From contig CAVUAK010000002.1 in assembly GCA_963739455.1 (NCBI GenBank), positions 352,001 to 416,000 on the forward strand: a stretch of DNA of 64,000 nt, written 5' to 3'. Positions 1-64,000 of the stretch are shown here, one piece after another. Position numbers and translations under genes: made by a program. Source of the DNA: an uncultured Gemmatimonadales bacterium. Its GTDB lineage: Bacteria > Gemmatimonadota > Gemmatimonadetes > Gemmatimonadales > GWC2-71-9. The notes beneath the pieces are model-generated. The model was not told where the DNA came from. It worked only from the letters and a program-made list of their open reading frames with translations, and ran no database searches. How positions within the stretch are numbered: the stretch's first letter is position 1; each line of letters begins with the position of its first letter.

Positions 1-281
1 ATGAAGATGCTGAGCGCCTCGGCGAGGTCGACGTGATGGAAGCCACCCGGAGCACCCCTGCCCCCATTCAAGCCCGCCTTGCCGTAACGATCGTATGCTG
101 CCCGCTTCTGCGGGTCGCGCAGCACCTCGTACGCCTCGGTGAACTCCTTGAAGTGCGCCTCGGCGTCGGGCGCGCGGTTGCGATCGGGATGGTACTCCAT
201 CGCCAGCTTGCGATAGGCCTTCTTGATGTCCGCGTCCGAGGCATCACGTGGCACGCCGAGCAGCTCGTAGAACTCGCTCAC
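1..281 (-). CDS. dnaJ: Chaperone DnaJ, N-terminal part (runs off window start)
   Basis: GTG at 281 overlaps the hrcA stop; reads [15 protein letters not shown]...[17 protein letters not shown] (J-domain HPD motif); directly downstream of hrcA. Confidence 0.93.
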
Positions 282-1324
282 GCGAGGAGTCCCTCCACCA
301 GCAGGCTCGTATGGTCTACCAGGCTGACGATCTTGTCGTACGGCATGCGTGTCGGTCCCATGACGCCGATGACCCCGCTGAGGTCCCCGGCACGGTATGA
401 AGAAGTGACGAGCGTGAATCCGGCCAGCCGCGGATCGGCGTTTTCGCCGCCGATGGTGATGGTGAGGCCGCGGCGCCGATGCGCCTCGAGTGCGGCGCCA
501 AGCGTGTTCCGCTCCTCGGTGAGCTCGAGAAGGTCCCGCATGCGGGCGTTGTTCCCGGCAAATTCGGGCTGGTCGGCGAGCGGCCGCGCGCTGCCCAGCA
601 TCAGCGAGCCGGGATCGTCGCGCAGGTCGAACAGCTCCTCGCCCTGTGACACGAAGATGTTGAGCAGGTCGCGCTCACCACCGGCGTCTTCCGCATCCCT
701 GAGGCGCATGGGCAGCGTTGTCCTGATCTCGCGCAGCGTGAGGCCGCCGAGTCGCTCGTTCAGGATCTGGCCAACCCGCTGCACGGCACTCGGTGCCAGG
801 CTGCTCGGCACCTGGACGAAGATGGTGCGTACTACGCCGCTTCGAAGATTGAACACGAGCAGCAGGCGATCCGACGCCACGGAGACGAGTTCGAGCCGCT
901 CCATGACGACGGCATCCAGGGCGGGTGCCACCGCCACGCCGAGCTCCTGGGTGAGGACGCCGAGGACCTGCGCTGCGCGGCGGAGAATGTCACCGACGGC
1001 GTTGGTTGCCGGGGGCGGCTGCAGTTCCTGCCGCAGCACCTCCCGCTCCTGTGCGGTTGGTGGAGCCAGGCGTGCCAGCCCATCGACATAGGTGCGATAC
1101 CCGCGGTCAGTTGGTATGCGCCCCGCCGACGTGTGCGGGTGGTACAGGTAACCCTTGTCCTCCAGCTCGCTCATGGTGCTGCGAATGGTGGCGGACGACA
1201 CCCCGAGTCTCGAACGCCGGGCAACAGCATGGCTGCCGGCAGGTTCGGCGGTATCGATGTACGCCTGAACCACCGCCTCCAACACCCGGCGTTCCCGCTC
1301 GTTCAGTCCCTCAGGTGCAGTCAT
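278..1324 (-). CDS. hrcA: Heat-inducible transcription repressor HrcA
   Basis: [45 protein letters not shown] and C-terminal [10 protein letters not shown] motifs. Confidence 0.97.
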
Positions 1325-1443
1325 GACAGCAATTTACGGGGTTGGGTGGGGTCAGGAGAAGCGCTGACAGCCAGCCTGACAGGTCCGGGCCGCCGATCCG
1401 ACAGGCACGGCCACAAGAGAAGCTGATAGGGCAAGGGACGTGC

Positions 1444-2544
1444 TCACGCGACCGATCGAACGAGCGCGTCAAGCCGGAGCCAGCCCTCTGCGGTGAGACG
1501 GAGTGTCCGGGCGGTCTCTTCTGCCCAGCCGTTGGCGACCCAATCGCGGCGCGCGCCCTCGGGGACCAGGTCGGCAGCGAGCCCCTCCGAGGTGCGGAGC
1601 CCGAGGTAGAGTGCCTCGAGTCGCAACTGCGCTTCGTTCAACTCCTCCCCCTCCTCAGCCACGACCACGCCTTGATCAGTCAGGCGCTCATAGTTGGCCC
1701 ACTCCCGCACGTTCCAGGAGCGCCGTCGATCAAGCGCAGAATGTGCCGAGGGTCCGAGCCCGATGAACGGTGCGCGCCTCCAGTAGGCGCTGTTGTGCCG
1801 CGCGCGATAGCCGGGGCGTCCCGCATTCGAGACCTCATAGTGATCGAGGCCTGCCGCGCGTAGCGCCTCATGCGCAACCAGGTACTCCGCCGCGTAGCGC
1901 TCATCTGGCGGTGGCGCGCTCTCTCCTCGGGAGGTCCACTTGCCGAGTGGGGTGCCCTCCTCCACGGTGAGACCATAGAGCGAGAGGTGCTCCGGGTTCA
2001 GCGAGAGGGCCAACTCGAGGTCTCGCGCCCAATTGCGCGCCAGTGATTCCGGGAGGGCGAAGATGAGGTCGACGGAAATGTTCCTGAACCCGGCACCCCG
2101 CAGCGCCGACATGGCGACCGTAACGGCCGCCGCATCGTGCGTACGGTGCATCCAGGTGAGCACGGCATTGTCGAATGACTGGACGCCGAGTGAGACGCGG
2201 TTGATGCCGGCCCTGATCCACGCTGCTGCGTTCGCCGGAGTGACATCCTCCGGGTTGGCCTCGAGCGTGATCTCGACGTCCGGATCTGCCGGGCGATCAC
2301 TGCGGACCCGGTCGAGGAGACGAGCGAGTTCCGCCGCATCGAGATGAGACGGTGTGCCACCGCCAAGGTAGATGGTCGCCAGGGACGGAGAATCGATCCA
2401 CGCTCCGTGCGGCTGCCAAGCTTGCCATTCGGCGAGCACCGCATCGACGAACTTCCGCGACGGCACTTCGCGCCGCACGGCGATGGCGAAATCGCAGTAG
2501 CTGCAGCGACGGGCACAGAAGGGAACGTGAACGTAGAGATGCAC
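1444..2544 (-). CDS. hemW: Radical SAM heme chaperone HemW (HemN-like)
   Basis: HLYVHVPFCARRCSYCDF (CxxxCxxC), GGGTPS, YEVSN, HNSAYW; classic position upstream of hrcA. Confidence 0.93.
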   Translation of the reverse strand: MHLYVHVPFCARRCSYCDFAIAVRREVPSRKFVDAVLAEWQAWQPHGAWIDSPSLATIYLGGGTPSHLDAAELARLLDRVRSDRPADPDVEITLEANPEDVTPANAAAWIRAGINRVSLGVQSFDNAVLTWMHRTHDAAAVTVAMSALRGAGFRNISVDLIFALPESLARNWARDLELALSLNPEHLSLYGLTVEEGTPLGKWTSRGESAPPPDERYAAEYLVAHEALRAAGLDHYEVSNAGRPGYRARHNSAYWRRAPFIGLGPSAHSALDRRRSWNVREWANYERLTDQGVVVAEEGEELNEAQLRLEALYLGLRTSEGLAADLVPEGARRDWVANGWAEETARTLRLTAEGWLRLDALVRSVA

Positions 2545-2594
2545 GGGCGTAAACCTAGCTACTCACCTCCCCGCCCTTCCCCGCCTCCCCGCCC

Positions 2595-3719
2595 TCACCT
2601 GAGCCGATACCTCCTTCCCGGCCGCGACTCCACCACTGAGCGGAGTTCGAGCGAGAGCAGTTCACACAACACCACACCGGCGTCGAGACCGGCATCCCGC
2701 GCGATCAGGTCGACATCGTGTTCGCCCTGCAGGAGCACACCGGCGATGCGCCGTTCCACCTCCGAGAGTCCCTCGGGAATGCGTCGCTTCGGTGCCGCCG
2801 CGGGCGACGGGTGCGTGCCAGCCGCTGGCGCCCCCGGCAACCTGGCCCAGAGATCATCGGCGGTGACGAACGGCGCCGCCCCGTCGCGGATGAGGGTGTT
2901 GGTTCCCTCAGAGGTGGACTCGGTGATCGGGCCTGGCACCGCCAGGACTTCCCGCCCGGCATCGAGCGCCGCGGCTGCAGTAATAAGGGAACCGGAGGTA
3001 TGTGCGGCCTCGACCACCACCGTCACTTGCGCCAGGCCGGCGATCAGCCGGTTCCGGTGCGGAAAGGTGTAGACCTTGGGCCGCTCGCCGGGTGGCATCT
3101 CGGTGAGCAGCAGGCCGTGACGCGCTACTCGTTCGTACAGTGCGCGATTGGCGGCGGGATAGATGACACCGATCCCATTGCCGAGGACGCCGATCGTGTC
3201 GCCACCGTCATCGAGCGCGCGAGTGTGTGCGTGCGCGTCGATTCCCCGTGCCATGCCGCTGACGACCACCGCCGGGACCGCAACGGCGGCATCAACAACG
3301 GCCCGGCAGGCATGGAGTCCGTAGTCGGTGTGGCTCCGGCTGCCAACCACGGCGACCGCCAGCCGGGACGCCAGCGAGACGTTGCCGAGGGCGAAGAGCA
3401 GTTGCGGCGGGTCCGGGATCTGTGCGAGAAGGGGCGGATAGGCATCATCGCCCGGGAAAATGGCAACCACGCCCATCGCCGCGGCGGCGCGCAGCACCCG
3501 TTCGCCAGCCTCGACCGAGGCGCCCTTGATTGCGGTGACGGCGGCCGCCGAGAACCCGGCGGAGCCCAAAAATGCGGACGGCGCCGAAATGGCGCCGAGT
3601 GGGGTGGTGCAGGCTGAGATGATATCGGGAAGTCTCGACCCGATGCCCGGTGTGAGGGCGAGGGCCACGTAGGCCGCTCGCTCTCGCCGGTCGTCAGGTA
3701 TCGTCGCCAGTGTCGTCAT
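2595..3719 (-). CDS. dprA: DNA-processing protein DprA
   Basis: VAVVGSR, VSGMARGID..AH, RNRLIAGL, VVEAA..SGSLITA; start taken at MTTLATIP (3719). Confidence 0.94.
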   Translation of the reverse strand: MTTLATIPDDRRERAAYVALALTPGIGSRLPDIISACTTPLGAISAPSAFLGSAGFSAAAVTAIKGASVEAGERVLRAAAAMGVVAIFPGDDAYPPLLAQIPDPPQLLFALGNVSLASRLAVAVVGSRSHTDYGLHACRAVVDAAVAVPAVVVSGMARGIDAHAHTRALDDGGDTIGVLGNGIGVIYPAANRALYERVARHGLLLTEMPPGERPKVYTFPHRNRLIAGLAQVTVVVEAAHTSGSLITAAAALDAGREVLAVPGPITESTSEGTNTLIRDGAAPFVTADDLWARLPGAPAAGTHPSPAAAPKRRIPEGLSEVERRIAGVLLQGEHDVDLIARDAGLDAGVVLCELLSLELRSVVESRPGRRYRLR

Positions 3720-4782
3720 CGGCTGGGTCAGGATCGAACAAGGCAGGATCTGCATCGTCGTGGTCTGGCTCGACATACTCGGACTCTGCGGCCGCAGCTT
3801 CACGGCGCGCAGCCTCAACGAAACGCCAGAGAAATTCCTTCAGGTCGTCGAGACCGGTGCCCGCGACACTGGAAATCGTGAAGACCCCTGCGGCGTCGCT
3901 GGCGTCCAGCGTCGGCGCAGGAGCACTGTCGTCAAGGAGATCGGCTTTCGTAAGCACGACCACATGCGGCTTCTGCGCGAGCTCCTCGCTGTAGGTCGCC
4001 ACCTCGCGACGCAGCTGCTCGTACACGGCCTGCGGATCCTCGGCATCGAGCGGCAGCAGGTACGCGAGCACCCGCGTACGCTCGACATGCCGGAGGAAGC
4101 GGAGACCAAGGCCCTTCCCCGCATGCGCGCCCTCGATGATGCCAGGGATGTCAGCCACGACATACGTACGACTGCCGGACAGCCCGACCACGCCGAGGTT
4201 CGGCTCAAGTGTGGTAAAGGGATAGTCTGCGATCTTGGGACGGGCCGCTGAAATGACCGACAGCAGCGTGCTCTTCCCGGCATTCGGCTCGCCCACCAGG
4301 CCGACATCGGCGATGAGCTTGAGCACCAGTTCGATTTCGCGTTCCTGACCCTCGGCGCCCGGCTCCCATTCGCGTGGCGCCCGGTGGGTGGAGGTCGCGA
4401 AGCGGGAATTGCCCCGGCCACCCCGTCCTCCACGCGCCACCAGCAGGCGATCGCCCGCCATGACCTCCCCCAGGACCTCGCCGGTGGAGGTGTCCTTCAC
4501 GACGGTGCCCGGTGGCACCGGCAACTCGATGTCATCGGTGGACGCGCCGGTCTTGTTCTTCCCCATGCCGTGCTGGGCCCGCTCGGCCTTCCATACGTTG
4601 TGATAGCGATAGTCGAGCAGCGTGCTGAGGTTGGAGTCGCCCACGACAAACACGCTGCCGCCCCGCCCGCCGTCACCACCATCGGGCCCGGCCTTGGGCA
4701 TGTACTTGAAGCGCGCGAATGACGAGGCACCCGAACCGCCGGTGCCCGCCACAACCTTGACGGTGGCCTGATCAACAAACAT
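3694..4782 (-). CDS. obgE: GTPase ObgE/CgtA
   Basis: MFVDQA..GPDGGDGGRGG, ADVGLVGEPNAGKSTLL, KIADYPFTTLEPNLG, DIPGIIEGA. Confidence 0.97.
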   Translation of the reverse strand: MFVDQATVKVVAGTGGSGASSFARFKYMPKAGPDGGDGGRGGSVFVVGDSNLSTLLDYRYHNVWKAERAQHGMGKNKTGASTDDIELPVPPGTVVKDTSTGEVLGEVMAGDRLLVARGGRGGRGNSRFATSTHRAPREWEPGAEGQEREIELVLKLIADVGLVGEPNAGKSTLLSVISAARPKIADYPFTTLEPNLGVVGLSGSRTYVVADIPGIIEGAHAGKGLGLRFLRHVERTRVLAYLLPLDAEDPQAVYEQLRREVATYSEELAQKPHVVVLTKADLLDDSAPAPTLDASDAAGVFTISSVAGTGLDDLKEFLWRFVEAARREAAAAESEYVEPDHDDADPALFDPDPADDDTGDDT

Positions 4783-4787
4783 CGATG

Positions 4788-5429
4788 CTAGTTCTCCGGG
4801 GTCCAGCCATCACGCACGCTCCGCCACAGCTCTTTCACCTTGCGCCACGCGTCGAACGAAATCATCGGGTTCACCACCGACAGCACCGCGTCCACCTGCA
4901 TCGGGTCGGCACCGGCATTAAGCGCACCGCGCAGGTGCGAGTGAAGCTGGCGCTCCGTCTCCAGGATCGCGGTCTGTGCCACGGTGCACAGTTCGCGACG
5001 CATGAGATCGAGTCCCGGCCGGGACAGGGTGCGACCATAGCCCTCGGCGATCATCCACTCGTCGACGGCCGGATGCAGGGCTCGCACGTTGTCGCGCAAC
5101 TTCCGGTAGTTGTCGCCATACACGATGGCACAGGTGATTTCTCCCCGCTTCGTCCACTCTGTGTGCGCATCGTATGACGCCTCGGCGTCCAGCGGCGGCG
5201 CTTTTACCCCGCTGAACTTGCGCCACACCGCCATGGCCACGAGGGCTCGCGGATAGCCGCACATGAGGATCGACTGCAGCAGCAGCTCCTCGACCCACAC
5301 CACCGGCACCTGCGCCAGGCGCACGGCACGCACGCGCTCGCGGAGATCGGGCTCATCACCCTGGGCGATTGCTGCCGCGAAGCGCACCAGCTCGCGGGTC
5401 GGGAGGTCGAGACTGTCCTGTTTCGCCAT
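4788..5429 (-). CDS. Carboxymuconolactone decarboxylase/AhpD-like family protein
   Basis: Two CMD-like halves (CGYPRAL; YGRTLSRPGLDLMRRELCTVA...QLHSHLRGALNAGA). Confidence 0.8.
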   Translation of the reverse strand: MAKQDSLDLPTRELVRFAAAIAQGDEPDLRERVRAVRLAQVPVVWVEELLLQSILMCGYPRALVAMAVWRKFSGVKAPPLDAEASYDAHTEWTKRGEITCAIVYGDNYRKLRDNVRALHPAVDEWMIAEGYGRTLSRPGLDLMRRELCTVAQTAILETERQLHSHLRGALNAGADPMQVDAVLSVVNPMISFDAWRKVKELWRSVRDGWTPEN

Positions 5430-5440
5430 ACGCTACCTCA

Positions 5441-6493
5441 TCACCGGGCTTCCGCCATCACCGTTCGCACGCCGACCGGTGTCTCGTACTGCAATCCACC
5501 GACTACCTGCAGATACCCCGTTACCTGGCCTCGCGTACTGTGAATCGCGAGCCGGGCATGCCGCTCGACGCCGGGTGTCTCCAGCGCGCCGACCAGGTCG
5601 GGCTCATAGCGCCGAGCCAGGTCACGAAGGATGGCAACCAGCGCCGCCGGCGACGCGCGCATGTCGCCGTCCTCCACCTTGAGCGCCACACCGATACCCG
5701 AGCGCAACAGCACCGCGCTGTAGATGCCATCGGCGCCGAGCTTGACGGCGAGCCGTCCCGGAAGCGCCTCCATCAGGTCGGTGCAGGACCGGCCGGTGCC
5801 GGCCACGAGCCAGGGATGCGCCATCATGGCGCTCCTGATGCGCACCATCGCGGGCTCATCGGTCGTGCCGAACCGCGCGTAGGCCCGTGCCATCGCCACC
5901 AGAGGGAGCGCAAAGCTTACGGCGGTGCATCCGTCCACCCCCAGGCCGATCGACTCGACCGGCTCGCCGCTCCAGCGCGACACTTCCGACAGGATTCGCT
6001 GTTGCAGCGGGTGCTCCAGCCGCTCGTAACCCTGTGTACGCCAGCCGCGATGCAGCGAGATGGCCAGCATCGCGGCGTGCTTGCCGGAGCAGTTGCTCCA
6101 GGCCGGGCTCATGTGGATGCCCTCGCGTGCCACTGTAGCCGCCATCACCGGCGAAAGCGGCACATGCGGGCCGCACGCCAGGTCGGCCTCCGTCCGGCCC
6201 ACCTTGCGCAGCATCCCCTCTGCGAGGGTTACGTGTGCGGGCTCGCTCGAGTGCGAGGCGCAGGCGAGCGCCACCTCAGCATCGGTCAGTGCAAACCGGT
6301 CCGCGGCGCCATCGGCCACAACCGGTAGCGCCTGAAATGGCTTTGCGGCGGACCGCCAGAAGGTGCGCAGCCCGGGATCGCCGGACCGGGCCAGGAGCTG
6401 CCCGGCGGAGTCGACCACGGCCACCGAGATCCGGTGCAGCGATTCCGGCAACCCGCCCCGGGTGGCTTCCGCCCGAAGTTCAAGCATCGGCAC
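5441..6493 (-). CDS. L-asparaginase II (Rhizobium AnsA-type) family protein
   Basis: RSAAKPFQA, CASHS, NCSGKHAAML, GVDGC, KLGADG, ALKVEDG motifs. Confidence 0.88.
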   Translation of the reverse strand: MPMLELRAEATRGGLPESLHRISVAVVDSAGQLLARSGDPGLRTFWRSAAKPFQALPVVADGAADRFALTDAEVALACASHSSEPAHVTLAEGMLRKVGRTEADLACGPHVPLSPVMAATVAREGIHMSPAWSNCSGKHAAMLAISLHRGWRTQGYERLEHPLQQRILSEVSRWSGEPVESIGLGVDGCTAVSFALPLVAMARAYARFGTTDEPAMVRIRSAMMAHPWLVAGTGRSCTDLMEALPGRLAVKLGADGIYSAVLLRSGIGVALKVEDGDMRASPAALVAILRDLARRYEPDLVGALETPGVERHARLAIHSTRGQVTGYLQVVGGLQYETPVGVRTVMAEAR

Positions 6494-6519
6494 AAGATAG
6501 CATGTTAGACTTCCCGTCC

Positions 6520-8035
6520 ATGATTGCCGCCCGATCCCGCCTGATACCGGTACTGTTGGCCGTCCTCGCGGGACCGCTCAGCGCGCAGGGGTCGCCCAAT
6601 GTTCCGCTGGATGACCCGCGTCTCCCCCTGATCGAGTTCCTCATCATGCGGGGGTCCATCCAGGACCCGTCACCGATGCACCGCCCCTTCCGGCGGGCCG
6701 ATGTGGTCGCGTCGATGGAGCGTGCCGACTCGACGCCCGGTGCCGACAGCACCCTGATCCGCACGTTGATCTCACAGTACAAGGAATTGGACGCGCCGAA
6801 TCGATACGCCGTGGGGGTGCGCGGCGGCTTCCAGGCCACGACCACTGATCGCTACCGGGACCTCATGCATCCCGAGGGCAACGGTGGCATCTATCCCTAC
6901 CTCGATGTGCTGCTCGAGGGAGTGTTCGGCCCGGTCGTGGCGGTGAGCCGGCCGGCCATTGAGCCTCGAATTACCGACGATCCCGACTGGCCCGGCAGGA
7001 CCGACCTTACCGTCGCTGGCCGAATGGTCGAGGCCTATATCGGTTTCCAGTTCAAGAACTGGGGCCGGTTCTGGTTCGGCCAGTTCGACCAGAACTGGGG
7101 TCCTATCAACTTCTTCGCCGTACCCCTCAGCAACTTCAGCTACCCGCGCAACTACTTCGGCCTCGACGTCGGCTCGAAGAACGTGCGGCTGGTTGCCCAG
7201 CTGGCCAAGCTGCGCGATGAGACCGATTCGCTGGGCCAGGTCGTTTCGCGCTACCACTTCATGAATCGCCTGGGCGTCCAGTTCTCACCGAAGTGGTATG
7301 TGGCGTTGTGGGGAACAGCGGTTTGGTCGGGCGTCGGGCGCGGGCTGGACGGTACCTTCATGAACCCGGTGAGCATCCTGTTGCTCGCCAACCAGTACGG
7401 CGAGGGTGACAACGGGAATGTCATTGTAGGCGCCGACGTGAGCTGGCGCGTGGCCAAGCGCGCCACCATTCAGGCACAGCTCGCCCTCGACGATCTCCAG
7501 ATCCAGAGCATCGATGATTCCACGTCCTATCCCAATCGCTGGGCCTTCACCATTACCGGCTTCGGCGCACTGGGCAAGAACATGTCGTGGCAGGCGCTCT
7601 ACTCACAGGCATCGAACCTCGCGTTCCGGACCAGCAATGCCCACGACAACTTCGAAGATGGCGGAGTCGGGCTGGGGCGCGGCTTCCCCGACATGGACTA
7701 CCTCAGCCTCAGCGTGTCCATTCCGGTGATGAATCACTGGATGATCACGCCGGACGCCGTATTCCAGCGTCAGGGGCCGTCGCGCATCACCGATCCGACG
7801 CCGACAGACCCGGATATCATTCGAGATACGCCAGCATTCCTGAGCAAGCCGATCGAGTATGGCTACCGCCTCGGCGTCACGTTCAGCGGACGTCAGGGTC
7901 CGTTCGATATCCAGGGTTCGGGAGGGCTGTACCACGTGGACAACGAGCACAACGTCGTGGGCGTGAGTGACACGCGATTCGAGGGCAAGATCCAGGCGCT
8001 GCTTGCGCATCGGCAAGCGGGGAGCGCTCAAGTGA
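6520..8035 (+). CDS. Outer-membrane protein, Wzi (capsule assembly)-like; probable indel near ~7997
   Basis: Signal peptide (LLAVLAGPLSAQ), beta-strand-rich, NPVSILL..N..GN motif; another frame ends RIGKRGALK-TGA at 8035, overlapping the next ATG. Confidence 0.5.
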
Positions 8036-9025
8036 TGCGGGAGGCACGTCCGTTGGCGCGCGCGCGCGCCGCCGAGATTGTCGCGCGGTTCTCGACCGCT
8101 CAAGGTTGCCGTTGTCGGCGACCTCATGCTCGACCGGTACCTGCTGGGCGACATCGAGCGGATCTCCCCGGAGGCACCGGTGCCTGTGGTACTGGTGTCC
8201 GACCGGCGTGACGCGCCGGGCGGCGCGGCCAACGTCGCAGCCAACGTCGTCGCGACCGGTGCTCGCTGCCATCTCGCAGGCATCGTCGGCACGGACGCGG
8301 CCGGTGCCGCGCTGCGCGATGCGCTCGCCGGCGCGGGCATTGATACCTCCCGCGTGCTTCCCGTCCAGGATCGGCCGACGACAACAAAGACGAGAGTCGT
8401 GGCCAGGGGACAGCAGGTGTGCCGGGTTGATGAGGAGGTCGCGCACGATATCACCGGTGGGGCCCTGGCCCAGGTCACGGCGCTCGCCCTCGAGGCAGTC
8501 GAGGCGAGCGACATCCTCCTGCTGGAAGACTACGACAAGGGTACGCTCGCGCCGACGCTCATTCCGGTACTCGTCGACCGGGCGAGGAGCCGGCGGATAC
8601 CGATCGTTGTCGACCCGAAATATCGCCACTTCTACAGCTTTGCTGGTGCCACCGTGTTCAAGCCGAATCGACGCGAGCTCGAGTCGGCCCTTGGGGCGCC
8701 GATCGACCATGCATCGCCGGATCCCTACCGATCGGCCTGGAGGCGGGCCAACGCGGAGCACCTGCTGGTTACGCTGGGGTCAGATGGGATGGCGCTGGTG
8801 AGCGCGAAGGAAACGGTGCACGTCCCGGGCATTCGCCGCGACGTCTATGACGTTTCCGGCGCCGGCGACACCGTAACGGCGTGGGTGGGCCTGGCCCTGG
8901 CGGCCGGGGCTGCTATCGAGGAAGCTGCAGTGCTGGCCAACGTGGCTGCCGGCATTGAGGTTGGAAAGCCGGGCGTGGCCACGATTTCGGTTGAGGAGTT
9001 GCTCGCGACCTACGACGCCGGTTAG
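8035..9025 (+). CDS. rfaE1: D-glycero-beta-D-manno-heptose-7-phosphate kinase (RfaE1/HldE kinase domain, PfkB family); probable indel near ~8096
   Basis: VAVVGDLMLDRY..G...RISPEAPVPV, GGAANVA, DYDKG, VDPK, DVSGAGDTV; N-terminus MREARPLARARAAEIV lies in a different frame. Confidence 0.88.
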
Positions 9026-9041
9026 ACTTTCCGCCCCTGAA

Positions 9042-9115
9042 GGGCGATTAGCTCAGCTGGTTAGAGCGCTGGTCTCACATACCAGAGGTCGGGGGTTCGA
9101 TCCCCTCATCGCCCA
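9042..9115 (+). tRNA. tRNA-Val (anticodon CAC)
   Basis: GGGCGAT acceptor stem pairs with ATCGCCC; TAGCTCAGCTGGTTAGAGC D-arm; anticodon arm CTGGT-CTCACAT-ACCAG; GGTTCGATCCC T-arm; no encoded CCA. Confidence 0.96.
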
Positions 9116-9141
9116 TCGAAGACGTGCGGGCTTGAAGACGT

Positions 9142-9178
9142 GAGGGCGTGAGGTGGCTCCGAGCCGCTTCACGCCCTT
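9142..9178 (+). terminator. GC-rich hairpin after tRNA-Val (terminator-like)
   Basis: GAGGGCGTGAGGTGGC-tccga-GCCGCTTCACGCCCTT inverted repeat; weak U-tract; near-identical copy at 11711. Confidence 0.55.
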
Positions 9179-9202
9179 GTCCATTCCCACTCTCCTACCA
9201 CT

Positions 9203-9234
9203 TCACGTCTTCACGTCCTCACGTCCTCACGTCC
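9203..9234. repeat. 8-bp tandem repeat (TCACGTCY)x4
   Basis: tcacgtct tcacgtcc tcacgtcc tcacgtcc read directly. Confidence 0.85.
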
Positions 9235-9248
9235 TGAAGTGCACCCTC

Positions 9249-9355
9249 TTGCGCGATGTCCCGGCAGGGGTACTCTATGGTCGGGAGACCCGATCCGGCG
9301 ATCCCGCATGACCGGCCCTCCCGACGCGTACCACGCCGCACCGGGGGCCCGTTCT
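9249..9355 (+). promoter_or_regulatory. Putative sigma70 promoter (TTGCGC-16-TACTCT) plus conserved structured leader, copy 1
   Basis: -35 at 9249-9254, -10 at 9271-9276; same architecture recurs at 11790-11890. Confidence 0.6.
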
Positions 9356-11659
9356 ATGACTTTGATCAGGGAGTTTCGCCGCCGTACCCTCCTGCTTCTC
9401 TCCCTCGCTGCCATCGCGGGGGTTGCCACAATCTCCGCCTGCAGCAGCGACTCCAACCCGCCAGACGCCGGAAGCCTGGCACTCGCCCTGACTCCGACGA
9501 ACATCAATGTCGCTCAGGGTGGCACGGGCTCATCGGCCGCGTCCATTACGCGCGGCGGTGCGTTTACTGGACCGGTGACCCTGTCAGCAAGTGGTGCCCC
9601 GGCCGGTGTCACGGTGACCTTCAGTCCTGGGCTCATCGCGACCGGCGCCACGTCGGCTGGCATCGGTGTGGCCGTCGATGCGGCGGTGACCGCTGGAGCC
9701 AAGACGATTACCATCAGCGCCGCTGGCACGGGGGTGACCACGGCAACCGCGACACTCACCGTCACGGTGACAACCGCCGCCGCGGGGTCCGTCGTCCTGG
9801 CGCCGAGCCCGGCCACGCTGTCGGCGACGGCCGGCGGAGCCGCGGTGACGTCGGCAATCGGGGTGACACGCACGGCGCCCTTTGCCGGCGCGGTTGACCT
9901 GACCGTGAGCGGAGCTCCCGCCAATGTGACGGCAAGCCTCACTCCCAGCAGCGTGCCGGGTGGGTCCAATTCCTCGACGCTGAGTGTTACTGCTGCTGCT
10001 GGCGCCGTGAACGGCACCTACCCGCTTGTCGTGCGCGGTACAGGCGCCGGCATCGCGGACGCCACCGCCACCATTCCTGTTACCGTGACGGGCGGAGCGG
10101 CCGCCGGTGCGTCCTTCACCTTTGGCACGACCCCGCTGCCGGTAACAGCGGGCGGCGCGAGCAACACCTCGACGGTGACGATCGCGCGCACTGGCACCTT
10201 CGCTCCTAGCGGGGCGCTCAATCTTGCCCTGACCGGAGCACCGGCCGGCCTCACGGCCAGTATTGCCCCGAGCAGCAACGTCACGGCGGCAACTGCGACG
10301 GTGACCGCACAGGCGAGCGCGGCGGTTGCTGCGGGCACCTACAACCTCACCCTCACTGGAACCGGGACCGGAATTCCGAACGCCACAGCGGTTCTGCCTG
10401 TGCAGGTCGCGGGTGGCGGCGGCGGCGGGAACGCGACGTTTACGTGGTGCACCGAAGAAGCTCCCATCTGGGTTGCGTCACAGGACGGCCCCGGCGCCTG
10501 GGGGCAGAGAACGCCAACGAGTGGTTCGACGTACTCGTTCTCGTTCGCGACGGGCAAGGGTGGAGTAGCCTTCGTGCAGGGAAATGCCGTCGACGGCTTC
10601 AGCCTGACCGTCATCTATGCCACACTGGCCGAGTTCTCAGGGGCAGCAGGTGGCGTGGGCGCCGATGGATGCGGAACCAAGACGGTGAATGGAGCAGTGG
10701 CGAGCGTCGGGGCCACCGAGACGGCGGCCATCTACCTCGGATCCGCCAACTCCAACGCGTCCCAGGCAACTCCAAACTTCGTGCTTAGCGATGTACCGGA
10801 TGGGAACCTGAACCTGATGGCGACGCGGACGGCGCTCGGGCAGCTAGCGGCCAATCAGATCATTCTGCGGGCACCCGCGGACCTGGCGAACAACAGCACG
10901 ATTTCGCCTGGGCTCGATTTTGGCACACAGGGGTTCCCGCCGAGCACCGCCTACACCGTCACGGCGAGTAACCTTGGGGCTGACAACGGCATCATCACGA
11001 GTTCCTACCTTGGAAATGGCTCCATCGATGGCGGGATTGGGACGATTGTCGGGTACACCTCCGCATCTGGCGCCGTTACTTACAGCTCGATACCGGCCCC
11101 CCAGACCACTGCGGGTGACCTGCAGGAGTTGCTGGTGTTTGCCGGTGATGCGGGCAACAGCAACGCGGCCAGGTTCGCCGGCCTCTTCTTTCACACGCCC
11201 AGCAACAAGACAATCGCGATGGGCCCTGACCTCGCCACACCCACCGTGAGCAAGGCCGCGACCACCCCTTACCTGCAGCCACGAGCACAACTCGCGCTTC
11301 AGACGGAGTACAACAAGCTGCTGATCGCGGACTATAGTCAGGGCGATCCGGTCGACGTGTCGGCCAGCGTGGCCGCCACAGCAGCCTATTACGGAGCCCC
11401 AGCCGCATGGGACCTGTCGTTGCCCAACCTGTCGACGGTAACGGGCTGGAGCAACACGTGGGGTCTGGTGAACGGCACTCCAACTGACTGGAGCTTGGTG
11501 GCACAGGGCGGAAGCATCTTGCAGATCGGCCCACCGACCGATGGCGGCACCATTCAGTTTGCCGCAGTCTCGAGCGGCTCGACACCACTCACCGTGCGTA
11601 CCAATCAGGCTATGCAGCGCCGGCTGGTCGATCTCTTCAGGCCGCGAGGAAGCCGGTGA
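9356..11659 (+). CDS. Large Thr/Ala/Gly-rich surface lipoprotein with repeated Ig-like beta modules (paralog 1)
   Basis: Signal peptide with lipobox ISAC; three ~95-aa repeats (..TRxxxFxGxVxLxxSGAPAGVTxxxxP..TLTV..GTYxL); C-terminal domain starting CTEEAPIWVASQDG. Confidence 0.75.
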   Translation: MTLIREFRRRTLLLLSLAAIAGVATISACSSDSNPPDAGSLALALTPTNINVAQGGTGSSAASITRGGAFTGPVTLSASGAPAGVTVTFSPGLIATGATSAGIGVAVDAAVTAGAKTITISAAGTGVTTATATLTVTVTTAAAGSVVLAPSPATLSATAGGAAVTSAIGVTRTAPFAGAVDLTVSGAPANVTASLTPSSVPGGSNSSTLSVTAAAGAVNGTYPLVVRGTGAGIADATATIPVTVTGGAAAGASFTFGTTPLPVTAGGASNTSTVTIARTGTFAPSGALNLALTGAPAGLTASIAPSSNVTAATATVTAQASAAVAAGTYNLTLTGTGTGIPNATAVLPVQVAGGGGGGNATFTWCTEEAPIWVASQDGPGAWGQRTPTSGSTYSFSFATGKGGVAFVQGNAVDGFSLTVIYATLAEFSGAAGGVGADGCGTKTVNGAVASVGATETAAIYLGSANSNASQATPNFVLSDVPDGNLNLMATRTALGQLAANQIILRAPADLANNSTISPGLDFGTQGFPPSTAYTVTASNLGADNGIITSSYLGNGSIDGGIGTIVGYTSASGAVTYSSIPAPQTTAGDLQELLVFAGDAGNSNAARFAGLFFHTPSNKTIAMGPDLATPTVSKAATTPYLQPRAQLALQTEYNKLLIADYSQGDPVDVSASVAATAAYYGAPAAWDLSLPNLSTVTGWSNTWGLVNGTPTDWSLVAQGGSILQIGPPTDGGTIQFAAVSSGSTPLTVRTNQAMQRRLVDLFRPRGSR

Positions 11660-11710
11660 ACCAGGCGTGGCAGGGCAGTACTTGAGTACAGATTGAACGA
11701 GGTTGACGGA

Positions 11711-11754
11711 GAGGGCGTGAGGTGGCTTCGGCCACTTCACGCCCTCGTCGTTTT
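11711..11754 (+). terminator. Intrinsic terminator
   Basis: GAGGGCGTGAGGTGGC-TTCG-GCCACTTCACGCCCTC followed by GTCGTTTT. Confidence 0.75.
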
Positions 11755-11789
11755 CGAAGCGCAAGGTCGCATCGTTCGTCCTCCGCCTC

Positions 11790-11890
11790 TTGCGCGCTCC
11801 CCGCTCCCGGGTAGTCTAGGATCGGGGGCCCGATCTGCGATCCCGCACGACCGGCACTCCCGACGCGCATCATCGCACCGAGGGAGTCTC
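11790..11890 (+). promoter_or_regulatory. Putative sigma70 promoter (TTGCGC-16-TAGTCT) plus conserved structured leader, copy 2
   Basis: -35 at 11790-11795, -10 at 11812-11817; leader highly similar to 9277-9355; SD GGGAG at 11882. Confidence 0.6.
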
Positions 11891-14212
11891 ATGCCTGAAG
11901 TCCGGTCTTCAGTCGTCATCCGCTCACGCAGCTCGCTCGTTGTTGCAACCTTCGCGGTGGTGGGAGGCATCTACCTCTCCGCATGTGCTGGCGAACCACT
12001 GCCCGATACCGGCACCGTATCGGTGGCCCTCGCACCGGCGAGCGTCAACGTGCCACAGGACGGCTCCGGCAACAGTGCCCTGACGGTTCAGCGGGGCGGT
12101 GCGTTCACCGGGCCAGTGACGCTGACGCAAACCGGCGCCCCAGCCGGTGTCACCGTGGCATTCACGCCTTCTGTTGTTCCAGCTGGCGCAACCGCGAGCA
12201 CCGTGACCATCACAGTCGGCGCCACCGTCGCGGCCGGCACTTATCCGGTCAGCATCAGGGCCACGGGCGACAACGTCCCCGCGGCCCTCGCAAACCTTGC
12301 CGTCGTTGTCACTGGTGGTGCGGCCGGCTCGATCACCCTGACGGCTGCACCCACCACGCTCACGGTTCCGGTTGGCGCAGCCGCCGTGACCTCCGTGATC
12401 ACGATCGCGCGAACCGCGCCCTTCGCCGGGGCCGTCGCCCTGACGGTGACAGGTCAGCCGGCAGGCGTGACCGCAACCCTGACTCCCACGAGCGTCACGG
12501 GAACCACCTCGACGCTGAGTGTTCAGTCGGCAACCGGTGCCGTGAACGGCGCGTATCCGCTCGTGATCCACGGAGCAGGTACCGGCATTGCCCCGGCCTC
12601 GGTGACAGTCACCGTGACAGTCACTGGGGGAGCGACAAGTGGCGTCTGGTTCACGTTCACTCCATCCTCTATTCCGGTGACGGTTGGCGGCGGAAGCGCC
12701 ACGTCCGCAGTTCTCATCACGCGCACCAGCTTCCTCGGAGGCATAAACCTCACGATCAGCGGTGCCCCGACAGGCATGAGCGCGAGCGTCAACCCCAACA
12801 ACAACGTCGCCGGGACCGCCGCCACCGTGAGTGTGCAGGCGGGCGCCGCCGTCGCACCAGGCACGTACAACCTGACACTCACTGGAACGGGCGCCGGTAT
12901 ACCGGACGCTACCGGTATCCTGCCGGTCGTGGTGTCACCGGCCAGCGGCGGGGGGAGTGCCACGGTCACCTTCTGCACTGAGGATGCGCCGCTCTGGGTG
13001 GCGTCGCAGGATGGCAACGGTGCCTGGACCCGAGTCGATCCCACGACCGCGGGTGGCACCACGTACCAGTTCACGTTCGCCACGGGCAAGGGCGGGATTG
13101 CGACGGTGCAGTCCGATGCCTCCGGCACAGACCTTAGCGTCCTCTATGCCACACTGGCCGATTTCACCGCCTTCGCCAGTACCGTGAACAACAACGCTTG
13201 CGAATCAAACAAGGCGGTGAACGGATCGGTTTCCGGCGTCGGGGCAACCGAGGCCGCAATTGTCGACCTCGGCGGCAGCTCGGTACGCGTCGATCCCCCC
13301 GCCACTGGTTTCGCGCTTTCAAACGTACCTGGTGGAGTGCGGAACCTGGTGGCGACGCGGATCGACGGCAGCACGGATGCCGTCAACTGGATCATCATAC
13401 GCAGGGGCCTCAACCCCGCCGATCGCGATATACTTCCAACACTGACCTTCGGCACCGAGGGATCCCCGACCGTCTCCGCCAACGTCAGCGTGACCAATCT
13501 CGGCGCTGACGCCGCGACCGTGGGCTCGGTCTTTACCGGTGTGCGGGGCTCATCGTTCGTATTCCTCAGCACCATCGAGAACATTGTGGCAGCCTCGCCA
13601 GCGCAGCTGTACACCGCGATCCCGACGGCCCAGCTCAATGCCGGTGAATTGCAGGAAGTGGTGGCCCTGTCCTCAGCTGCGGGCAACCCGAATAGTGATC
13701 GTTCGGCGGGAGTGTACTTCACGAACGTTGTGGACCGGACCATTGCCCTCGGGCCGAACCTCAGCATTCCCACCGTGACGAAGACGGTGACGGGTGGCAT
13801 TGCTCGGCCGAACGTACAACTGCCAAGCCAGGCAGAGTACGATCGCTATCTCAGCGCTACCTACACGCAGGGCGCCAGCCAATCAGCGAATGTCTTCGCG
13901 ACCGCGTCGTACTACGGCGCCCTCCCCACGACCTGGGATGTGAGCCTGCCAGACCTCTCGACTGTGCCGGGATGGACCGCTTCGTGGGGGCTGCAGGACG
14001 GTACGCCGATCGACTGGGATGTCTCGGCACAGGGTGGTGCGATCACCTTCCTCGACCCGACCATCAGCGACGGAAGCCCCACACGGGGCGCGACGGTCCG
14101 CAGTTCCGCATCATTAGCGCTGCGGGGCGTTCCCGGAGGCACGGACCTGCTGATGCTGCGGCGCCGCCTGATGGAAGTTTTCACGGACAGGCACAGCGAC
14201 CCACTGCACTAG
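11891..14212 (+). CDS. Large Thr/Ala/Gly-rich surface lipoprotein with repeated Ig-like beta modules (paralog 2)
   Basis: Lipobox LSAC; colinear with paralog 1 (RGGAFTGPVTL, RTAPFAGAV, GTYNLTLTGTG, CTEDAPLWVASQDG, DWDVSAQGG). Confidence 0.75.
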   Translation: MPEVRSSVVIRSRSSLVVATFAVVGGIYLSACAGEPLPDTGTVSVALAPASVNVPQDGSGNSALTVQRGGAFTGPVTLTQTGAPAGVTVAFTPSVVPAGATASTVTITVGATVAAGTYPVSIRATGDNVPAALANLAVVVTGGAAGSITLTAAPTTLTVPVGAAAVTSVITIARTAPFAGAVALTVTGQPAGVTATLTPTSVTGTTSTLSVQSATGAVNGAYPLVIHGAGTGIAPASVTVTVTVTGGATSGVWFTFTPSSIPVTVGGGSATSAVLITRTSFLGGINLTISGAPTGMSASVNPNNNVAGTAATVSVQAGAAVAPGTYNLTLTGTGAGIPDATGILPVVVSPASGGGSATVTFCTEDAPLWVASQDGNGAWTRVDPTTAGGTTYQFTFATGKGGIATVQSDASGTDLSVLYATLADFTAFASTVNNNACESNKAVNGSVSGVGATEAAIVDLGGSSVRVDPPATGFALSNVPGGVRNLVATRIDGSTDAVNWIIIRRGLNPADRDILPTLTFGTEGSPTVSANVSVTNLGADAATVGSVFTGVRGSSFVFLSTIENIVAASPAQLYTAIPTAQLNAGELQEVVALSSAAGNPNSDRSAGVYFTNVVDRTIALGPNLSIPTVTKTVTGGIARPNVQLPSQAEYDRYLSATYTQGASQSANVFATASYYGALPTTWDVSLPDLSTVPGWTASWGLQDGTPIDWDVSAQGGAITFLDPTISDGSPTRGATVRSSASLALRGVPGGTDLLMLRRRLMEVFTDRHSDPLH

Positions 14213-14249
14213 GTCCGGTGGACGTGCAGGTGAGGGAGCGTGCGCAGCG

Positions 14250-15077
14250 TCAGGCTGGCGCCGCCTCAAACACGTAGCTCACATAGCCGAACTCTCGCTC
14301 GCCGTTGGCGGCCCAGCGCCGGACGTGCGCTGGCGCCACCACCCGTCGCGTCCCGTCGTCGAGCAGGGATGTCGCCTCATAACCGTGGCGCCAGAACACC
14401 TCGAACGTTGGTTCGAAATCAGGGTTGAGTCCTGCGGGATGATGCTCGGTGAGGCAGATCTCCAGCAACCACACCGGCCTCGGCTTCCGCTGCAGCACCT
14501 CGGTCGCACCTCGCAGGACCCCGAGCTCGGCGCCTTCAACATCGACCTTGATGAGCAGGGGCTGACCGCTGAAGCGATGGCCCATGACGGCATCAAGCGT
14601 CGTCAGGGGAATCGACCGCCCACTGGCCGCCGCTGCACCGGCCCATTCGGGCAGCAGGGACGCTCCGGTTCCACCACCATGCAGCGTGGCGATCCCGTAT
14701 CGATCCGCCAGTCCCGCTGGCACCACCTCGACATCGCTCCAGCCATTTGCCATCAAGTTGAAGAGGAGGCACTCCACATTGTCGCGCGATGCCTCGACGG
14801 CGATGACGCGCGCGCCTGCCTTCCGTGCCAGGCATGTGTAGAAACCGATATTGGCTCCGATATCGACGAAAACGGCAGCGCGTGCAAGCTGCGCCTCGAT
14901 GAACCGGGTCTCCGCTGGCTCGAATCCCGCGGAGCTCATCACCTTGTTGCCCGCCAGGCGGAAACCGTGAGGGGTGTCGCGAAGGGCTGCCGGGCCGCAA
15001 CGCCGCTGGGCGCGGACGGTGGACCGGGCCAGGGCGTAGCTGGAGAGCCAACTGGAGAGGAAGTTCGCGATGCCCAC
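14250..15077 (-). CDS. FkbM-family SAM-dependent methyltransferase
   Basis: FVDIGANIGFY, LIKVDVEGAELGVLRGA. Confidence 0.9.
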   Translation of the reverse strand: MGIANFLSSWLSSYALARSTVRAQRRCGPAALRDTPHGFRLAGNKVMSSAGFEPAETRFIEAQLARAAVFVDIGANIGFYTCLARKAGARVIAVEASRDNVECLLFNLMANGWSDVEVVPAGLADRYGIATLHGGGTGASLLPEWAGAAAASGRSIPLTTLDAVMGHRFSGQPLLIKVDVEGAELGVLRGATEVLQRKPRPVWLLEICLTEHHPAGLNPDFEPTFEVFWRHGYEATSLLDDGTRRVVAPAHVRRWAANGEREFGYVSYVFEAAPA

Positions 15078-15125
15078 GAGGCTGCCGGCCTCCGGTGCCT
15101 GCGATATGATTCAACTTGCCGCCAA

Positions 15126-15199
15126 TGGGCCCTGTTGGATTCGAACCAACGACCTACGGATTATGAGTCCGCTGCTCTAACCGACTGAGCTAAGGGCCC
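15126..15199 (-). tRNA. tRNA with CAT anticodon, most likely tRNA-Ile2 (lysidine type)
   Basis: Minus strand GGGCCCTTAGCTCAGTCGGTTAGAGCAGCGGACTCATAATCCGTAGGTCGTTGGTTCGAATCCAACAGGGCCCA; paired G1-C72 and no GGG/CCC anticodon stem, so not fMet; resembles Ile2 sequences. Confidence 0.92.
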
Positions 15200-15200
15200 G
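15161..15200. repeat. att direct repeat, left copy (5' half of the intact tRNA)
   Basis: TTATGAGTCCGCTGCTCTAACCGACTGAGCTAAGGGCCCG, identical to 26044-26083. Confidence 0.97.
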
Positions 15201-15211
15201 AACGTTCTGCC

Positions 15212-15240
15212 ACAATAACTTAGCGTTCACCCGGCTTCAA
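15212..15240 (-). promoter_or_regulatory. Element-borne sigma70-type promoter for the restored tRNA (TTGAAG-17-TATTGT)
   Basis: Minus strand ttgaag ccgggtgaacgctaagt tattgt ggcagaacgttc, then tRNA G1. Confidence 0.65.
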
Positions 15241-16495
15241 CGTCGGCCCCTTCCCGGTGGCTCCCGGTGGCATCGGGACGGAGGAACGCCCGCAGGGTGT
15301 CGTCCCCTTCCTCAGTCGCGTGCGTGTAGACCTCAAGCGTAATCTTCGTATTGCTGTGCCCGGCTGCGCGGCTCACCGCCGAGATCGGCATGCCCGCCGT
15401 CACCCAGTCGGAGATCACCCGGTGCCGCAGATCGTACATGCGGACTTCCTTCCGTACGCCCGTCGCCTTCTTCGCCCGCTCGAAACGCTTCACCAGCGCG
15501 TCGTACGTCATCAGCCTGCCGTCCTCCCCGGGGAACAGCAGCCCCGGCGTCCAGCCTGCGCGCTCCTCGGGCGTGGCCGTCAACTCCATGCGCTCGCGCC
15601 GTCCTGCCGCTCGCTGCAGCGCCTCGGCCACCGCCGCCGGGATCGGCAGCGTGCGTCGGCCTGCCCGCGTCTTGGGCGTCTTGAGCACCGCCGCCTGTCC
15701 GCGCACCCACTGCGCCGCGTGCGTCACCTGCAGCGTGTCCGCACTGAGCAGATTCTCCCGGCGCAGCGCCGCCGCCTCACCCGGGCGCATCGGCAGGTAG
15801 CACTGCAGCGTGATGATCGGGCCGATCACATCGTCCGTCTCCGCCCACGCCTTCAGCTTGGTCAACTCCTCCGTCGTCGGGATCGTGAGCGTGTGCTCGC
15901 GCCGCTCCACCTGCGGGAGCGTAACCTTCCCGCCCTTTCGCCCGCTGAGGAACGGGTGCAGCAGCGTGAGGTCCATGCGAATGAAGTACGTGAACGCCTG
16001 CCGGATCGTCGTGTGGAGCTTGAGCGCCTGTTTCCCCGTGCTCGCCCGTTCGACGCGGCTCAAGAGATCCTGCGCGTCCGCCGGGCGAATCTCGCGGACC
16101 TCGCGGCGCGCCAGTCGGTCGCAGTCGCCGTAGGTGAACGCGGGGAGCGGCGTCGTCCCGTCGCGGAGCGCGGTGGCGATGTCCTTCGGGATCAGTTTCC
16201 ACTGCGCGAGCCGCGTGACGTCGTCGTAGAACGTGCGGGCGCTCGCGGTGCTCTGGTGCATCTGCAGCCACTGCACCAGCGACGGCCCGAGCCGCCCCTT
16301 CTTCACGCGGGTCAGTGTGCCGTGTTCCTGCGCGATGGAGCCTTGCACCCGATCGCGTTCCGCCTGTGCCTTCGTGTCACGCACCGGCCCGAGCTTGATG
16401 ATGCTCCCGGCGATCTGGATGCGCGCCTGCCAGCGCATGCCGTCCTTGGACGGACGCGGCTCGACCCAGCCTTCCCCCCGCTTCGCTTTTGCCAT
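15227..16495 (-). CDS. Tyrosine recombinase/integrase
   Basis: MRPGEAAAL (R), KTPKT (K), YDLRH, AGHSNTKITLEVYTH (H,Y); N-terminal arm-binding-like segment; adjacent to att. Confidence 0.95.
   Translation of the reverse strand: MAKAKRGEGWVEPRPSKDGMRWQARIQIAGSIIKLGPVRDTKAQAERDRVQGSIAQEHGTLTRVKKGRLGPSLVQWLQMHQSTASARTFYDDVTRLAQWKLIPKDIATALRDGTTPLPAFTYGDCDRLARREVREIRPADAQDLLSRVERASTGKQALKLHTTIRQAFTYFIRMDLTLLHPFLSGRKGGKVTLPQVERREHTLTIPTTEELTKLKAWAETDDVIGPIITLQCYLPMRPGEAAALRRENLLSADTLQVTHAAQWVRGQAAVLKTPKTRAGRRTLPIPAAVAEALQRAAGRRERMELTATPEERAGWTPGLLFPGEDGRLMTYDALVKRFERAKKATGVRKEVRMYDLRHRVISDWVTAGMPISAVSRAAGHSNTKITLEVYTHATEEGDDTLRAFLRPDATGSHREGADVEAG
15252..15271. repeat. Tandem 10-bp repeat TCCCGGTGGC x2 (candidate integrase arm-type sites)
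   Basis: Read directly; related pair at 25901-25920. Confidence 0.6.
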
Positions 16496-16531
16496 CGTGA
16501 TTCTCCGTGTGGTGGTTGGTCCTCGCCGGGG

Positions 16532-16708
16532 TCAGAACCCGGCGTCCTGCATGTCCTGCCGTACGTCCTCCGGTAACTCGTCTCGCGTGCGCGCCTGCTG
16601 CAGCGCCCGGCGGATCGCTTGCTGCTCCGCGATCGGTCGCCAGCTGAACGGCTCGCTGTTCACGTACCGGGCGGCTGCCCGGCTGAACGCGGCGTGGTCC
16701 TCCTCCAT
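16532..16708 (-). CDS. Small hypothetical protein (58 aa) upstream of integrase
   Basis: Strong SD GAGGAGG before ATG; MEEDHAAFSRAAARYVNSEPFSW... Confidence 0.6.
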   Translation of the reverse strand: MEEDHAAFSRAAARYVNSEPFSWRPIAEQQAIRRALQQARTRDELPEDVRQDMQDAGF

Positions 16709-16881
16709 CTCGCCTCCTCGTGTGGGGGCGCTTGAAGGAATCGACCGAGGGGACTGCACAGCAAAGGGCCGAGCCTCCGTAGCCCTCCGCCCGCCGCCCG
16801 GCTCCCCTATGGCAGCGCGGTCCTTCGGTGGCCCCCGTCTCCGCTGCTCTCCCGAGGGACCACTGCGCACCGCTCGGCCTC

Positions 16882-16910
16882 TTGATCGAACGCAGCGGTG
16901 CCGGTATGAT
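16882..16910 (+). promoter_or_regulatory. sigma70 promoter TTGATC-17-TATGAT
   Basis: Near-consensus hexamers with a 17-bp spacer in an intergenic region. Confidence 0.7.
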
Positions 16911-16915
16911 TGCGT

Positions 16916-16997
16916 TGAGTCTCGCCTCCAAGCGGCTCATGTGAAGAAAAGGTTTTGCCAGCCCTCGGCGCGTCCACGCCGAGGGTTTGGCGTTTCT
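16916..16997 (+). ncRNA. Candidate ~80-nt sRNA (5' hairpin with CCUCC loop region plus terminator hairpin)
   Basis: Follows the promoter; TGAGTC..GGCTCA stem; GCCAGCCCTCGGCG-cgtcca-CGCCGAGGGTTTGGC-GTTTCT terminator-like hairpin. Confidence 0.5.
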
Positions 16998-17219
16998 GGC
17001 TCTGGCTTTTCTCACCGCCGTGCCCGCTTCACGGCTGGACGCGAACACCCGTGTCAAGGTCCGCCAATTGGCGGACCTCACTTCCGCAGCGGCTGGTACT
17101 TCCCGCTGCTCGCCGCCTCGGCACTCCGCATAGGGCGATCGTCCTACCCGTTTGCAAATCCTGGGACGGCGGTTATACGTCCGGGCCTCGCTGCGATTCC
17201 TTCTCGACACGAGGTGCCT

Positions 17220-18014
17220 GTGATCCGGCTGTCCCTGCCGCGCACCAAAGCGGCAACGTTCTGCATCAACTTCCTGCCCGATGATGAGAGCCTGCCGTGG
17301 CCCGCTGGCACCGGCTTCTTCGTGTCGCCCGACGGCGTCTTCATCACAGCGGCCCACGTCGTCACCGAGGACGGCACCCCGACCGGCAAGGTGCGCGACA
17401 ACCTCGGGACCGCTCATTTCAATCGCGAGGCCGCTCACGAGCCCGGCGGTGCCTCCGTGCATTCGCCCTCGCTGATCGAACTGATGCCGTCGCATGACAT
17501 CGCGATCCTGCGCGTCCCGTTTGAGAAACACACGCCTGCGTTTCCCGGTCCCGGCTTTCAGCACCTCCATGTGTCGCGCCGTCAGCTGGAGGACGCCGAA
17601 CCCGTCTACGCGTACGGCTATCCGCTCAGCGAAACCGTCCTCCTGCACCAAGACGAGCACCAGCAGATCGCCGCCCAGAAACTCTCGCCGCGCACGACGT
17701 CGATGATCGTGGCCTCGCAGTGGTACTACGTGCCGAACACCGTGCAGAGCACCGAGCCGGAGCGATACGCGCTCGACAAGGCACTGAACTACGGTAACAG
17801 TGGCGGACCGATCCTCGCCCAGAGCACGGGTCACGTGCACGGATGGTGCTCGCGGTTCCAGCCTGTCGAGATTCCGCAAACGCACCTCGCTGGTCCCGCC
17901 GGAGAGCCGATCCGCATCTTTATGCCGAGCCTCTACGGGATCGTCGGCAGCTTTCACAGCCCCGAAGTGATCGAGGCGCTTGAGCGCCTGAACGTCCCGC
18001 TCGTGGACGCCTAG
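17220..18014 (+). CDS. Stand-alone trypsin-like serine protease (cargo)
   Basis: GTGFFV, ITAAHVV (His), HDIAIL (Asp), GNSGGP (Ser); GTG start at 17220 (or 17214) after GAGG; no signal peptide or PDZ domain. Confidence 0.85.
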   Translation: MIRLSLPRTKAATFCINFLPDDESLPWPAGTGFFVSPDGVFITAAHVVTEDGTPTGKVRDNLGTAHFNREAAHEPGGASVHSPSLIELMPSHDIAILRVPFEKHTPAFPGPGFQHLHVSRRQLEDAEPVYAYGYPLSETVLLHQDEHQQIAAQKLSPRTTSMIVASQWYYVPNTVQSTEPERYALDKALNYGNSGGPILAQSTGHVHGWCSRFQPVEIPQTHLAGPAGEPIRIFMPSLYGIVGSFHSPEVIEALERLNVPLVDA

Positions 18015-18256
18015 CCCTCCCGTCGCGCTCGTCTCCGCATGCGCTGCCGGTCGATCTTCCGCCGGTGCTGCGCCTGCGGCGTTCGGCATCGCGTGCACAT
18101 GATGCGCGGTCTACCCCGCACACGCCGTCGCGCTGGTACCGTCACCAAGCGCGGGCAGCACAGGCACTCGACCCAGCGCCTCCCCGTGCGGGAGCACGTG
18201 TCGTGGCAGCGCACGCCCGCACACGCCACCCGCAGCAGGATGGACTCGCGCCTCAC
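18011..18256 (-). CDS. Small Cys-rich, putative zinc-binding protein
   Basis: C-x4-C, CLCC and CTRC clusters; GTGA overlap with the upstream ORF. Confidence 0.45.
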   Translation of the reverse strand: MRRESILLRVACAGVRCHDTCSRTGRRWVECLCCPRLVTVPARRRVRGRPRIMCTRCRTPQAQHRRKIDRQRMRRRARREG

Positions 18257-18705
18257 TGATCGAGCAGCACCGGTCGTGAGTCGCCATCTGCCTGCGGCAA
18301 GCGGCGTCCGCGCAAGCTCGTCACGCCCGGCAGGTAGTCCGCGCTCGCGCTGGTCGGGTATGTCTCGGCCACCACGTCAGCGACGAGCCTCGCGGCCAGC
18401 GGATTGACCACCACCTCGCGCTGCTCCCGGTAGCTCTTGCTCTCGCCCTCGCGCTGGCCGCTCTCGGCGCTCGCGTACAGCGGCGCGAGGCCCCGGGCGA
18501 GGCTGAACCCCACCTGCAGCACCAGCGCCCGGTGGAGACTCGGCGTGTCCTCGGCCTCCTCGTACACCTCCTGCGAGATCGGCAACAGGTCCGCCGCGAG
18601 CGCCACCTCCTCGCCGAATCGTGTCGGGCTCTCCATCGCCATCTGCTTCGCCTGCGGCGTGAGGAGCGGGTGCGCCGTCAGGTCCGGCAACGGGTTGAGC
18701 TTCAC
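18253..18705 (-). CDS. Hypothetical protein, weak resemblance to phage head-tail adaptor proteins
   Basis: 150 aa; helical ALVLQV segment followed by S-A-E-S-G..ESKSY hairpin-like motif; translationally coupled. Confidence 0.5.
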   Translation of the reverse strand: MKLNPLPDLTAHPLLTPQAKQMAMESPTRFGEEVALAADLLPISQEVYEEAEDTPSLHRALVLQVGFSLARGLAPLYASAESGQREGESKSYREQREVVVNPLAARLVADVVAETYPTSASADYLPGVTSLRGRRLPQADGDSRPVLLDQ

Positions 18706-18806
18706 GCGATGATCCGCGCCAGCGCCGCCGTGACCGGGTCGCGGACCGGGTCACCGGTCGTGCTCTTGAGCAACTGCGCAATCGTCGGAAACGGGTACCC
18801 TCGCAT
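18702..18806 (-). CDS. 34-aa peptide (below ORF-track cutoff)
   Basis: SD AAGGAGG; MRGYPFPTIAQLLKSTTGDPVRDPVTAALARIIA; stop overlaps the next GTG. Confidence 0.5.
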   Translation of the reverse strand: MRGYPFPTIAQLLKSTTGDPVRDPVTAALARIIA

Positions 18807-18899
18807 GTCGTGCCTCCTTGTCTCGTGAATGACCCCTGCTCGACCCCTGTCATGTGCTCGCTCACCCGGGCAGCATCGCGGTTGCTCTGACCGCCTGCC

Positions 18900-19214
18900 T
18901 TACATCGCCCGCTGCCGGGCCAGCACGTCCGCTGCTGCCGTGGCTCGGTCCTGCGCCTGCTGCAGCTTGGCGCGATTCTCGAGCGCGATCTTGCCCCGGA
19001 AGCACATCCAGTATTCCGCCTCGGTGAACGTCCATCCGTTCGCGGCGTCCTCCGCCTCGCGAGCCGCGACGATCTCCTGCATGCTCTTGCCCGCGAGCCG
19101 CATCGCTTTGCCGCGCTCGGCGCGGATCGCGTTCCGCCGCTCCTCCTCCTCGTGGCGCGCTATCTCCTCGTCCTCCTCCGCGAGCAGTCGCTCGCGCTCG
19201 ACGTACTCGCTCAC
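18900..19214 (-). CDS. Hypothetical charged helical protein
   Basis: GTGA overlap at 19211-19214; MSEYVERERLLAEEDEE... Confidence 0.55.
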   Translation of the reverse strand: MSEYVERERLLAEEDEEIARHEEEERRNAIRAERGKAMRLAGKSMQEIVAAREAEDAANGWTFTEAEYWMCFRGKIALENRAKLQQAQDRATAAADVLARQRAM

Positions 19215-19492
19215 TGGCCGTGGTAGAGCGAGTCGAGCGGCTTGTGCATCGCCTGATACGCGGCGAGGTCCGCCTCCTGCTTCACCTTCACGTCCGCCGC
19301 CTCGGCGGCGAGAAACTGATCCATCGACTCCCACTGCAGGTTCGCCTTCGCGTACGCAGCTTCGAGGACTTGCGTCTGCTGCTCCATCGTCAGGCCCTCG
19401 AAGGCGTTCTCCCGGCGCAGCTTGTCGCGCAGCCGGTCGCGCTGCTGGCCCATGTCGCGTGCGATCTTTTCCTCTTGCGTCAGTCCTGACAT
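19211..19492 (-). CDS. Hypothetical helical protein
   Basis: SD GAGGAG; MSGLTQEEKIARDMGQQRDRL... Confidence 0.6.
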   Translation of the reverse strand: MSGLTQEEKIARDMGQQRDRLRDKLRRENAFEGLTMEQQTQVLEAAYAKANLQWESMDQFLAAEAADVKVKQEADLAAYQAMHKPLDSLYHGQ

Positions 19493-19536
19493 GCTCGTCT
19501 CCTCAGTGGTGCTGATAACTGCGCTGATTTGCGCAC

Positions 19537-19716
19537 TTACTTCCGCAGCGGGGCGAGCGCCCCGTATCTGGCGCGGTACCACTCGCCCCGGCACTGCGCT
19601 GTCGCGAACTCCACGCGGACGCGGCGCTGCAGCGTGCACGTCATGCGGGGCACGCGCTCGCGCATCTCGCGCTCGTCGTGCGCCTCGGGCACCGGCCACG
19701 CCAGTGTGATGCTCAC
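19537..19716 (-). CDS. Small hypothetical protein
   Basis: GTGA overlap with the upstream ORF stop; MSITLAWPVPE... Confidence 0.35.
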   Translation of the reverse strand: MSITLAWPVPEAHDEREMRERVPRMTCTLQRRVRVEFATAQCRGEWYRARYGALAPLRK

Positions 19717-20363
19717 TCGCTGGCGCTCGGCTGTGCCATGAGCAGGGGCGAGGGCAGGCGCAGTCCGGTCGCCATCGCGATCAGCGGCGCGATCAGCGTT
19801 GTGTAGGCTGGGGCGATGCGATGCCGCCCGAGCGTCCGCAGCGCCACCTTCCCGTCGCCCGTCACGTCCTTGAGCGCCTGCTCGTGCGCGAGCAACGCGA
19901 GACACCACTCCCGCGTCGGCAGGAACCCTGCGTCGATCCGATCCGCGCCGATCGTGAGGTGCGCGTCGTAGGCCTCCACCTTCGGGTCGAGCAGTGCCTT
20001 CTCGGCGGCACGCTGCTCCGCCTGCACCCGGGCACGCTCCGCCTGCTCCTCGCGTTCACGGGCGATGCGGGCGAGCGTGGCGTTCGCCTCCTGCTCCTCA
20101 CGGTCGAGCGCGTCGAGGCGCGGGGGTTCGTCCGGCCCCTTGAACGCGGGGTGGAAGTACCCGCGCCCGTGCTCGTCCTTCGCGCCGAGCGGGAACGGCG
20201 ACGCCACGGGCTCCGCGTCCGCCGTCTCTGCCGCACTCTCGTCCAGCAACTCGACACGCTCCAGCCCGGTCCCGTCCGGCAGCGGCTGCGGCTGACTGCG
20301 GCGACGCCCGGCCATCACCGGATGCGGAACCTTGTCCACCTCGATCTTCGTTCCAGTGCTCAT
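19713..20363 (-). CDS. Hypothetical protein with central coiled coil
   Basis: ATGA overlap at 20360-20363; MSTGTKIEVDKVPHP...REEQAERARVQAEQRAAEK. Confidence 0.6.
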   Translation of the reverse strand: MSTGTKIEVDKVPHPVMAGRRRSQPQPLPDGTGLERVELLDESAAETADAEPVASPFPLGAKDEHGRGYFHPAFKGPDEPPRLDALDREEQEANATLARIAREREEQAERARVQAEQRAAEKALLDPKVEAYDAHLTIGADRIDAGFLPTREWCLALLAHEQALKDVTGDGKVALRTLGRHRIAPAYTTLIAPLIAMATGLRLPSPLLMAQPSASE

Positions 20364-20662
20364 GACTGTCCTCGGTGCCCGCGTGGGCGTTGCTGTGGTC
20401 GTGCCTTCGGCGTGATGGCAACGGCGTGGTGCCGCCTGCGCTGCCCGTGATTCCCCTTGCCGTCCGGCGCGGCTTCGGCGTCGAGGATGCCGTGCTGCAG
20501 CGCCCACGCGCAGATGAGGTCGATGCGCGCTGGGACCTCGGCCAGCGTGAGCCCGAGCACCGTCGCGATGCGCTCGGGCGACTTCTTCTCGCGCAGGGCA
20601 CGCAGGAGCCACATCGCCTCCCGCAGTTCCCGGCCCGGCGTGCCCACGCTTGGCGGAATCAC
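20360..20662 (-). CDS. Hypothetical protein, possible HTH
   Basis: SPERIATVLGLTLAEV resembles an HTH; overlapping start and stop codons on both sides. Confidence 0.5.
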   Translation of the reverse strand: MIPPSVGTPGRELREAMWLLRALREKKSPERIATVLGLTLAEVPARIDLICAWALQHGILDAEAAPDGKGNHGQRRRHHAVAITPKARPQQRPRGHRGQS

Positions 20663-21087
20663 GCGGCGCGAGCCTCACGAGGGAGCAGGTCGCCTCTCGC
20701 CGGGATGCCCTGCGCCCGCAGGTACGCGTCCATCGTCGGGGCCACCACGAGCGCCGCTCGCCCACTCATCCGGCAGAGCCCGCTGCTGTCGAGGTAGTGC
20801 CCCCTCGGGACGTTGTCGTACGGCGCGATGACGTCGAGGAGCGGCCAGTAGTGCCGGGCGATCCATCGGGCCTCCTGCCACGAGATCGGCATCCAGCGCC
20901 GCCCCTCCGGCGTCACGAGGATCGTCTCCGGTAGCTCGCCGCGACTGAACCGCAGCGGAATGCTGAGCACGGCAGTGAAGTAGTTCGCTGGGAGCTTGCC
21001 CCCACGCGGGAACGGGATAGAATCGCGGCACGTCATACGGCACCCCTGATCGGTGTTGTATCGCGAGCCGGAGGGGCGGCGCGTCAA
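20659..21087 (-). CDS. Hypothetical protein
   Basis: SD GGGAGG before TTG; protein-like composition; coupled to the next ORF. Confidence 0.5.
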   Translation of the reverse strand: MTRRPSGSRYNTDQGCRMTCRDSIPFPRGGKLPANYFTAVLSIPLRFSRGELPETILVTPEGRRWMPISWQEARWIARHYWPLLDVIAPYDNVPRGHYLDSSGLCRMSGRAALVVAPTMDAYLRAQGIPARGDLLPREARAA

Positions 21088-21109
21088 CGCTGCCTCCCGG
21101 CGTGTTGTT

Positions 21110-21469
21110 TTACAGCATGTCCGGCGACCACACGTCGGACGCCAACTCCGCCTCCCGCGCCTGTGTCAGCCGCAGGACCATGTCGTTCAACTCGGCAACG
21201 ACCTCGGCCAGCACCTCGCTCGCCTCGCCCATCGGCGCCGGGTCGTCCCGCCCTTCGATCGCCGCGAGATAGCCCTCGAACTCCTGCCGGTGCATGTCGA
21301 GGCTGCGCTTCACCCGCTCCATCTGCTCGCGGTCGTTCACCAGCTTGTTGATGCACGAGCGCAGGACGCGAGGCGCACCGCGCCGGAGCCGGGGCTGTCC
21401 GGTCAGGTTCCCGCCCTGTCGCGCCACCGCTGCCAACTGCGCAGTGATCGGGTCGTGCGTGGTGCTCAC
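21110..21469 (-). CDS. Hypothetical coiled-coil protein
   Basis: SD AGGAGG; MSTTHDPITAQLAAVARQ... Confidence 0.6.
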   Translation of the reverse strand: MSTTHDPITAQLAAVARQGGNLTGQPRLRRGAPRVLRSCINKLVNDREQMERVKRSLDMHRQEFEGYLAAIEGRDDPAPMGEASEVLAEVVAELNDMVLRLTQAREAELASDVWSPDML

Positions 21470-21740
21470 GGTGATGCCTCCTGTTGCGTCCTCAGCGCCT
21501 CGCTGGCGCGTCGTCGCGATCTACTCCGGTATCCTCCGGCCCTCGCGTCGTTCCCTCGGCAGCGGGGCGATGGCGTCGGCGTGTGCATCCGCCGCCTCGT
21601 GCGCCCGCGTAGTCAAGTGGATCAACGCACAAGGCACGTCGCACACTCTACGTGTGGCGCCACCCGCTGTGCAACGCACCGAAAGTTGACAGTCCGGTCG
21701 CTGCGTTTCCCTCTCCGGGCGCGTTGGCGCGTTAGCGCAC

Positions 21741-21920
21741 TTTTAGGGGAACTTTCTCTATAGAAATCTCTTATAGGGGTTACCTCAAAACTGTGCCGAC
21801 GTGTCAACCTGTCCGGCGTTTTCCGACGCTTCCCCCCACGTAGAACGCGTTAACGCGATTTCCCGGGAATCTCCCCGCTACCGCACAATCCCTGGAGGTT
21901 TCGGAAAAGCGTGTCAACGT
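21741..21920. other. Candidate replication origin of the element
   Basis: AT-rich tract 21741-21790 with imperfect palindrome TTTCTCTATAGAAA; GTGTCAAC repeated at 21801 and 21912; immediately downstream of the helicase gene. Confidence 0.45.
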
Positions 21921-21923
21921 GTC

Positions 21924-23414
21924 TCACCACCCATCTGTCGGGTCGCGGGGCAGTTGCACGCGCACGCCGAGCCAGCCGCGCACGCCGTTCAGCTTGTGGG
22001 GTCGGAGGCCGAAATTCGGCAGGTGCCGCCCGAGCTTCGTCGAGGTCATCGGCTCCTCGCCGTCGCCCATCGCGAACGCCTGATAGGCCGTCAGCAAGTC
22101 TTTCGACGTCGTGAACGCCGCCGGGTCCATCTCGCACTGCTCGTCGAGGAACCCGCCGATCCGGTCGTTGTTCGTCCGGTGCTGCTTCGTCGCGGCGTCC
22201 ACGATCGCACACGGCGGCAGTCGTCCCGGCGCGGTCGGCTGTTTCGGCCCGTCGTCACCGCCCTCGCCCCGGCGCCATGCCAGCGCGCCCCGGACGATCC
22301 ACGCGAGGATGCCCTCGGCCTCCGCCTGCAGCTTCTCCTCCAGCTGGAGATCGCGTTCCTCCTCCGGCACCGTGACGCTGAACGGCACCAGCCGCAGCCG
22401 CCGCCAGATGCCGTCGTCCGTCCCTCGCACCTTCGGCACGCTGTTCGTCGCCAGCATCGGCAGGTGCCTCGGCACGAAGTCGAAGAACTCGTGATAGAGC
22501 CGCCGGGCGCTGACCATGCTGCCGCCCGTCTGCACCTTGATCTTCGCCTCGGCCAACTCCACTTCCTCCGGCGTCTCCTCACACGAGACGAGGCGGCGAC
22601 CCACCGTCTTGGCGAGGTCGTTCGGCACGTCGCTGCCCTTGCCGACGAACAGCGTTAGCGGCCCCGCGATCGCGTACTCCCCGAACGCATGCGTGATCGC
22701 TCGGAGCAACTTCGTCTTGCCGTTCTGTCCCTTGCCGAAGAAGATCGCCATGATTTCCTCGCTGCCGCCGCCCGCCGCTGCGTACCCCGCGACACACTGC
22801 AGCCAGTGCCGCACCTCCTGATCGGGTTGCGCGTACCGCAGCACCCGCAGGAACAGGGCGCACTCTGCGTCCGGGTCGTACGCGTGCCCCGTCGTGAACG
22901 TGCTGTAGTCCTCGCGGTTATGCGGGCGCAATTCCCCCGTGCGCAGGTCCACCGTCCCGTTGCTGCAGGTGAGCAGGTGGTGCTGCCGGTTGAACAGGTC
23001 GGTCCTCGCCATCAGCAGCGGGTGCGACTTCGCCTGCTGCAGCACGGCGTTGAGCCGCTGCGCGTTGTGGAACTGCGTACTCGCCTTGAGCGCCTTCTGC
23101 CGATCGTCCGCGTTCTCGATCGCGTTTGCCTCCGCCGTCCGCCGCCGTGCTGTTTCCCACGCCCGCCGCGTCGCCGCCTCCTGCGCATCCGGCACCCACC
23201 GCGTCCCGTCCCACGCCATCCACCCCTCGGCCCGGGTATGGCGGAGTGTCGCGTGATGCTGCTCCGCGAAGCGCCTCGCGTACTCCAGATCGGTGAACGG
23301 GCGCTCCCCGTCGATGTCAGCGGCAGACGGCATGCGGCTGATGACTTCCGCTGCCGTGGGCTCTGGGGCGGCGTCAAGCGCGTGCCCGACCTCGGGCTCA
23401 TTGGGCGGCGTCAT
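21924..23414 (-). CDS. P4-family/D5-like primase-helicase (D5_N + SF3 helicase)
   Basis: WMAWDGTRW, LLTCSNGTVDLRTGELRPH, Walker A GKGQNGKT, TGGSMVSARRLY, ATNSVPKVRGTDDGIWRRLRLVPF. Confidence 0.92.
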   Translation of the reverse strand: MTPPNEPEVGHALDAAPEPTAAEVISRMPSAADIDGERPFTDLEYARRFAEQHHATLRHTRAEGWMAWDGTRWVPDAQEAATRRAWETARRRTAEANAIENADDRQKALKASTQFHNAQRLNAVLQQAKSHPLLMARTDLFNRQHHLLTCSNGTVDLRTGELRPHNREDYSTFTTGHAYDPDAECALFLRVLRYAQPDQEVRHWLQCVAGYAAAGGGSEEIMAIFFGKGQNGKTKLLRAITHAFGEYAIAGPLTLFVGKGSDVPNDLAKTVGRRLVSCEETPEEVELAEAKIKVQTGGSMVSARRLYHEFFDFVPRHLPMLATNSVPKVRGTDDGIWRRLRLVPFSVTVPEEERDLQLEEKLQAEAEGILAWIVRGALAWRRGEGGDDGPKQPTAPGRLPPCAIVDAATKQHRTNNDRIGGFLDEQCEMDPAAFTTSKDLLTAYQAFAMGDGEEPMTSTKLGRHLPNFGLRPHKLNGVRGWLGVRVQLPRDPTDGW

Positions 23415-24427
23415 CGTGTGCGCTCCCGAAGCAGTTGCTCGTTGCGTTCGTCCATGAGCCGCTGGTATGCCTGCTCGTATCGCTCTCGCCACGCCGCCCA
23501 CGACACGCCGAACAGCCGCTGCGTCGCCAGATCGTACGCCCGGCGGCGATCACCAGCGGCGTCCAGCGCGACGAGGAGGTCGAAGGCGTTCTTCGCATGC
23601 GTCCGCCCATCGTCACCCGGCTGGGAGAGCGGATCATCGGCGTGATGGACGTAGACCTTGCCCGTGTTCTCGAAGAACTTCACGCCCGGTGCTGACCCAC
23701 GTGCCGCGTGCGGACTGCGCCAGCGATCGCGCCGCCGCTGGTAGCCGTGCTGCGCCAACAACTCCGCCACCGTGATGCTCGCGTTGAACGTCGCGATCAA
23801 CACCTTCACCGGATGCGTGTCGCTCATCGGCGGGCGTTCGCGGCGGCCCGTGTCGATCGGAGCCGGGTCAAACGGCCACTGCTCGTACAACTGCCGCAGC
23901 GCGTCCGGCCACTGCGCCAATCCCTCGACGCGGGGATCGACGCGCCACGTGTAGCGCCCGCCGGTCGCACGCGGGCTCGGCGGCAGGATGTCGTAGCCAC
24001 TCAGCCGCACTTCGAACAGCGTCCGCTCGGGCTCGGGCTCGACCAACTTCTTCACTGTGCGCACCGTCGCGCTGTCGGCCGCGAACATCACCTTTGCCCG
24101 CTCGTGGCCCCGCTCGTCGGTGCGGCCCTCCATCCTCGCGCCCATGTCGAGCCACCCGTCCACGTCCTCGCCCGCCGCGTGCAGCACGGCGCGGGTGCGC
24201 CTGAGATTGTCCACGTCGAGCATCATGGTCTGGCTCGGCGCGTTCACCCCGGCGAAGCCGCAGCCGGGAATCCGCTCGCGCACCTGTTCCAGATGCTCGC
24301 GAGTGCGGAGCACCGCGTCTGGTCGCGCCCACGGGTAGAAGCGCGGCGGCACTTTCGTCCCGGGCACAATGGGGATCAGTCCAATGCCGAGCAGGAAGTA
24401 TTCGGCGTACTCGTCGAGGTCACCCAT
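23411..24427 (-). CDS. Bifunctional primase-polymerase (Prim-Pol, AEP) domain protein
   Basis: GIGLIPIVPGTKVP, MMLDVD, ILPPS....GGRYTW; SD GGAGG; ATGA-coupled to the helicase. Confidence 0.75.
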   Translation of the reverse strand: MGDLDEYAEYFLLGIGLIPIVPGTKVPPRFYPWARPDAVLRTREHLEQVRERIPGCGFAGVNAPSQTMMLDVDNLRRTRAVLHAAGEDVDGWLDMGARMEGRTDERGHERAKVMFAADSATVRTVKKLVEPEPERTLFEVRLSGYDILPPSPRATGGRYTWRVDPRVEGLAQWPDALRQLYEQWPFDPAPIDTGRRERPPMSDTHPVKVLIATFNASITVAELLAQHGYQRRRDRWRSPHAARGSAPGVKFFENTGKVYVHHADDPLSQPGDDGRTHAKNAFDLLVALDAAGDRRRAYDLATQRLFGVSWAAWRERYEQAYQRLMDERNEQLLRERTR

Positions 24428-24665
24428 CGAATCCTCCGCAGGCATCCGCAGTGCGTGCGGCTCCCTCGGCAGTTGCCGCGTTCGCTGGCGGACGCATCCG
24501 CTGCCCGTGCTGCTCCTCGCGTCGGGCCTCGTACTCCGCGTCACGCCGCAGCCGTCGCAGCAGGCTCTCCAACCGAACCGATTCCCTGCGCTTCATCCCC
24601 GCCTCCCCCGAACACGTTGAGCCCGCACGCCCGATCGTCGGGCGCGCAGGCAGGATTGCTGGTGA

Positions 24666-25169
24666 CTACTTCGGAGCCCGCCCTGCGAGCGTGTCATCCA
24701 CGCAGAGCGCCCGGCCATCGAGCACCGACGCGGCCTGCACCTCCACCCACGCACCCGGCGCGAACGCCGCCATCACCTGCACGCTGCCGTCGCGCTGGAC
24801 CGCACCACAGAGCAGCGAGCCGACCGCGTCCACCGTGACGGTGTCCGCGTACAGCCACATCCAGCAGTCCTCCTCGCCGGTCGGCTCGCGCACCGCCCAG
24901 AAGCGTGACCCGTACCGCGCCGGGGGGAGGGGGAGCCCACGCAGCTTCCGCTGCCGGTCGCGGCGCATCTCCGCCCGCCACGCCTGCGCTTCCTTCGCGG
25001 TGGCGAAACTCCGCTTCTCGCGATGCATCTGCCCGCCCGGCAGCTTCAGGTTCACGGCGGCTTGGTAGGGGAGGTCCGCGTCAGGGCGATGAATCACGCC
25101 CTTGACGTTCCGGGCCTCCGGTCGGCGTGACGCCTTGACCTGCGTCTCCTGCATTCGCATTCTTCCCAT
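24666..25169 (-). CDS. Hypothetical protein with AP2-like/arm-DNA-binding-like N-terminal region
   Basis: YQAAVNL..PGGQMHREKRSFATAKEAQAWRAE. Confidence 0.5.
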   Translation of the reverse strand: MGRMRMQETQVKASRRPEARNVKGVIHRPDADLPYQAAVNLKLPGGQMHREKRSFATAKEAQAWRAEMRRDRQRKLRGLPLPPARYGSRFWAVREPTGEEDCWMWLYADTVTVDAVGSLLCGAVQRDGSVQVMAAFAPGAWVEVQAASVLDGRALCVDDTLAGRAPK

Positions 25170-25299
25170 CGTCTTTCACTCCCTCGCTGGTGGTGGAACG
25201 ACTCGTCGGCTTGCTCCGTGTGTGGGGCCGACACGCGACACGTGTCAGAAGCGTGTCGCACCCCCGAGCGCCGCCTCCCAAGGGCGGCGTTCGGCTTTC

Positions 25300-25554
25300 T
25301 CAGGCGGCACTGGGTTCCTCACGGCGACGCGGGCCGGGCTGCGGTGCCCTCGCGGCAGCCTCCGCCTTCTGCCGGGCCAGATAGGCCTCGGCGCTCGCCC
25401 GCGTGATCTTCAGCCGCTTTTGCATCACGAACGCTTCCAGCTGGCCCTCCGCGATGAGCCGCTTCAGCGACCGCTTGCTGAAGTCCCATTCCACGCACAG
25501 CGTGTCCGCGTTGATGAGGCCCGTCACTCCCGTCTCCCGCCGTTCTCGTGGCAC
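25300..25554 (-). CDS. Excisionase-like HTH protein
   Basis: SKRSLKRLIAEGQLEAF..QKRLKITRASAEAYL typical of Xis/HTH_17; SD AGGAGG. Confidence 0.75.
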   Translation of the reverse strand: MPRERRETGVTGLINADTLCVEWDFSKRSLKRLIAEGQLEAFVMQKRLKITRASAEAYLARQKAEAAARAPQPGPRRREEPSAA

Positions 25555-25594
25555 CCTGCCCTCCTGCGTTGCTTCGGTTGGTAGAACGCAAAGA

Positions 25595-25641
25595 GCCCCG
25601 GGTCGCGACGACAGGATCTCTCCTGTCGTGCAACCCGGGGC
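25595..25641 (-). terminator. Long hairpin in the leader of the xis-replication operon (terminator/attenuator-like)
   Basis: GCCCCGGGT..ACGACAGGA-tctc-TCCTGTCGT..ACCCGGGGC; followed on the minus strand by TCTTT. Confidence 0.5.
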
Positions 25642-25900
25642 GATGTGAAATGCGTAGCTCCGGTCCTACTGGATTACGGCGCCGTCTCCTGCGCCGACTC
25701 GGCGTCCATCTCTCGCCGCCCGCCTACCGGCGGGGCTGATCCATGTCGGCTCGGGCGGGTGGTTTCACACCTCCGCATTCGAGCCCTCCTGCGTTGTCGC
25801 GAGTCAATCTGCGCGTTGGTGATCCAAAAGTCAAACGTCCGCTGCGCTCTGCTTCGCTCCGATTTCGTCGCGTATAACTGCCGCGAAAAGGATTCACAAA

Positions 25901-25920
25901 TTCCGGTGGCATCCGGTGGT
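25901..25920. repeat. Tandem 10-bp repeat TTCCGGTGGC ATCCGGTGGT (candidate arm-type sites)
   Basis: Same CCGGTGG core and 10-bp period as 15252-15271. Confidence 0.6.
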
Positions 25921-26043
25921 GCCTGTGCCTTTCTCCGCCGTTTTCTGCCCTCCGGGACGGGGAGCGACGCGCGACGTTTTCACCAAGCAAATGCGCGTGC
26001 AACATGGGGTTATCCCTGTCGCACGCGCATGTGAAAAGTCTGC

Positions 26044-26083
26044 TTATGAGTCCGCTGCTCTAACCGACTGAGCTAAGGGCCCG
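26044..26083. repeat. att direct repeat, right copy (displaced 5' tRNA fragment)
   Basis: Identical to 15161-15200; stops at the anticodon loop CTCATAA. Confidence 0.97.
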
Positions 26084-26094
26084 CGTCCCTTCAA

Positions 26095-26442
26095 CTATCG
26101 CTCGTACTCCTGCTCCAGCGGCTCGACGACCACCGCCGTGCCATAGCACAACACTTCCGTGACGCCCTTCCCGATCTCGGTGGCATCGTAGCGCACGCCA
26201 ACAACAGCGTTCGCCCCTCGTCGATCCGCGTGTGCCATCATGATCTCATACGCCTCATCCCGCGCCTTCTCGCACAGGTCGGTGTAGAGCGAGATGTTGC
26301 CCCCGACAATCGTCTGCAGGCTCGCCCCGATCTGGCCGAATACCGAGCGCGACCGAACCACGATGCCCCGCACGATACCCAGGCTCTGGATGACGCGGTG
26401 GTTCTCGAGCGTGAAGGTCGTCGTCGTCATGTCCGTGTGCAT
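26095..26442 (-). CDS. ybjQ: YbjQ/UPF0145 family protein
   Basis: [12 protein letters not shown]...[11 protein letters not shown]...EVLCYGTAV. Confidence 0.9.
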
Positions 26443-27524
26443 CAGCTGCTCCCCTGGGCCCGCACTCGCTCATACAGCGCGATGTAGCGCTCCGCCATGA
26501 TAGCCCGCGTGAACTGTTCCTTCACCCGCTGGCGGCCGGCAGCTCCCATCCGTTCCCGCAGTTGCGGATCCCGTCCGAGCGTCTCGAGCGCGCGCGACAT
26601 CGCCTCCACATCGCGGATCGGCACCTCGAGCCCCGTGACGCCAGGGAGGCTCAGCTCACGCACGCCGGTCGGCAACGCCGTGGTGATGACCGCCCGCCCT
26701 GCCGCCATCGCCTCGAGCACTGAGATCCCGAACATCTCGTCGGAGGTTACCGACGGAAGCACCAGGAAGTCAGCATCGGCCATGCGGCGCGGCAGGTCCT
26801 CGTCGGGGTACTCGCCGAACCAGCGCACGCGATCGGCAATGGCGAGTGCCCGGGCCATTGTCTTGAGGCGCGGGGCATCCGGCCCATTGCCGATGACGTC
26901 GAGTCGCACGTCCGACGTCTGCTCCAGCGCCCGCAGCAGGATGTCGAGGCCCTTCCAGCTCGCCAGCCGGCCGATGAAGATGGCCCGGGGCGGCGCTCCT
27001 GGCGGTGGCGGCGGCACGACGTCCCAGCGCGACTCGTCGATGCCGAACGGGATCACCTCGGTCTTCGCCTCGTAGCCGCGCAGGTCAGCCGACAATGCCA
27101 GGTGCGCCCGGCTCGGAACAACGATCGCCTTGGCCTTGCGGAGCACGAGGCGAACCGCCGGGCGGTAGATGCCATGACGGGCGTCGCCGTGGTGCGTTAC
27201 CACCACCGGGGCGCTCCCCGCGCGGAGAAGCACGGCGACATCGGCCAGCACATGGGGATGGTGCACGTGGATGATGTCCGCCCGCTTCCACGCCGCCGCC
27301 AGGTAGCCCGGCGCGATCTCCTGCGACCCGAGGGCGCCCAGCGAATAGGTGCGCGTGACGGTGCTGCGCGAGCGACCGGACTGGCCGGTGCCGAACACGG
27401 ACTCGACCGCGACCACCTGCACGTCGTGTCCGAGCGCCGCGGCACCTTCCGCGAGGCCCTGCACGACCCGCTCCATGCCGCCGGAACGTGGCCAGTAATA
27501 CTTGGCGAGGTGCAGGATCCGCAT
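26442..27524 (-). CDS. Glycosyltransferase family 4
   Basis: [36 protein letters not shown]. Confidence 0.92.
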
Positions 27525-27708
27525 GCATACCCGTATACGAAGGAAGCAACGCCGTGTCCCATGAATGGGCCGTGCCGCGGCGGCGGGAAGTTGGCCACGT
27601 TGCCGGGCCCGGTCAACCGCGCACTTGGTACCGTGCGACGCGCCAGTAGATTACCCGGACCGTGCAGGCACGGCACCTCACCATTCCCGGCTCCAGCAAC
27701 AGGAATTC

Positions 27709-28844
27709 GTGCGCGCTCTCGTCATCTCAACGGACGCGATTGATCCGTCCCAGCGGGGCAAGCTCCGCGCGCTCGAGGGCATGGGCTGTTCCGTCGCCCT
27801 GGCGGTGCCGGCCGACTGGCCCGAGGGTGGACATCGGGTCGAGTGGGGTTCGGACGGCGGCATCAAGGTCGCGCCCATTCAGGTGCGAGGCGGCGACGAA
27901 CCCGCGTACCCTCCGCTGGCGCGGCGGCGGACTGACCCGGCTCCTCACCGAGTTCCGGCCCGACATCATCCAGGTCGAAGGTGAGCCATGGTGGCCCATC
28001 GCCGCGCGCGCACTGCGGCTCGCCGAGAAGCTCAAGATCCCGGCGGTCCTGGTCGCGAAGCACGAGCGTCCCTGCGCCCCTCAGCTTCGCCGAGCGACTG
28101 CGCCGCGGACGATCGCTCCGTGCCGCCCGCGGGTTCATCGGCATCAATCGTCTCGCGCGCGACCTGCTCCTCCGCGACCGGCCCAACATTCCCCACACCG
28201 TCATTCCGCTTCATGGCGTCAGCGTGCCGGTCCAGGGACGGCCTCGCTCACCCCGCCCCGGCTTCGACATCGGGTTCATCGGACGCCTGGTGCCCGAGCG
28301 CGGCGCCGACCTGCTGATCCGGGCCTGCGCTCGTCTCCGAGGCGACTGGAGCCTGACGCTGGTCGGCACCGGCCCGGAACAGCAGGAACTCGAGGCGCTC
28401 GCGGAGAAGGTGGGCATCGGCTCCCGGGTGCGCTGGCTCGGCGGCATGCCGCGGCACTGGCTCGACTCGGTCTGGCCAACCCTCGACTGCGTTGTGCTCC
28501 CGGCTCGCACGACCCAGCGCTGGGTCGAGCCGGTCGGCCAGGCACTGCTCGACGCGATGGCGCAGGGACTGCCGGTCATCGGAACCGAGTCCGGTGTGCT
28601 GCCTGAGATCATCGGCGACGCGGGCATCGTGGTTGGAGAGGACGACCCGGACGTGCTCGGACTCGCCCTCGAACGCCTGCAGACGATGCCGGACGAACAG
28701 GCGCGTCTCGGCGCTGCCGGGCGTCGGCGGGTCATGGCGGAGTACGTGGACGACGCCATCGCCCGCAAGATGCTGGCCTTCTGGCGCGAGGTCATCGGTG
28801 CCGCGTCCCCGGAAGTGCCGCGCCACGACTCCCCAACACCTTGA
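27709..28844 (+). CDS. Glycosyltransferase family 4; probable indels near ~27907 and ~28064
   Basis: Segments in three frames: MRALVIS.., FRPDIIQVEGEPW, IGFIGRLVPERG..EPVGQALLDAMAQGLPVI. Confidence 0.8.
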
Positions 28845-28877
28845 CTTAGCTCTACTTGCGACGAAACTTCGGCCCCA

Positions 28878-31430
28878 TGATGCCATCCGGCCTGTAACCC
28901 GCGCGGCGCTCCGGTTGCTGCCCGCGGTCCTCCTTGCCCTGCTCCTCTCGGTCGGCCGGCACGCGCCCGGCTCTTTGCCCAGGATCCGATACCGGGATTT
29001 CCCGAGGCGGCACTTCCGAATGCGGCCACGCTACCGCCGGAGCAGGCCCGCGCACTGCTCGCGTCGCGTCCTGACCTGGCGCAGCAGGTGCGCGAGCGTA
29101 TCGCTGCATCCGGGATGACGCCGCAGCAGATCCACGAACGCCTCACCGCCGCCGGCTACCCCGAGGACCTGCTCGATCCGTACATGGCCGGAGCGGGTAC
29201 AGACGCAGCCACGTCAACGACGGCGCCAACAGCCACCACCGTTGACGCCTTGCGCTCGCTCGGAGTCGTGAGCGCCAAGGGCGCAGACAGCCTGCTGGCG
29301 AAGGACTCGACGGCCGCCATCAACAGGGAAATCCTGCAGGACTCACTCGGACGATCCAGGGACCTGGAGGTGTTCGGTCTCGAGGTGTTCCGGCGCCGCA
29401 CGCGCGAGTTCGCCCCGGCGCTCGCCGGGCCTATCGACCCGAACTACGTGCTTGGCCCGGGCGACCTGCTCGTCCTGGTGCTGACGGGAGACGTGGAGAA
29501 GTCCTCGTCCCTCGAGGTGAATCGCGAGGGCTACGTCCTGATCCCGCAGGTGGGCCAGGTGCAGGTGGCCAACCTGACGCTGGGACAGGCAACCGACCTG
29601 CTGTACACCAAGCTGGGCCGTGTCTATTCCGGCATCGGCCGCGGTCCCGACGCCCGCACCAGGTTCCAGCTGTCGGTCGGCAAGATCCGCGCGGTGCAGA
29701 TCTACGTATCTGGTGACGTGGCGCGGCCGGGACTCTATCAGGTGGCGGGAGCGGGCTCGGTGCTGAGCGCCCTGTATTCTGCCGGCGGTCCGACGGCGCG
29801 GGGCACCTTCCGGAAAATCGAGGTGCGCCGCGGCAGTGAGCTGCTCGGCACGGTCGACCTCTACGACTACCTGCTGAGGGGCATCAACAGCACCAATCTC
29901 CGGCTCACCTCGGGCGACGTCGTGTTCGTGCCGCCGCATGGACCCCAGGTAAAGGTGACGGGAGAAATCCTCCGCCCTGCCATCTATGAGCTCGTCCCCA
30001 ACGAGACCCTGCGCGACCTCATCGCGTCGGCTGGTGGCTTCACGGATCAGGCACTGACCACCCGCGTACAGATCAGCCGTATCCTGCCGCCAGCGGCCCG
30101 TGGCACCGGCGGACGCGACCGGGTCGTCATCGACGTGTCGGGCGAGCAGCTCGCCCAGGGTACGGTGCCTCCCTACCCGATGGAAGCAGGCGACTCGGTC
30201 ATCGTCTTCCCGGTCACGCGCCGGCAGCGCGCGGTCGTCACGGTCCAAGGCAATGTCTGGCTTCCGGGGCCGGTGGGATTCACGCCGGGCATGAACCTCG
30301 GCGACGCGATCCGGCTTGCCGGCGGGCCCAAGGCGGATGTCTTCCTTGGCGACGTGCTGGTGATGCGCCTGCAGCCCGACTCGACCCGCATCCAGCTCCG
30401 GAGTGCCCTGGCCGATTCGACCGGGCTGCCGGTTAACAACTTCGCGCTCGCCGAGGATGATCAGATCAGGGTGTTCTCCAGGAGCGACTTTCGGAGCGAC
30501 CGCTATATCGTAATAACCGGTGCCGTGCGGAAGCCGGGCCGGCAGCCTTACAGCGAGGGGATGACACTGCGCGATGCCGCGTTGCTCGCCGACGGACTAC
30601 GCGAAGACGCCTTCCTTGACTACGCGGATGTGGCACGGCTGCCGGCGAGCCGTGCTGATGGACAAGTCGCAACGTCGATCAGGGTCCCGCTCGATTCGAC
30701 TTATGTGTTCGATCGCGGAGCCAATGGGAAGTACCTCGGTCCGCCGGGCCTTCCAGCGCCGGCGTCTGGTGCAAAGTCGTTCGTGCTGGAGCCGTTCGAC
30801 AACATCCTGATCTTCGAGCAGCCTGGCTGGGAATTGCAGCGTGTCGTTGCGCTCACCGGCCAGGTGCAGTTCCCCGGGCGCTATGCCCTTCGCAACCGGA
30901 ACGAGCGCCTGAGCGACCTGATCGCCCAGGCCGGCGGACTGACCAAGGAAGCCTATCCCGAGGGGATCCAGTTCTTCCGGCACAAGGACCAAGCAGGTCG
31001 CATCGGCATCGACCTGCCACTGGCTCTGCAGGATAGCGCGTACCACGACAATCTCGTGCTGGCAGGCGGGGATTCGATCCACATCCCGGAGTACAACCCG
31101 GTCGTGCGCGTGTCCGGCGCAGTCAACGCGCCGTTGGCGGTGACGTGGGCCGAGGGGAAGAACATGGACTTCTACATTGCGTCTTCAGGTGGGTACAGCC
31201 GGGACGCCGACAAGGGTCGGACCTTCGTGACGCAGCCCAGCGGAAAGGTGGAGAGCGTGCACCGCCGTTTCCTGATCCCGGACGGCAAGCCGGTGCCGGC
31301 GGCGGGAGCCACGATTTTCGTTCCGGAGAAGGACAAGACGAAGTCGGGAACCAACACGCTGCAGGTACTTGCGACCGCGGCCACCATTCTGGCCAGCCTC
31401 GCGACGATCATCATCGTCGCGAAGCAGTAG
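28878..31430 (+). CDS. SLBB-domain polysaccharide export protein (Wza/KpsD-like); N-terminus frameshifted, start approximate
   Basis: NYVLGPGDLL, G.V.RPG.Y repeats, DLYDYLLRG, C-terminal hydrophobic helix; signal peptide in another frame upstream of ~28965. Confidence 0.85.
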
Positions 31431-31432
31431 CG

Positions 31433-33362
31433 TCAGGCTGAGCGCTTCTTGAGCAGGGCCGTCAGGCCGCGGGCTGGGGTTGCCCGCGGGCCGGCCGCAC
31501 TCGCGGGGGTGTAGTCGGGTACCAGCCGCAAGCAGCAGCATCCGCAATTCGTCGCCGCCCACGCCATTCTGGCACTCGCCCAGCAGCCGGTCCACCGCCG
31601 CCTCGATCCCGACCGGCAACGCGCTGTTCTTGGCGCGCAGTACCTTGGGATGGCTGGTGGGAGCCGCGTTCTCGGAATTGAAGAACAGTTCCTCATAGAG
31701 CTTCTCGCCCGGCCGGGTACCGCTGAACCGGATCTCGATGTCGCCCACCTCGAGGCCCGACAGGCGGATGAGGTCGTTGGCCAGGTCCACGATCTTGAGC
31801 GGCTCGCCCATGTCCAGCACGAATACCTCGCCGCCCTGGCCGATGGCCCCGGCCTGCAGCACCAGCTGCACCGCCTCCGGGATGGTCATGAAATAGCGGC
31901 GCATCTCCGGGTGGGTAATCGTGAGCGGACCGCCCTCGCGGATCTGCCGGAGGAAGGTCGGCACCACGCTCCCACGGCTGCCCAGCACGTTGCCGAACCG
32001 CACCGCGACGAAGTTCTTCCCCTGCTCTTCCGCGATCTTCTGCACGATCTGCTCGGCGACCCGCTTGGTGGCGCCCATGACGTTGGTGGGCCGCACCGCC
32101 TTGTCGGTCGAGATCAGCACAAAGTGCTTGACACCGAATTCGGCGGACAGCTCGGCCACGTTGCGTGTGCCCAGCACGTTGTTCGTCACCGCCTCGGCGC
32201 TGTTGGTCTCCATGAGCGGGACATGCTTGTGAGCCGCTGCATGGAAGACCGCGAAGGGCGTGAAGCTCTCGAACACGTGCTGCATACGCTGCCGGTCCCG
32301 GATGTCCGCGATGACCGGGCACGCAGGTCACGTTCGGGGCAAGCCGAACCAGTTCGTGGTAAGTGTCGAAGATCGAGTTCTCGCCATGGCCCAGCATGAT
32401 GATGCGGGCCGGCTCGAGCAGCGCGAGCTGGCGGCAGAGCTCGCTGCCGATCGAACCGCCGGCACCGGTCACCAGCACCGTCTCACCGGTCGCGAGCTGG
32501 CGGACCTGGGCCATGTCGGTGCTGATCGGCTCGCGCCGCAGCAGGTCCTCGATCTGCACCTCGCGGAGCGCCGTAACGGACACGCGACCGGAGAGGATAT
32601 CGAACATCCCCGGCACCGTACGCGCCCGCGCACCGGCCGCGTGTGCCGCGTCCACCACTTCGCGCACCACCTTCCCGGGCGCGCGCGGCATCGCGATGAT
32701 CACTTCCTGCGCCGCGAGCTCCTCGATGAGGCGGGTCAGGTCCTTGAGCGCACCAAGCACCGGCAGGTCGAGCATCCGGTGCCCGTGCTTTCGCCGGTCA
32801 TCGTCGACGAACCCGACCGGCTGCAAGCCGATCTGCGGGTGGCCCAGCAGTTCCTTGCCGATCAACTCCCCGGCCGCCCCGGCCCCCACGATGATGACCC
32901 GCTCGCTCTGCGCCTGCGAGCGTCGCTGTCGGCGCCGCGTGAGCAGCCGCACGCCGAGGCGCGGGAGCGTGACGAAGACTGCGGAGAGAAGGATGTCGAG
33001 GAAGAGAACGGAGATGGGAACGCGAGCGGGTATCAGGCCAAGCGCCGGAAGGATGAGCGCCCCTGCCAGCACACAGGCCAGCCCGAATCCACTGACTGCG
33101 GTGATAAGTCGTTCAACCTCGACGACGCTCGCGTGCCTCCAGAGGCGTTTGTAGATGCCGGCCTGATAGCAGACGGCCAGACGGAGACGGGACTGATAAC
33201 GAGGAGGTAGACGAGGGCAGTCTGCCGGTAGGGCTCCGGCCACTCGAAGCCCTCGAACCGCAGCGCAAACGCGAGCGCCGTCGAGACACTGAACAGTACG
33301 GTGTCCGAGAGGACAAAAAAGCGATTCCGTACTGTTGGTCCGAAGGAGCGCGGGTAGGTCAT
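31433..33362 (-). CDS. Nucleoside-diphosphate sugar 4,6-dehydratase (CapD/PglF/WbpM family); probable indels at ~33190, ~32320, ~31530
   Basis: IVGAGAAG, IEDLLRRE, LVTGAGGSIGSELCRQ, HAAAHKHVP, ISTDKAVRPTNVMGATKR, VRFGNVLGSRGSV, RPGEKLYEEL. Confidence 0.9.
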
Positions 33363-34421
33363 TGCGCGAAAAGCTTGTCTTGGAACTGGCGCCATGTCAA
33401 GGACTTGGGCAGTGTCGGCAGATCCCGGACGCTAATGCGTCGCTCCAGCACGACACCTACCAGGAGAACAATGACCAGGTACAGGGCTGACGCGCCGGTG
33501 CGCCAATCGCCAGCGGGCAGGGACGAGCAGAACGCCCCGACCACCGACTCCGACCCCGTACAGGAGGCTGACACGGGCGTGCCCCCACCCGCCATTGGCC
33601 AGCCTCTGGTAGAAGTGAGAGCGGTGAGCCTCGGTGAGGGCCTCGCCCACGGCGCCAGCGCCTGAGCAGGGTGACGTTCGCGTCGAGTACGATCGGCCAG
33701 AGGGGCAGGAAGGTCAGTATGATCCCGCGTCCGGTCTCGCGCATCAGCAACACGCCCACGATCACGAAGGCGAACCCGATCGCGCCGGAACCCACGTCAC
33801 CCAGGAAGATTCGCGCGGGACTCCAGTTCCAGACCAGGAAGCCGGCGGCGGCCCCGGCGAGCGCGAGCGCCGCAACCTGATGCGGCACCGCCCGGCGCGC
33901 CCGCTGCCGCGGCAAAGAGGCCGTAACACCAGGGCGGTGAGCCCGATGAGGCCGTCGATGCCGTCGATGAAATTGACCACGTTCGCTGCGGCGATGCCGC
34001 AGAAGATCCACCACGCTACCACGACCGGGGGAGCCCAGGCAGGTACGGCATCAGGCAGGAGGACCAACGGCAGCAGGGTGCCGGCTGCCACGGCGTGCGC
34101 TACCAATCGCAGGCGTACCGCCAACCCACCGTGATCATCGATCCAGCCTATCACCGCCACTGCGGCAACCCCTCCAAGGGCTGTGAGCAGCGGCCAACTG
34201 CCTGGCCAGCCCCGGACGAGCGAGGGGACAATCACGAGCAGCCATGCGGCGAGGAGCCCGGCCCCACCGCCGCGCGGTGTCGGCGTGGAGTGTGAACTGC
34301 GCTCGCCAGGATGGTCGAGGACGTCGCGATGGAGCGCGTACTGTCGCACGATGCCGACCAGCGCGGCGCTCGCGACGAGCGCCGCCGCAAATGTGAGCAC
34401 CGACAGGAATGGCGGTGTCAT
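33359..34421 (-). CDS. MraY/WecA-like polyprenyl-phosphate GlcNAc-1-P transferase (WbpL-like); several probable indels
   Basis: DHPGERSSHSTPTPRGGG, GWIDD, NFIDGIDG, WNWSPARIFLGDVGS, AHRSHFYQRL. Confidence 0.88.
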
Positions 34422-35374
34422 CCCATCTTCTCGCTGCGCCACCACCCTGCGGTGACCGCCAGGGCATCACCCAGTTCAACCGGGGGACGCCATCCGAGCG
34501 TGGACTGAATCAGGCTGCTGTTCACCCGCAACGTGCCCAGGAGGCGCTCGAGGTCCGCCTTGCGCCCGAGCACTGCGCCTGCCTGGCGCATGAGGCTGAT
34601 CGGCGCGCCGAAAAGGCGGGGTCGGCCACCGAGGGAGATGGCAAGGCGCCGTAGCAGTTCGCTCACACCCACGTCATGATCGTCACTGACAAGGAACATC
34701 CTGTTCTGCGCCGCGGTATGGGGCATTGCGATCATGACTGCGCTGGCAAGATTGTCCACAAAGATCATGCTGCGCAGGTTATCCATCCCCCCAAGTGGCA
34801 GTGGCCAGCGCGCCGCGACGTCCGCCAGTTGCAGCAGCCTCCGAAAGTTGCCGCCGACGCCAGGACCATACACGAGCGGTGGACGCATGATGGTCCAGCC
34901 CATGGCACCGCCAGCTTCACGCACGACCCGTTCGGCATCGAGCTTGGACTGTCCATAGGGATCGACCGGGCGCGGCGGATCCGACTCCGTGTACGGCGCT
35001 GCTCCGCCCTCACCGTTCACCTTGATCGAGCTCACGAAGATGAACCGCCGAGCGCCGGCTGCCCGGGCCGCGGCCACCACGGCACGCGTGCCTTCCACGT
35101 TGACCCGCTGAAACTCGGCGATCGGGTCGCTGGCCTCGGTCATGACGTGCACGCGTGCGGCGAGATGTACCACTGCGTCCACGCCGGCCATGTGCGGTGC
35201 AAGGGCCCCGCTCTCGATCGGGCTTTCAACAACGGGCGCCTCGACACCGGCGGGAAGCGCCGCTCGTGACTTCTCGTGCCTCACCGGGGCGACTACCTGA
35301 TGGCCGCCGTCGACCAGCATTGCACAAAGGCGCCGGCCCACGAAGCCCGACCCACCCGTCACGAGCACTCTCAC
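34418..35374 (-). CDS. NAD-dependent epimerase/dehydratase
   Basis: VLVTGGSGFVG, HLAARVH, YGQSK, RPPLVYGPG. Confidence 0.92.
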   Translation of the reverse strand: MRVLVTGGSGFVGRRLCAMLVDGGHQVVAPVRHEKSRAALPAGVEAPVVESPIESGALAPHMAGVDAVVHLAARVHVMTEASDPIAEFQRVNVEGTRAVVAAARAAGARRFIFVSSIKVNGEGGAAPYTESDPPRPVDPYGQSKLDAERVVREAGGAMGWTIMRPPLVYGPGVGGNFRRLLQLADVAARWPLPLGGMDNLRSMIFVDNLASAVMIAMPHTAAQNRMFLVSDDHDVGVSELLRRLAISLGGRPRLFGAPISLMRQAGAVLGRKADLERLLGTLRVNSSLIQSTLGWRPPVELGDALAVTAGWWRSEKMG

Positions 35375-36504
35375 GACGAGAGTACATCCCGATAGAGTGC
35401 CAAGTGCCGGTCTACGACGAGTTGCAAGCCAAACTCCCGCTCTGCCAGCGCGCGACCAGCACGACCGAAGTGCTCACGACGCGCTGGGTCCTCCAGCAGT
35501 TCCCGCAGCGCTTGTGCGAGTGCAGCCGGATCGCACGCTGGCACCAGCAGTCCGGTTCGCCCCGGATCGACGCAATCCCGGCAACCCGGAACATCTGTCG
35601 TTACAATGGCGCGGCCTGACGCCGCCGCCTCGAGGAGCGCCTTGGGCATGCCCTCGCGATAGGAAGGCAGGCAGACAAGGTGCGAAGCAGCGAGTACCTC
35701 GGGCATGTCGGACCGACGACCCCACCACTCAATCGCACCCTCTGCCACCCAGGCATTAATTGTGGCGGACGATACCGCGCTCGGATTGGCCGGATCGAGC
35801 CCGCCAACCAGGGCAAACCGGGCGCGAACGCCCGCTCGCCGGAGATACCGCGCCGCTTCCACGAACTCCACAAGCCCCTTGTCCTTCAGCATGCGCGCCG
35901 GAAAGACCACGAGCGGCACTCCGGGAGGTTCAGGCTGGAAGCGATAGCGGGCCAAGTCCACTCCCGACCCAGGAATGAGCGCGCCGCGGTCGGAGGCGAC
36001 GATCCGCTCGTACACGAACTCGTCTCGATCCGTCGTGTTCTGAAAGAGAAACCAGGACCGGCGCCTGTCGCCGACAAGTCGGAGGGTCTGGTGCGCAACC
36101 CGGTTGCGAAAGCGCGCACCTAATCCCGGAGCCAGCAGCATGGAGCCGCGCCCGGTCACGGCGTTGACGGTGTGGGGCACCCGCGCGAGTCGTGCGGCAA
36201 GGCTGCCATAGAGGACCGGCTTCAGGGTAACGTGGTGGGCGATCGCCGGGCGCAACTGGCGGTAAAGCGTAGTTAGGGCACGCACAGTGAGCAGGTCGGC
36301 CACCAGCCCGGAATGGCCACGCTGCATGGGCAGCGGGTGGAATGGCAAGCCGGCCCTTTCGCACTCCTCCACCGTTTCGTCGGGCGCCGCCACGACCTGT
36401 ACGTCGAAACCTGCATCGCGAATGGCGACCGCAAGCGCGAGTCGGTGCGAGACAAAAAACCACGAGACGTTCGCGACGATGAGGATGCGCGGCTTACCCG
36501 CCAT
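35371..36504 (-). CDS. Glycosyltransferase family 4
   Basis: FVSHRL, ARMLKDKG, PSYREGMPKALLEAAASG. Confidence 0.92.
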   Translation of the reverse strand: MAGKPRILIVANVSWFFVSHRLALAVAIRDAGFDVQVVAAPDETVEECERAGLPFHPLPMQRGHSGLVADLLTVRALTTLYRQLRPAIAHHVTLKPVLYGSLAARLARVPHTVNAVTGRGSMLLAPGLGARFRNRVAHQTLRLVGDRRRSWFLFQNTTDRDEFVYERIVASDRGALIPGSGVDLARYRFQPEPPGVPLVVFPARMLKDKGLVEFVEAARYLRRAGVRARFALVGGLDPANPSAVSSATINAWVAEGAIEWWGRRSDMPEVLAASHLVCLPSYREGMPKALLEAAASGRAIVTTDVPGCRDCVDPGRTGLLVPACDPAALAQALRELLEDPARREHFGRAGRALAEREFGLQLVVDRHLALYRDVLSS

Positions 36505-37432
36505 CCAGGGAGTCCCCCCGCTTTCTTGCAGCCCCGCTCTGGCCGTGAAACTGCGCCTGGGCCAACAGCGCCAGCATCACGATCACGCCGGTCAGTGTTG
36601 ACCACAGTACCGCTCCAAGGAGCAGCCCGCGCGATCGTGGAAGCAGCGTCTTCGGGAGCGCGTCGAGCACGATCAATGCCGGAGTGGCCTCGAGCTCGCG
36701 CGCAGCAGCGGACTCACGGTCCGTGACTGCCTGAGAATAGCCGGTCTCGGCGGTGCGCAATTCGCGTTCGAGACGCTGCTCCGTGATCGAGGCCTCCGAG
36801 TACCGGCCCACCGTGCGGTTCGCTTCAAGGAAATGCCGCTGCGCTTCCTCCGCGACTGATAGCCGCCGTCCGGCACTGTCGACACGCAGATCCTGGGCAT
36901 GCTTCATCGCACTGGCCTGGGCGCGCGTCGCGTTGACGAATGCCGCGCTCGTCTCGTCGAGAAGTTTCGCGGTCATTTGTCGTACGAGCCCGCTGTCACG
37001 CGCAGAGACGCGAATAGTGACGAGACCACTTTGGAGATCTGCCGAGGCCGACACCGCGGTGCGCATGGTCTCGAGCAACGAGCGGTCGTTCACCCGACCG
37101 GGCCCGGCGTTGCGCAGCCGGTCCACATAGCGCCGGCCCGAATCGTCGGGCACTGAGCCGACGGCAATCAACACCCCGTCCAGGCGGGCCAGTCGCGCGA
37201 CCAAAACAGGCGTCGATTGCAGGCCACCCAGTCCGTTGGCACCAAGTACGCTGGCGGCGAGACTGGCTCCGCTCATGCTTGCGCGACTCGTGACCGGGGA
37301 CACCACCACGGTGCCATCGTAGGTGCGAGGACGGATCAGCCCGACCACGACCGAGAGAACCCCAATCGCCGCTGCCACGCCGACGATGAGGGGCGCCCGC
37401 ATTCGAACTATCGACACGGGATCCAAGTTCAT
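36494..37432 (-). CDS. Wzz-like chain-length determinant / polysaccharide copolymerase
   Basis: N- and C-terminal TM helices flanking a coiled-coil region; PRTY after TM1 and Pro-rich motif before TM2. Confidence 0.7.
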   Translation of the reverse strand: MNLDPVSIVRMRAPLIVGVAAAIGVLSVVVGLIRPRTYDGTVVVSPVTSRASMSGASLAASVLGANGLGGLQSTPVLVARLARLDGVLIAVGSVPDDSGRRYVDRLRNAGPGRVNDRSLLETMRTAVSASADLQSGLVTIRVSARDSGLVRQMTAKLLDETSAAFVNATRAQASAMKHAQDLRVDSAGRRLSVAEEAQRHFLEANRTVGRYSEASITEQRLERELRTAETGYSQAVTDRESAAARELEATPALIVLDALPKTLLPRSRGLLLGAVLWSTLTGVIVMLALLAQAQFHGQSGAARKRGDSLDGG

Positions 37433-38691
37433 ATGGGCTCCACCGTCGGCGCCCGGCCGTGCCCTGCCAACAGCGTCGGCCTCATTAGCAGGTGCATTGC
37501 AACCATGAACACGGTCACTTTGGCCAGGAAGTTGATGTTCGTGAGGAATGACTCGTTGAAGACCGTCTGCAGGATGGCTGCTGTCAGGATGCCGTGTAGC
37601 ACCGTGGCGCCGATGCTGCCACCGATCGCGCTCCGATGCACCGCAGCACATACGAGCCCGATGACGCAAAGCAGCACCAGAGTTCCAGTCAGTCCAACCT
37701 CCGGATAATAGGCGAAGTAGGCAGTATAGACATTGGTAGTGATCCCGTCGCCGATGCTGGTGAACTGCGCATGTAGCGTAGGAATCTCGTACTCTCCCCC
37801 GAAACGGTTGGCGAGCTCCTTCAGCGTCCGCAGGAACGAGCCGGTACTGGGAATGGCCGCAGGATCGTCAACAGCGCGCTGAAAGGCGACGAGCCCGCCC
37901 AGCGCATAGTCCTGGAAATTCTCCGCGACGGCCACGGCGTTGTCGCGCGCCGTGGCATCGGGGTTGGCAGCGCCCTTGCGGACCAACACGCCCATCGCAC
38001 CGAAGGTCAAGGCTACCACAATGCCCCCCAGCAGTAGCGGACCAAACGGCAGCGTGCGCGCGCGGACCGATGCGACTGCCGCCAGACCCGCGACGAGTGC
38101 GATAGGTGCCGAGCGGCCGCCGGTGAGCACCGCGAGCACAAAGGCGAAGACCGTGAGGAGGAGCCTCCAGCTTCGCGCCGCTGCCGAGAATGCCGGAACC
38201 GCGAACGCGAAGAGGGCAGCCATGAGCGCCAGGGGAACGACATTGGCGACGACCCCAAGGCCTCCTTGCACAGCCGACTCCAACGTGCGCACTCGAAGGA
38301 CGTACAGGAATTCCAGTGGTGACGCCTGCACGAGCCGCACCAGCGCGATAATGTAGAGCGGGGTCAAGGCGATCACCGCTATCGTAAGCGCCGGCAGTAG
38401 CCACACAGGCACGGTGGAACGGCTGGCGTCGTCCCTACGGCCAGCAGGCGCGAACAGCGCCCAACCGAGCGCACCGCCAAGGCTAAAGCTGACAGCGCCT
38501 CCAAGATAGACAAGAAGGGTATTCTCGCCGATCTGCATATACCGAGTACCGGAGAGCGACAGCCAGATGAGCACAAAACCCCAGACTGCACAGAAGACGG
38601 CTGGCGGGTAGGTCACGTACGTGACGAGGCGCCGCTGCAGGACCGCCAGGGCACAGAGTAGGAGGCCGGCGGCCAGCGTCAGGCCGCCCAC
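37429..38691 (-). CDS. wzy: O-antigen polymerase Wzy
   Basis: Multiple TM segments, TGGRS, TNVYTAY motif; locus context. Confidence 0.75.
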   Translation of the reverse strand: MGGLTLAAGLLLCALAVLQRRLVTYVTYPPAVFCAVWGFVLIWLSLSGTRYMQIGENTLLVYLGGAVSFSLGGALGWALFAPAGRRDDASRSTVPVWLLPALTIAVIALTPLYIIALVRLVQASPLEFLYVLRVRTLESAVQGGLGVVANVVPLALMAALFAFAVPAFSAAARSWRLLLTVFAFVLAVLTGGRSAPIALVAGLAAVASVRARTLPFGPLLLGGIVVALTFGAMGVLVRKGAANPDATARDNAVAVAENFQDYALGGLVAFQRAVDDPAAIPSTGSFLRTLKELANRFGGEYEIPTLHAQFTSIGDGITTNVYTAYFAYYPEVGLTGTLVLLCVIGLVCAAVHRSAIGGSIGATVLHGILTAAILQTVFNESFLTNINFLAKVTVFMVAMHLLMRPTLLAGHGRAPTVEPI

Positions 38692-39701
38692 GAATCACCT
38701 CGTAATGCCGCGGCGAGTCGAGGCACTATCGCGCCCAGAGAGAAGTTCTGCTCGATCACTTGCCGTGCCCTGGTTCCGGTGGCCTTCCGCTTCTCCGGCG
38801 AGTCGACGAAGTCGAGCAGGTGCTCAAGCCACGATCCGGGATCCGTGGCGCCCCTGCCAACTGATCCGAGGGCGAGCACCTCGGCATTCATGCCCACCGG
38901 CGAAACGACGGCCGGAACGCCACATGCCATATACAGGAGCATCTTGTAGCTGCACTTCCCTCGTTCCCAGACGCCATCCTCCAGCGGCATGACGCCAATG
39001 TCGAACGACGCAATCGTCTCGGCTTCCACTGCTGCCGACCATGGCACATGCTGCACTTGCGACGGCGGCACACCGATCAGCGCGGGTCGCGCGTCACAGA
39101 GCACGCGGATAACCACCTGAGGCCTGAGTGTCACCAGTCGGGTAAGCGCCGGCGCGATCGACTCCAGTGCCACCAGCCCTGCCCGGCCTCCGGACCAGCC
39201 AATCACGACCCGGTCGGCATCATCCGGACGGAAGACCGGTACGAAGCGCGCGGTGTCGACGGCAGTCGGTACGATCACTACGGAGCGACAATATTGGCTG
39301 AAGTACTCTGCGAGAAAGGCATTTCCGGCGACCACCCGGTCGCACCGGGCCGCGATGGCACCGGCAAACCGCCCCCGGGGCAGCACCCACAGCGCATCAT
39401 CGACATCCAGGATGCGCGGACGGCCGGTAAATCGCTCAAGGGTCTCAATGGTGGAAAGCAGCTCCCGCTGCAGCAGCGTCACATCGAAGGCCCTAGACCG
39501 GATAACATCGGGTATGCGGGACAGCACCGCTCCTGCTCCCCATGCGGGGCGGAGCCAGCCAGCCCGAGGGGGATACGCACCCAAGGACGCCGGAGCGACC
39601 TCGACCCGAATCCCAATTTGACTGAGCGGTTCAACATATTGCACCACGCGAAACCTGGCGCTTGGGACGTGACGGCCTCCAGTCAGCGCGAACACTCTCA
39701 T
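38679..39701 (-). CDS. Glycosyltransferase family 4
   Basis: PSARFRV.QY, DVDDA, DIGVMPL, GKCSYKML.YMACG.P.V.SPVG.N. Confidence 0.9.
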   Translation of the reverse strand: MRVFALTGGRHVPSARFRVVQYVEPLSQIGIRVEVAPASLGAYPPRAGWLRPAWGAGAVLSRIPDVIRSRAFDVTLLQRELLSTIETLERFTGRPRILDVDDALWVLPRGRFAGAIAARCDRVVAGNAFLAEYFSQYCRSVVIVPTAVDTARFVPVFRPDDADRVVIGWSGGRAGLVALESIAPALTRLVTLRPQVVIRVLCDARPALIGVPPSQVQHVPWSAAVEAETIASFDIGVMPLEDGVWERGKCSYKMLLYMACGVPAVVSPVGMNAEVLALGSVGRGATDPGSWLEHLLDFVDSPEKRKATGTRARQVIEQNFSLGAIVPRLAAALRGDSWAA

Positions 39702-40528
39702 CAGTCTTGGCGCTTGATCATGAATATTGAACCGCCGGACTGGGTGAGTGCCGCAGCACGAAGCCATGGACGCCGACGGACCAGAGGAAGGAACAATCTT
39801 CGAAGCGGTCCGTTTGCCCAGGCGCTGTCGACGGGCACGAGATCCAGCAGCGAGTAGAACCTCGCGAACCCTGCATCGCGGCCCGCGGCACACAAATCAG
39901 CATAGGAGAACCAGTGAACCGCCGGCCGCGCGTTGAAATTCGCGAGAGCCGGGCGGAAGTGCAATTGATCGTGGACATAGCATTCCCGCACCAGCCTCGG
40001 GAACCAGTTGAGGAACGGCACGCTGAACTCGCCGTTGAACCCCCGCCACGAAAGCTTATGTCGATTGGTCGTGTATACATAGGCGACCCCGCCTGGCGCG
40101 AGCACACGAAACACCTCGGCCAAGCTCAGCGGTACTGAGTCCACATGCTCGAGCACACTCTCCATCAGGACCAATCGTTGTGAGCCTGAAGGGATCGGCA
40201 TTCGCTCCCCACTGCCCTGCACGACGCGGACGGCCGAGCCGCAGAAGGTGGTTGCCTGCTCGACATTCGCAGGCACCGGCTCGATTCCATGCACATCGAA
40301 CCCGCGCGCGGCGAGCGCCATGGCTGCCCGCGGACGTGGTCCGCATCCCAGCACCACCGCTGGGCCCGGTGCCGCGCCGAGGTCGATGAGGCGTTCCAGG
40401 CAGGAAATGACCATGGGGGTGTACAGTGCACCAGACTCGTGGTGCTGCGCGTGGAACTCTGCTCCGCGCAGTTCCAGGTCGGGAAAGAGCGCTGACATCG
40501 GTCGCGTGGCGTATGGATCACTGCTCAT
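39701..40528 (-). CDS. Class I SAM-dependent methyltransferase
   Basis: VLGCGP, SVLEHV, RVLAPGG. Confidence 0.85.
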   Translation of the reverse strand: MSSDPYATRPMSALFPDLELRGAEFHAQHHESGALYTPMVISCLERLIDLGAAPGPAVVLGCGPRPRAAMALAARGFDVHGIEPVPANVEQATTFCGSAVRVVQGSGERMPIPSGSQRLVLMESVLEHVDSVPLSLAEVFRVLAPGGVAYVYTTNRHKLSWRGFNGEFSVPFLNWFPRLVRECYVHDQLHFRPALANFNARPAVHWFSYADLCAAGRDAGFARFYSLLDLVPVDSAWANGPLRRLFLPLVRRRPWLRAAALTQSGGSIFMIKRQD

Positions 40529-41487
40529 GAGGTCGGTGAAACGGAGGACGAGGTTGTCGAGTGCGGAACGGTGGCCCGGCCGCGCTCGAGGCGGAATCGA
40601 TCGGCACGCCAGACGCACCAACTGGCCATTGCCGCCACACGAGAGAGCACCGGATACCTGCATCGCAAGTCGGGAGAGGGTACGGATTGTCCGGCATGAC
40701 GCCCGAAGCGCGCGGCGTTTGTCAGTGCAAAGATGCGAGTCACGATTCCTTGCGAATCCACCGCGAGTTCACCGTAGTACAAGAGGGCACCCAGCGCGCT
40801 CCCCGCCATGGTCCGCAACCATCGGCGCGTCAGGCCATCGGGCTGATACTCCTTGCGACCGAGCGTCTCGTTCACGAACCGCATGAGGTAGCTGCGGCCA
40901 ATCCGGTTCCATACGAGACTCTCCGGAACGAAGCGCTCCCCGGGAATCAGCGGGAAGGGGAAGCGACGGAGAATGTCGAGTCGGTGGAAGCCCCACTTAT
41001 CACCGACGCACCAGCGCCGCGCCCACATAACCTGCAGGGTGGAGTCCATCGGGCTCGCTGGGAACGGCTGGCCGATCAACTGCCCCGCCTCATCCGCACA
41101 GTGTACGGTAACGCCCGTGAACTGGTCGCGCCGCTCCGCCGGAATCTCCAGCCACAACTCAACCAGTCGCTGCAGCGCGTGCGACTCGCACCAGTCATCC
41201 GAATCAAGAACCGCGAGGAGGTCCCCCGATGCCGCAGCGACGCCGGCATTGTGCGCTGCCGGTTTCCCGAGATTCTCCTGGCGGACGTAGCGAATGGGAA
41301 AAGGCGCCACCCGTGCCCACTCCGCAACGGTCGCCCCGGTCCCGTCTGTCGAGCCATCGTCCACGACGATCCATTCGTGGGGCCGAACAGTCTGCGCGAC
41401 GAGCGCGGCATAGGTGCGCGGCAGGGTATGTGCCCGGTTGAACGTCGGCGTGAGTATGCTGAGGCGAGGTGGACCCTCGATGTTCAC
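40525..41487 (-). CDS. Glycosyltransferase family 2
   Basis: ILTPTFNRA, WIVVDDGSTD, ENLGK, LDSDD. Confidence 0.92.
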   Translation of the reverse strand: MNIEGPPRLSILTPTFNRAHTLPRTYAALVAQTVRPHEWIVVDDGSTDGTGATVAEWARVAPFPIRYVRQENLGKPAAHNAGVAAASGDLLAVLDSDDWCESHALQRLVELWLEIPAERRDQFTGVTVHCADEAGQLIGQPFPASPMDSTLQVMWARRWCVGDKWGFHRLDILRRFPFPLIPGERFVPESLVWNRIGRSYLMRFVNETLGRKEYQPDGLTRRWLRTMAGSALGALLYYGELAVDSQGIVTRIFALTNAARFGRHAGQSVPSPDLRCRYPVLSRVAAMASWCVWRADRFRLERGRATVPHSTTSSSVSPTS

Positions 41488-42995
41488 GTTGCCTCTTTCA
41501 GTGCCTGGAACCGGGCTAGGCTCCTGAACAGGAGCGCCGCTACCAGGGCAAGGCTGCCAACGATCCAGCTGGCCCGCGCTGGGAGAAGCAGTGATGAGGA
41601 AGCGATCGCAGCAAGCCCCAGCACGAACGTCAGCAGTACCTCGTCGCTGATGTTCGCCGTCCCGGGCGGCGCGTCCTCCGTCAGTGCCCTCACGGCGCGA
41701 GTGCGCGCGAATATCGCGTAGACCGCCTGGCTCAGGAACCATGCCCACCCGAGCGCGATCAGGGGAGTCATCGTGCGCAGGGCCAGAAATACGCCCACGA
41801 GCGTTGCGAGCGCGGACGCCGCGACCGCCGCGACCTCGCCGAAACGCCCACGCGCCTGGAGCAGCTCATAGGACAGGTTGGCGTGCGCATGCAGGGCCAC
41901 GCCGCCGAGCAGGAGGCAGAACAGCGGCAGCGCCTCGGAGCCCTCAATCGCCAGGATGGGAAGCAGCGGGCGGGCGACTACCGTACCCACGACTCCCGCC
42001 AGACCGAGCAACCCGGCGCTCGCTGCGAGCGCGATCGGCAGCAGCGCAGCAAGGCGTGCGCGGCCAGTGGGCGTGGCCTGCAGTCTAGCCAGCCGGGGGA
42101 AGAGCACCAACCCGAACGCATTGGAAACAAACCACAATTTGCTCGCGAGGTCGAAGCAGGCACGGTACAGGCCCAGCGCGGCCAGGCCCCCCATGTGGCC
42201 GATCAGCACACTGCCAATGGACACCATGGTGGTCTGCAGCCACTGCGCCAGCGATAGACTGGTTGATCGTGTCAGCATCCCGTCGAACCTGAATGACGGC
42301 CGCCAAGTCCTCCACGTCCCCGCCGGCAGCGCGCCGAGCAGCCGGACCGCTGCGGGAACCTCAACCAGCCTGCGGCTCACAAACGCCGCCGCCACGAGCG
42401 CCGCCGTCGGTGCGCTGGAGAGCATGATGGCGAGGAAGCCGGCCGCATACCGCAAGACGCCGGAGATGGACTGAAAACGGGCGTATTGGTTGAAGCGCTC
42501 CGCGCCGAGGGCATTGGTCGCGTGGAGCGATACGAGGATGCCCAGCAGGTAGTCGATGACTGCCAAGGTCGTGATGAGACCCAACTCAAATCGCAGTGAA
42601 GGCCGAACCGGAATGAGGAAGCGGGGTACGGCCCAAACCAGCACGGGAATCGCGCAGGTCACGCCAACGGCGATCATGACGTACGCGGAGAGTGCCCGCT
42701 GCAGGTTGGCGCGACGGTCGGCGTCGTTCGCAGACGACGCGAGCTCGCGCAGGAGGTTCTTGCCCAAGCCCAACTCCACGAGCGCCAGATAACCCACGAG
42801 CAGCCAGTAGACACTCAACAGGCCATAGCCCTCCTCGCCCAGCCGCCTGAGGGCAAAGGGCACGAACGCGATCCCGAGTCCACCACTGATCACGAGGGCC
42901 GCAGAGACACGCACTGCATCGCGCAACACGATGTGGAGCCCACCCACCTCCAACACCTTGGAGATCCACTCGAACGGACGGGAGAGTCGGGTCAC
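41484..42995 (-). CDS. wzx: Polysaccharide flippase Wzx
   Basis: ~500 aa multi-TM; LGEEGYGLL, ELGLG, GLYRA, LFPRLA. Confidence 0.8.
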   Translation of the reverse strand: MTRLSRPFEWISKVLEVGGLHIVLRDAVRVSAALVISGGLGIAFVPFALRRLGEEGYGLLSVYWLLVGYLALVELGLGKNLLRELASSANDADRRANLQRALSAYVMIAVGVTCAIPVLVWAVPRFLIPVRPSLRFELGLITTLAVIDYLLGILVSLHATNALGAERFNQYARFQSISGVLRYAAGFLAIMLSSAPTAALVAAAFVSRRLVEVPAAVRLLGALPAGTWRTWRPSFRFDGMLTRSTSLSLAQWLQTTMVSIGSVLIGHMGGLAALGLYRACFDLASKLWFVSNAFGLVLFPRLARLQATPTGRARLAALLPIALAASAGLLGLAGVVGTVVARPLLPILAIEGSEALPLFCLLLGGVALHAHANLSYELLQARGRFGEVAAVAASALATLVGVFLALRTMTPLIALGWAWFLSQAVYAIFARTRAVRALTEDAPPGTANISDEVLLTFVLGLAAIASSSLLLPARASWIVGSLALVAALLFRSLARFQALKEAT

Positions 42996-43891
42996 GTGGT
43001 AAGCGCGATCCGCAGTTGGTCATGCCAGGCCGGCGACCGGATGCCGAACCGCGTGGCCGCGAGGGCATTGTCCAGCACAGAGTAGGCTGGGCGAGGCGCC
43101 AGAGCACCGTAGTCTGCCGTACTGACCGGCTCAAGCCGACGAACGATCTGCGCCTCGCGCGCGGGGTCGAGCGCGATCACCGCTTCAGCCAGCGCGTGCC
43201 ATGTCGTGACCCCACCGCCGGACAGGTGCAGCAAGCCACCATGCGCCCCGAATCCGGCCTGCAGCCCACCCTCGTGGCCACGCAGCTGCTGGATTATCAC
43301 GGCCACCGACTCCGCGAGCCAGCGTGCCCACGTCGGTGCTCCATGCTGGTCATCAACCACACGGATCAGATCGCGCTCATGGGCAAGTCGAAGCATTGTG
43401 CGAACAAAATTGTGGCCGTGCATCCCGTACACCCAGCTGGTCCGGATGATCAGGTGTGATGCACCGCTCGCCGCGAGCGCGCCTTCGCCCGCGAGCTTTG
43501 TGCGACCGTACACGTTTATCGGGGCCGCGAGCTCGTCCTCACGTCGGGGTCGCCGGACAGTTCCATCGAAGACGTAGTCGGAGGAGAAGTGAACCACCAC
43601 GGCGCCCATCTCCCGCGCCGCGCGGCCGATCGTCCCGGGCGCCTTACCGTTGATCAACATGGCGAGGTCCGGCTCTTCTTCGGCACGATCGACCGCAGTA
43701 TACGCCGCGGCATTGATGACGACCGCCGGCCGCCACTGCTTCAGTGCCGAAGCGATCGCCACCTCAGAGGTCAGGTCCAGTTGCTGCCGCGTCAGAGGCA
43801 CCACCGCATTCGACGGGGCCAGCGCGCGCGCCAGCTCGCGTCCCACCTGGCCGTGGGCACCGAATAGCAAGATACGCATCGGTCCCGTCAT
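42992..43891 (-). CDS. rfbD: dTDP-4-dehydrorhamnose reductase
   Basis: GAHGQVG, NAAAYTAVDRAE, SDYVFDG, YGRTKLAGE, RPAYSVLD. Confidence 0.96.
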   Translation of the reverse strand: MTGPMRILLFGAHGQVGRELARALAPSNAVVPLTRQQLDLTSEVAIASALKQWRPAVVINAAAYTAVDRAEEEPDLAMLINGKAPGTIGRAAREMGAVVVHFSSDYVFDGTVRRPRREDELAAPINVYGRTKLAGEGALAASGASHLIIRTSWVYGMHGHNFVRTMLRLAHERDLIRVVDDQHGAPTWARWLAESVAVIIQQLRGHEGGLQAGFGAHGGLLHLSGGGVTTWHALAEAVIALDPAREAQIVRRLEPVSTADYGALAPRPAYSVLDNALAATRFGIRSPAWHDQLRIALTT

Positions 43892-44448
43892 GCGACCCGG
43901 TACTGAGGTAACCGTTCCGGTGGCAGAGTCGAGAGGAGTGAGCCGCTGGCATCCCTTGCCGAAAGGACCGGCTCCCGCATCGGCCACGCGATGCTGAAGG
44001 CCGGATCGTCCCAGCGCAGGACGACTTCGTCGTCCCTGACATATGGAGCGCTAACCTTGTAATGGAACAGGGCGCTTTCGCTAACAACCTGGTACCCGTG
44101 CGCAAAACCCGGCGGCACCCACAACTGACGGTGATTCGCCGCGTCGAGCGTGACGCCAACCCACGCCCCAAAGGTGGGCGATCCCCGCCGAATATCGACG
44201 GCGACGTCGAACACTTCGCCTGACAGGACCGAGATGAGCTTGCCCTGGGCGCTCGGCCATTGGTAATGCAGGCCACGCAGGACGCCGCGGCTTGATGAGG
44301 AGAGATTGTCCTGTACGAACCTGCCCGGAATATCGTGGGCACTGTAGCGCACGCCCTGCCATAGCTCCAGAAAGAAGCCGCGATCGTCGCCGTGTACCAC
44401 GGGCTCCAGCAACAGCACATCCGCGATGGCTGTCGGAAGCACCCTCAT
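43888..44448 (-). CDS. rfbC: dTDP-4-dehydrorhamnose 3,5-epimerase
   Basis: [40 protein letters not shown]. Confidence 0.96.
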
Positions 44449-45320
44449 GACGGCCCGTGCGGCAGCAGTTTCGCCAGGTAGGCTCCATAAGTGCTGCCGC
44501 GCAACTCATCGGCGCGACGGACCAGCAGGGCATCGTCGAGCCAGCCGCTTCGCCACGCAATCTCCTCTGGAACGCCGACCTTCAGCCCCTGCCGCTTCTC
44601 CAGCGTCTGAATAAAGCTCGCCGCCTCCAGCAGAGACTCGCAGGTTCCGGTGTCGAGCCAGGCGAAGCCGCGCCCCAATATTTCCATGCGCAGCTGGCCA
44701 CGGCGCAAGTATTCGAGGTTCACGTCCGTTATCTCGTATTCGCCCCGCTTGGATGGCCGGAGTGCCGCCGCAATGTCGGCAACCTGCGCATCGTAGAAGT
44801 AGAGGCCGGTTACGGCATAGCTGGACCTGGGGCGCGCCGGCTTTTCCTCGATGCTCAAGACCTCCCCAGTGTCGGTGACTTCAGCCACCCCGTAGCGTTC
44901 AGGATCGCTCACGTGATAGCCGAAAATTGTTGCCCCCGTCGGTCTCGAGGCCGCTTGCCGGAGATGTTCCACGAGGCCATGCCCGTAGAAGATGTTGTCA
45001 CCCAGTACGAGCGCACACGGATCGGCCGCGAGGAACTCCCGGCCGATGACGAACGCTTGTGCCAGTCCCTGTGGTGCCGGCTGTACCGCGTAGGTGAGGG
45101 CAATTCCCCACTGGCTGCCGTCTCCGAGCAACGCACGGAACTGGGCGTGCTCGTGCGGGGTCGTGATCACCAGGATGTCACGGATGCCTGCGAGCATCAG
45201 CGTGGTCAGCGGGTAATAGATCATCGGCTTGTCGTAGACCGGCAGCAGCTGCTTGCTGACCGCCCTCGTCATCGGCCAGAGCCGGCTGCCGGTGCCGCCG
45301 GCGAGAATGATGCCCTTCAC
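44445..45320 (-). CDS. rfbA: Glucose-1-phosphate thymidylyltransferase
   Basis: [44 protein letters not shown]. Confidence 0.97.
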
Positions 45321-46393
45321 GATGCGCTGCCGGCGCCGAGGCGCTCGCCCCGATACGCACCGCTGAGGACACGCGCGGACCATTCCGGATGGTCGAGGTA
45401 CCAGTTGATGGTCCGCCGAAGCCCCGTCTCGAAATCCACTTCGGGGATCCATCCCAGCTCGCGACGGCATTTTGTGGCATCGATGGCGTAACGCCAGTCA
45501 TGGCCCGGCCGGTCCGCGACGAAGCTCACGAGCCTTGACCGCGGCCCGGCGGGATCGGGCCGGAGCTCGTCGAGGATCGAGCAGATCGTCAGCACCACGT
45601 CAATGTTACGACGCTCGTTGTCGCCCCCGATCGCATAGGTGTCTCCCGGCGTCCCGTGCAGGAGCGCGAGCCGCAACGCCCGGACATGATCCTCCACGTA
45701 GAGCCAGTCCCGCACATTGTCGCCCTTGCCGTACACCGGCAGGGGTGCGCCGGCCAGCGCCTTCTGGATGATGAGCGGAATGAGCTTCTCCGGAAACTGA
45801 TACGGACCGTAGTTGTTCGAGCAGTTGGTGACGACTACGGGGAGGCCGTAAGTGCGAAACCAGGCGCGCGCGAGATGATCGGATGCTGCCTTGCTCGCCG
45901 AGTAGGGTGAGCTCGGATCGTACGGTGTTGTCTCAGTGAAGCGTCCGTCCGGACCGAGCGCGCCGAACACCTCGTCTGTGGAGACGTGAACGAAACGGAA
46001 TGCGCCCGCGCGCGAAGCCGGGAGCGCCCGCCAGTAGTGCAGCGCTTCCTGAAGGAGCGCATAGGTGCCAACGACGTTGGTGTGGATGAATGCGCCTGGG
46101 CCGTCGATCGAACGGTCCACGTGGGATTCCGCGGCGAGGTGCAGTATGGCGTTAGGCTGATGCGCCTGGAGCAATGCGCGCATCACCGCAGTGTCGCCCA
46201 CGTCGGCCCGGGAGAAATGATGCCGGGGACTGCGCTGCGCCCCCGCAAGTGATTCGAGGTTGCCGGCGTACGTGAGCTTGTCGACGTTGACGACGATGCT
46301 ATCCGTCTCACTCAGGAGTTGCCGCACCACCGCAGAACCAATGAATCCCGCACCGCCGGTCACCAGGAGGGTGCCAATCGGCGGCTGGCTCAT
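45317..46393 (-). CDS. rfbB: dTDP-glucose 4,6-dehydratase
   Basis: [57 protein letters not shown]. Confidence 0.97.
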
Positions 46394-48366
46394 GCGGCGG
46401 CAGGTGCTCGCGCCGACGACGGGTTCGTCAATGCAGACTCCGATTCAAGCCACGCCTCGAACATGAGCACGTCCCACAACCGGTACTGCCAGTTGCGTTC
46501 GCCCGACAGGTGCTCGACAAGCGTGTCGGCAATGATGTCGGGCTGGAGTATCCCTTCGCGCCGGATGCGATCAGGGGCAAGGAGATCCGTGGCCCACTCG
46601 CGCAGCGGCCCACGGAGCCAGCTGTCGATCGGCACGCCAAATCCCATCTTTGGCCGCTCGACAAGCGCGCGAGGCACGAGCTCATACAGGACCTGGCGAA
46701 GCACCCACTTCCCCTCCCTGCCACGGCATTTGACGCTCATCGGCAGGCGCCAGGCAAACTCGGCAAGCCGGTGATCCAGGAAAGGAGCTCGCGTCTCGAG
46801 GCTCGCTGCCATCGAGGCCCGATCGACCTTCACCATGATGTCATCCGGCAGGTACGTCATCGCGTCGGTGTACATCATCTGTTCCACCATGGATGCGCCG
46901 GGCAATGCATGACCGTTGATTCGACCCGGAGGCTCGGCACCGCCCAGCACCACGCGCGAGGGATCGGGCCAATGCGACACCAGCTCGCGATACATAGCTT
47001 GTGGTGACGACGCGTCAAACACCCCCGCAAGCTTGTGCATCCGGTCGCCGACATGCGCCACGCGGAGACGGTTCGGCAGGAGCCGCTGGGCGACGCCCAG
47101 CACCGCCTGCCACTGCGATGGGGCTACGCGCCACACGGCCTTGGCCGCGGCCCGGCGCAGGGGGCGAGGCCAGGGCGCAAGGTTCGACCAGATGCGCTGT
47201 CCAAGCGCATACCGGTTGTAGCCGCCGAGCAGTTCATCGCCGCCATCGCCGGAGAGAGCCACCGTCACGTGTCGTCGCGCAAGCTGCGCGACGAGCAAGG
47301 TTGGTATCTGTGACGAATCGCCGAAGGGCTCGTCGTATATCGTCGGCAGCAGTGGAATCACCGCGCGCGCCTCAGCCGGCGTGACACGATGCTCCGTGTG
47401 CTCGGTCCCCAGGTGCGCGGCGACTGCCCGGGCGTGCGCTGCCTCGTTGTAGCCCTCTTCGTCGAACCCGATCGTGAACGTCCGGATAGGCCGTGCCGAG
47501 CCCGACTGCATGAAAGCCACTACGGCCGAAGAGTCGATCCCTCCGGACAGGAGCGCGCCGAGCGGCACGTCGGCCACCATCTGGGCCGTAACCGACTCCT
47601 GAAGCCGCTCACGGAAGGCCGCAACCAGCTCATCATCGGACCCTTCAATTGGCGCCGCCATGCCGCGCTCCGCGACCTCCTCGAGCGACCAGTAGGCGAC
47701 GACGTGAGAGGAGCCGTCAGCGCGCACCGTGGCGACGTGCGCCGGCAGGAGCTTGAGGACGCCCTTGAAGATGGAATGCGGCGCGGGGATGTAGTTGAAC
47801 CGCAGGAAGAGCGCGACAGCATTGCGATCGACTTCAGCGCGGAACGCCGGGTGCGCACGAAGCGCCTTTAGCTCGGAACCGAACACGAACGTGCGACCCA
47901 TCCAGCCGTAGTACAGAGGCTTCTCGCCGAACCGGTCACGCGCCAGATGCATCTCGCGTCGCTCGCGATCCCACAACACGATCGCGAACATGCCCGCGAC
48001 GCGCTGCAGGGCGGCCATCACGCCCCACCGTGCCACCGCCTCGAGTAGGACCTCGGTGTCCGAGCGACCGCGGAAGAGGACCCCCGTGGCCTCAAGCTCG
48101 CGGCGCACCTCAGTGAAATTGTAGATCTCGCCATTGTAGGCCAATACCCAGCGCCCGTCACGCGACACCATCGGCTGGTGTCCTTCAGCGCTAAGGTCGA
48201 GAATTGAGAGCCGACGGTGACCGATCGCGACACCAGTCTGGGGGTCAGTCCAGATGCCCGCGTCGTCGGGGCCCCGGTGCCGGAGGCAGTCCGACATACG
48301 GACGACCCATGATTCCGCCTCCCTAGGCAGACCGTCTGCGCACCAAAACCCAGCGATGCCGCACAT
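46390..48366 (-). CDS. asnB: Asparagine synthase (glutamine-hydrolysing)-like amidotransferase
   Basis: [45 protein letters not shown]. Confidence 0.95.
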
Positions 48367-48490
48367 GCGCTAAGTGGTTCTCCCCGCAGGCAGTAGGCTG
48401 AAAGTCGCGCGTCGCGAAGGGGGAAATTAAGGGGCGCCGGGTACCGAATTGAAGTGCGCCGCTGCAAGATGATGAGCGGGGCGGTCGCAC

Positions 48491-48519
48491 TTGCCAAGGG
48501 AAGCGTGACCTCCTAGGTT
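48491..48519 (+). promoter_or_regulatory. sigma70 promoter TTGCCA-17-TAGGTT
   Basis: Hexamers at 48491-48496 and 48514-48519, upstream of the ICL-like gene. Confidence 0.6.
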
Positions 48520-48536
48520 TGTGAAACTTTTCACAA
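48519..48536. promoter_or_regulatory. Palindromic operator TTGTGAA-N4-TTCACAA (Rex box consensus; also fits CRP-family TGTGA-N6-TCACA)
   Basis: TTGTGAAACTTTTCACAA read directly; overlaps the predicted transcription start. Confidence 0.8.
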
Positions 48537-48612
48537 TCTCCTTCTCGCGCCTTTTACGTGCGTGGGACGGCGTGGCTTACATTTGTTCATCCTCAGCACC
48601 CTGGAGTTTCCG

Positions 48613-49755
48613 ATGACGGCGACAGTGAATCCCCAATCCCCGGCGACCGGAAAGGTTGCCTTCCCTGCCGCCGAGGTCGGCAAGCTCCTCGCTCCGCCCG
48701 AAACCGAGAACCCAGCCACCAAGCTGCGCCGCCTCCTGCATGAGGCCCGCGACAAGGGCAGCTATCTGCATTCTGCTGGGGCGTACGACGCATATACCGC
48801 GGCACTGATGACCAAGTTGGGATTCAAGGCTCTTTACGGCAGCGGTTGGCAACTCGCAGCAACGTGGAACATGTATCCCGACATCGGCGTCTATCATTCC
48901 CACCAGATGGCCGAGTTGACGCTCATGCTCCGTAAGGGGATTGAGGGCGCACGGCACACCACTTGGTTCGACACCGAGGGCGCAGAACTCCTCGAGATGC
49001 CGCCCGTCTTCGTAGACATGGAGGCGGGCTTTGGTGGTCCGGGTCAGACGTTCACTCTCGCTTCCGAGTTGATTAGGGTTGGCGCTGCCGGCGTGCACCT
49101 CGAGAACCAAGACCCATCCGACCGTACGTGCGGTCACATCGTCAACGTCGGGAAGGCGAAGCGCGACAAGGTCCTCGTGCCCCGCAAGGCGTGGATCGCC
49201 AAGTTGAAGGCGATCAAGGCAGCGAGCGATGCCGCCGGTCATCCGCTGGTGAGCATCGCACGGACCGATTCAGTCGACGGCGCCATCCCCGGCCAGCCTC
49301 AGGGCGGCGTGAAGATGGCCATCGAGGACGCGTGGGAAGCGGCGGAACTGGGCTGTGACGTGATCTGGGCCGAGTTCAACAATGTCGAACTGGACCAGCC
49401 GCGTGAGTTCGCGGAAGGTGTGCGCAAGTACTATCCCAACCAGATGCTCGGGTTCAACCTTTCGCCGTCGCTCTACTGGGGAAAGGCGAAGAAGGCGGGC
49501 ACGCTGATCACCAACCAGCAGTTGGCTGACCTGGGCTACACACTCCAGTTCTCGACGCTCTTCAATTTCCGCACGGTGGGCCTGGCGCTCGACAAGGGCT
49601 TGCGGAAGTTCAAGAGCTCCGGCCTCGATGCGCTTGCTGACCTGCAGATTCAGGAAGACGAGGCCGAAGGCGGTGCACCCCTCACCAAGATGCACCAGAA
49701 GTTCGCCGGCATGAATCGCTGGCTGATGCTTGAGCAGGTCTTGAGCGAGAAGTAG
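48613..49755 (+). CDS. Isocitrate lyase-like enzyme (ICL/PEP mutase superfamily), divergent
   Basis: GA.DA, Y.SGWQLAA, MYPD, VDMEAGFGG, GAAGVHLENQ...RTCGH, IARTD, FNLSPS, HQ..G; SD GGAG. Confidence 0.82.
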   Translation: MTATVNPQSPATGKVAFPAAEVGKLLAPPETENPATKLRRLLHEARDKGSYLHSAGAYDAYTAALMTKLGFKALYGSGWQLAATWNMYPDIGVYHSHQMAELTLMLRKGIEGARHTTWFDTEGAELLEMPPVFVDMEAGFGGPGQTFTLASELIRVGAAGVHLENQDPSDRTCGHIVNVGKAKRDKVLVPRKAWIAKLKAIKAASDAAGHPLVSIARTDSVDGAIPGQPQGGVKMAIEDAWEAAELGCDVIWAEFNNVELDQPREFAEGVRKYYPNQMLGFNLSPSLYWGKAKKAGTLITNQQLADLGYTLQFSTLFNFRTVGLALDKGLRKFKSSGLDALADLQIQEDEAEGGAPLTKMHQKFAGMNRWLMLEQVLSEK

Positions 49756-49778
49756 GCAAGCGCGGATCCTCGTGTGAG

Positions 49779-49806
49779 GGCCGACGCGCGGGTGCGTCGG
49801 CCTTTT
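49779..49806 (+). terminator. Intrinsic terminator
   Basis: GGCCGACGC-gcgggt-GCGTCGGCC-TTTT. Confidence 0.8.
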
Positions 49807-49851
49807 GCGTTGGCGTCACCGGTCCAGCATTTCTCCCGCTATCTTGGTCCC

Positions 49852-51030
49852 ATGCGTCGCCTCAAGGTTCTTCATGTCATCGTCGGACTCGATGTGGGCG
49901 GGGCCGAGCGAACGCTCCAACGCCTCATTGGCCCATGTGACGGCACTCCCAGTCACGAGAACCTCGTGGTGTCGTTGACCACGCTGGGTCGATTGGGGCC
50001 AGCCATTCAAGCCAGCGGAGTCCGTGTTCTGCCAATGGACATGCGAGGCTCACGCCACGCGCTCCGCACGCTCTGGATGCTCCGCCGGCTGATTGTCTCC
50101 GAGAAGCCGGACATTGTGCAGTGCTGGATGTATCACTCCGACCTGCTGGGAGGCGTGGCCGCGCGACTTGCCGGGCACTCCCGCATCGTCTGGGGCATTC
50201 GCACCACGGACCTCGTGCGGGGCAGCTCACGGGTGACAGCCGTCTTGCGCCGCGTTTGCGCTCTCCTGTCGCACTTCGTTCCGCGGCTCATAGTCTGTGC
50301 GGCCGAGGCGGCCCGCCGCGCTCATGCGGCGGACGGCTATGACACGTCGCGCATGATCGTCATTCCCAACGGTTTTGACACATCGCGATCACCCGGCGCC
50401 GTCGATGACGCGCGGCAGCTGAGGCTGCAGTATGCGATCGAGTCCGGCGCCGTCGTCATCGGTTGCGTATCACGGTTCAACGTGTACAAAGACCTGCGAA
50501 CCTTCGTGCAGGCCGCCGGGAAGGTGGCGGCCCAGCGTGCTGACGTGCGTATCCTCATGGTTGGGCTTGGGCTGGACGCGAGCAACCCGACACTTGCTTC
50601 ATGGGTCGAGGAGACCGGATGTAGCCGGCGATTTGTCTTGCTTGGGGAGCGTTCTGACGTCCCCGCCTGTCTCGCGGCGATGGATATCTTCTGCCTGTCA
50701 TCGCGTTCGGAGGGACTACCGAATGCTGTGGCCGAAGCCATGGCGATGGAAGTGCCCTGCGTGGTGACAGACGTGGGGGATGCCGCGATGCTGGTGGCCG
50801 ATACGGGGCTCATCGTTCCGAGAGAGGAACCGACGGCTCTTGCATCTGCGCTGTCGACGATGGCTGATATGCCGCGCGCTGCCCGCCAGGACCTTGGAAG
50901 GCGGGCGCGCCGGCGCATCGAGCGCGACTTTTCTGTCGCCGCCATGCACGAACGCTATGATGCGGCTTATGCCGCGGTCATGAGCGGCAAGGTGCTATCA
51001 GGTGTTCAGGTCGCGCCGGGAACGGAGTAG
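49852..51030 (+). CDS. Glycosyltransferase family 4
   Basis: [35 protein letters not shown]. Confidence 0.92.
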
Positions 51031-52025
51031 TACTCCCGGTACCACGCCACAAACCGCCGAATCCCGTCCTCGATAGGCGTCGACGGCTTGAACCCGACAT
51101 CACGGGTCAGGTCGTCGACGTCAGCCCAGGTGGCCGGAACATCACCCGGCTGCAGCGGCAGCATGCGCTTCTCCGCCTTCTGCCCGAGCACCCGCTCCAG
51201 CGTCCCGATCATGTCCATCAGCTCGACCGGGTTGTTGTTGCCGATGTTGTACACCCGGTATGGCGCCGAGCTCGTCCCCGGATCGGGCACCTCGCTCGAA
51301 TAGTCCGGGTTCGGTGCCGCGACGCGATCCGCCGTGCGCACGATCCCCTCGACGATGTCATCGATGTAGGTGAAGTCCCGCCGCATCTTCCCGTGATTGA
51401 AGACGTCGATCGGCTTCCCCTCGAGGATGGCCTTGGTGAAGAGGAACATCGCCATGTCGGGCCGGCCCCACGGCCCGTAGACCGTGAAGAACCGCAGCCC
51501 CGTGGTCGGCAGGTTGTAGAGATGGCTGTAGGTGTGCGCCATCAGCTCGTTCGCCTTCTTGCTCGCGGCGTACAGGCTGACCGGATGGTCGATGTTGTCG
51601 TGGATGCTGAACGGCTGCCTGGTATTGCCGCCGTACACGCTGCTCGAGGAGGCGTAGACCAGGTGCCGCACCGCCTGATGGCGGCATCCCTCGAGGATGT
51701 TCATGAAGCCGGCAAGGTTGCTCTGGACGTACGCGTGCGGATTGGTGAGCGAGTAGCGAACGCCGGCCTGGGCTGCGAGGTGGATCACCACCTCAGGTTT
51801 CCGCTCGGCAAAGACTCGCGCCATCCCGTCATTGTCGGAAACGTCGAGCTTGATGAAGTCGTACCCGCGCTTGCCGTCGAGCCGCGCCATCCGCGCATGC
51901 TTCAGGCGCACGTCGTAATAGTCGTTGACGTTGTCGAGGCCGGTCACCTCGTCGCCACGGGCGAGAAGACGTTCCGCCACGTGATAACCGATGAATCCCG
52001 CCGTCCCCGTCACCAGATAGCGCAC
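51006..52025 (-). CDS. UDP-glucuronate 4-epimerase (NAD-dependent epimerase)
   Basis: [52 protein letters not shown]. Confidence 0.92.
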
Positions 52026-52054
52026 CCTGCCTCCTCAGCGTTCCCCTGAAGCCC

Positions 52055-53368
52055 TCAGCCCGTGGCGCGCGAGCGCTGCGTGTCGTCCCCTCGCCGCACT
52101 TCCACACCCTCGCGTTCCAGCCGCTCCGCCTGCCAATCCTCAAGCCGGACGGTGAGTTCCTCGGTGCCATCCTCCGAGCGGCGGTCCAGGACCTCCCCCA
52201 CCCGGTACATCTCGGCAAGCCTCGCGCCATCGGCAGTCGGCACCCGGACAGTGGACGACCGGGCGCTCCTTCCGCGCCAGCGCACGGAGCGACTTCTTGA
52301 GCGCGGCCAGGCCGTCGGTGCGCATGGTGGTGGTGAGCACGGAGTCGGGATTCTCATGCTGGGCGCGGGCGGCGACACCGACCGCGTCGACCAGGAGGTC
52401 GATCTTGTTGAACACCGGGATGACGGGCTTCTCCGACAGGTCGAGTTCATCGAGGACTTCCTCGACCACGCGCATCTGGTCTTCCCACTCCGGGTGGCTG
52501 GCGTCCACCACGTGGAGCAGCACGTCGGCCTCGCGTGCCTCCTCCAGCGTGGCACGGAAGCTCGCCACCAGCTGGTGCGGAAGCTTGCGGATGAACCCGA
52601 CCGTGTCGGTGACCCGCGCGCGATAGCCCTCGCCGATGTCCACGACGCGCGTCAGGGTATCGAGCGTCGCGAACAGGCGGTCCTCCACCACGATGTCGTG
52701 CTCGCCACTCAGGGCGCGCAGGAGGCTCGACTTGCCGGCGTTGGTATAGCCCACGAGCGCGGCACGCCAGCATCGACTCGCGACCCTCGCGCACCGTGGT
52801 GCGGTGGCGTCCCACGCCGCGCAGCTTCTCGCGCAGCAGCTGGATCTTCTTGCGGATCATCCGCCGGTCGGTCTCGAGCTGGGTTTCGCCGGGACCGCGC
52901 AGGCCGATGCCGCCCCGGATGCGCGACAAGTGGGTCCACATGCGCGTGAGGCGGGGCAGCATGTACTCGAGCTGCGCGAGCTCCACCTGGAGCTTCGCCT
53001 CGTGGCTCCTGGCCCGGGTGGAGAAGATGTCGAGGATGACCTCCGCGCGATCCATGACCCGCACCTTGAGCTCGCGCTCCAGGTTGGCGCCCTGCGTCGG
53101 CGTCAGCTCCTCGTCGAAAATGACGAGCGTACGCGTTCTTCTCGACGCACGCGAGGCGAACCTCCTCGACCTTGCCCTCGCCGATGAGGAACCCTGGTGT
53201 CGGTGACTGGATCTGCTGGGTGATGCGACCGACCACCTCGGCGCCGGCGGTGTCGACCAGCCGGGCCAGTTCATCGAGGTGCTCGTCCATGAGGGAGACA
53301 TCTCGCGTGCCCTTCCGCGGAGCTGCGATCAGCAGCGCGCGTTCCAGCGGGTCGCGGACGTCGATCAT
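52055..53368 (-). CDS. hflX: GTPase HflX; probable indels at ~53135, ~52765, ~52255
   Basis: [70 protein letters not shown] across frames. Confidence 0.92.
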
Positions 53369-53439
53369 GGTGCGGATGGTCTACTGGCCTCTCGTCGTGG
53401 GTGATGACCTGCCTGAATATAGGCGGGCCTGTCGAAAAG

Positions 53440-54814
53440 TTAGGTGCCCTCGCTGCCCTCGCCCGGCTCCTTCGGACCTGCCGCCCGGGCCCGCCACCAC
53501 GCCATCCGCTCGGCGATGCGCTTCTCGTGGCCCATGCTGCCCGGCTCGTAGAAGGTCGTACCCCGCAGTTCATCCGGGAGGTACTCCTGCGCGATGAAGT
53601 GACTCGGGTCATCGTGCGCATAGCGGTACGCCTTGCCGTAGCCGAGATCCTTCATGAGCGGCCGTCGGGCGCGTTGCGAAGGTGGATCGGCACCGCCGCG
53701 GACGGCGTGCGTCGCGCCGCCTCGAGTGCGGCACCCAGCGCAGCCACGATGCTGTTGGACTTGGGGGCGGTGGCGAGGTACACCGTCATCTCGGCCAGCG
53801 GCAACAGGCCCTCGGGAACGCCCAGCATGTGCACCGCGTCCCGCGCGGCCACCGCGATCATGAGCGCCTGCGGGTCGGCGAGCCCGATATCCTCTGCCGC
53901 CATCGCAATGGCGCGCCGGCACAGCACCAGCGGATCCTCCCCCGCTTCGATCATCCGCGCCATCCAGTAGAGCGCGCCCTGTGGGTCGCTCCCCCGCAGC
54001 GACTTGTGGTACGCCGACAGGATGTTGAAGTGACTCTCGCCCGCCTTGTCGTGACGCGGCAGGCGACGCTGGAAGGCGTCCTGCAGCACCTCGAGCGTGA
54101 TCCGCCCGCGCACGCCCAACCTGTGCGGCGGCGGCCTCGAGCACGGTGAGGGCGCGACGGGCATCGCCGTCAGACTTCCACGGCGAGCCGCGGGAACACC
54201 TCGTCATCGACCGTGAGCTCCATGCCGCCGAGACCCAGCTCGCGGTCGTCGCGCGCGCGCACCAGCAGCGATCTCGAGGTCAGCTGGCGTGAGCGACTCG
54301 AGCACGATCACGCGCGCGCGCGAGAGCAGCGCCGCGTTGAGTTCGAAGCTCGGGTTCTCGGTCGTCGCACCAATGAGCGTGACGGTGCCGTCCTCGACCG
54401 CCGGCAGCAGGCTGTCCTGCTGGGACTTGTTGAGGCGGTGGATCTCATCCACGAACAGCACCGTGCCCGCGCCACCCGATGCGAGGCGGCCGCGCGCCAG
54501 GTCGAAGATCTCGCGCAGTCGAGGCACGCCCTCGCTCGTGGCGCTGAACGGCTCGAAGGCACGGCCGGCCGCGCGCGCGATCAGGTGGCCGAGCGTGGTC
54601 TTGCCCGGTGCCGGGCGGTCCCCAGAGTACCAGTGACCCCGTCTCGCCCCGCTCGATCGCTGTCCGGAGCGGCGCGCCGGCGAGCGGTGACATGCGGCTG
54701 GCCAACGTATTCGTCGAGCGTGCGCGGCCGCATCCGCGCCGCAAGCGGACGGGGGTCGCGCGCGGCAAGGAAGAGGTTCTCGGAAGACTCTGGAGCAGTG
54801 CGGCGGGGCGGCAC
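53440..54814 (-). CDS. rarA: Replication-associated recombination protein RarA/MgsA; several probable indels
   Basis: PLAARMRPRTLDEYVGQPH, LWGPPGTG, DEIHRLNKSQQD, GATTENPSF, KSLRGSDP, EDIGLADP, LGYGKAYRYAHD. Confidence 0.92.
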
Positions 54815-54815
54815 G

Positions 54816-55535
54816 TCAGGCTCCGAGGTAGTGCACGAGGAGCCAGTTCGACGCGAGGAACGCAAGTACTCCGCCGAAGAATGCCAGCGGTGGCGCCCAG
54901 CCCCGCTTCGACTGGAACTCCGGGATCAGGTTGCTCCCCGCCACGTAGAGCGTCACACCGGCAGATACCGCGAGGCCGTGCTGCTGCAGCCTGGCCGAGC
55001 CGACCGTGACCAGTGCACCCAGCACCGTCGCCGCCGCCGGGACAAGCGCCAGTCCTAGTGCGCGTGCCTTCGATTGCCCCGATGCGAGGACCAGGCTCGC
55101 CACCGTCAGCCCCTCTGGCAGCTTGTGCAGGAAGACGGCAAGGAACAGGAGCGCGCCAAGCCCCGGCGACACCAGGAGCCCACTGGCGATCGCCACCCCG
55201 TCGAAGAAGGTGTGCAGCGACAGCCCGATCACCGCCGACGCGCCGGCGCCTGGCGAGACGTGGTGGGTTTCCTCGCCGAAATGGAAATGCGGCGTCAGCA
55301 CATGCTGCGCGAGGTGAACCGCGAGGAATCCACCCAGCACCCACGGCGCTGCCCCGGGCCCCGATGCGAACGCCTCGGGCAGCATGCTCAGCATCACCAC
55401 CGACACCATGAACCCGGCGCCGAAGGCAATGGCGCTCACGATGGTGCGGGCACCGCGACTGCTGCCGCGCACCACCACCAGGGCGCCAGCCAGGTTGGCT
55501 GCGCCGGCCGCCAGCGCGAGGACGATGGGCGTCAG
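54816..55535 (-). CDS. ZIP-family metal transporter (start approximate)
   Basis: AFGAGFM, HFHFGEETH, HTFFDGVAI, LHKLPEG, NLIPE. Confidence 0.88.
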   Translation of the reverse strand: MTPIVLALAAGAANLAGALVVVRGSSRGARTIVSAIAFGAGFMVSVVMLSMLPEAFASGPGAAPWVLGGFLAVHLAQHVLTPHFHFGEETHHVSPGAGASAVIGLSLHTFFDGVAIASGLLVSPGLGALLFLAVFLHKLPEGLTVASLVLASGQSKARALGLALVPAAATVLGALVTVGSARLQQHGLAVSAGVTLYVAGSNLIPEFQSKRGWAPPLAFFGGVLAFLASNWLLVHYLGA

Positions 55536-56706
55536 CGTTTCCCTCGCAAGCGCGAGCAGCTGCTCGCGGGTGTTGATGGCCGGGTCCTCGAGCACGCGAT
55601 CGAGCAATCGGTCGAGCACCATGCCCATCTTCGGCCCGGGCTCGAGCCCCATGGCGCGCAGGTCCACACCGGTGATGGCCAGCGCATCACGAGTCAGCGC
55701 GTCACCCCGTGCCCGGATCCGCTCAGCCACCGCTGCCCAGGCCGGTGACTGGCCGGTGCGCCAGCGCACCAGCGTCGCCTGATCATCGGCAGCCGCGCCG
55801 ACCCTCGAGAGCCAGCGGCGCACCGTCACCTCGTCACTCCTGCTCGGCAGCGGCAGCGACTCCTGAACCGCGACGCGCGCGACCAATCTCCTGGTTCGAT
55901 GCCTTGAGCCGGCGCAGCACCGCCACGGGATCGTTGGTGAGCAGGCACGTCAGCAGCACGGGGTCGCGATCGCTTGCGGTCGACCGCTGGAGTCGTGGCC
56001 CCCGCCGCACCATCCAGCTCCGGCATCCAGACCGCCGCAACCCCGGACTCGCGCCACAGGCGCACCAGCTCGTTGAGGTCGCGCGCGGTACGGAGGCTCT
56101 TGAACCATTCGTCCCTCACCCGCTCGGCGGAGAGCTGCGGCAGTCCGTCGGTCGCGGCGCGCGCCGCATCCCATGTCGCGGGGTCGATGGCGAACCCGAG
56201 TCGCGCCGAGAAGCGAAGACCGCGCAGGATGCGCAGGTAGTCCTCGCGGAAGCGCTGGGCTGCATCGCCCACCGCACGCACCACGCCGACGCGACAGGTC
56301 GTCCGCGCCGTTGAAGGGTCGCGCCATTCCTCGCGCAGCGGATGATAGGCGAGCGCATTGATGGTGAAGTCGCGCCGGGCGAGGTCATCCTCGAGCGAGA
56401 CGCCGTACTGCACGACCGCATGCCGGCCATCGGTCTCGATGTCGCGCCGGAAGGTGGTGACCTCGTGCAGTTGCCGGTTCCGGTCCAGCACGCCCACCGT
56501 GCCGAACCGGATGCCCGACCGGCACGGTGCGCGGGAAGAGGCGCAGGACCTCTTCGGGCCGCGCCGACGTGGCGATGTCGTAGTCGCATGTGGGGATCGC
56601 CGAGCAGGGCGTCCCGCACCGCGCCGCCGACGCACCAGGCCTCGAAGCCGGCGCGCTCGAGCACCCGGGCGATATCCAGCACTTCCTCGGGAATCTCGAT
56701 CGCTGT

Positions 56707-56710
<4 letters not shown>
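55532..56710 (-). CDS. CCA tRNA nucleotidyltransferase / poly(A) polymerase family; several probable indels
   Basis: WCVGGAVRDALL, DYDIATSARPE, EVTTFRRD, DLARRDFTINA, FREDYLRILR, LSAERVRDE, LAITGVDL. Confidence 0.88.
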
Positions 56711-57665
<955 letters not shown>

Positions 57666-57669
57666 GGAA

Positions 57670-58424
57670 TCAGCCGCACAGCACGCTGCCGCCGTTCACG
57701 TTGAGGATCTCTCCCGGTGATGTGGCGCGCGAGCGGGCTGGCAAGGAAGACGATGGGCCACGCGACGTCGTCCGCGGTGGCGATCCGCCGAAGCGGAATG
57801 GTGGACTCCACCCGGGCGCGGTACTCAGGCGTCAGCACGCCGGCAGACATGTCGGTGTCGATCCACCCCGGCGCACAGCAATTCACGGTGATATCGGGCG
57901 CGCACTCGATCGCCAGCGACTTGGTGAGCGCGAGCAGGCCGCCCTTGGTGACGGCGTAGTCGGCGTGGAATGCCTCGCCACGCTGGCCAGCCGTGCTCGA
58001 CACCAGCACCACCGAACCGCCGGGCCTGCAGGAGCTGGAGCGCACCACGCGTGGTGAGGTAGACACCGTCGAGGTTGGCCCGCATCGTGTCGCCCCAGCG
58101 AGACGCGGGCATCTCCGCCAGCGGGACATCCTGCTCGGGCCAGATCCCGGCATTCGCGACGAAGGTATCGAGGCCGCCCAGTGCATCCGTGATCGCGGCA
58201 TACATGGCAGCCACGGTGCCTTCATCAGCGTGGTCGCCGCCCACCACCACCGCGCGCCGCCCGAGGCCACGGATCTCGGTGGCCACAGCCTCCGCCGCAT
58301 CACGTCGCGTGTGGTAGCTGATCGCGACATCGGCACCGAGGCGCGCGAACAGCAGCGCCGCCGCCCGGCCCACCCCGCGGCTGCCACCCGTGACGAACAC
58401 CGACTTGTGGCTGAAATCGAGCAT
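57670..58424 (-). CDS. SDR-family oxidoreductase (FabG-like); probable indels at ~58020, ~57712
   Basis: VTGGSRGVG, NAGIW, YAVTKGG, NCCAPGWIDTDM, VNGGSVLCG. Confidence 0.88.
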
Positions 58425-59008
58425 CAAGCCGTTGCGCTCAGGCGAGACTCCACGATTCCGACAATGACATGCTGCGCCGCCATGTGCACCAGCTGGATTC
58501 GCCCGGTGTCGTCGTGATCCACGACGAGCGCGATGTCGACGAGCGCGCGCAGCGGGCCGCCGTCTCGGCCCAGCAGGGCGATGACGGTGGCCCCTCTCGT
58601 ACGGGCAGCCTTTGCCGCCTGAAGGAGGTTCGTGCTCTGGCCGCTGGTGCTGTGCAGGATCAGCACGTCACGCTTTGTCACCAGCGCCTCGACCTGTCGG
58701 GCATATGCGTGCTCGAACCCCAGGTCGTTGCTCGCGGCGGTCAGCATGGAGATGTCGGTGCCCAGCGCCACCGCAGCATAGGCCGGTCGATCGGCGTGCC
58801 GGTGAGAGTAGCGTACGACATACTCCGCCGCACAGTGCTGCGCGTCGGCGGCACTCCCGCCGTTGCCGGCGAAGTAGAGCGTGCCCCCATTGCGCAGCGT
58901 GTCGGTGAAACGCCCAGCGATCTGGTCGATCGTGGCCGCGTGCTCCGTGGCACTGCGGTCGAGCAGCGCCGACAGCGCGGCGAAGGCCTCCCTCGTGGAC
59001 TCCGCCAT
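58424..59008 (-). CDS. gmhA: Phosphoheptose isomerase (SIS domain)
   Basis: GNGGSAADAQH.AAE, TAASND, RQVEAL, STSGQS, RIQ.VH. Confidence 0.9.
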   Translation of the reverse strand: MAESTREAFAALSALLDRSATEHAATIDQIAGRFTDTLRNGGTLYFAGNGGSAADAQHCAAEYVVRYSHRHADRPAYAAVALGTDISMLTAASNDLGFEHAYARQVEALVTKRDVLILHSTSGQSTNLLQAAKAARTRGATVIALLGRDGGPLRALVDIALVVDHDDTGRIQLVHMAAQHVIVGIVESRLSATA

Positions 59009-59009
59009 G

Positions 59010-59771
59010 CTAGTCCTCGCTCACAAGGAGGCGCCGGAGCCGGTTGGCGATCGACAGCTTGAGCGCGAACGGCGGTACATCGACCAGCCGCTTGCCCTGG
59101 AGCACGTTGCCGGGGTTCACCCGCGTGAGGATGTCAGCGGTGTCTCCCGCCCCCTCGGCAACCAGGGCATCGCGCAGCGTGGCAATCGACCGGTCGTCGC
59201 CGTGATTGTCGCCAGCGACGATGTCTCCCATGCCGTACGACAGGAGCTGCCGTGCCCGGTCACCGCGCCGGGTCGGTTGCAGCAGCGTGGTGGCGTCGAG
59301 CTGCATCAGGGCCCCCATTTCGCGCCACCGCGCCACCGCCGTTGGCGAGCAGCAGCTGTAGCGCTCCGGGTGCGCCAGGAGCGGCACTACACCGTGGTCC
59401 ACTACGCTCCTCAGTGCGCTGCCCACGGCATCGAGGGCCACCAGGCGGGGGAACTCGACGAGCATCACCGGTCCGCCACCCAGCCGGAATCCCGGATTGG
59501 CCGCTGCTGCGCTGCTGAGCGGACGGTCGAGCATGACCTCGGCACCGCGATGGAGACGAGGCGACGACGGCGCCGCCTTCTTGAGGGCCACGAAGGCGGC
59601 ATCGTGCGCTGCAGGTACCCCCGCCTCGAGGGCGGATGCCGTCAGGTGGGGCGTAAGGCAGAAATCCGCGACGCCGCGCTTGCCCTGTTCGCGCAGCACG
59701 AACACTGAGTGCTCCACGTCGGGGGAACCATCGTCGACACCAGGCAGGAGATGCGAATGGAGGTCGATCAT
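59010..59771 (-). CDS. PHP-family tyrosine phosphatase (CpsB/CapC/YwqE-like)
   Basis: MIDLHSHLLPGVDDG, TPH, LAHPERY, D.H. Confidence 0.88.
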   Translation of the reverse strand: MIDLHSHLLPGVDDGSPDVEHSVFVLREQGKRGVADFCLTPHLTASALEAGVPAAHDAAFVALKKAAPSSPRLHRGAEVMLDRPLSSAAAANPGFRLGGGPVMLVEFPRLVALDAVGSALRSVVDHGVVPLLAHPERYSCCSPTAVARWREMGALMQLDATTLLQPTRRGDRARQLLSYGMGDIVAGDNHGDDRSIATLRDALVAEGAGDTADILTRVNPGNVLQGKRLVDVPPFALKLSIANRLRRLLVSED

Positions 59772-60064
59772 GCCCGCGCGACTTCCGTATTCAGCACCAT
59801 CGTGGCAAAGGCGTGGAGCCGGACCGGATCCGCCTCGGCCTGGGCCAGCAGCGCGAGCGTGATCAGCGCATCGGCCGCCAGCAGGTCCAGTGCGGCGCCT
59901 CGCCCCTCCGGCTGACGCGCGACCTCATCGAGCGCGGCGGTAGCTGCTTGCGCCAGGGTGAGGGCATGCTCGCCGCCCGAGGTGCGCATTGCAGCGACGT
60001 ACGCATGCGCCCGATCGCGAAGGACCATTGGCGCAGCAATCGTGTGTCGATCGAGCCATTCCAT
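59768..60064 (-). CDS. Conserved hypothetical protein
   Basis: Coupled within the operon; AALDLLAADALIT motif. Confidence 0.65.
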   Translation of the reverse strand: MEWLDRHTIAAPMVLRDRAHAYVAAMRTSGGEHALTLAQAATAALDEVARQPEGRGAALDLLAADALITLALLAQAEADPVRLHAFATMVLNTEVARA

Positions 60065-60072
60065 CAGAGAAT

Positions 60073-62700
60073 TCAGTTGGCCCCCTGCAACCAGGCTGCT
60101 ACCACGCCCGGCGTGCCGTCACGCGCCGCGGCGAGCCGAGCCACGTCACCGGCGCCGGCGGATGCGAAGTGCGGCCGGCCACCACCCTTGCCGCCGCTCA
60201 GCGCCGCAAGCCGGTTGACGAGGTCGCCTGCCTTGCGGCCTGACTTTACGAGATCGTCGGTCACCGCCACGTGGATCGCGCCCTTGCCCGAGGTGCCGAA
60301 GAGCACGAGCACGGCGCTCTCCCGGCCGCCGCGGAACGTGTCGGCGACGGCGGCAATCTCGTCGCGGTCCTCTGCCGCCGTGTCGGTCATGGTCACGGCG
60401 ACACCTTGAATGTCGAGTGAGGTGCCCTGCACCGCCGCCCCGCCTCCCTTGAGGAGCTCAGTGACGCGGGCCGCGAGCTTGTCCCGCTCCTCCAGCAGCT
60501 GCTCCAGCTTGCGCTGCAAGTGCTCGGGCTGCGCCTTGACCGTGTGAGCCGCCTGGGCCAACCGCGCCTGCAGTGACTCGATCTGGGCGTAGGCCTCGGG
60601 CCCGGTGACGGCCTCGATGCGTCGCACGCCGGCAGCTACGCCGCCCTGCGACTGGAACTGGAACACGCCCACCTGCCCCGTCGAGCGCACGTGCGTGCCG
60701 CCGCAGAGCTCGATGGAGGATTCGCCCATGAAGACGACGCGCACCTGGTCGCCGTACTTCTCGGAGAAGAGCGCCATCGCGCCCAGCTGCAGTGCATCGG
60801 GATAGCGCATCTGCCGGGTCTCGACCGGGACGTTCTGCCAGATGTGCGCATTCACCTCGCGCTCGATGGCCTGCAGCGCCTCGGGCTCGATGGGGCCATG
60901 GTGCGAGAAGTCGAAGCGGAGGTGGTGGTCGTCCACCAGCGACCCCTGCTGGCGCACGTGCGTGCCGAGGTGCTTTCGGAGTGCCGCATGCACCAGGTGT
61001 GTGGCACTGTGGTTCCGCTCGATGTTCCGGCGGCGCGAGGCGTCAACCACCGCCTTCACCGACGTGGGCTCGAACTTCTCGCGGAATGCGCCGCTGATCA
61101 CCGTGCCTCGGCCCGCGTCCTTGTAGACACGGTCCACCGGCATTACCCAGCCTTCGCCATGCACGCGGCCGGTATCACTGACCTGACCACCAGACTCGAC
61201 GTAGAACGGGTTCTCGCGGAGGAGCAGTTCCACCCGCTCGCCGTCCTGGCGGAAGGCAAGCGGCTCGGTGTCGGAGGCATCGTGCTGGTAGCCGACGAAT
61301 TCCTGAGTCCCATCGCGCAGGTCCCGCCACTCTCCAGCGCCCTTCGTGTGAACCACAGCGCTCTCCGAAAGCTTGCCGGCATCACGCGCTGATCGCGACC
61401 GCTTCCGCTGCGCCGCCAGCGCTGCCTCAAACCCCGCAAGGTCCACCGACGCCCCGTTCTCTTCAGCAATGATGACGGTGAGGTCGATCGGGAAGCCGTA
61501 GGTATCGTACAGCTTGAATGCTTCGTCGCCGGGGATGACGGTGGCGCCGGCCGCGAGCAACTCGCTCATGCGGCCCAGGCCACCCTCGATCGTGGCAAGG
61601 AAACTTCGCTCCTCGGCCTCGACGTAGTCGTGGATCGTCTTCGCGTTCTTCACCAGCTCCGGGTACACATCCCCAAGCTGCGCGATGACGGTGCTCGTCA
61701 GTGGCGTGAGGGTCGGCTCGCGCCGGCCCAGCAACCAGGCATGCCGTACCGCGCGGCGCAGGATGCGGCGCACCACGTAGCCCCGTCCCTCGTTGCTCGG
61801 GAAGCAACCGTCAGCGAGCAGGAAGCTCACCGCGCGCGCGTGATCCGCCAGGACGCGATAGGACGCGCCCGCCGGGCCTCGATCGTACGGTGCGCCGACC
61901 AGCCCTTCCACCTGCTTGAGCAGCGGCAGGAAGAGGTCGGTGTGAAAATTCGAATCCTCGCCCTGCATGATCGCGGCGATGCGCTCGAGGCCGGCGCCGG
62001 TGTCCACCGACGGCTTCGGCAGCGGCGTGAGCGTGCCATCGGCCGAGCGGTCGAACTGCATGAAGACCAGGTTCCAGATCTCGAGGAACCGCCCCGCTTC
62101 CGCCAGCTCCTCGAACTCAGCGGTGCCGATCCGCGCCGCCTTCTGTCCCGGCTTCCAGTCGAGGTCGACGTAAATTTCGCTGCATGGCCCGCACGGGCCG
62201 GTGTCACCCATCTGCCAGAAGTTGTCCTTGTCGCCCAGGCCGTAGATGCGGTCATCCGGCAGGCCCGAGATCTCGCGCCACAGCGCGCGCGCCTCGTCAT
62301 CGGTGTGATGCACCGAGACGCGCAGCCGCTCCGGGTCGATGCCGAGCCATTTCGGGCTCGTCACGAACTCCCAGGCGAAGACGATAGCGTCGCGCTTGAA
62401 ATAGTCGCCGAAGGAAAAATTGCCCAGCATCTCGAAGAAGGTGTGATGCCGGGTGGTGTGGCCCACCTGCTCGAGATCGTTGTGCTTGCCGCCTGCCCGC
62501 ACGCACTTCTGGGACGTGGTGGCACGCGCGTAGTCGCGGTGCTCCTGACCCTGGAACGTGCGCTTGAACTGCACCATCCCGGCGTTGGTGAACAGCAGCG
62601 TGGGATCGTCGGCAGGGACGAGCGAGGCACTGGGAACTTCACGATGGCCACGCTCGACGAAATAGTCGAGGAAGCGGCGACGGATGACGGCAGCTTTCAT
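60073..62700 (-). CDS. alaS: Alanine--tRNA ligase
   Basis: DPTLLFTNAGMVQFK, RHHTFFEMLGNFSFGDYFK, EIWNLVFMQF, HSATHL, ELCGGTHV, GGKGGGR. Confidence 0.98.
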   Translation of the reverse strand: MKAAVIRRRFLDYFVERGHREVPSASLVPADDPTLLFTNAGMVQFKRTFQGQEHRDYARATTSQKCVRAGGKHNDLEQVGHTTRHHTFFEMLGNFSFGDYFKRDAIVFAWEFVTSPKWLGIDPERLRVSVHHTDDEARALWREISGLPDDRIYGLGDKDNFWQMGDTGPCGPCSEIYVDLDWKPGQKAARIGTAEFEELAEAGRFLEIWNLVFMQFDRSADGTLTPLPKPSVDTGAGLERIAAIMQGEDSNFHTDLFLPLLKQVEGLVGAPYDRGPAGASYRVLADHARAVSFLLADGCFPSNEGRGYVVRRILRRAVRHAWLLGRREPTLTPLTSTVIAQLGDVYPELVKNAKTIHDYVEAEERSFLATIEGGLGRMSELLAAGATVIPGDEAFKLYDTYGFPIDLTVIIAEENGASVDLAGFEAALAAQRKRSRSARDAGKLSESAVVHTKGAGEWRDLRDGTQEFVGYQHDASDTEPLAFRQDGERVELLLRENPFYVESGGQVSDTGRVHGEGWVMPVDRVYKDAGRGTVISGAFREKFEPTSVKAVVDASRRRNIERNHSATHLVHAALRKHLGTHVRQQGSLVDDHHLRFDFSHHGPIEPEALQAIEREVNAHIWQNVPVETRQMRYPDALQLGAMALFSEKYGDQVRVVFMGESSIELCGGTHVRSTGQVGVFQFQSQGGVAAGVRRIEAVTGPEAYAQIESLQARLAQAAHTVKAQPEHLQRKLEQLLEERDKLAARVTELLKGGGAAVQGTSLDIQGVAVTMTDTAAEDRDEIAAVADTFRGGRESAVLVLFGTSGKGAIHVAVTDDLVKSGRKAGDLVNRLAALSGGKGGGRPHFASAGAGDVARLAAARDGTPGVVAAWLQGAN

Positions 62701-62776
62701 CCCGTAAAGATAAGGCGGGCACGGGGTTCCCGACCACCTCACGGGTTGCGGACGGAGGCCCGCTCCGGGCTGACGA

Positions 62777-63403
62777 TCAGACCAGCTGGCTCACGGCCTT
62801 GTGGGCGATATCGCCGGTGTACCCGCGCCGCGCCAGGAAGGCGAGCAACCGCCGGCGCTGGGCCACACGCGGCAGCTTGGCGAGGCGCCCAGCCCGGGTG
62901 CGGGCGAGCTCAAGTGCCCGCTGGCCATTGTCCACGTCCGGGGGCCATACCACGGCCATTGCCCGGTCGATCGCCTCCCGTTCCACTCCCATCGCCCCCA
63001 GGTCGCGTCGCACCCGCGCCGGCCCGCGCCCCCGGGTACTCCGCACCTCGGCGTAGCCAAGAGCAAAGGCCGAGTCATCGAGCAACCCGCGCGCGAGCAG
63101 CCTGCCGAGGGCCACATCGACGGCGGCTGCCGGATGTCCCTTCCGCACCATGCGACGGCCGAGGTCGGCGCGGGCAAAGCTGCGTCGTTCGAGTGCCCGG
63201 AGCGCCGTACGGAACGCTGCTTCGCTGTCCGCAGCGGCGTTGAGCCCCTCAACAAGCCCCCCCTCCACTGGCATCCCGGGCTTGAGGCCGAGCACCTCGG
63301 CGTCCTCGCGCGCAAGCACGCAAAGCGTCGTGCCGTCCACATCAACCCGGATGGCGCCGGCGCGGCGCGCATCCGGGGTGAGCGCGGTGATCCTACTCGT
63401 CAT
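62777..63403 (-). CDS. recX: Regulatory protein RecX
   Basis: [26 protein letters not shown]; directly downstream of recA. Confidence 0.88.
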
Positions 63404-64000
63404 CGTCCTCACTCACGGCAACGGCACCGCCGGCCTTCACGCCCAGGAAGTCGCGCACCTTGCCCTCGACCTCGGTCATGAGCGCCTGGTTGTCGCGCAG
63501 GAAGAGCTTGGCGTTCTCGCGGCCCTGCCCGATGCGCTGGTCGCCGTAGGAGTACCAGGCGCCCGACTTCTGGATGATGTTCGCTTCGCTCGCGATATCC
63601 ACCACCAGGGAGGTGTGGCTGATGCCCTCGTCGAACATCACGTCGAACTCGGCCTGCCGGAACGGGGGAGCCACCTTGTTCTTGACGACCTTGACCCGCA
63701 CGCGGTTGCCAATGACGACCTCCCGCTCCTTGACCGGACCGATGCGCCGGATGTCGAGCCGGACCGAGGCGTAGAACTTGAGCGCCTTGCCGCCGGTGGT
63801 GGTTTCGGGGTTGCCGAACATGACGCCGATCTTTTCCCGCAGCTGGTTGATGAAAACCACGGCGCACTTGGAGCGGTTGATGGCGCCGGCCAGCTTGCGC
63901 AAGGCCTGGCTCATGAGGCGCGCCTGCAATCCCATGTGGCTGTCACCCATTTCGCCCTCGATTTCGGCCTTGGGCACCAGGGCCGCCACCGAGTCGATGA
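63393..64000 (-). CDS. recA: Recombinase RecA, C-terminal part (runs off window end)
   Basis: [66 protein letters not shown]. Confidence 0.99.

Follow-up and report, generated by a model that had tools for sequence, protein, structure and literature searches.

How does a mobile element that carries the 5′ rather than the 3′ half of a tRNA gene leave its host with a tRNA that can still be transcribed? The question is raised by a 10.9-kb element in a window of 64,000 nt, the whole stretch of DNA analysed and the source of all positions given here, which lies against a tRNA gene whose first 39 nt are on the element side and whose 3′ half belongs to the host. The reading we favor, at a probability of roughly 0.78, is that an integrative element that brings a replication module of its own uses a reversed attP at the anticodon loop of tRNA-Ile2 and provides an attP-built promoter for the tRNA that it rebuilds.

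The rebuilt tRNA (15126..15199, minus strand) has a CAT anticodon and is of the Ile2 type (ARAGORN; Rfam RF00005, 77.9 bits). It is the only Ile2-type gene among three CAT tRNAs in an assembly that is 83.7% complete and in which TilS is present, so that the first-pass annotation, which called it probably single-copy, holds for this assembly; the tRNA would presumably be essential. CAT tRNAs were sorted by C4:G69 and C5:G68, which we take to be TilS identity elements, and on the identity elements assumed the remaining two look like an initiator and an elongator Met. Two identical direct repeats of 40 nt (15161-15200 and 26044-26083) lie 10,883 bp apart from start to start and are the sole family at 100% identity among the 20 largest listed for 12-30 kb. 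On the minus strand the repeat spans tRNA nt -1 to 39, from 1 nt before G1 to the 7-nt anticodon loop. Both the 5′-half duplication and the integrase-bearing element between the repeats, as proposed in that annotation, are borne out by this exact repeat, its spacing and the integrase that adjoins the rebuilt tRNA. The copy at 15161..15200 (minus strand) is the identity block of the rebuilt tRNA, and that at 26044..26083 (minus strand) is an orphan, the displaced native 5′ half, which begins 12 nt past the ybjQ stop codon. No other tRNA fragment outside genes in this assembly is both long and exact; the seven other off-gene matches are 26-50 nt long and 78-93% identical. Since identity stops at the anticodon loop, and on the anticodon-loop attB model as set out in PMC8371274, the 7-bp strand-exchange overlap is probably the loop itself (15161-15167), in which a tyrosine integrase would perform the crossover. 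With attP in the orientation opposite to the usual one, attP must carry the tRNA gene's 5′ half. Within the element, ARAGORN found no complete tRNA of its own, and Rfam found no known structured RNA other than tRNA.

Rejoining the empty site in silico gave a one-piece alignment to congener G008 over 4,117 nt at 80.6% identity (ybjQ-tRNA-fkbM), and an uninterrupted site is present in G008 as well as in the relatives G004 and G006. On this comparison the empty site is real, and so is the reversed-polarity tRNA-Ile2 element, which carries the 5′ half instead of the usual 3′ half. The native downstream neighbor of the tRNA in G008 is an FkbM methyltransferase that is 84% identical to the one found here (14250..15077, minus strand; PF05050) and adjoins the tRNA. 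On the other side of the element, a GT4 glycosyltransferase (27524-26442) and ybjQ (26442-26095), both on the minus strand and assigned by Pfam, belong to a host operon that natively would end in the tRNA (26095..27616, minus strand; Pfam, promoter scoring and synteny). Its promoter-like site at 27616-27588 (minus strand; 11.4 bits) has a matching -35/-10 pattern in G008 and G004. In 4 of 11 congeners ybjQ lies 14-23 nt before the same tRNA, and in G008 the three genes are contiguous, which agrees with the earlier view of ybjQ as the native upstream neighbor and of the tRNA as cut off from its native upstream region, the element lying between ybjQ and the rebuilt tRNA. To judge from these gene arrangements, the tRNA natively seems to be the end of the glycosyltransferase-ybjQ transcript, from which integration would detach it; precise excision would release a circle of 10,883 bp and make the native operon whole again.

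The candidate for catalyzing this exchange is a tyrosine integrase of 422 aa (15227..16495, minus strand; PF00589, E 8e-15; phrog_1, E 2e-42) that is co-oriented with the intact tRNA and ends 27 nt upstream of it. Its PF00589 score of 55.5 bits exceeds the cut-off of 27.1, and the XerC, XerD and integron models remain far under cut-off. Residues R237, K275, R357, H380 and Y390 are present, Tyr replaces the first His of HxxR, and the catalytic residues are invariant across three aligned sequences. A repeat search located two tandem pairs of CCACCGG with a 10-bp period, one in the 3′ end of int (15254..15274, minus strand) and the other in the far arm (25903..25919, minus strand). Read as CCGGTGG, the motif occurs five times in 11 kb, and four of these copies make up the two pairs, one per arm and on the same strand; an 11-mer is also common to the int-side and far arms. 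This arrangement suggests that the CCACCGG pairs are arm sites to which Int would bind. Relatives that are 84-85% identical exist in other metagenomes, the next being ~30% identical, and no homolog was found in 400 other genomes of the phylum at E 1e-20. A search of viral and metagenome contigs recovered no DNA context for the close homologs. A tree of 53 integrases, built from a quick search and with 33 of its 50 inner branches open, places the integrase alone on a long branch, and neither groups it with nor excludes it from the 10 integrases located close to other 5′ orphans. This isolated lineage, with a probable Gemmatimonadota host, constitutes a minor novelty.

How, then, would the rebuilt tRNA be transcribed? 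A replacement promoter is predicted at 15212..15240 (minus strand), with -35 TTGAAG (15240-15235) within the last int codons, a 17-nt spacer, and -10 TATTGT (15217-15212) located 12 nt before G1. With a matrix trained on 66 other tRNA upstream regions, the site scores 11.4 bits, as against 2.5 bits for the orphan native copy; among 5,000 windows drawn at random from the genome 0.12% score at least as high, and among 3,000 shuffles 0.33%. The tRNAs of the four ybjQ-adjacent congeners score 0.9-4.5 bits (leave-one-out). At five of the seven loci where orphan and rebuilt tRNA are both visible, the site at the rebuilt tRNA scores 9.9 bits or more, a level attained by 0.28% of background windows, and the remaining two, from other phyla, score low (6.1 and -7.7). 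The V-E-A codons that contain the -35 are invariant in aligned homologs while adjacent residues vary, a comparison that covers three close sequences only. A generic promoter scan did not call the site before the rebuilt tRNA (8 of 12 matches), and position 5 of the predicted -10 departs from the trained consensus. Taken together, the scores indicate that the rebuilt tRNA probably still has a promoter, and the attP-built promoter would transcribe it with a short leader. The expression problem implied by the first-pass annotation is not supported, because the element carries this predicted site at the spacing of host tRNA promoters.

An unlikely alternative keeps the same element and polarity, has the rebuilt tRNA expressed by read-through of int or of another element transcript, and treats the AT-rich patch before the tRNA as an IHF-type bending site of attP. 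Such read-through would agree with the orientation of int and with the lack of a terminator-like site between its stop and G1, whereas upstream of int the minus strand has no site that scores 9 bits or more. The predicted promoter does overlap YAA-N4-TTG (15222-15213), presumably an IHF-type core motif, which covers part of the -10, and similar AT-rich or IHF-like patches precede several orphan halves or att copies elsewhere; the -35/-10 spacing and the 12-nt distance nevertheless match those of native tRNA promoters in the group, and promoter-like sites also precede the rebuilt tRNAs of integrase-less cassettes with this polarity. The attP-built promoter remains our preferred reading.

The further genes include a replication module. 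A P4-family primase/D5-like helicase (21924..23501, minus strand; PF08706, E 2e-23; TIGR01613, 222.7 bits against a cut-off of 108.7) and a bifunctional Prim-Pol (23411..24544, minus strand; PF09250, E 9e-10; no homologs listed besides itself) would replicate it. Upstream of these, an excisionase-like HTH protein (25300..25554, minus strand) gives weak matches (HTH_17, 18.5 bits, under the cut-off of 27; phrog_66, E 8e-4) and is a probable recombination directionality factor, or Xis. An ORF at 24666..25169 (minus strand) with a possible stand-alone integrase arm-binding-like domain is weakly matched (PF14657, 19.5 bits, under the cut-off of 22.3; Atlas, 0.85 to PF26003), is without a BLASTP match to the element's own integrase, and is given as a lead only. 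The predicted promoter of this xis-primase operon, TTGACT-17-CAGATT at 25806..25834 (minus strand), is the top minus-strand matrix match at 13.2 bits. About eight small ORFs in a row, in part overlapping and without assigned function (18253..21469, minus strand; ORF reading), had no Pfam, PHROG or NCBIfam match, including to capsid, portal, terminase, relaxase or T4SS families; six of these ORFs, read in the right frame, have GC3 of 0.83-0.91, and the Atlas was blank for 18253-18705. The sole cargo gene on the opposite strand encodes a trypsin-like peptidase (17220..18014, plus strand; PF13365, E 1e-14) and has a promoter-like site at 16882-16910 (plus strand; promoter scan); the search for defence systems in the element with PADLOC returned protease-domain matches only.

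At the other edge, a long hairpin (25973..26040, minus strand; -44.2 kcal/mol) starts 4 nt after the orphan half, with z of -5.3 and none of 200 shuffles as stable, and is not called as an intrinsic terminator. It may terminate the transcript that arrives from the host operon, or cause it to be processed, at the element edge, and would in this way shield the xis-primase operon from host read-through. The hairpin was rejected as a feature of the family, since among 33 distinct orphan flanks (median z -0.5) just 4 have z at or below -3, counted after 3 short and 9 near-duplicate loci were dropped.

Could the element instead be a stranded relic that became inert after a single integration and is kept only through the tRNA promoter in its integrase end? 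We consider this improbable as well. The absence of recognisable transfer, packaging or capsid genes, the lack of the integrase from 400 other genomes of the phylum at E 1e-20, a G+C equal to that of the host (0.683), and the existence of integrase-less 5′-half cassettes of 1.6-5.6 kb at tRNA-Ile2 are what a relic would predict, but the two repeat copies are identical, neither arm pair is damaged, int, primase and helicase keep open frames, and integrases that are 84-85% identical occur in other metagenomes. An assembly artefact or a chance partial duplication of the tRNA is very improbable: the element is known from one assembly only, yet it is single-copy within a 497-kb contig, its flanks join into the congener arrangement, arm repeats stand at both ends, and orphan halves with the same end base recur in other genomes.

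How unusual is an element of this polarity? Mx9 reportedly uses the 5′ part of a tRNA-Gly as its target. Within the phylum, the 5′ orphan pattern at tRNA-Ile2 was found in 3 of 401 genomes; at least two copies of the 3′-end pattern were found in 13 of 166 matching genomes (a count that includes G086), and all four that were checked are ordinary 3′ fragments beginning at the same anticodon loop. Relatives use this loop in both polarities, the usual one being commoner, and the notion that tRNA-Ile2 is mainly reverse-targeted in the phylum is not supported by these counts, which come from asymmetric patterns and give a rough ratio. A literature search found no Gemmatimonadota integrase at a tRNA attachment site. 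The rarity that the first pass implied is not supported, because a 5′ fragment is carried by 159 of the 3,919 islands in the Islander set (PMC4383910), and named precedents for 5′-fragment polarity exist, among them Zhao & Williams 2002 (J Bacteriol 184:859) and the pTN3-like integrases. The reversed layout is uncommon yet already documented.

The Islander 5′ class is close in layout, with an internal tyrosine integrase, an intact tRNA plus a same-orientation 5′ fragment upstream, and an anticodon-centered site; the element shares this layout, has a PF00589 integrase that is neither Xer nor integron, and has an uninterrupted site in relatives, and its 10,883 bp fit the range of 2-200 kb given for those islands and are close to their peak at 13.6 kb. 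It differs in the isolated lineage of its integrase and in a target that natively would be the last gene of a protein-coding operon. The pTN3-like archaeal integrases (Cossu et al. 2017; PMC8371274) likewise use the tRNA 5′ half, so that the rebuilt tRNA no longer has its native promoter and relies on element DNA. These integrases are described as suicidal, with int split by its own att and the tRNA expressed from the integrase promoter, whereas here int is a whole 422-aa ORF, equal in length to homolog P0002, whose tail faces the tRNA and stops 27 nt short of the att block, and the tRNA has a predicted promoter separate from that of int. In the tRNA-dependent lysogeny of mycobacteriophages (PMC10865867) an essential single-copy tRNA function is also kept and the element also brings a promoter; there, however, the core is ~10 bp and the host tRNA, which is not rebuilt, is complemented by a whole tRNA of the phage, whereas here an identity block of 40 bp rebuilds the host gene and no other tRNA lies in the element. 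PICI-like satellites, some of which in Gram-negative hosts occupy tRNA-Ile2 according to PMC10111431, are described there as mostly unidirectional elements of 10-20 kb with an integrase, a small HTH regulator or excisionase and a primase-helicase. This gene set is present here within that length, the xis match being weak; the element differs in having int at the downstream end of the operon and in its Prim-Pol. AlpA, capsid, small terminase and late genes gave no match, though about eight element ORFs belong to no family, and no relaxase or type IV secretion genes, as expected of an ICE or IME, were found among the 16 element ORFs scanned.

A more speculative idea, which we hold to be doubtful, is that the att site, through the sole AUA tRNA, both controls translation and protects the element itself. 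The predicted -35 and the arm-type repeats are 14 bp apart and the -10 overlaps the IHF-like core, so that assembly of the excision complex could throttle tRNA-Ile2 supply; deletion of the integrase end would then be lethal, and the integrase-less promoter-plus-5′-half cassettes at tRNA-Ile2 would be satellites or end products.

The general picture of tRNA-targeted integration is unchanged by this element, whose novelty is small: an integrase of isolated lineage with a probable Gemmatimonadota host, mapped arm-type repeats, and a hairpin with a putative insulating role. Its value is that of a fully mapped case of the minority polarity, with empty site, core, both arms, a predicted replacement promoter and the presumed insulator, in a phylum that is little studied and with an integrase that has no characterised close relative. 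The element is a candidate integration vector for Gemmatimonadota and a simple test system for the way in which an essential tRNA stays expressed next to a reversed element.

The 10,883-bp element lies between two exact copies of a 40-nt direct repeat (15161-15200 and 26044-26083; spacing 10,883 bp). On the minus strand the repeat begins one nucleotide before G1 of the intact tRNA(CAT) at 15126-15199 and ends with its anticodon loop, and the gene order is glycosyltransferase, ybjQ, an orphan 5' half of the tRNA (26044-26083), the element ending in its integrase, the intact tRNA and the host methyltransferase gene fkbM. BLAST of all ARAGORN calls identified this orphan as the only exact long tRNA fragment outside a tRNA gene in the genome, and the anatomy described in the first-pass annotation, a repeat of this extent with a 5' half left behind, is right. 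That annotation also predicted that ybjQ is the native upstream neighbour of the tRNA, which is borne out by the best loci of 11 congeners: in four of them (G003, G004, G006 and G008) this tRNA begins 14-23 nt after the end of ybjQ. The rejoined flanks align with G008 in one unbroken piece over 4,117 nt at 80.6% identity and also align through the tRNA to G004 and G006, and the element sequence has no match in G008, G004 or G006. In G010 the glycosyltransferase leads straight into the tRNA, its frame (locus L008) apparently entering the tRNA 5' end with a stop codon within the tRNA gene; the remaining congeners are arranged differently. On the other side of the target, between tRNA-Val(CAC) at 9042 and tRNA-Ile2, lies a plus-strand paralogous pair (9239-11659 and 11693-14212, ~820 aa each) with Ig-like beta-rich repeated units, signal-like N-termini and no Pfam match. 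In several congeners homologs adjoin tRNA-Ile2, whether fkbM is present or not, and this interval is therefore variable.

The element is probably still intact. The tyrosine integrase (422 aa, PF00589) has R237, K275, R357, H380 and Y390, with Tyr replacing the first His of the HxxR motif; its closest relatives are metagenomic (84-85% identical), the next ones are ~30% identical, and in a quick tree of 53 integrases it stands on a long branch of its own, neither grouped with nor separated from the 10 integrases near other 5' orphans. A weak match to an excisionase-like HTH protein is followed by an ORF (24666-25169, minus strand) that gives a weak signal for a stand-alone integrase arm-binding domain and could encode a recombination regulator. 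A Prim-Pol, a P4-family primase/helicase and about eight small ORFs assigned to no family complete this strand, and a single gene, for a trypsin-like peptidase, lies on the opposite one. No capsid, terminase, relaxase or secretion genes were recognised among the element ORFs. A 150-aa ORF (18253-18705, minus strand), with no database match, carries a short motif reminiscent of phage head-tail connector proteins. In 15101-26200 the 7-mer CCGGTGG has five copies, all on the same strand; four of them are arranged as two tandem pairs with a 10-bp period, at 15254/15264 (within the end of int, the integrase gene) and 25903/25913, a layout that would be expected of arm-type integrase sites. A long hairpin (z -5.3) starts four bases behind the orphan half and may terminate or process the host transcript ahead of the promoter predicted for the element itself at 25834. 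As a general feature of orphans the hairpin was ruled out, being present in 4 of 33 distinct orphan flanks.

Three CAT tRNAs are found in the assembly (3.6 Mb, 83.7% complete). The target bears C4:G69 and C5:G68, and by tRNA identity rules it is of the Ile2 type, the other two being initiator and elongator Met. TilS was found above cut-off. AUA is used in 600 of 1,661 long ORFs (crude ORF calls), so an AUA decoder is needed, and we infer that the tRNA-Ile2 target would be essential. A member of the cluster to which the host glycosyltransferase belongs carries a Gemmatimonadota label, and the host therefore probably belongs to that phylum. Elsewhere in the genome, a dense seven-tRNA array (Asp, His, Ile, Lys, Gly, Val, Arg; G000:C1:1362006-1364015), most members of which duplicate isoacceptors present at other sites, is possibly prophage or island cargo, and a selenocysteine tRNA was called at G000:C1:2506324-2506421.

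How is the rebuilt tRNA expressed? With a -35/-10 matrix trained on 66 other tRNA upstream regions of this genome and its relatives, the native upstream of the target scores at background (2.5 bits here, 0.9-4.5 in four ybjQ-adjacent congeners). An 11.4-bit site, conserved in G008 and G004, lies upstream of the glycosyltransferase (27616). The two results suggest that the tRNA would natively be the last part of a glycosyltransferase-ybjQ transcript. The rebuilt tRNA is probably still made, from a candidate promoter carried in attP, TTGAAG-17-TATTGT, 12 nt before G1. At 11.4 bits this site falls close to the 75th percentile of native tRNA upstreams (11.7; leave-one-out median 8.6), and a score this high is reached in 0.12% of random genome windows and in 0.33% of shuffles. 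Its -35 sits in int codons 419-421, invariant across the three sequences aligned, which is weak evidence at this number. Counting against the candidate, a generic promoter scan does not call it, its -10 differs from the trained consensus at a single strong position, and the same stretch also fits an IHF-like core. With lower probability, the rebuilt tRNA may instead be made by read-through from int, 27 nt upstream.

A search pattern in which the 5' half of the target tRNA runs into a base foreign to the tRNA matches 3 of 401 phylum genomes: the one studied, G389, where it delimits a 5.6-kb cassette that lacks an integrase and has a host-like promoter repeated at its end, and G403, where the locus runs off the contig. 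In metagenomes 42 of 44 matches are orphans ending at the loop, which is not a frequency because the pattern itself selects them. A looser pattern gave four orphans among 43 viral matches, three with an upstream co-oriented integrase as in the element here. In genomes it gave 13 non-intact cases among the at least 120 matches listed: five bacterial orphans from other phyla (four with an integrase within 5 kb), four contig-end cuts, three intron-like cases and one doubtful. Seven loci show the orphan together with the rebuilt tRNA; in five of them the rebuilt tRNA is preceded by a site scoring 9.9 bits or more (as do 0.28% of background windows), and the two without one are from other phyla. 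Two or more copies of the tRNA 3' end occur in 13 of 166 matching phylum genomes (including G086), and all four duplicates inspected are 3' fragments beginning at the same anticodon loop; the usual 3' polarity is commoner than 5' at tRNA-Ile2 within the phylum. Integrase-less cassettes of 1.6-5.6 kb, bounded by a 5' orphan and rebuilt tRNA-Ile2, occur at G389:C3:390563-396242 and at loci L225, L229 and L252. They contain tandem arm-like repeats of their own, and in G389 and L252 the rebuilt tRNA is preceded by a close copy of the host promoter. G389 and G403 share a similar element-side flank with several loci from metagenomes. In L225, ~25 nt before the rebuilt tRNA, stands a leader much like window 15200-15222, in a cassette otherwise unrelated.

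The element is a real integrative element of a known 5'-fragment class. Islander lists a 5' tDNA fragment in 159 of 3,919 islands (PMC4383910), and pTN3-like integrases have their attachment site in the 5' tRNA half, the rebuilt tRNA being expressed from the integrase promoter (reviewed in PMC8371274). The same review describes 5'-half use as seldom met in bacteria, and 5'-distal recombination is given elsewhere as considerably less frequent, citing Zhao & Williams 2002 (PMC6563490). Integration of a PICI at tRNA-Ile2 has been described (PMC10111431); tRNA-dependent lysogeny (PMC10865867) is a different solution, inapplicable to this element. Our literature search found no paper joining Gemmatimonadota, integrase, tRNA and attachment site. 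Both the mobility of the element and the activity of the attP promoter are predictions. The surprise initially attached to the 5' polarity is much reduced, because the class is already catalogued, accounting for some 4% of tRNA islands, and because a predicted promoter in attP seems to give the element the remedy that would be expected.
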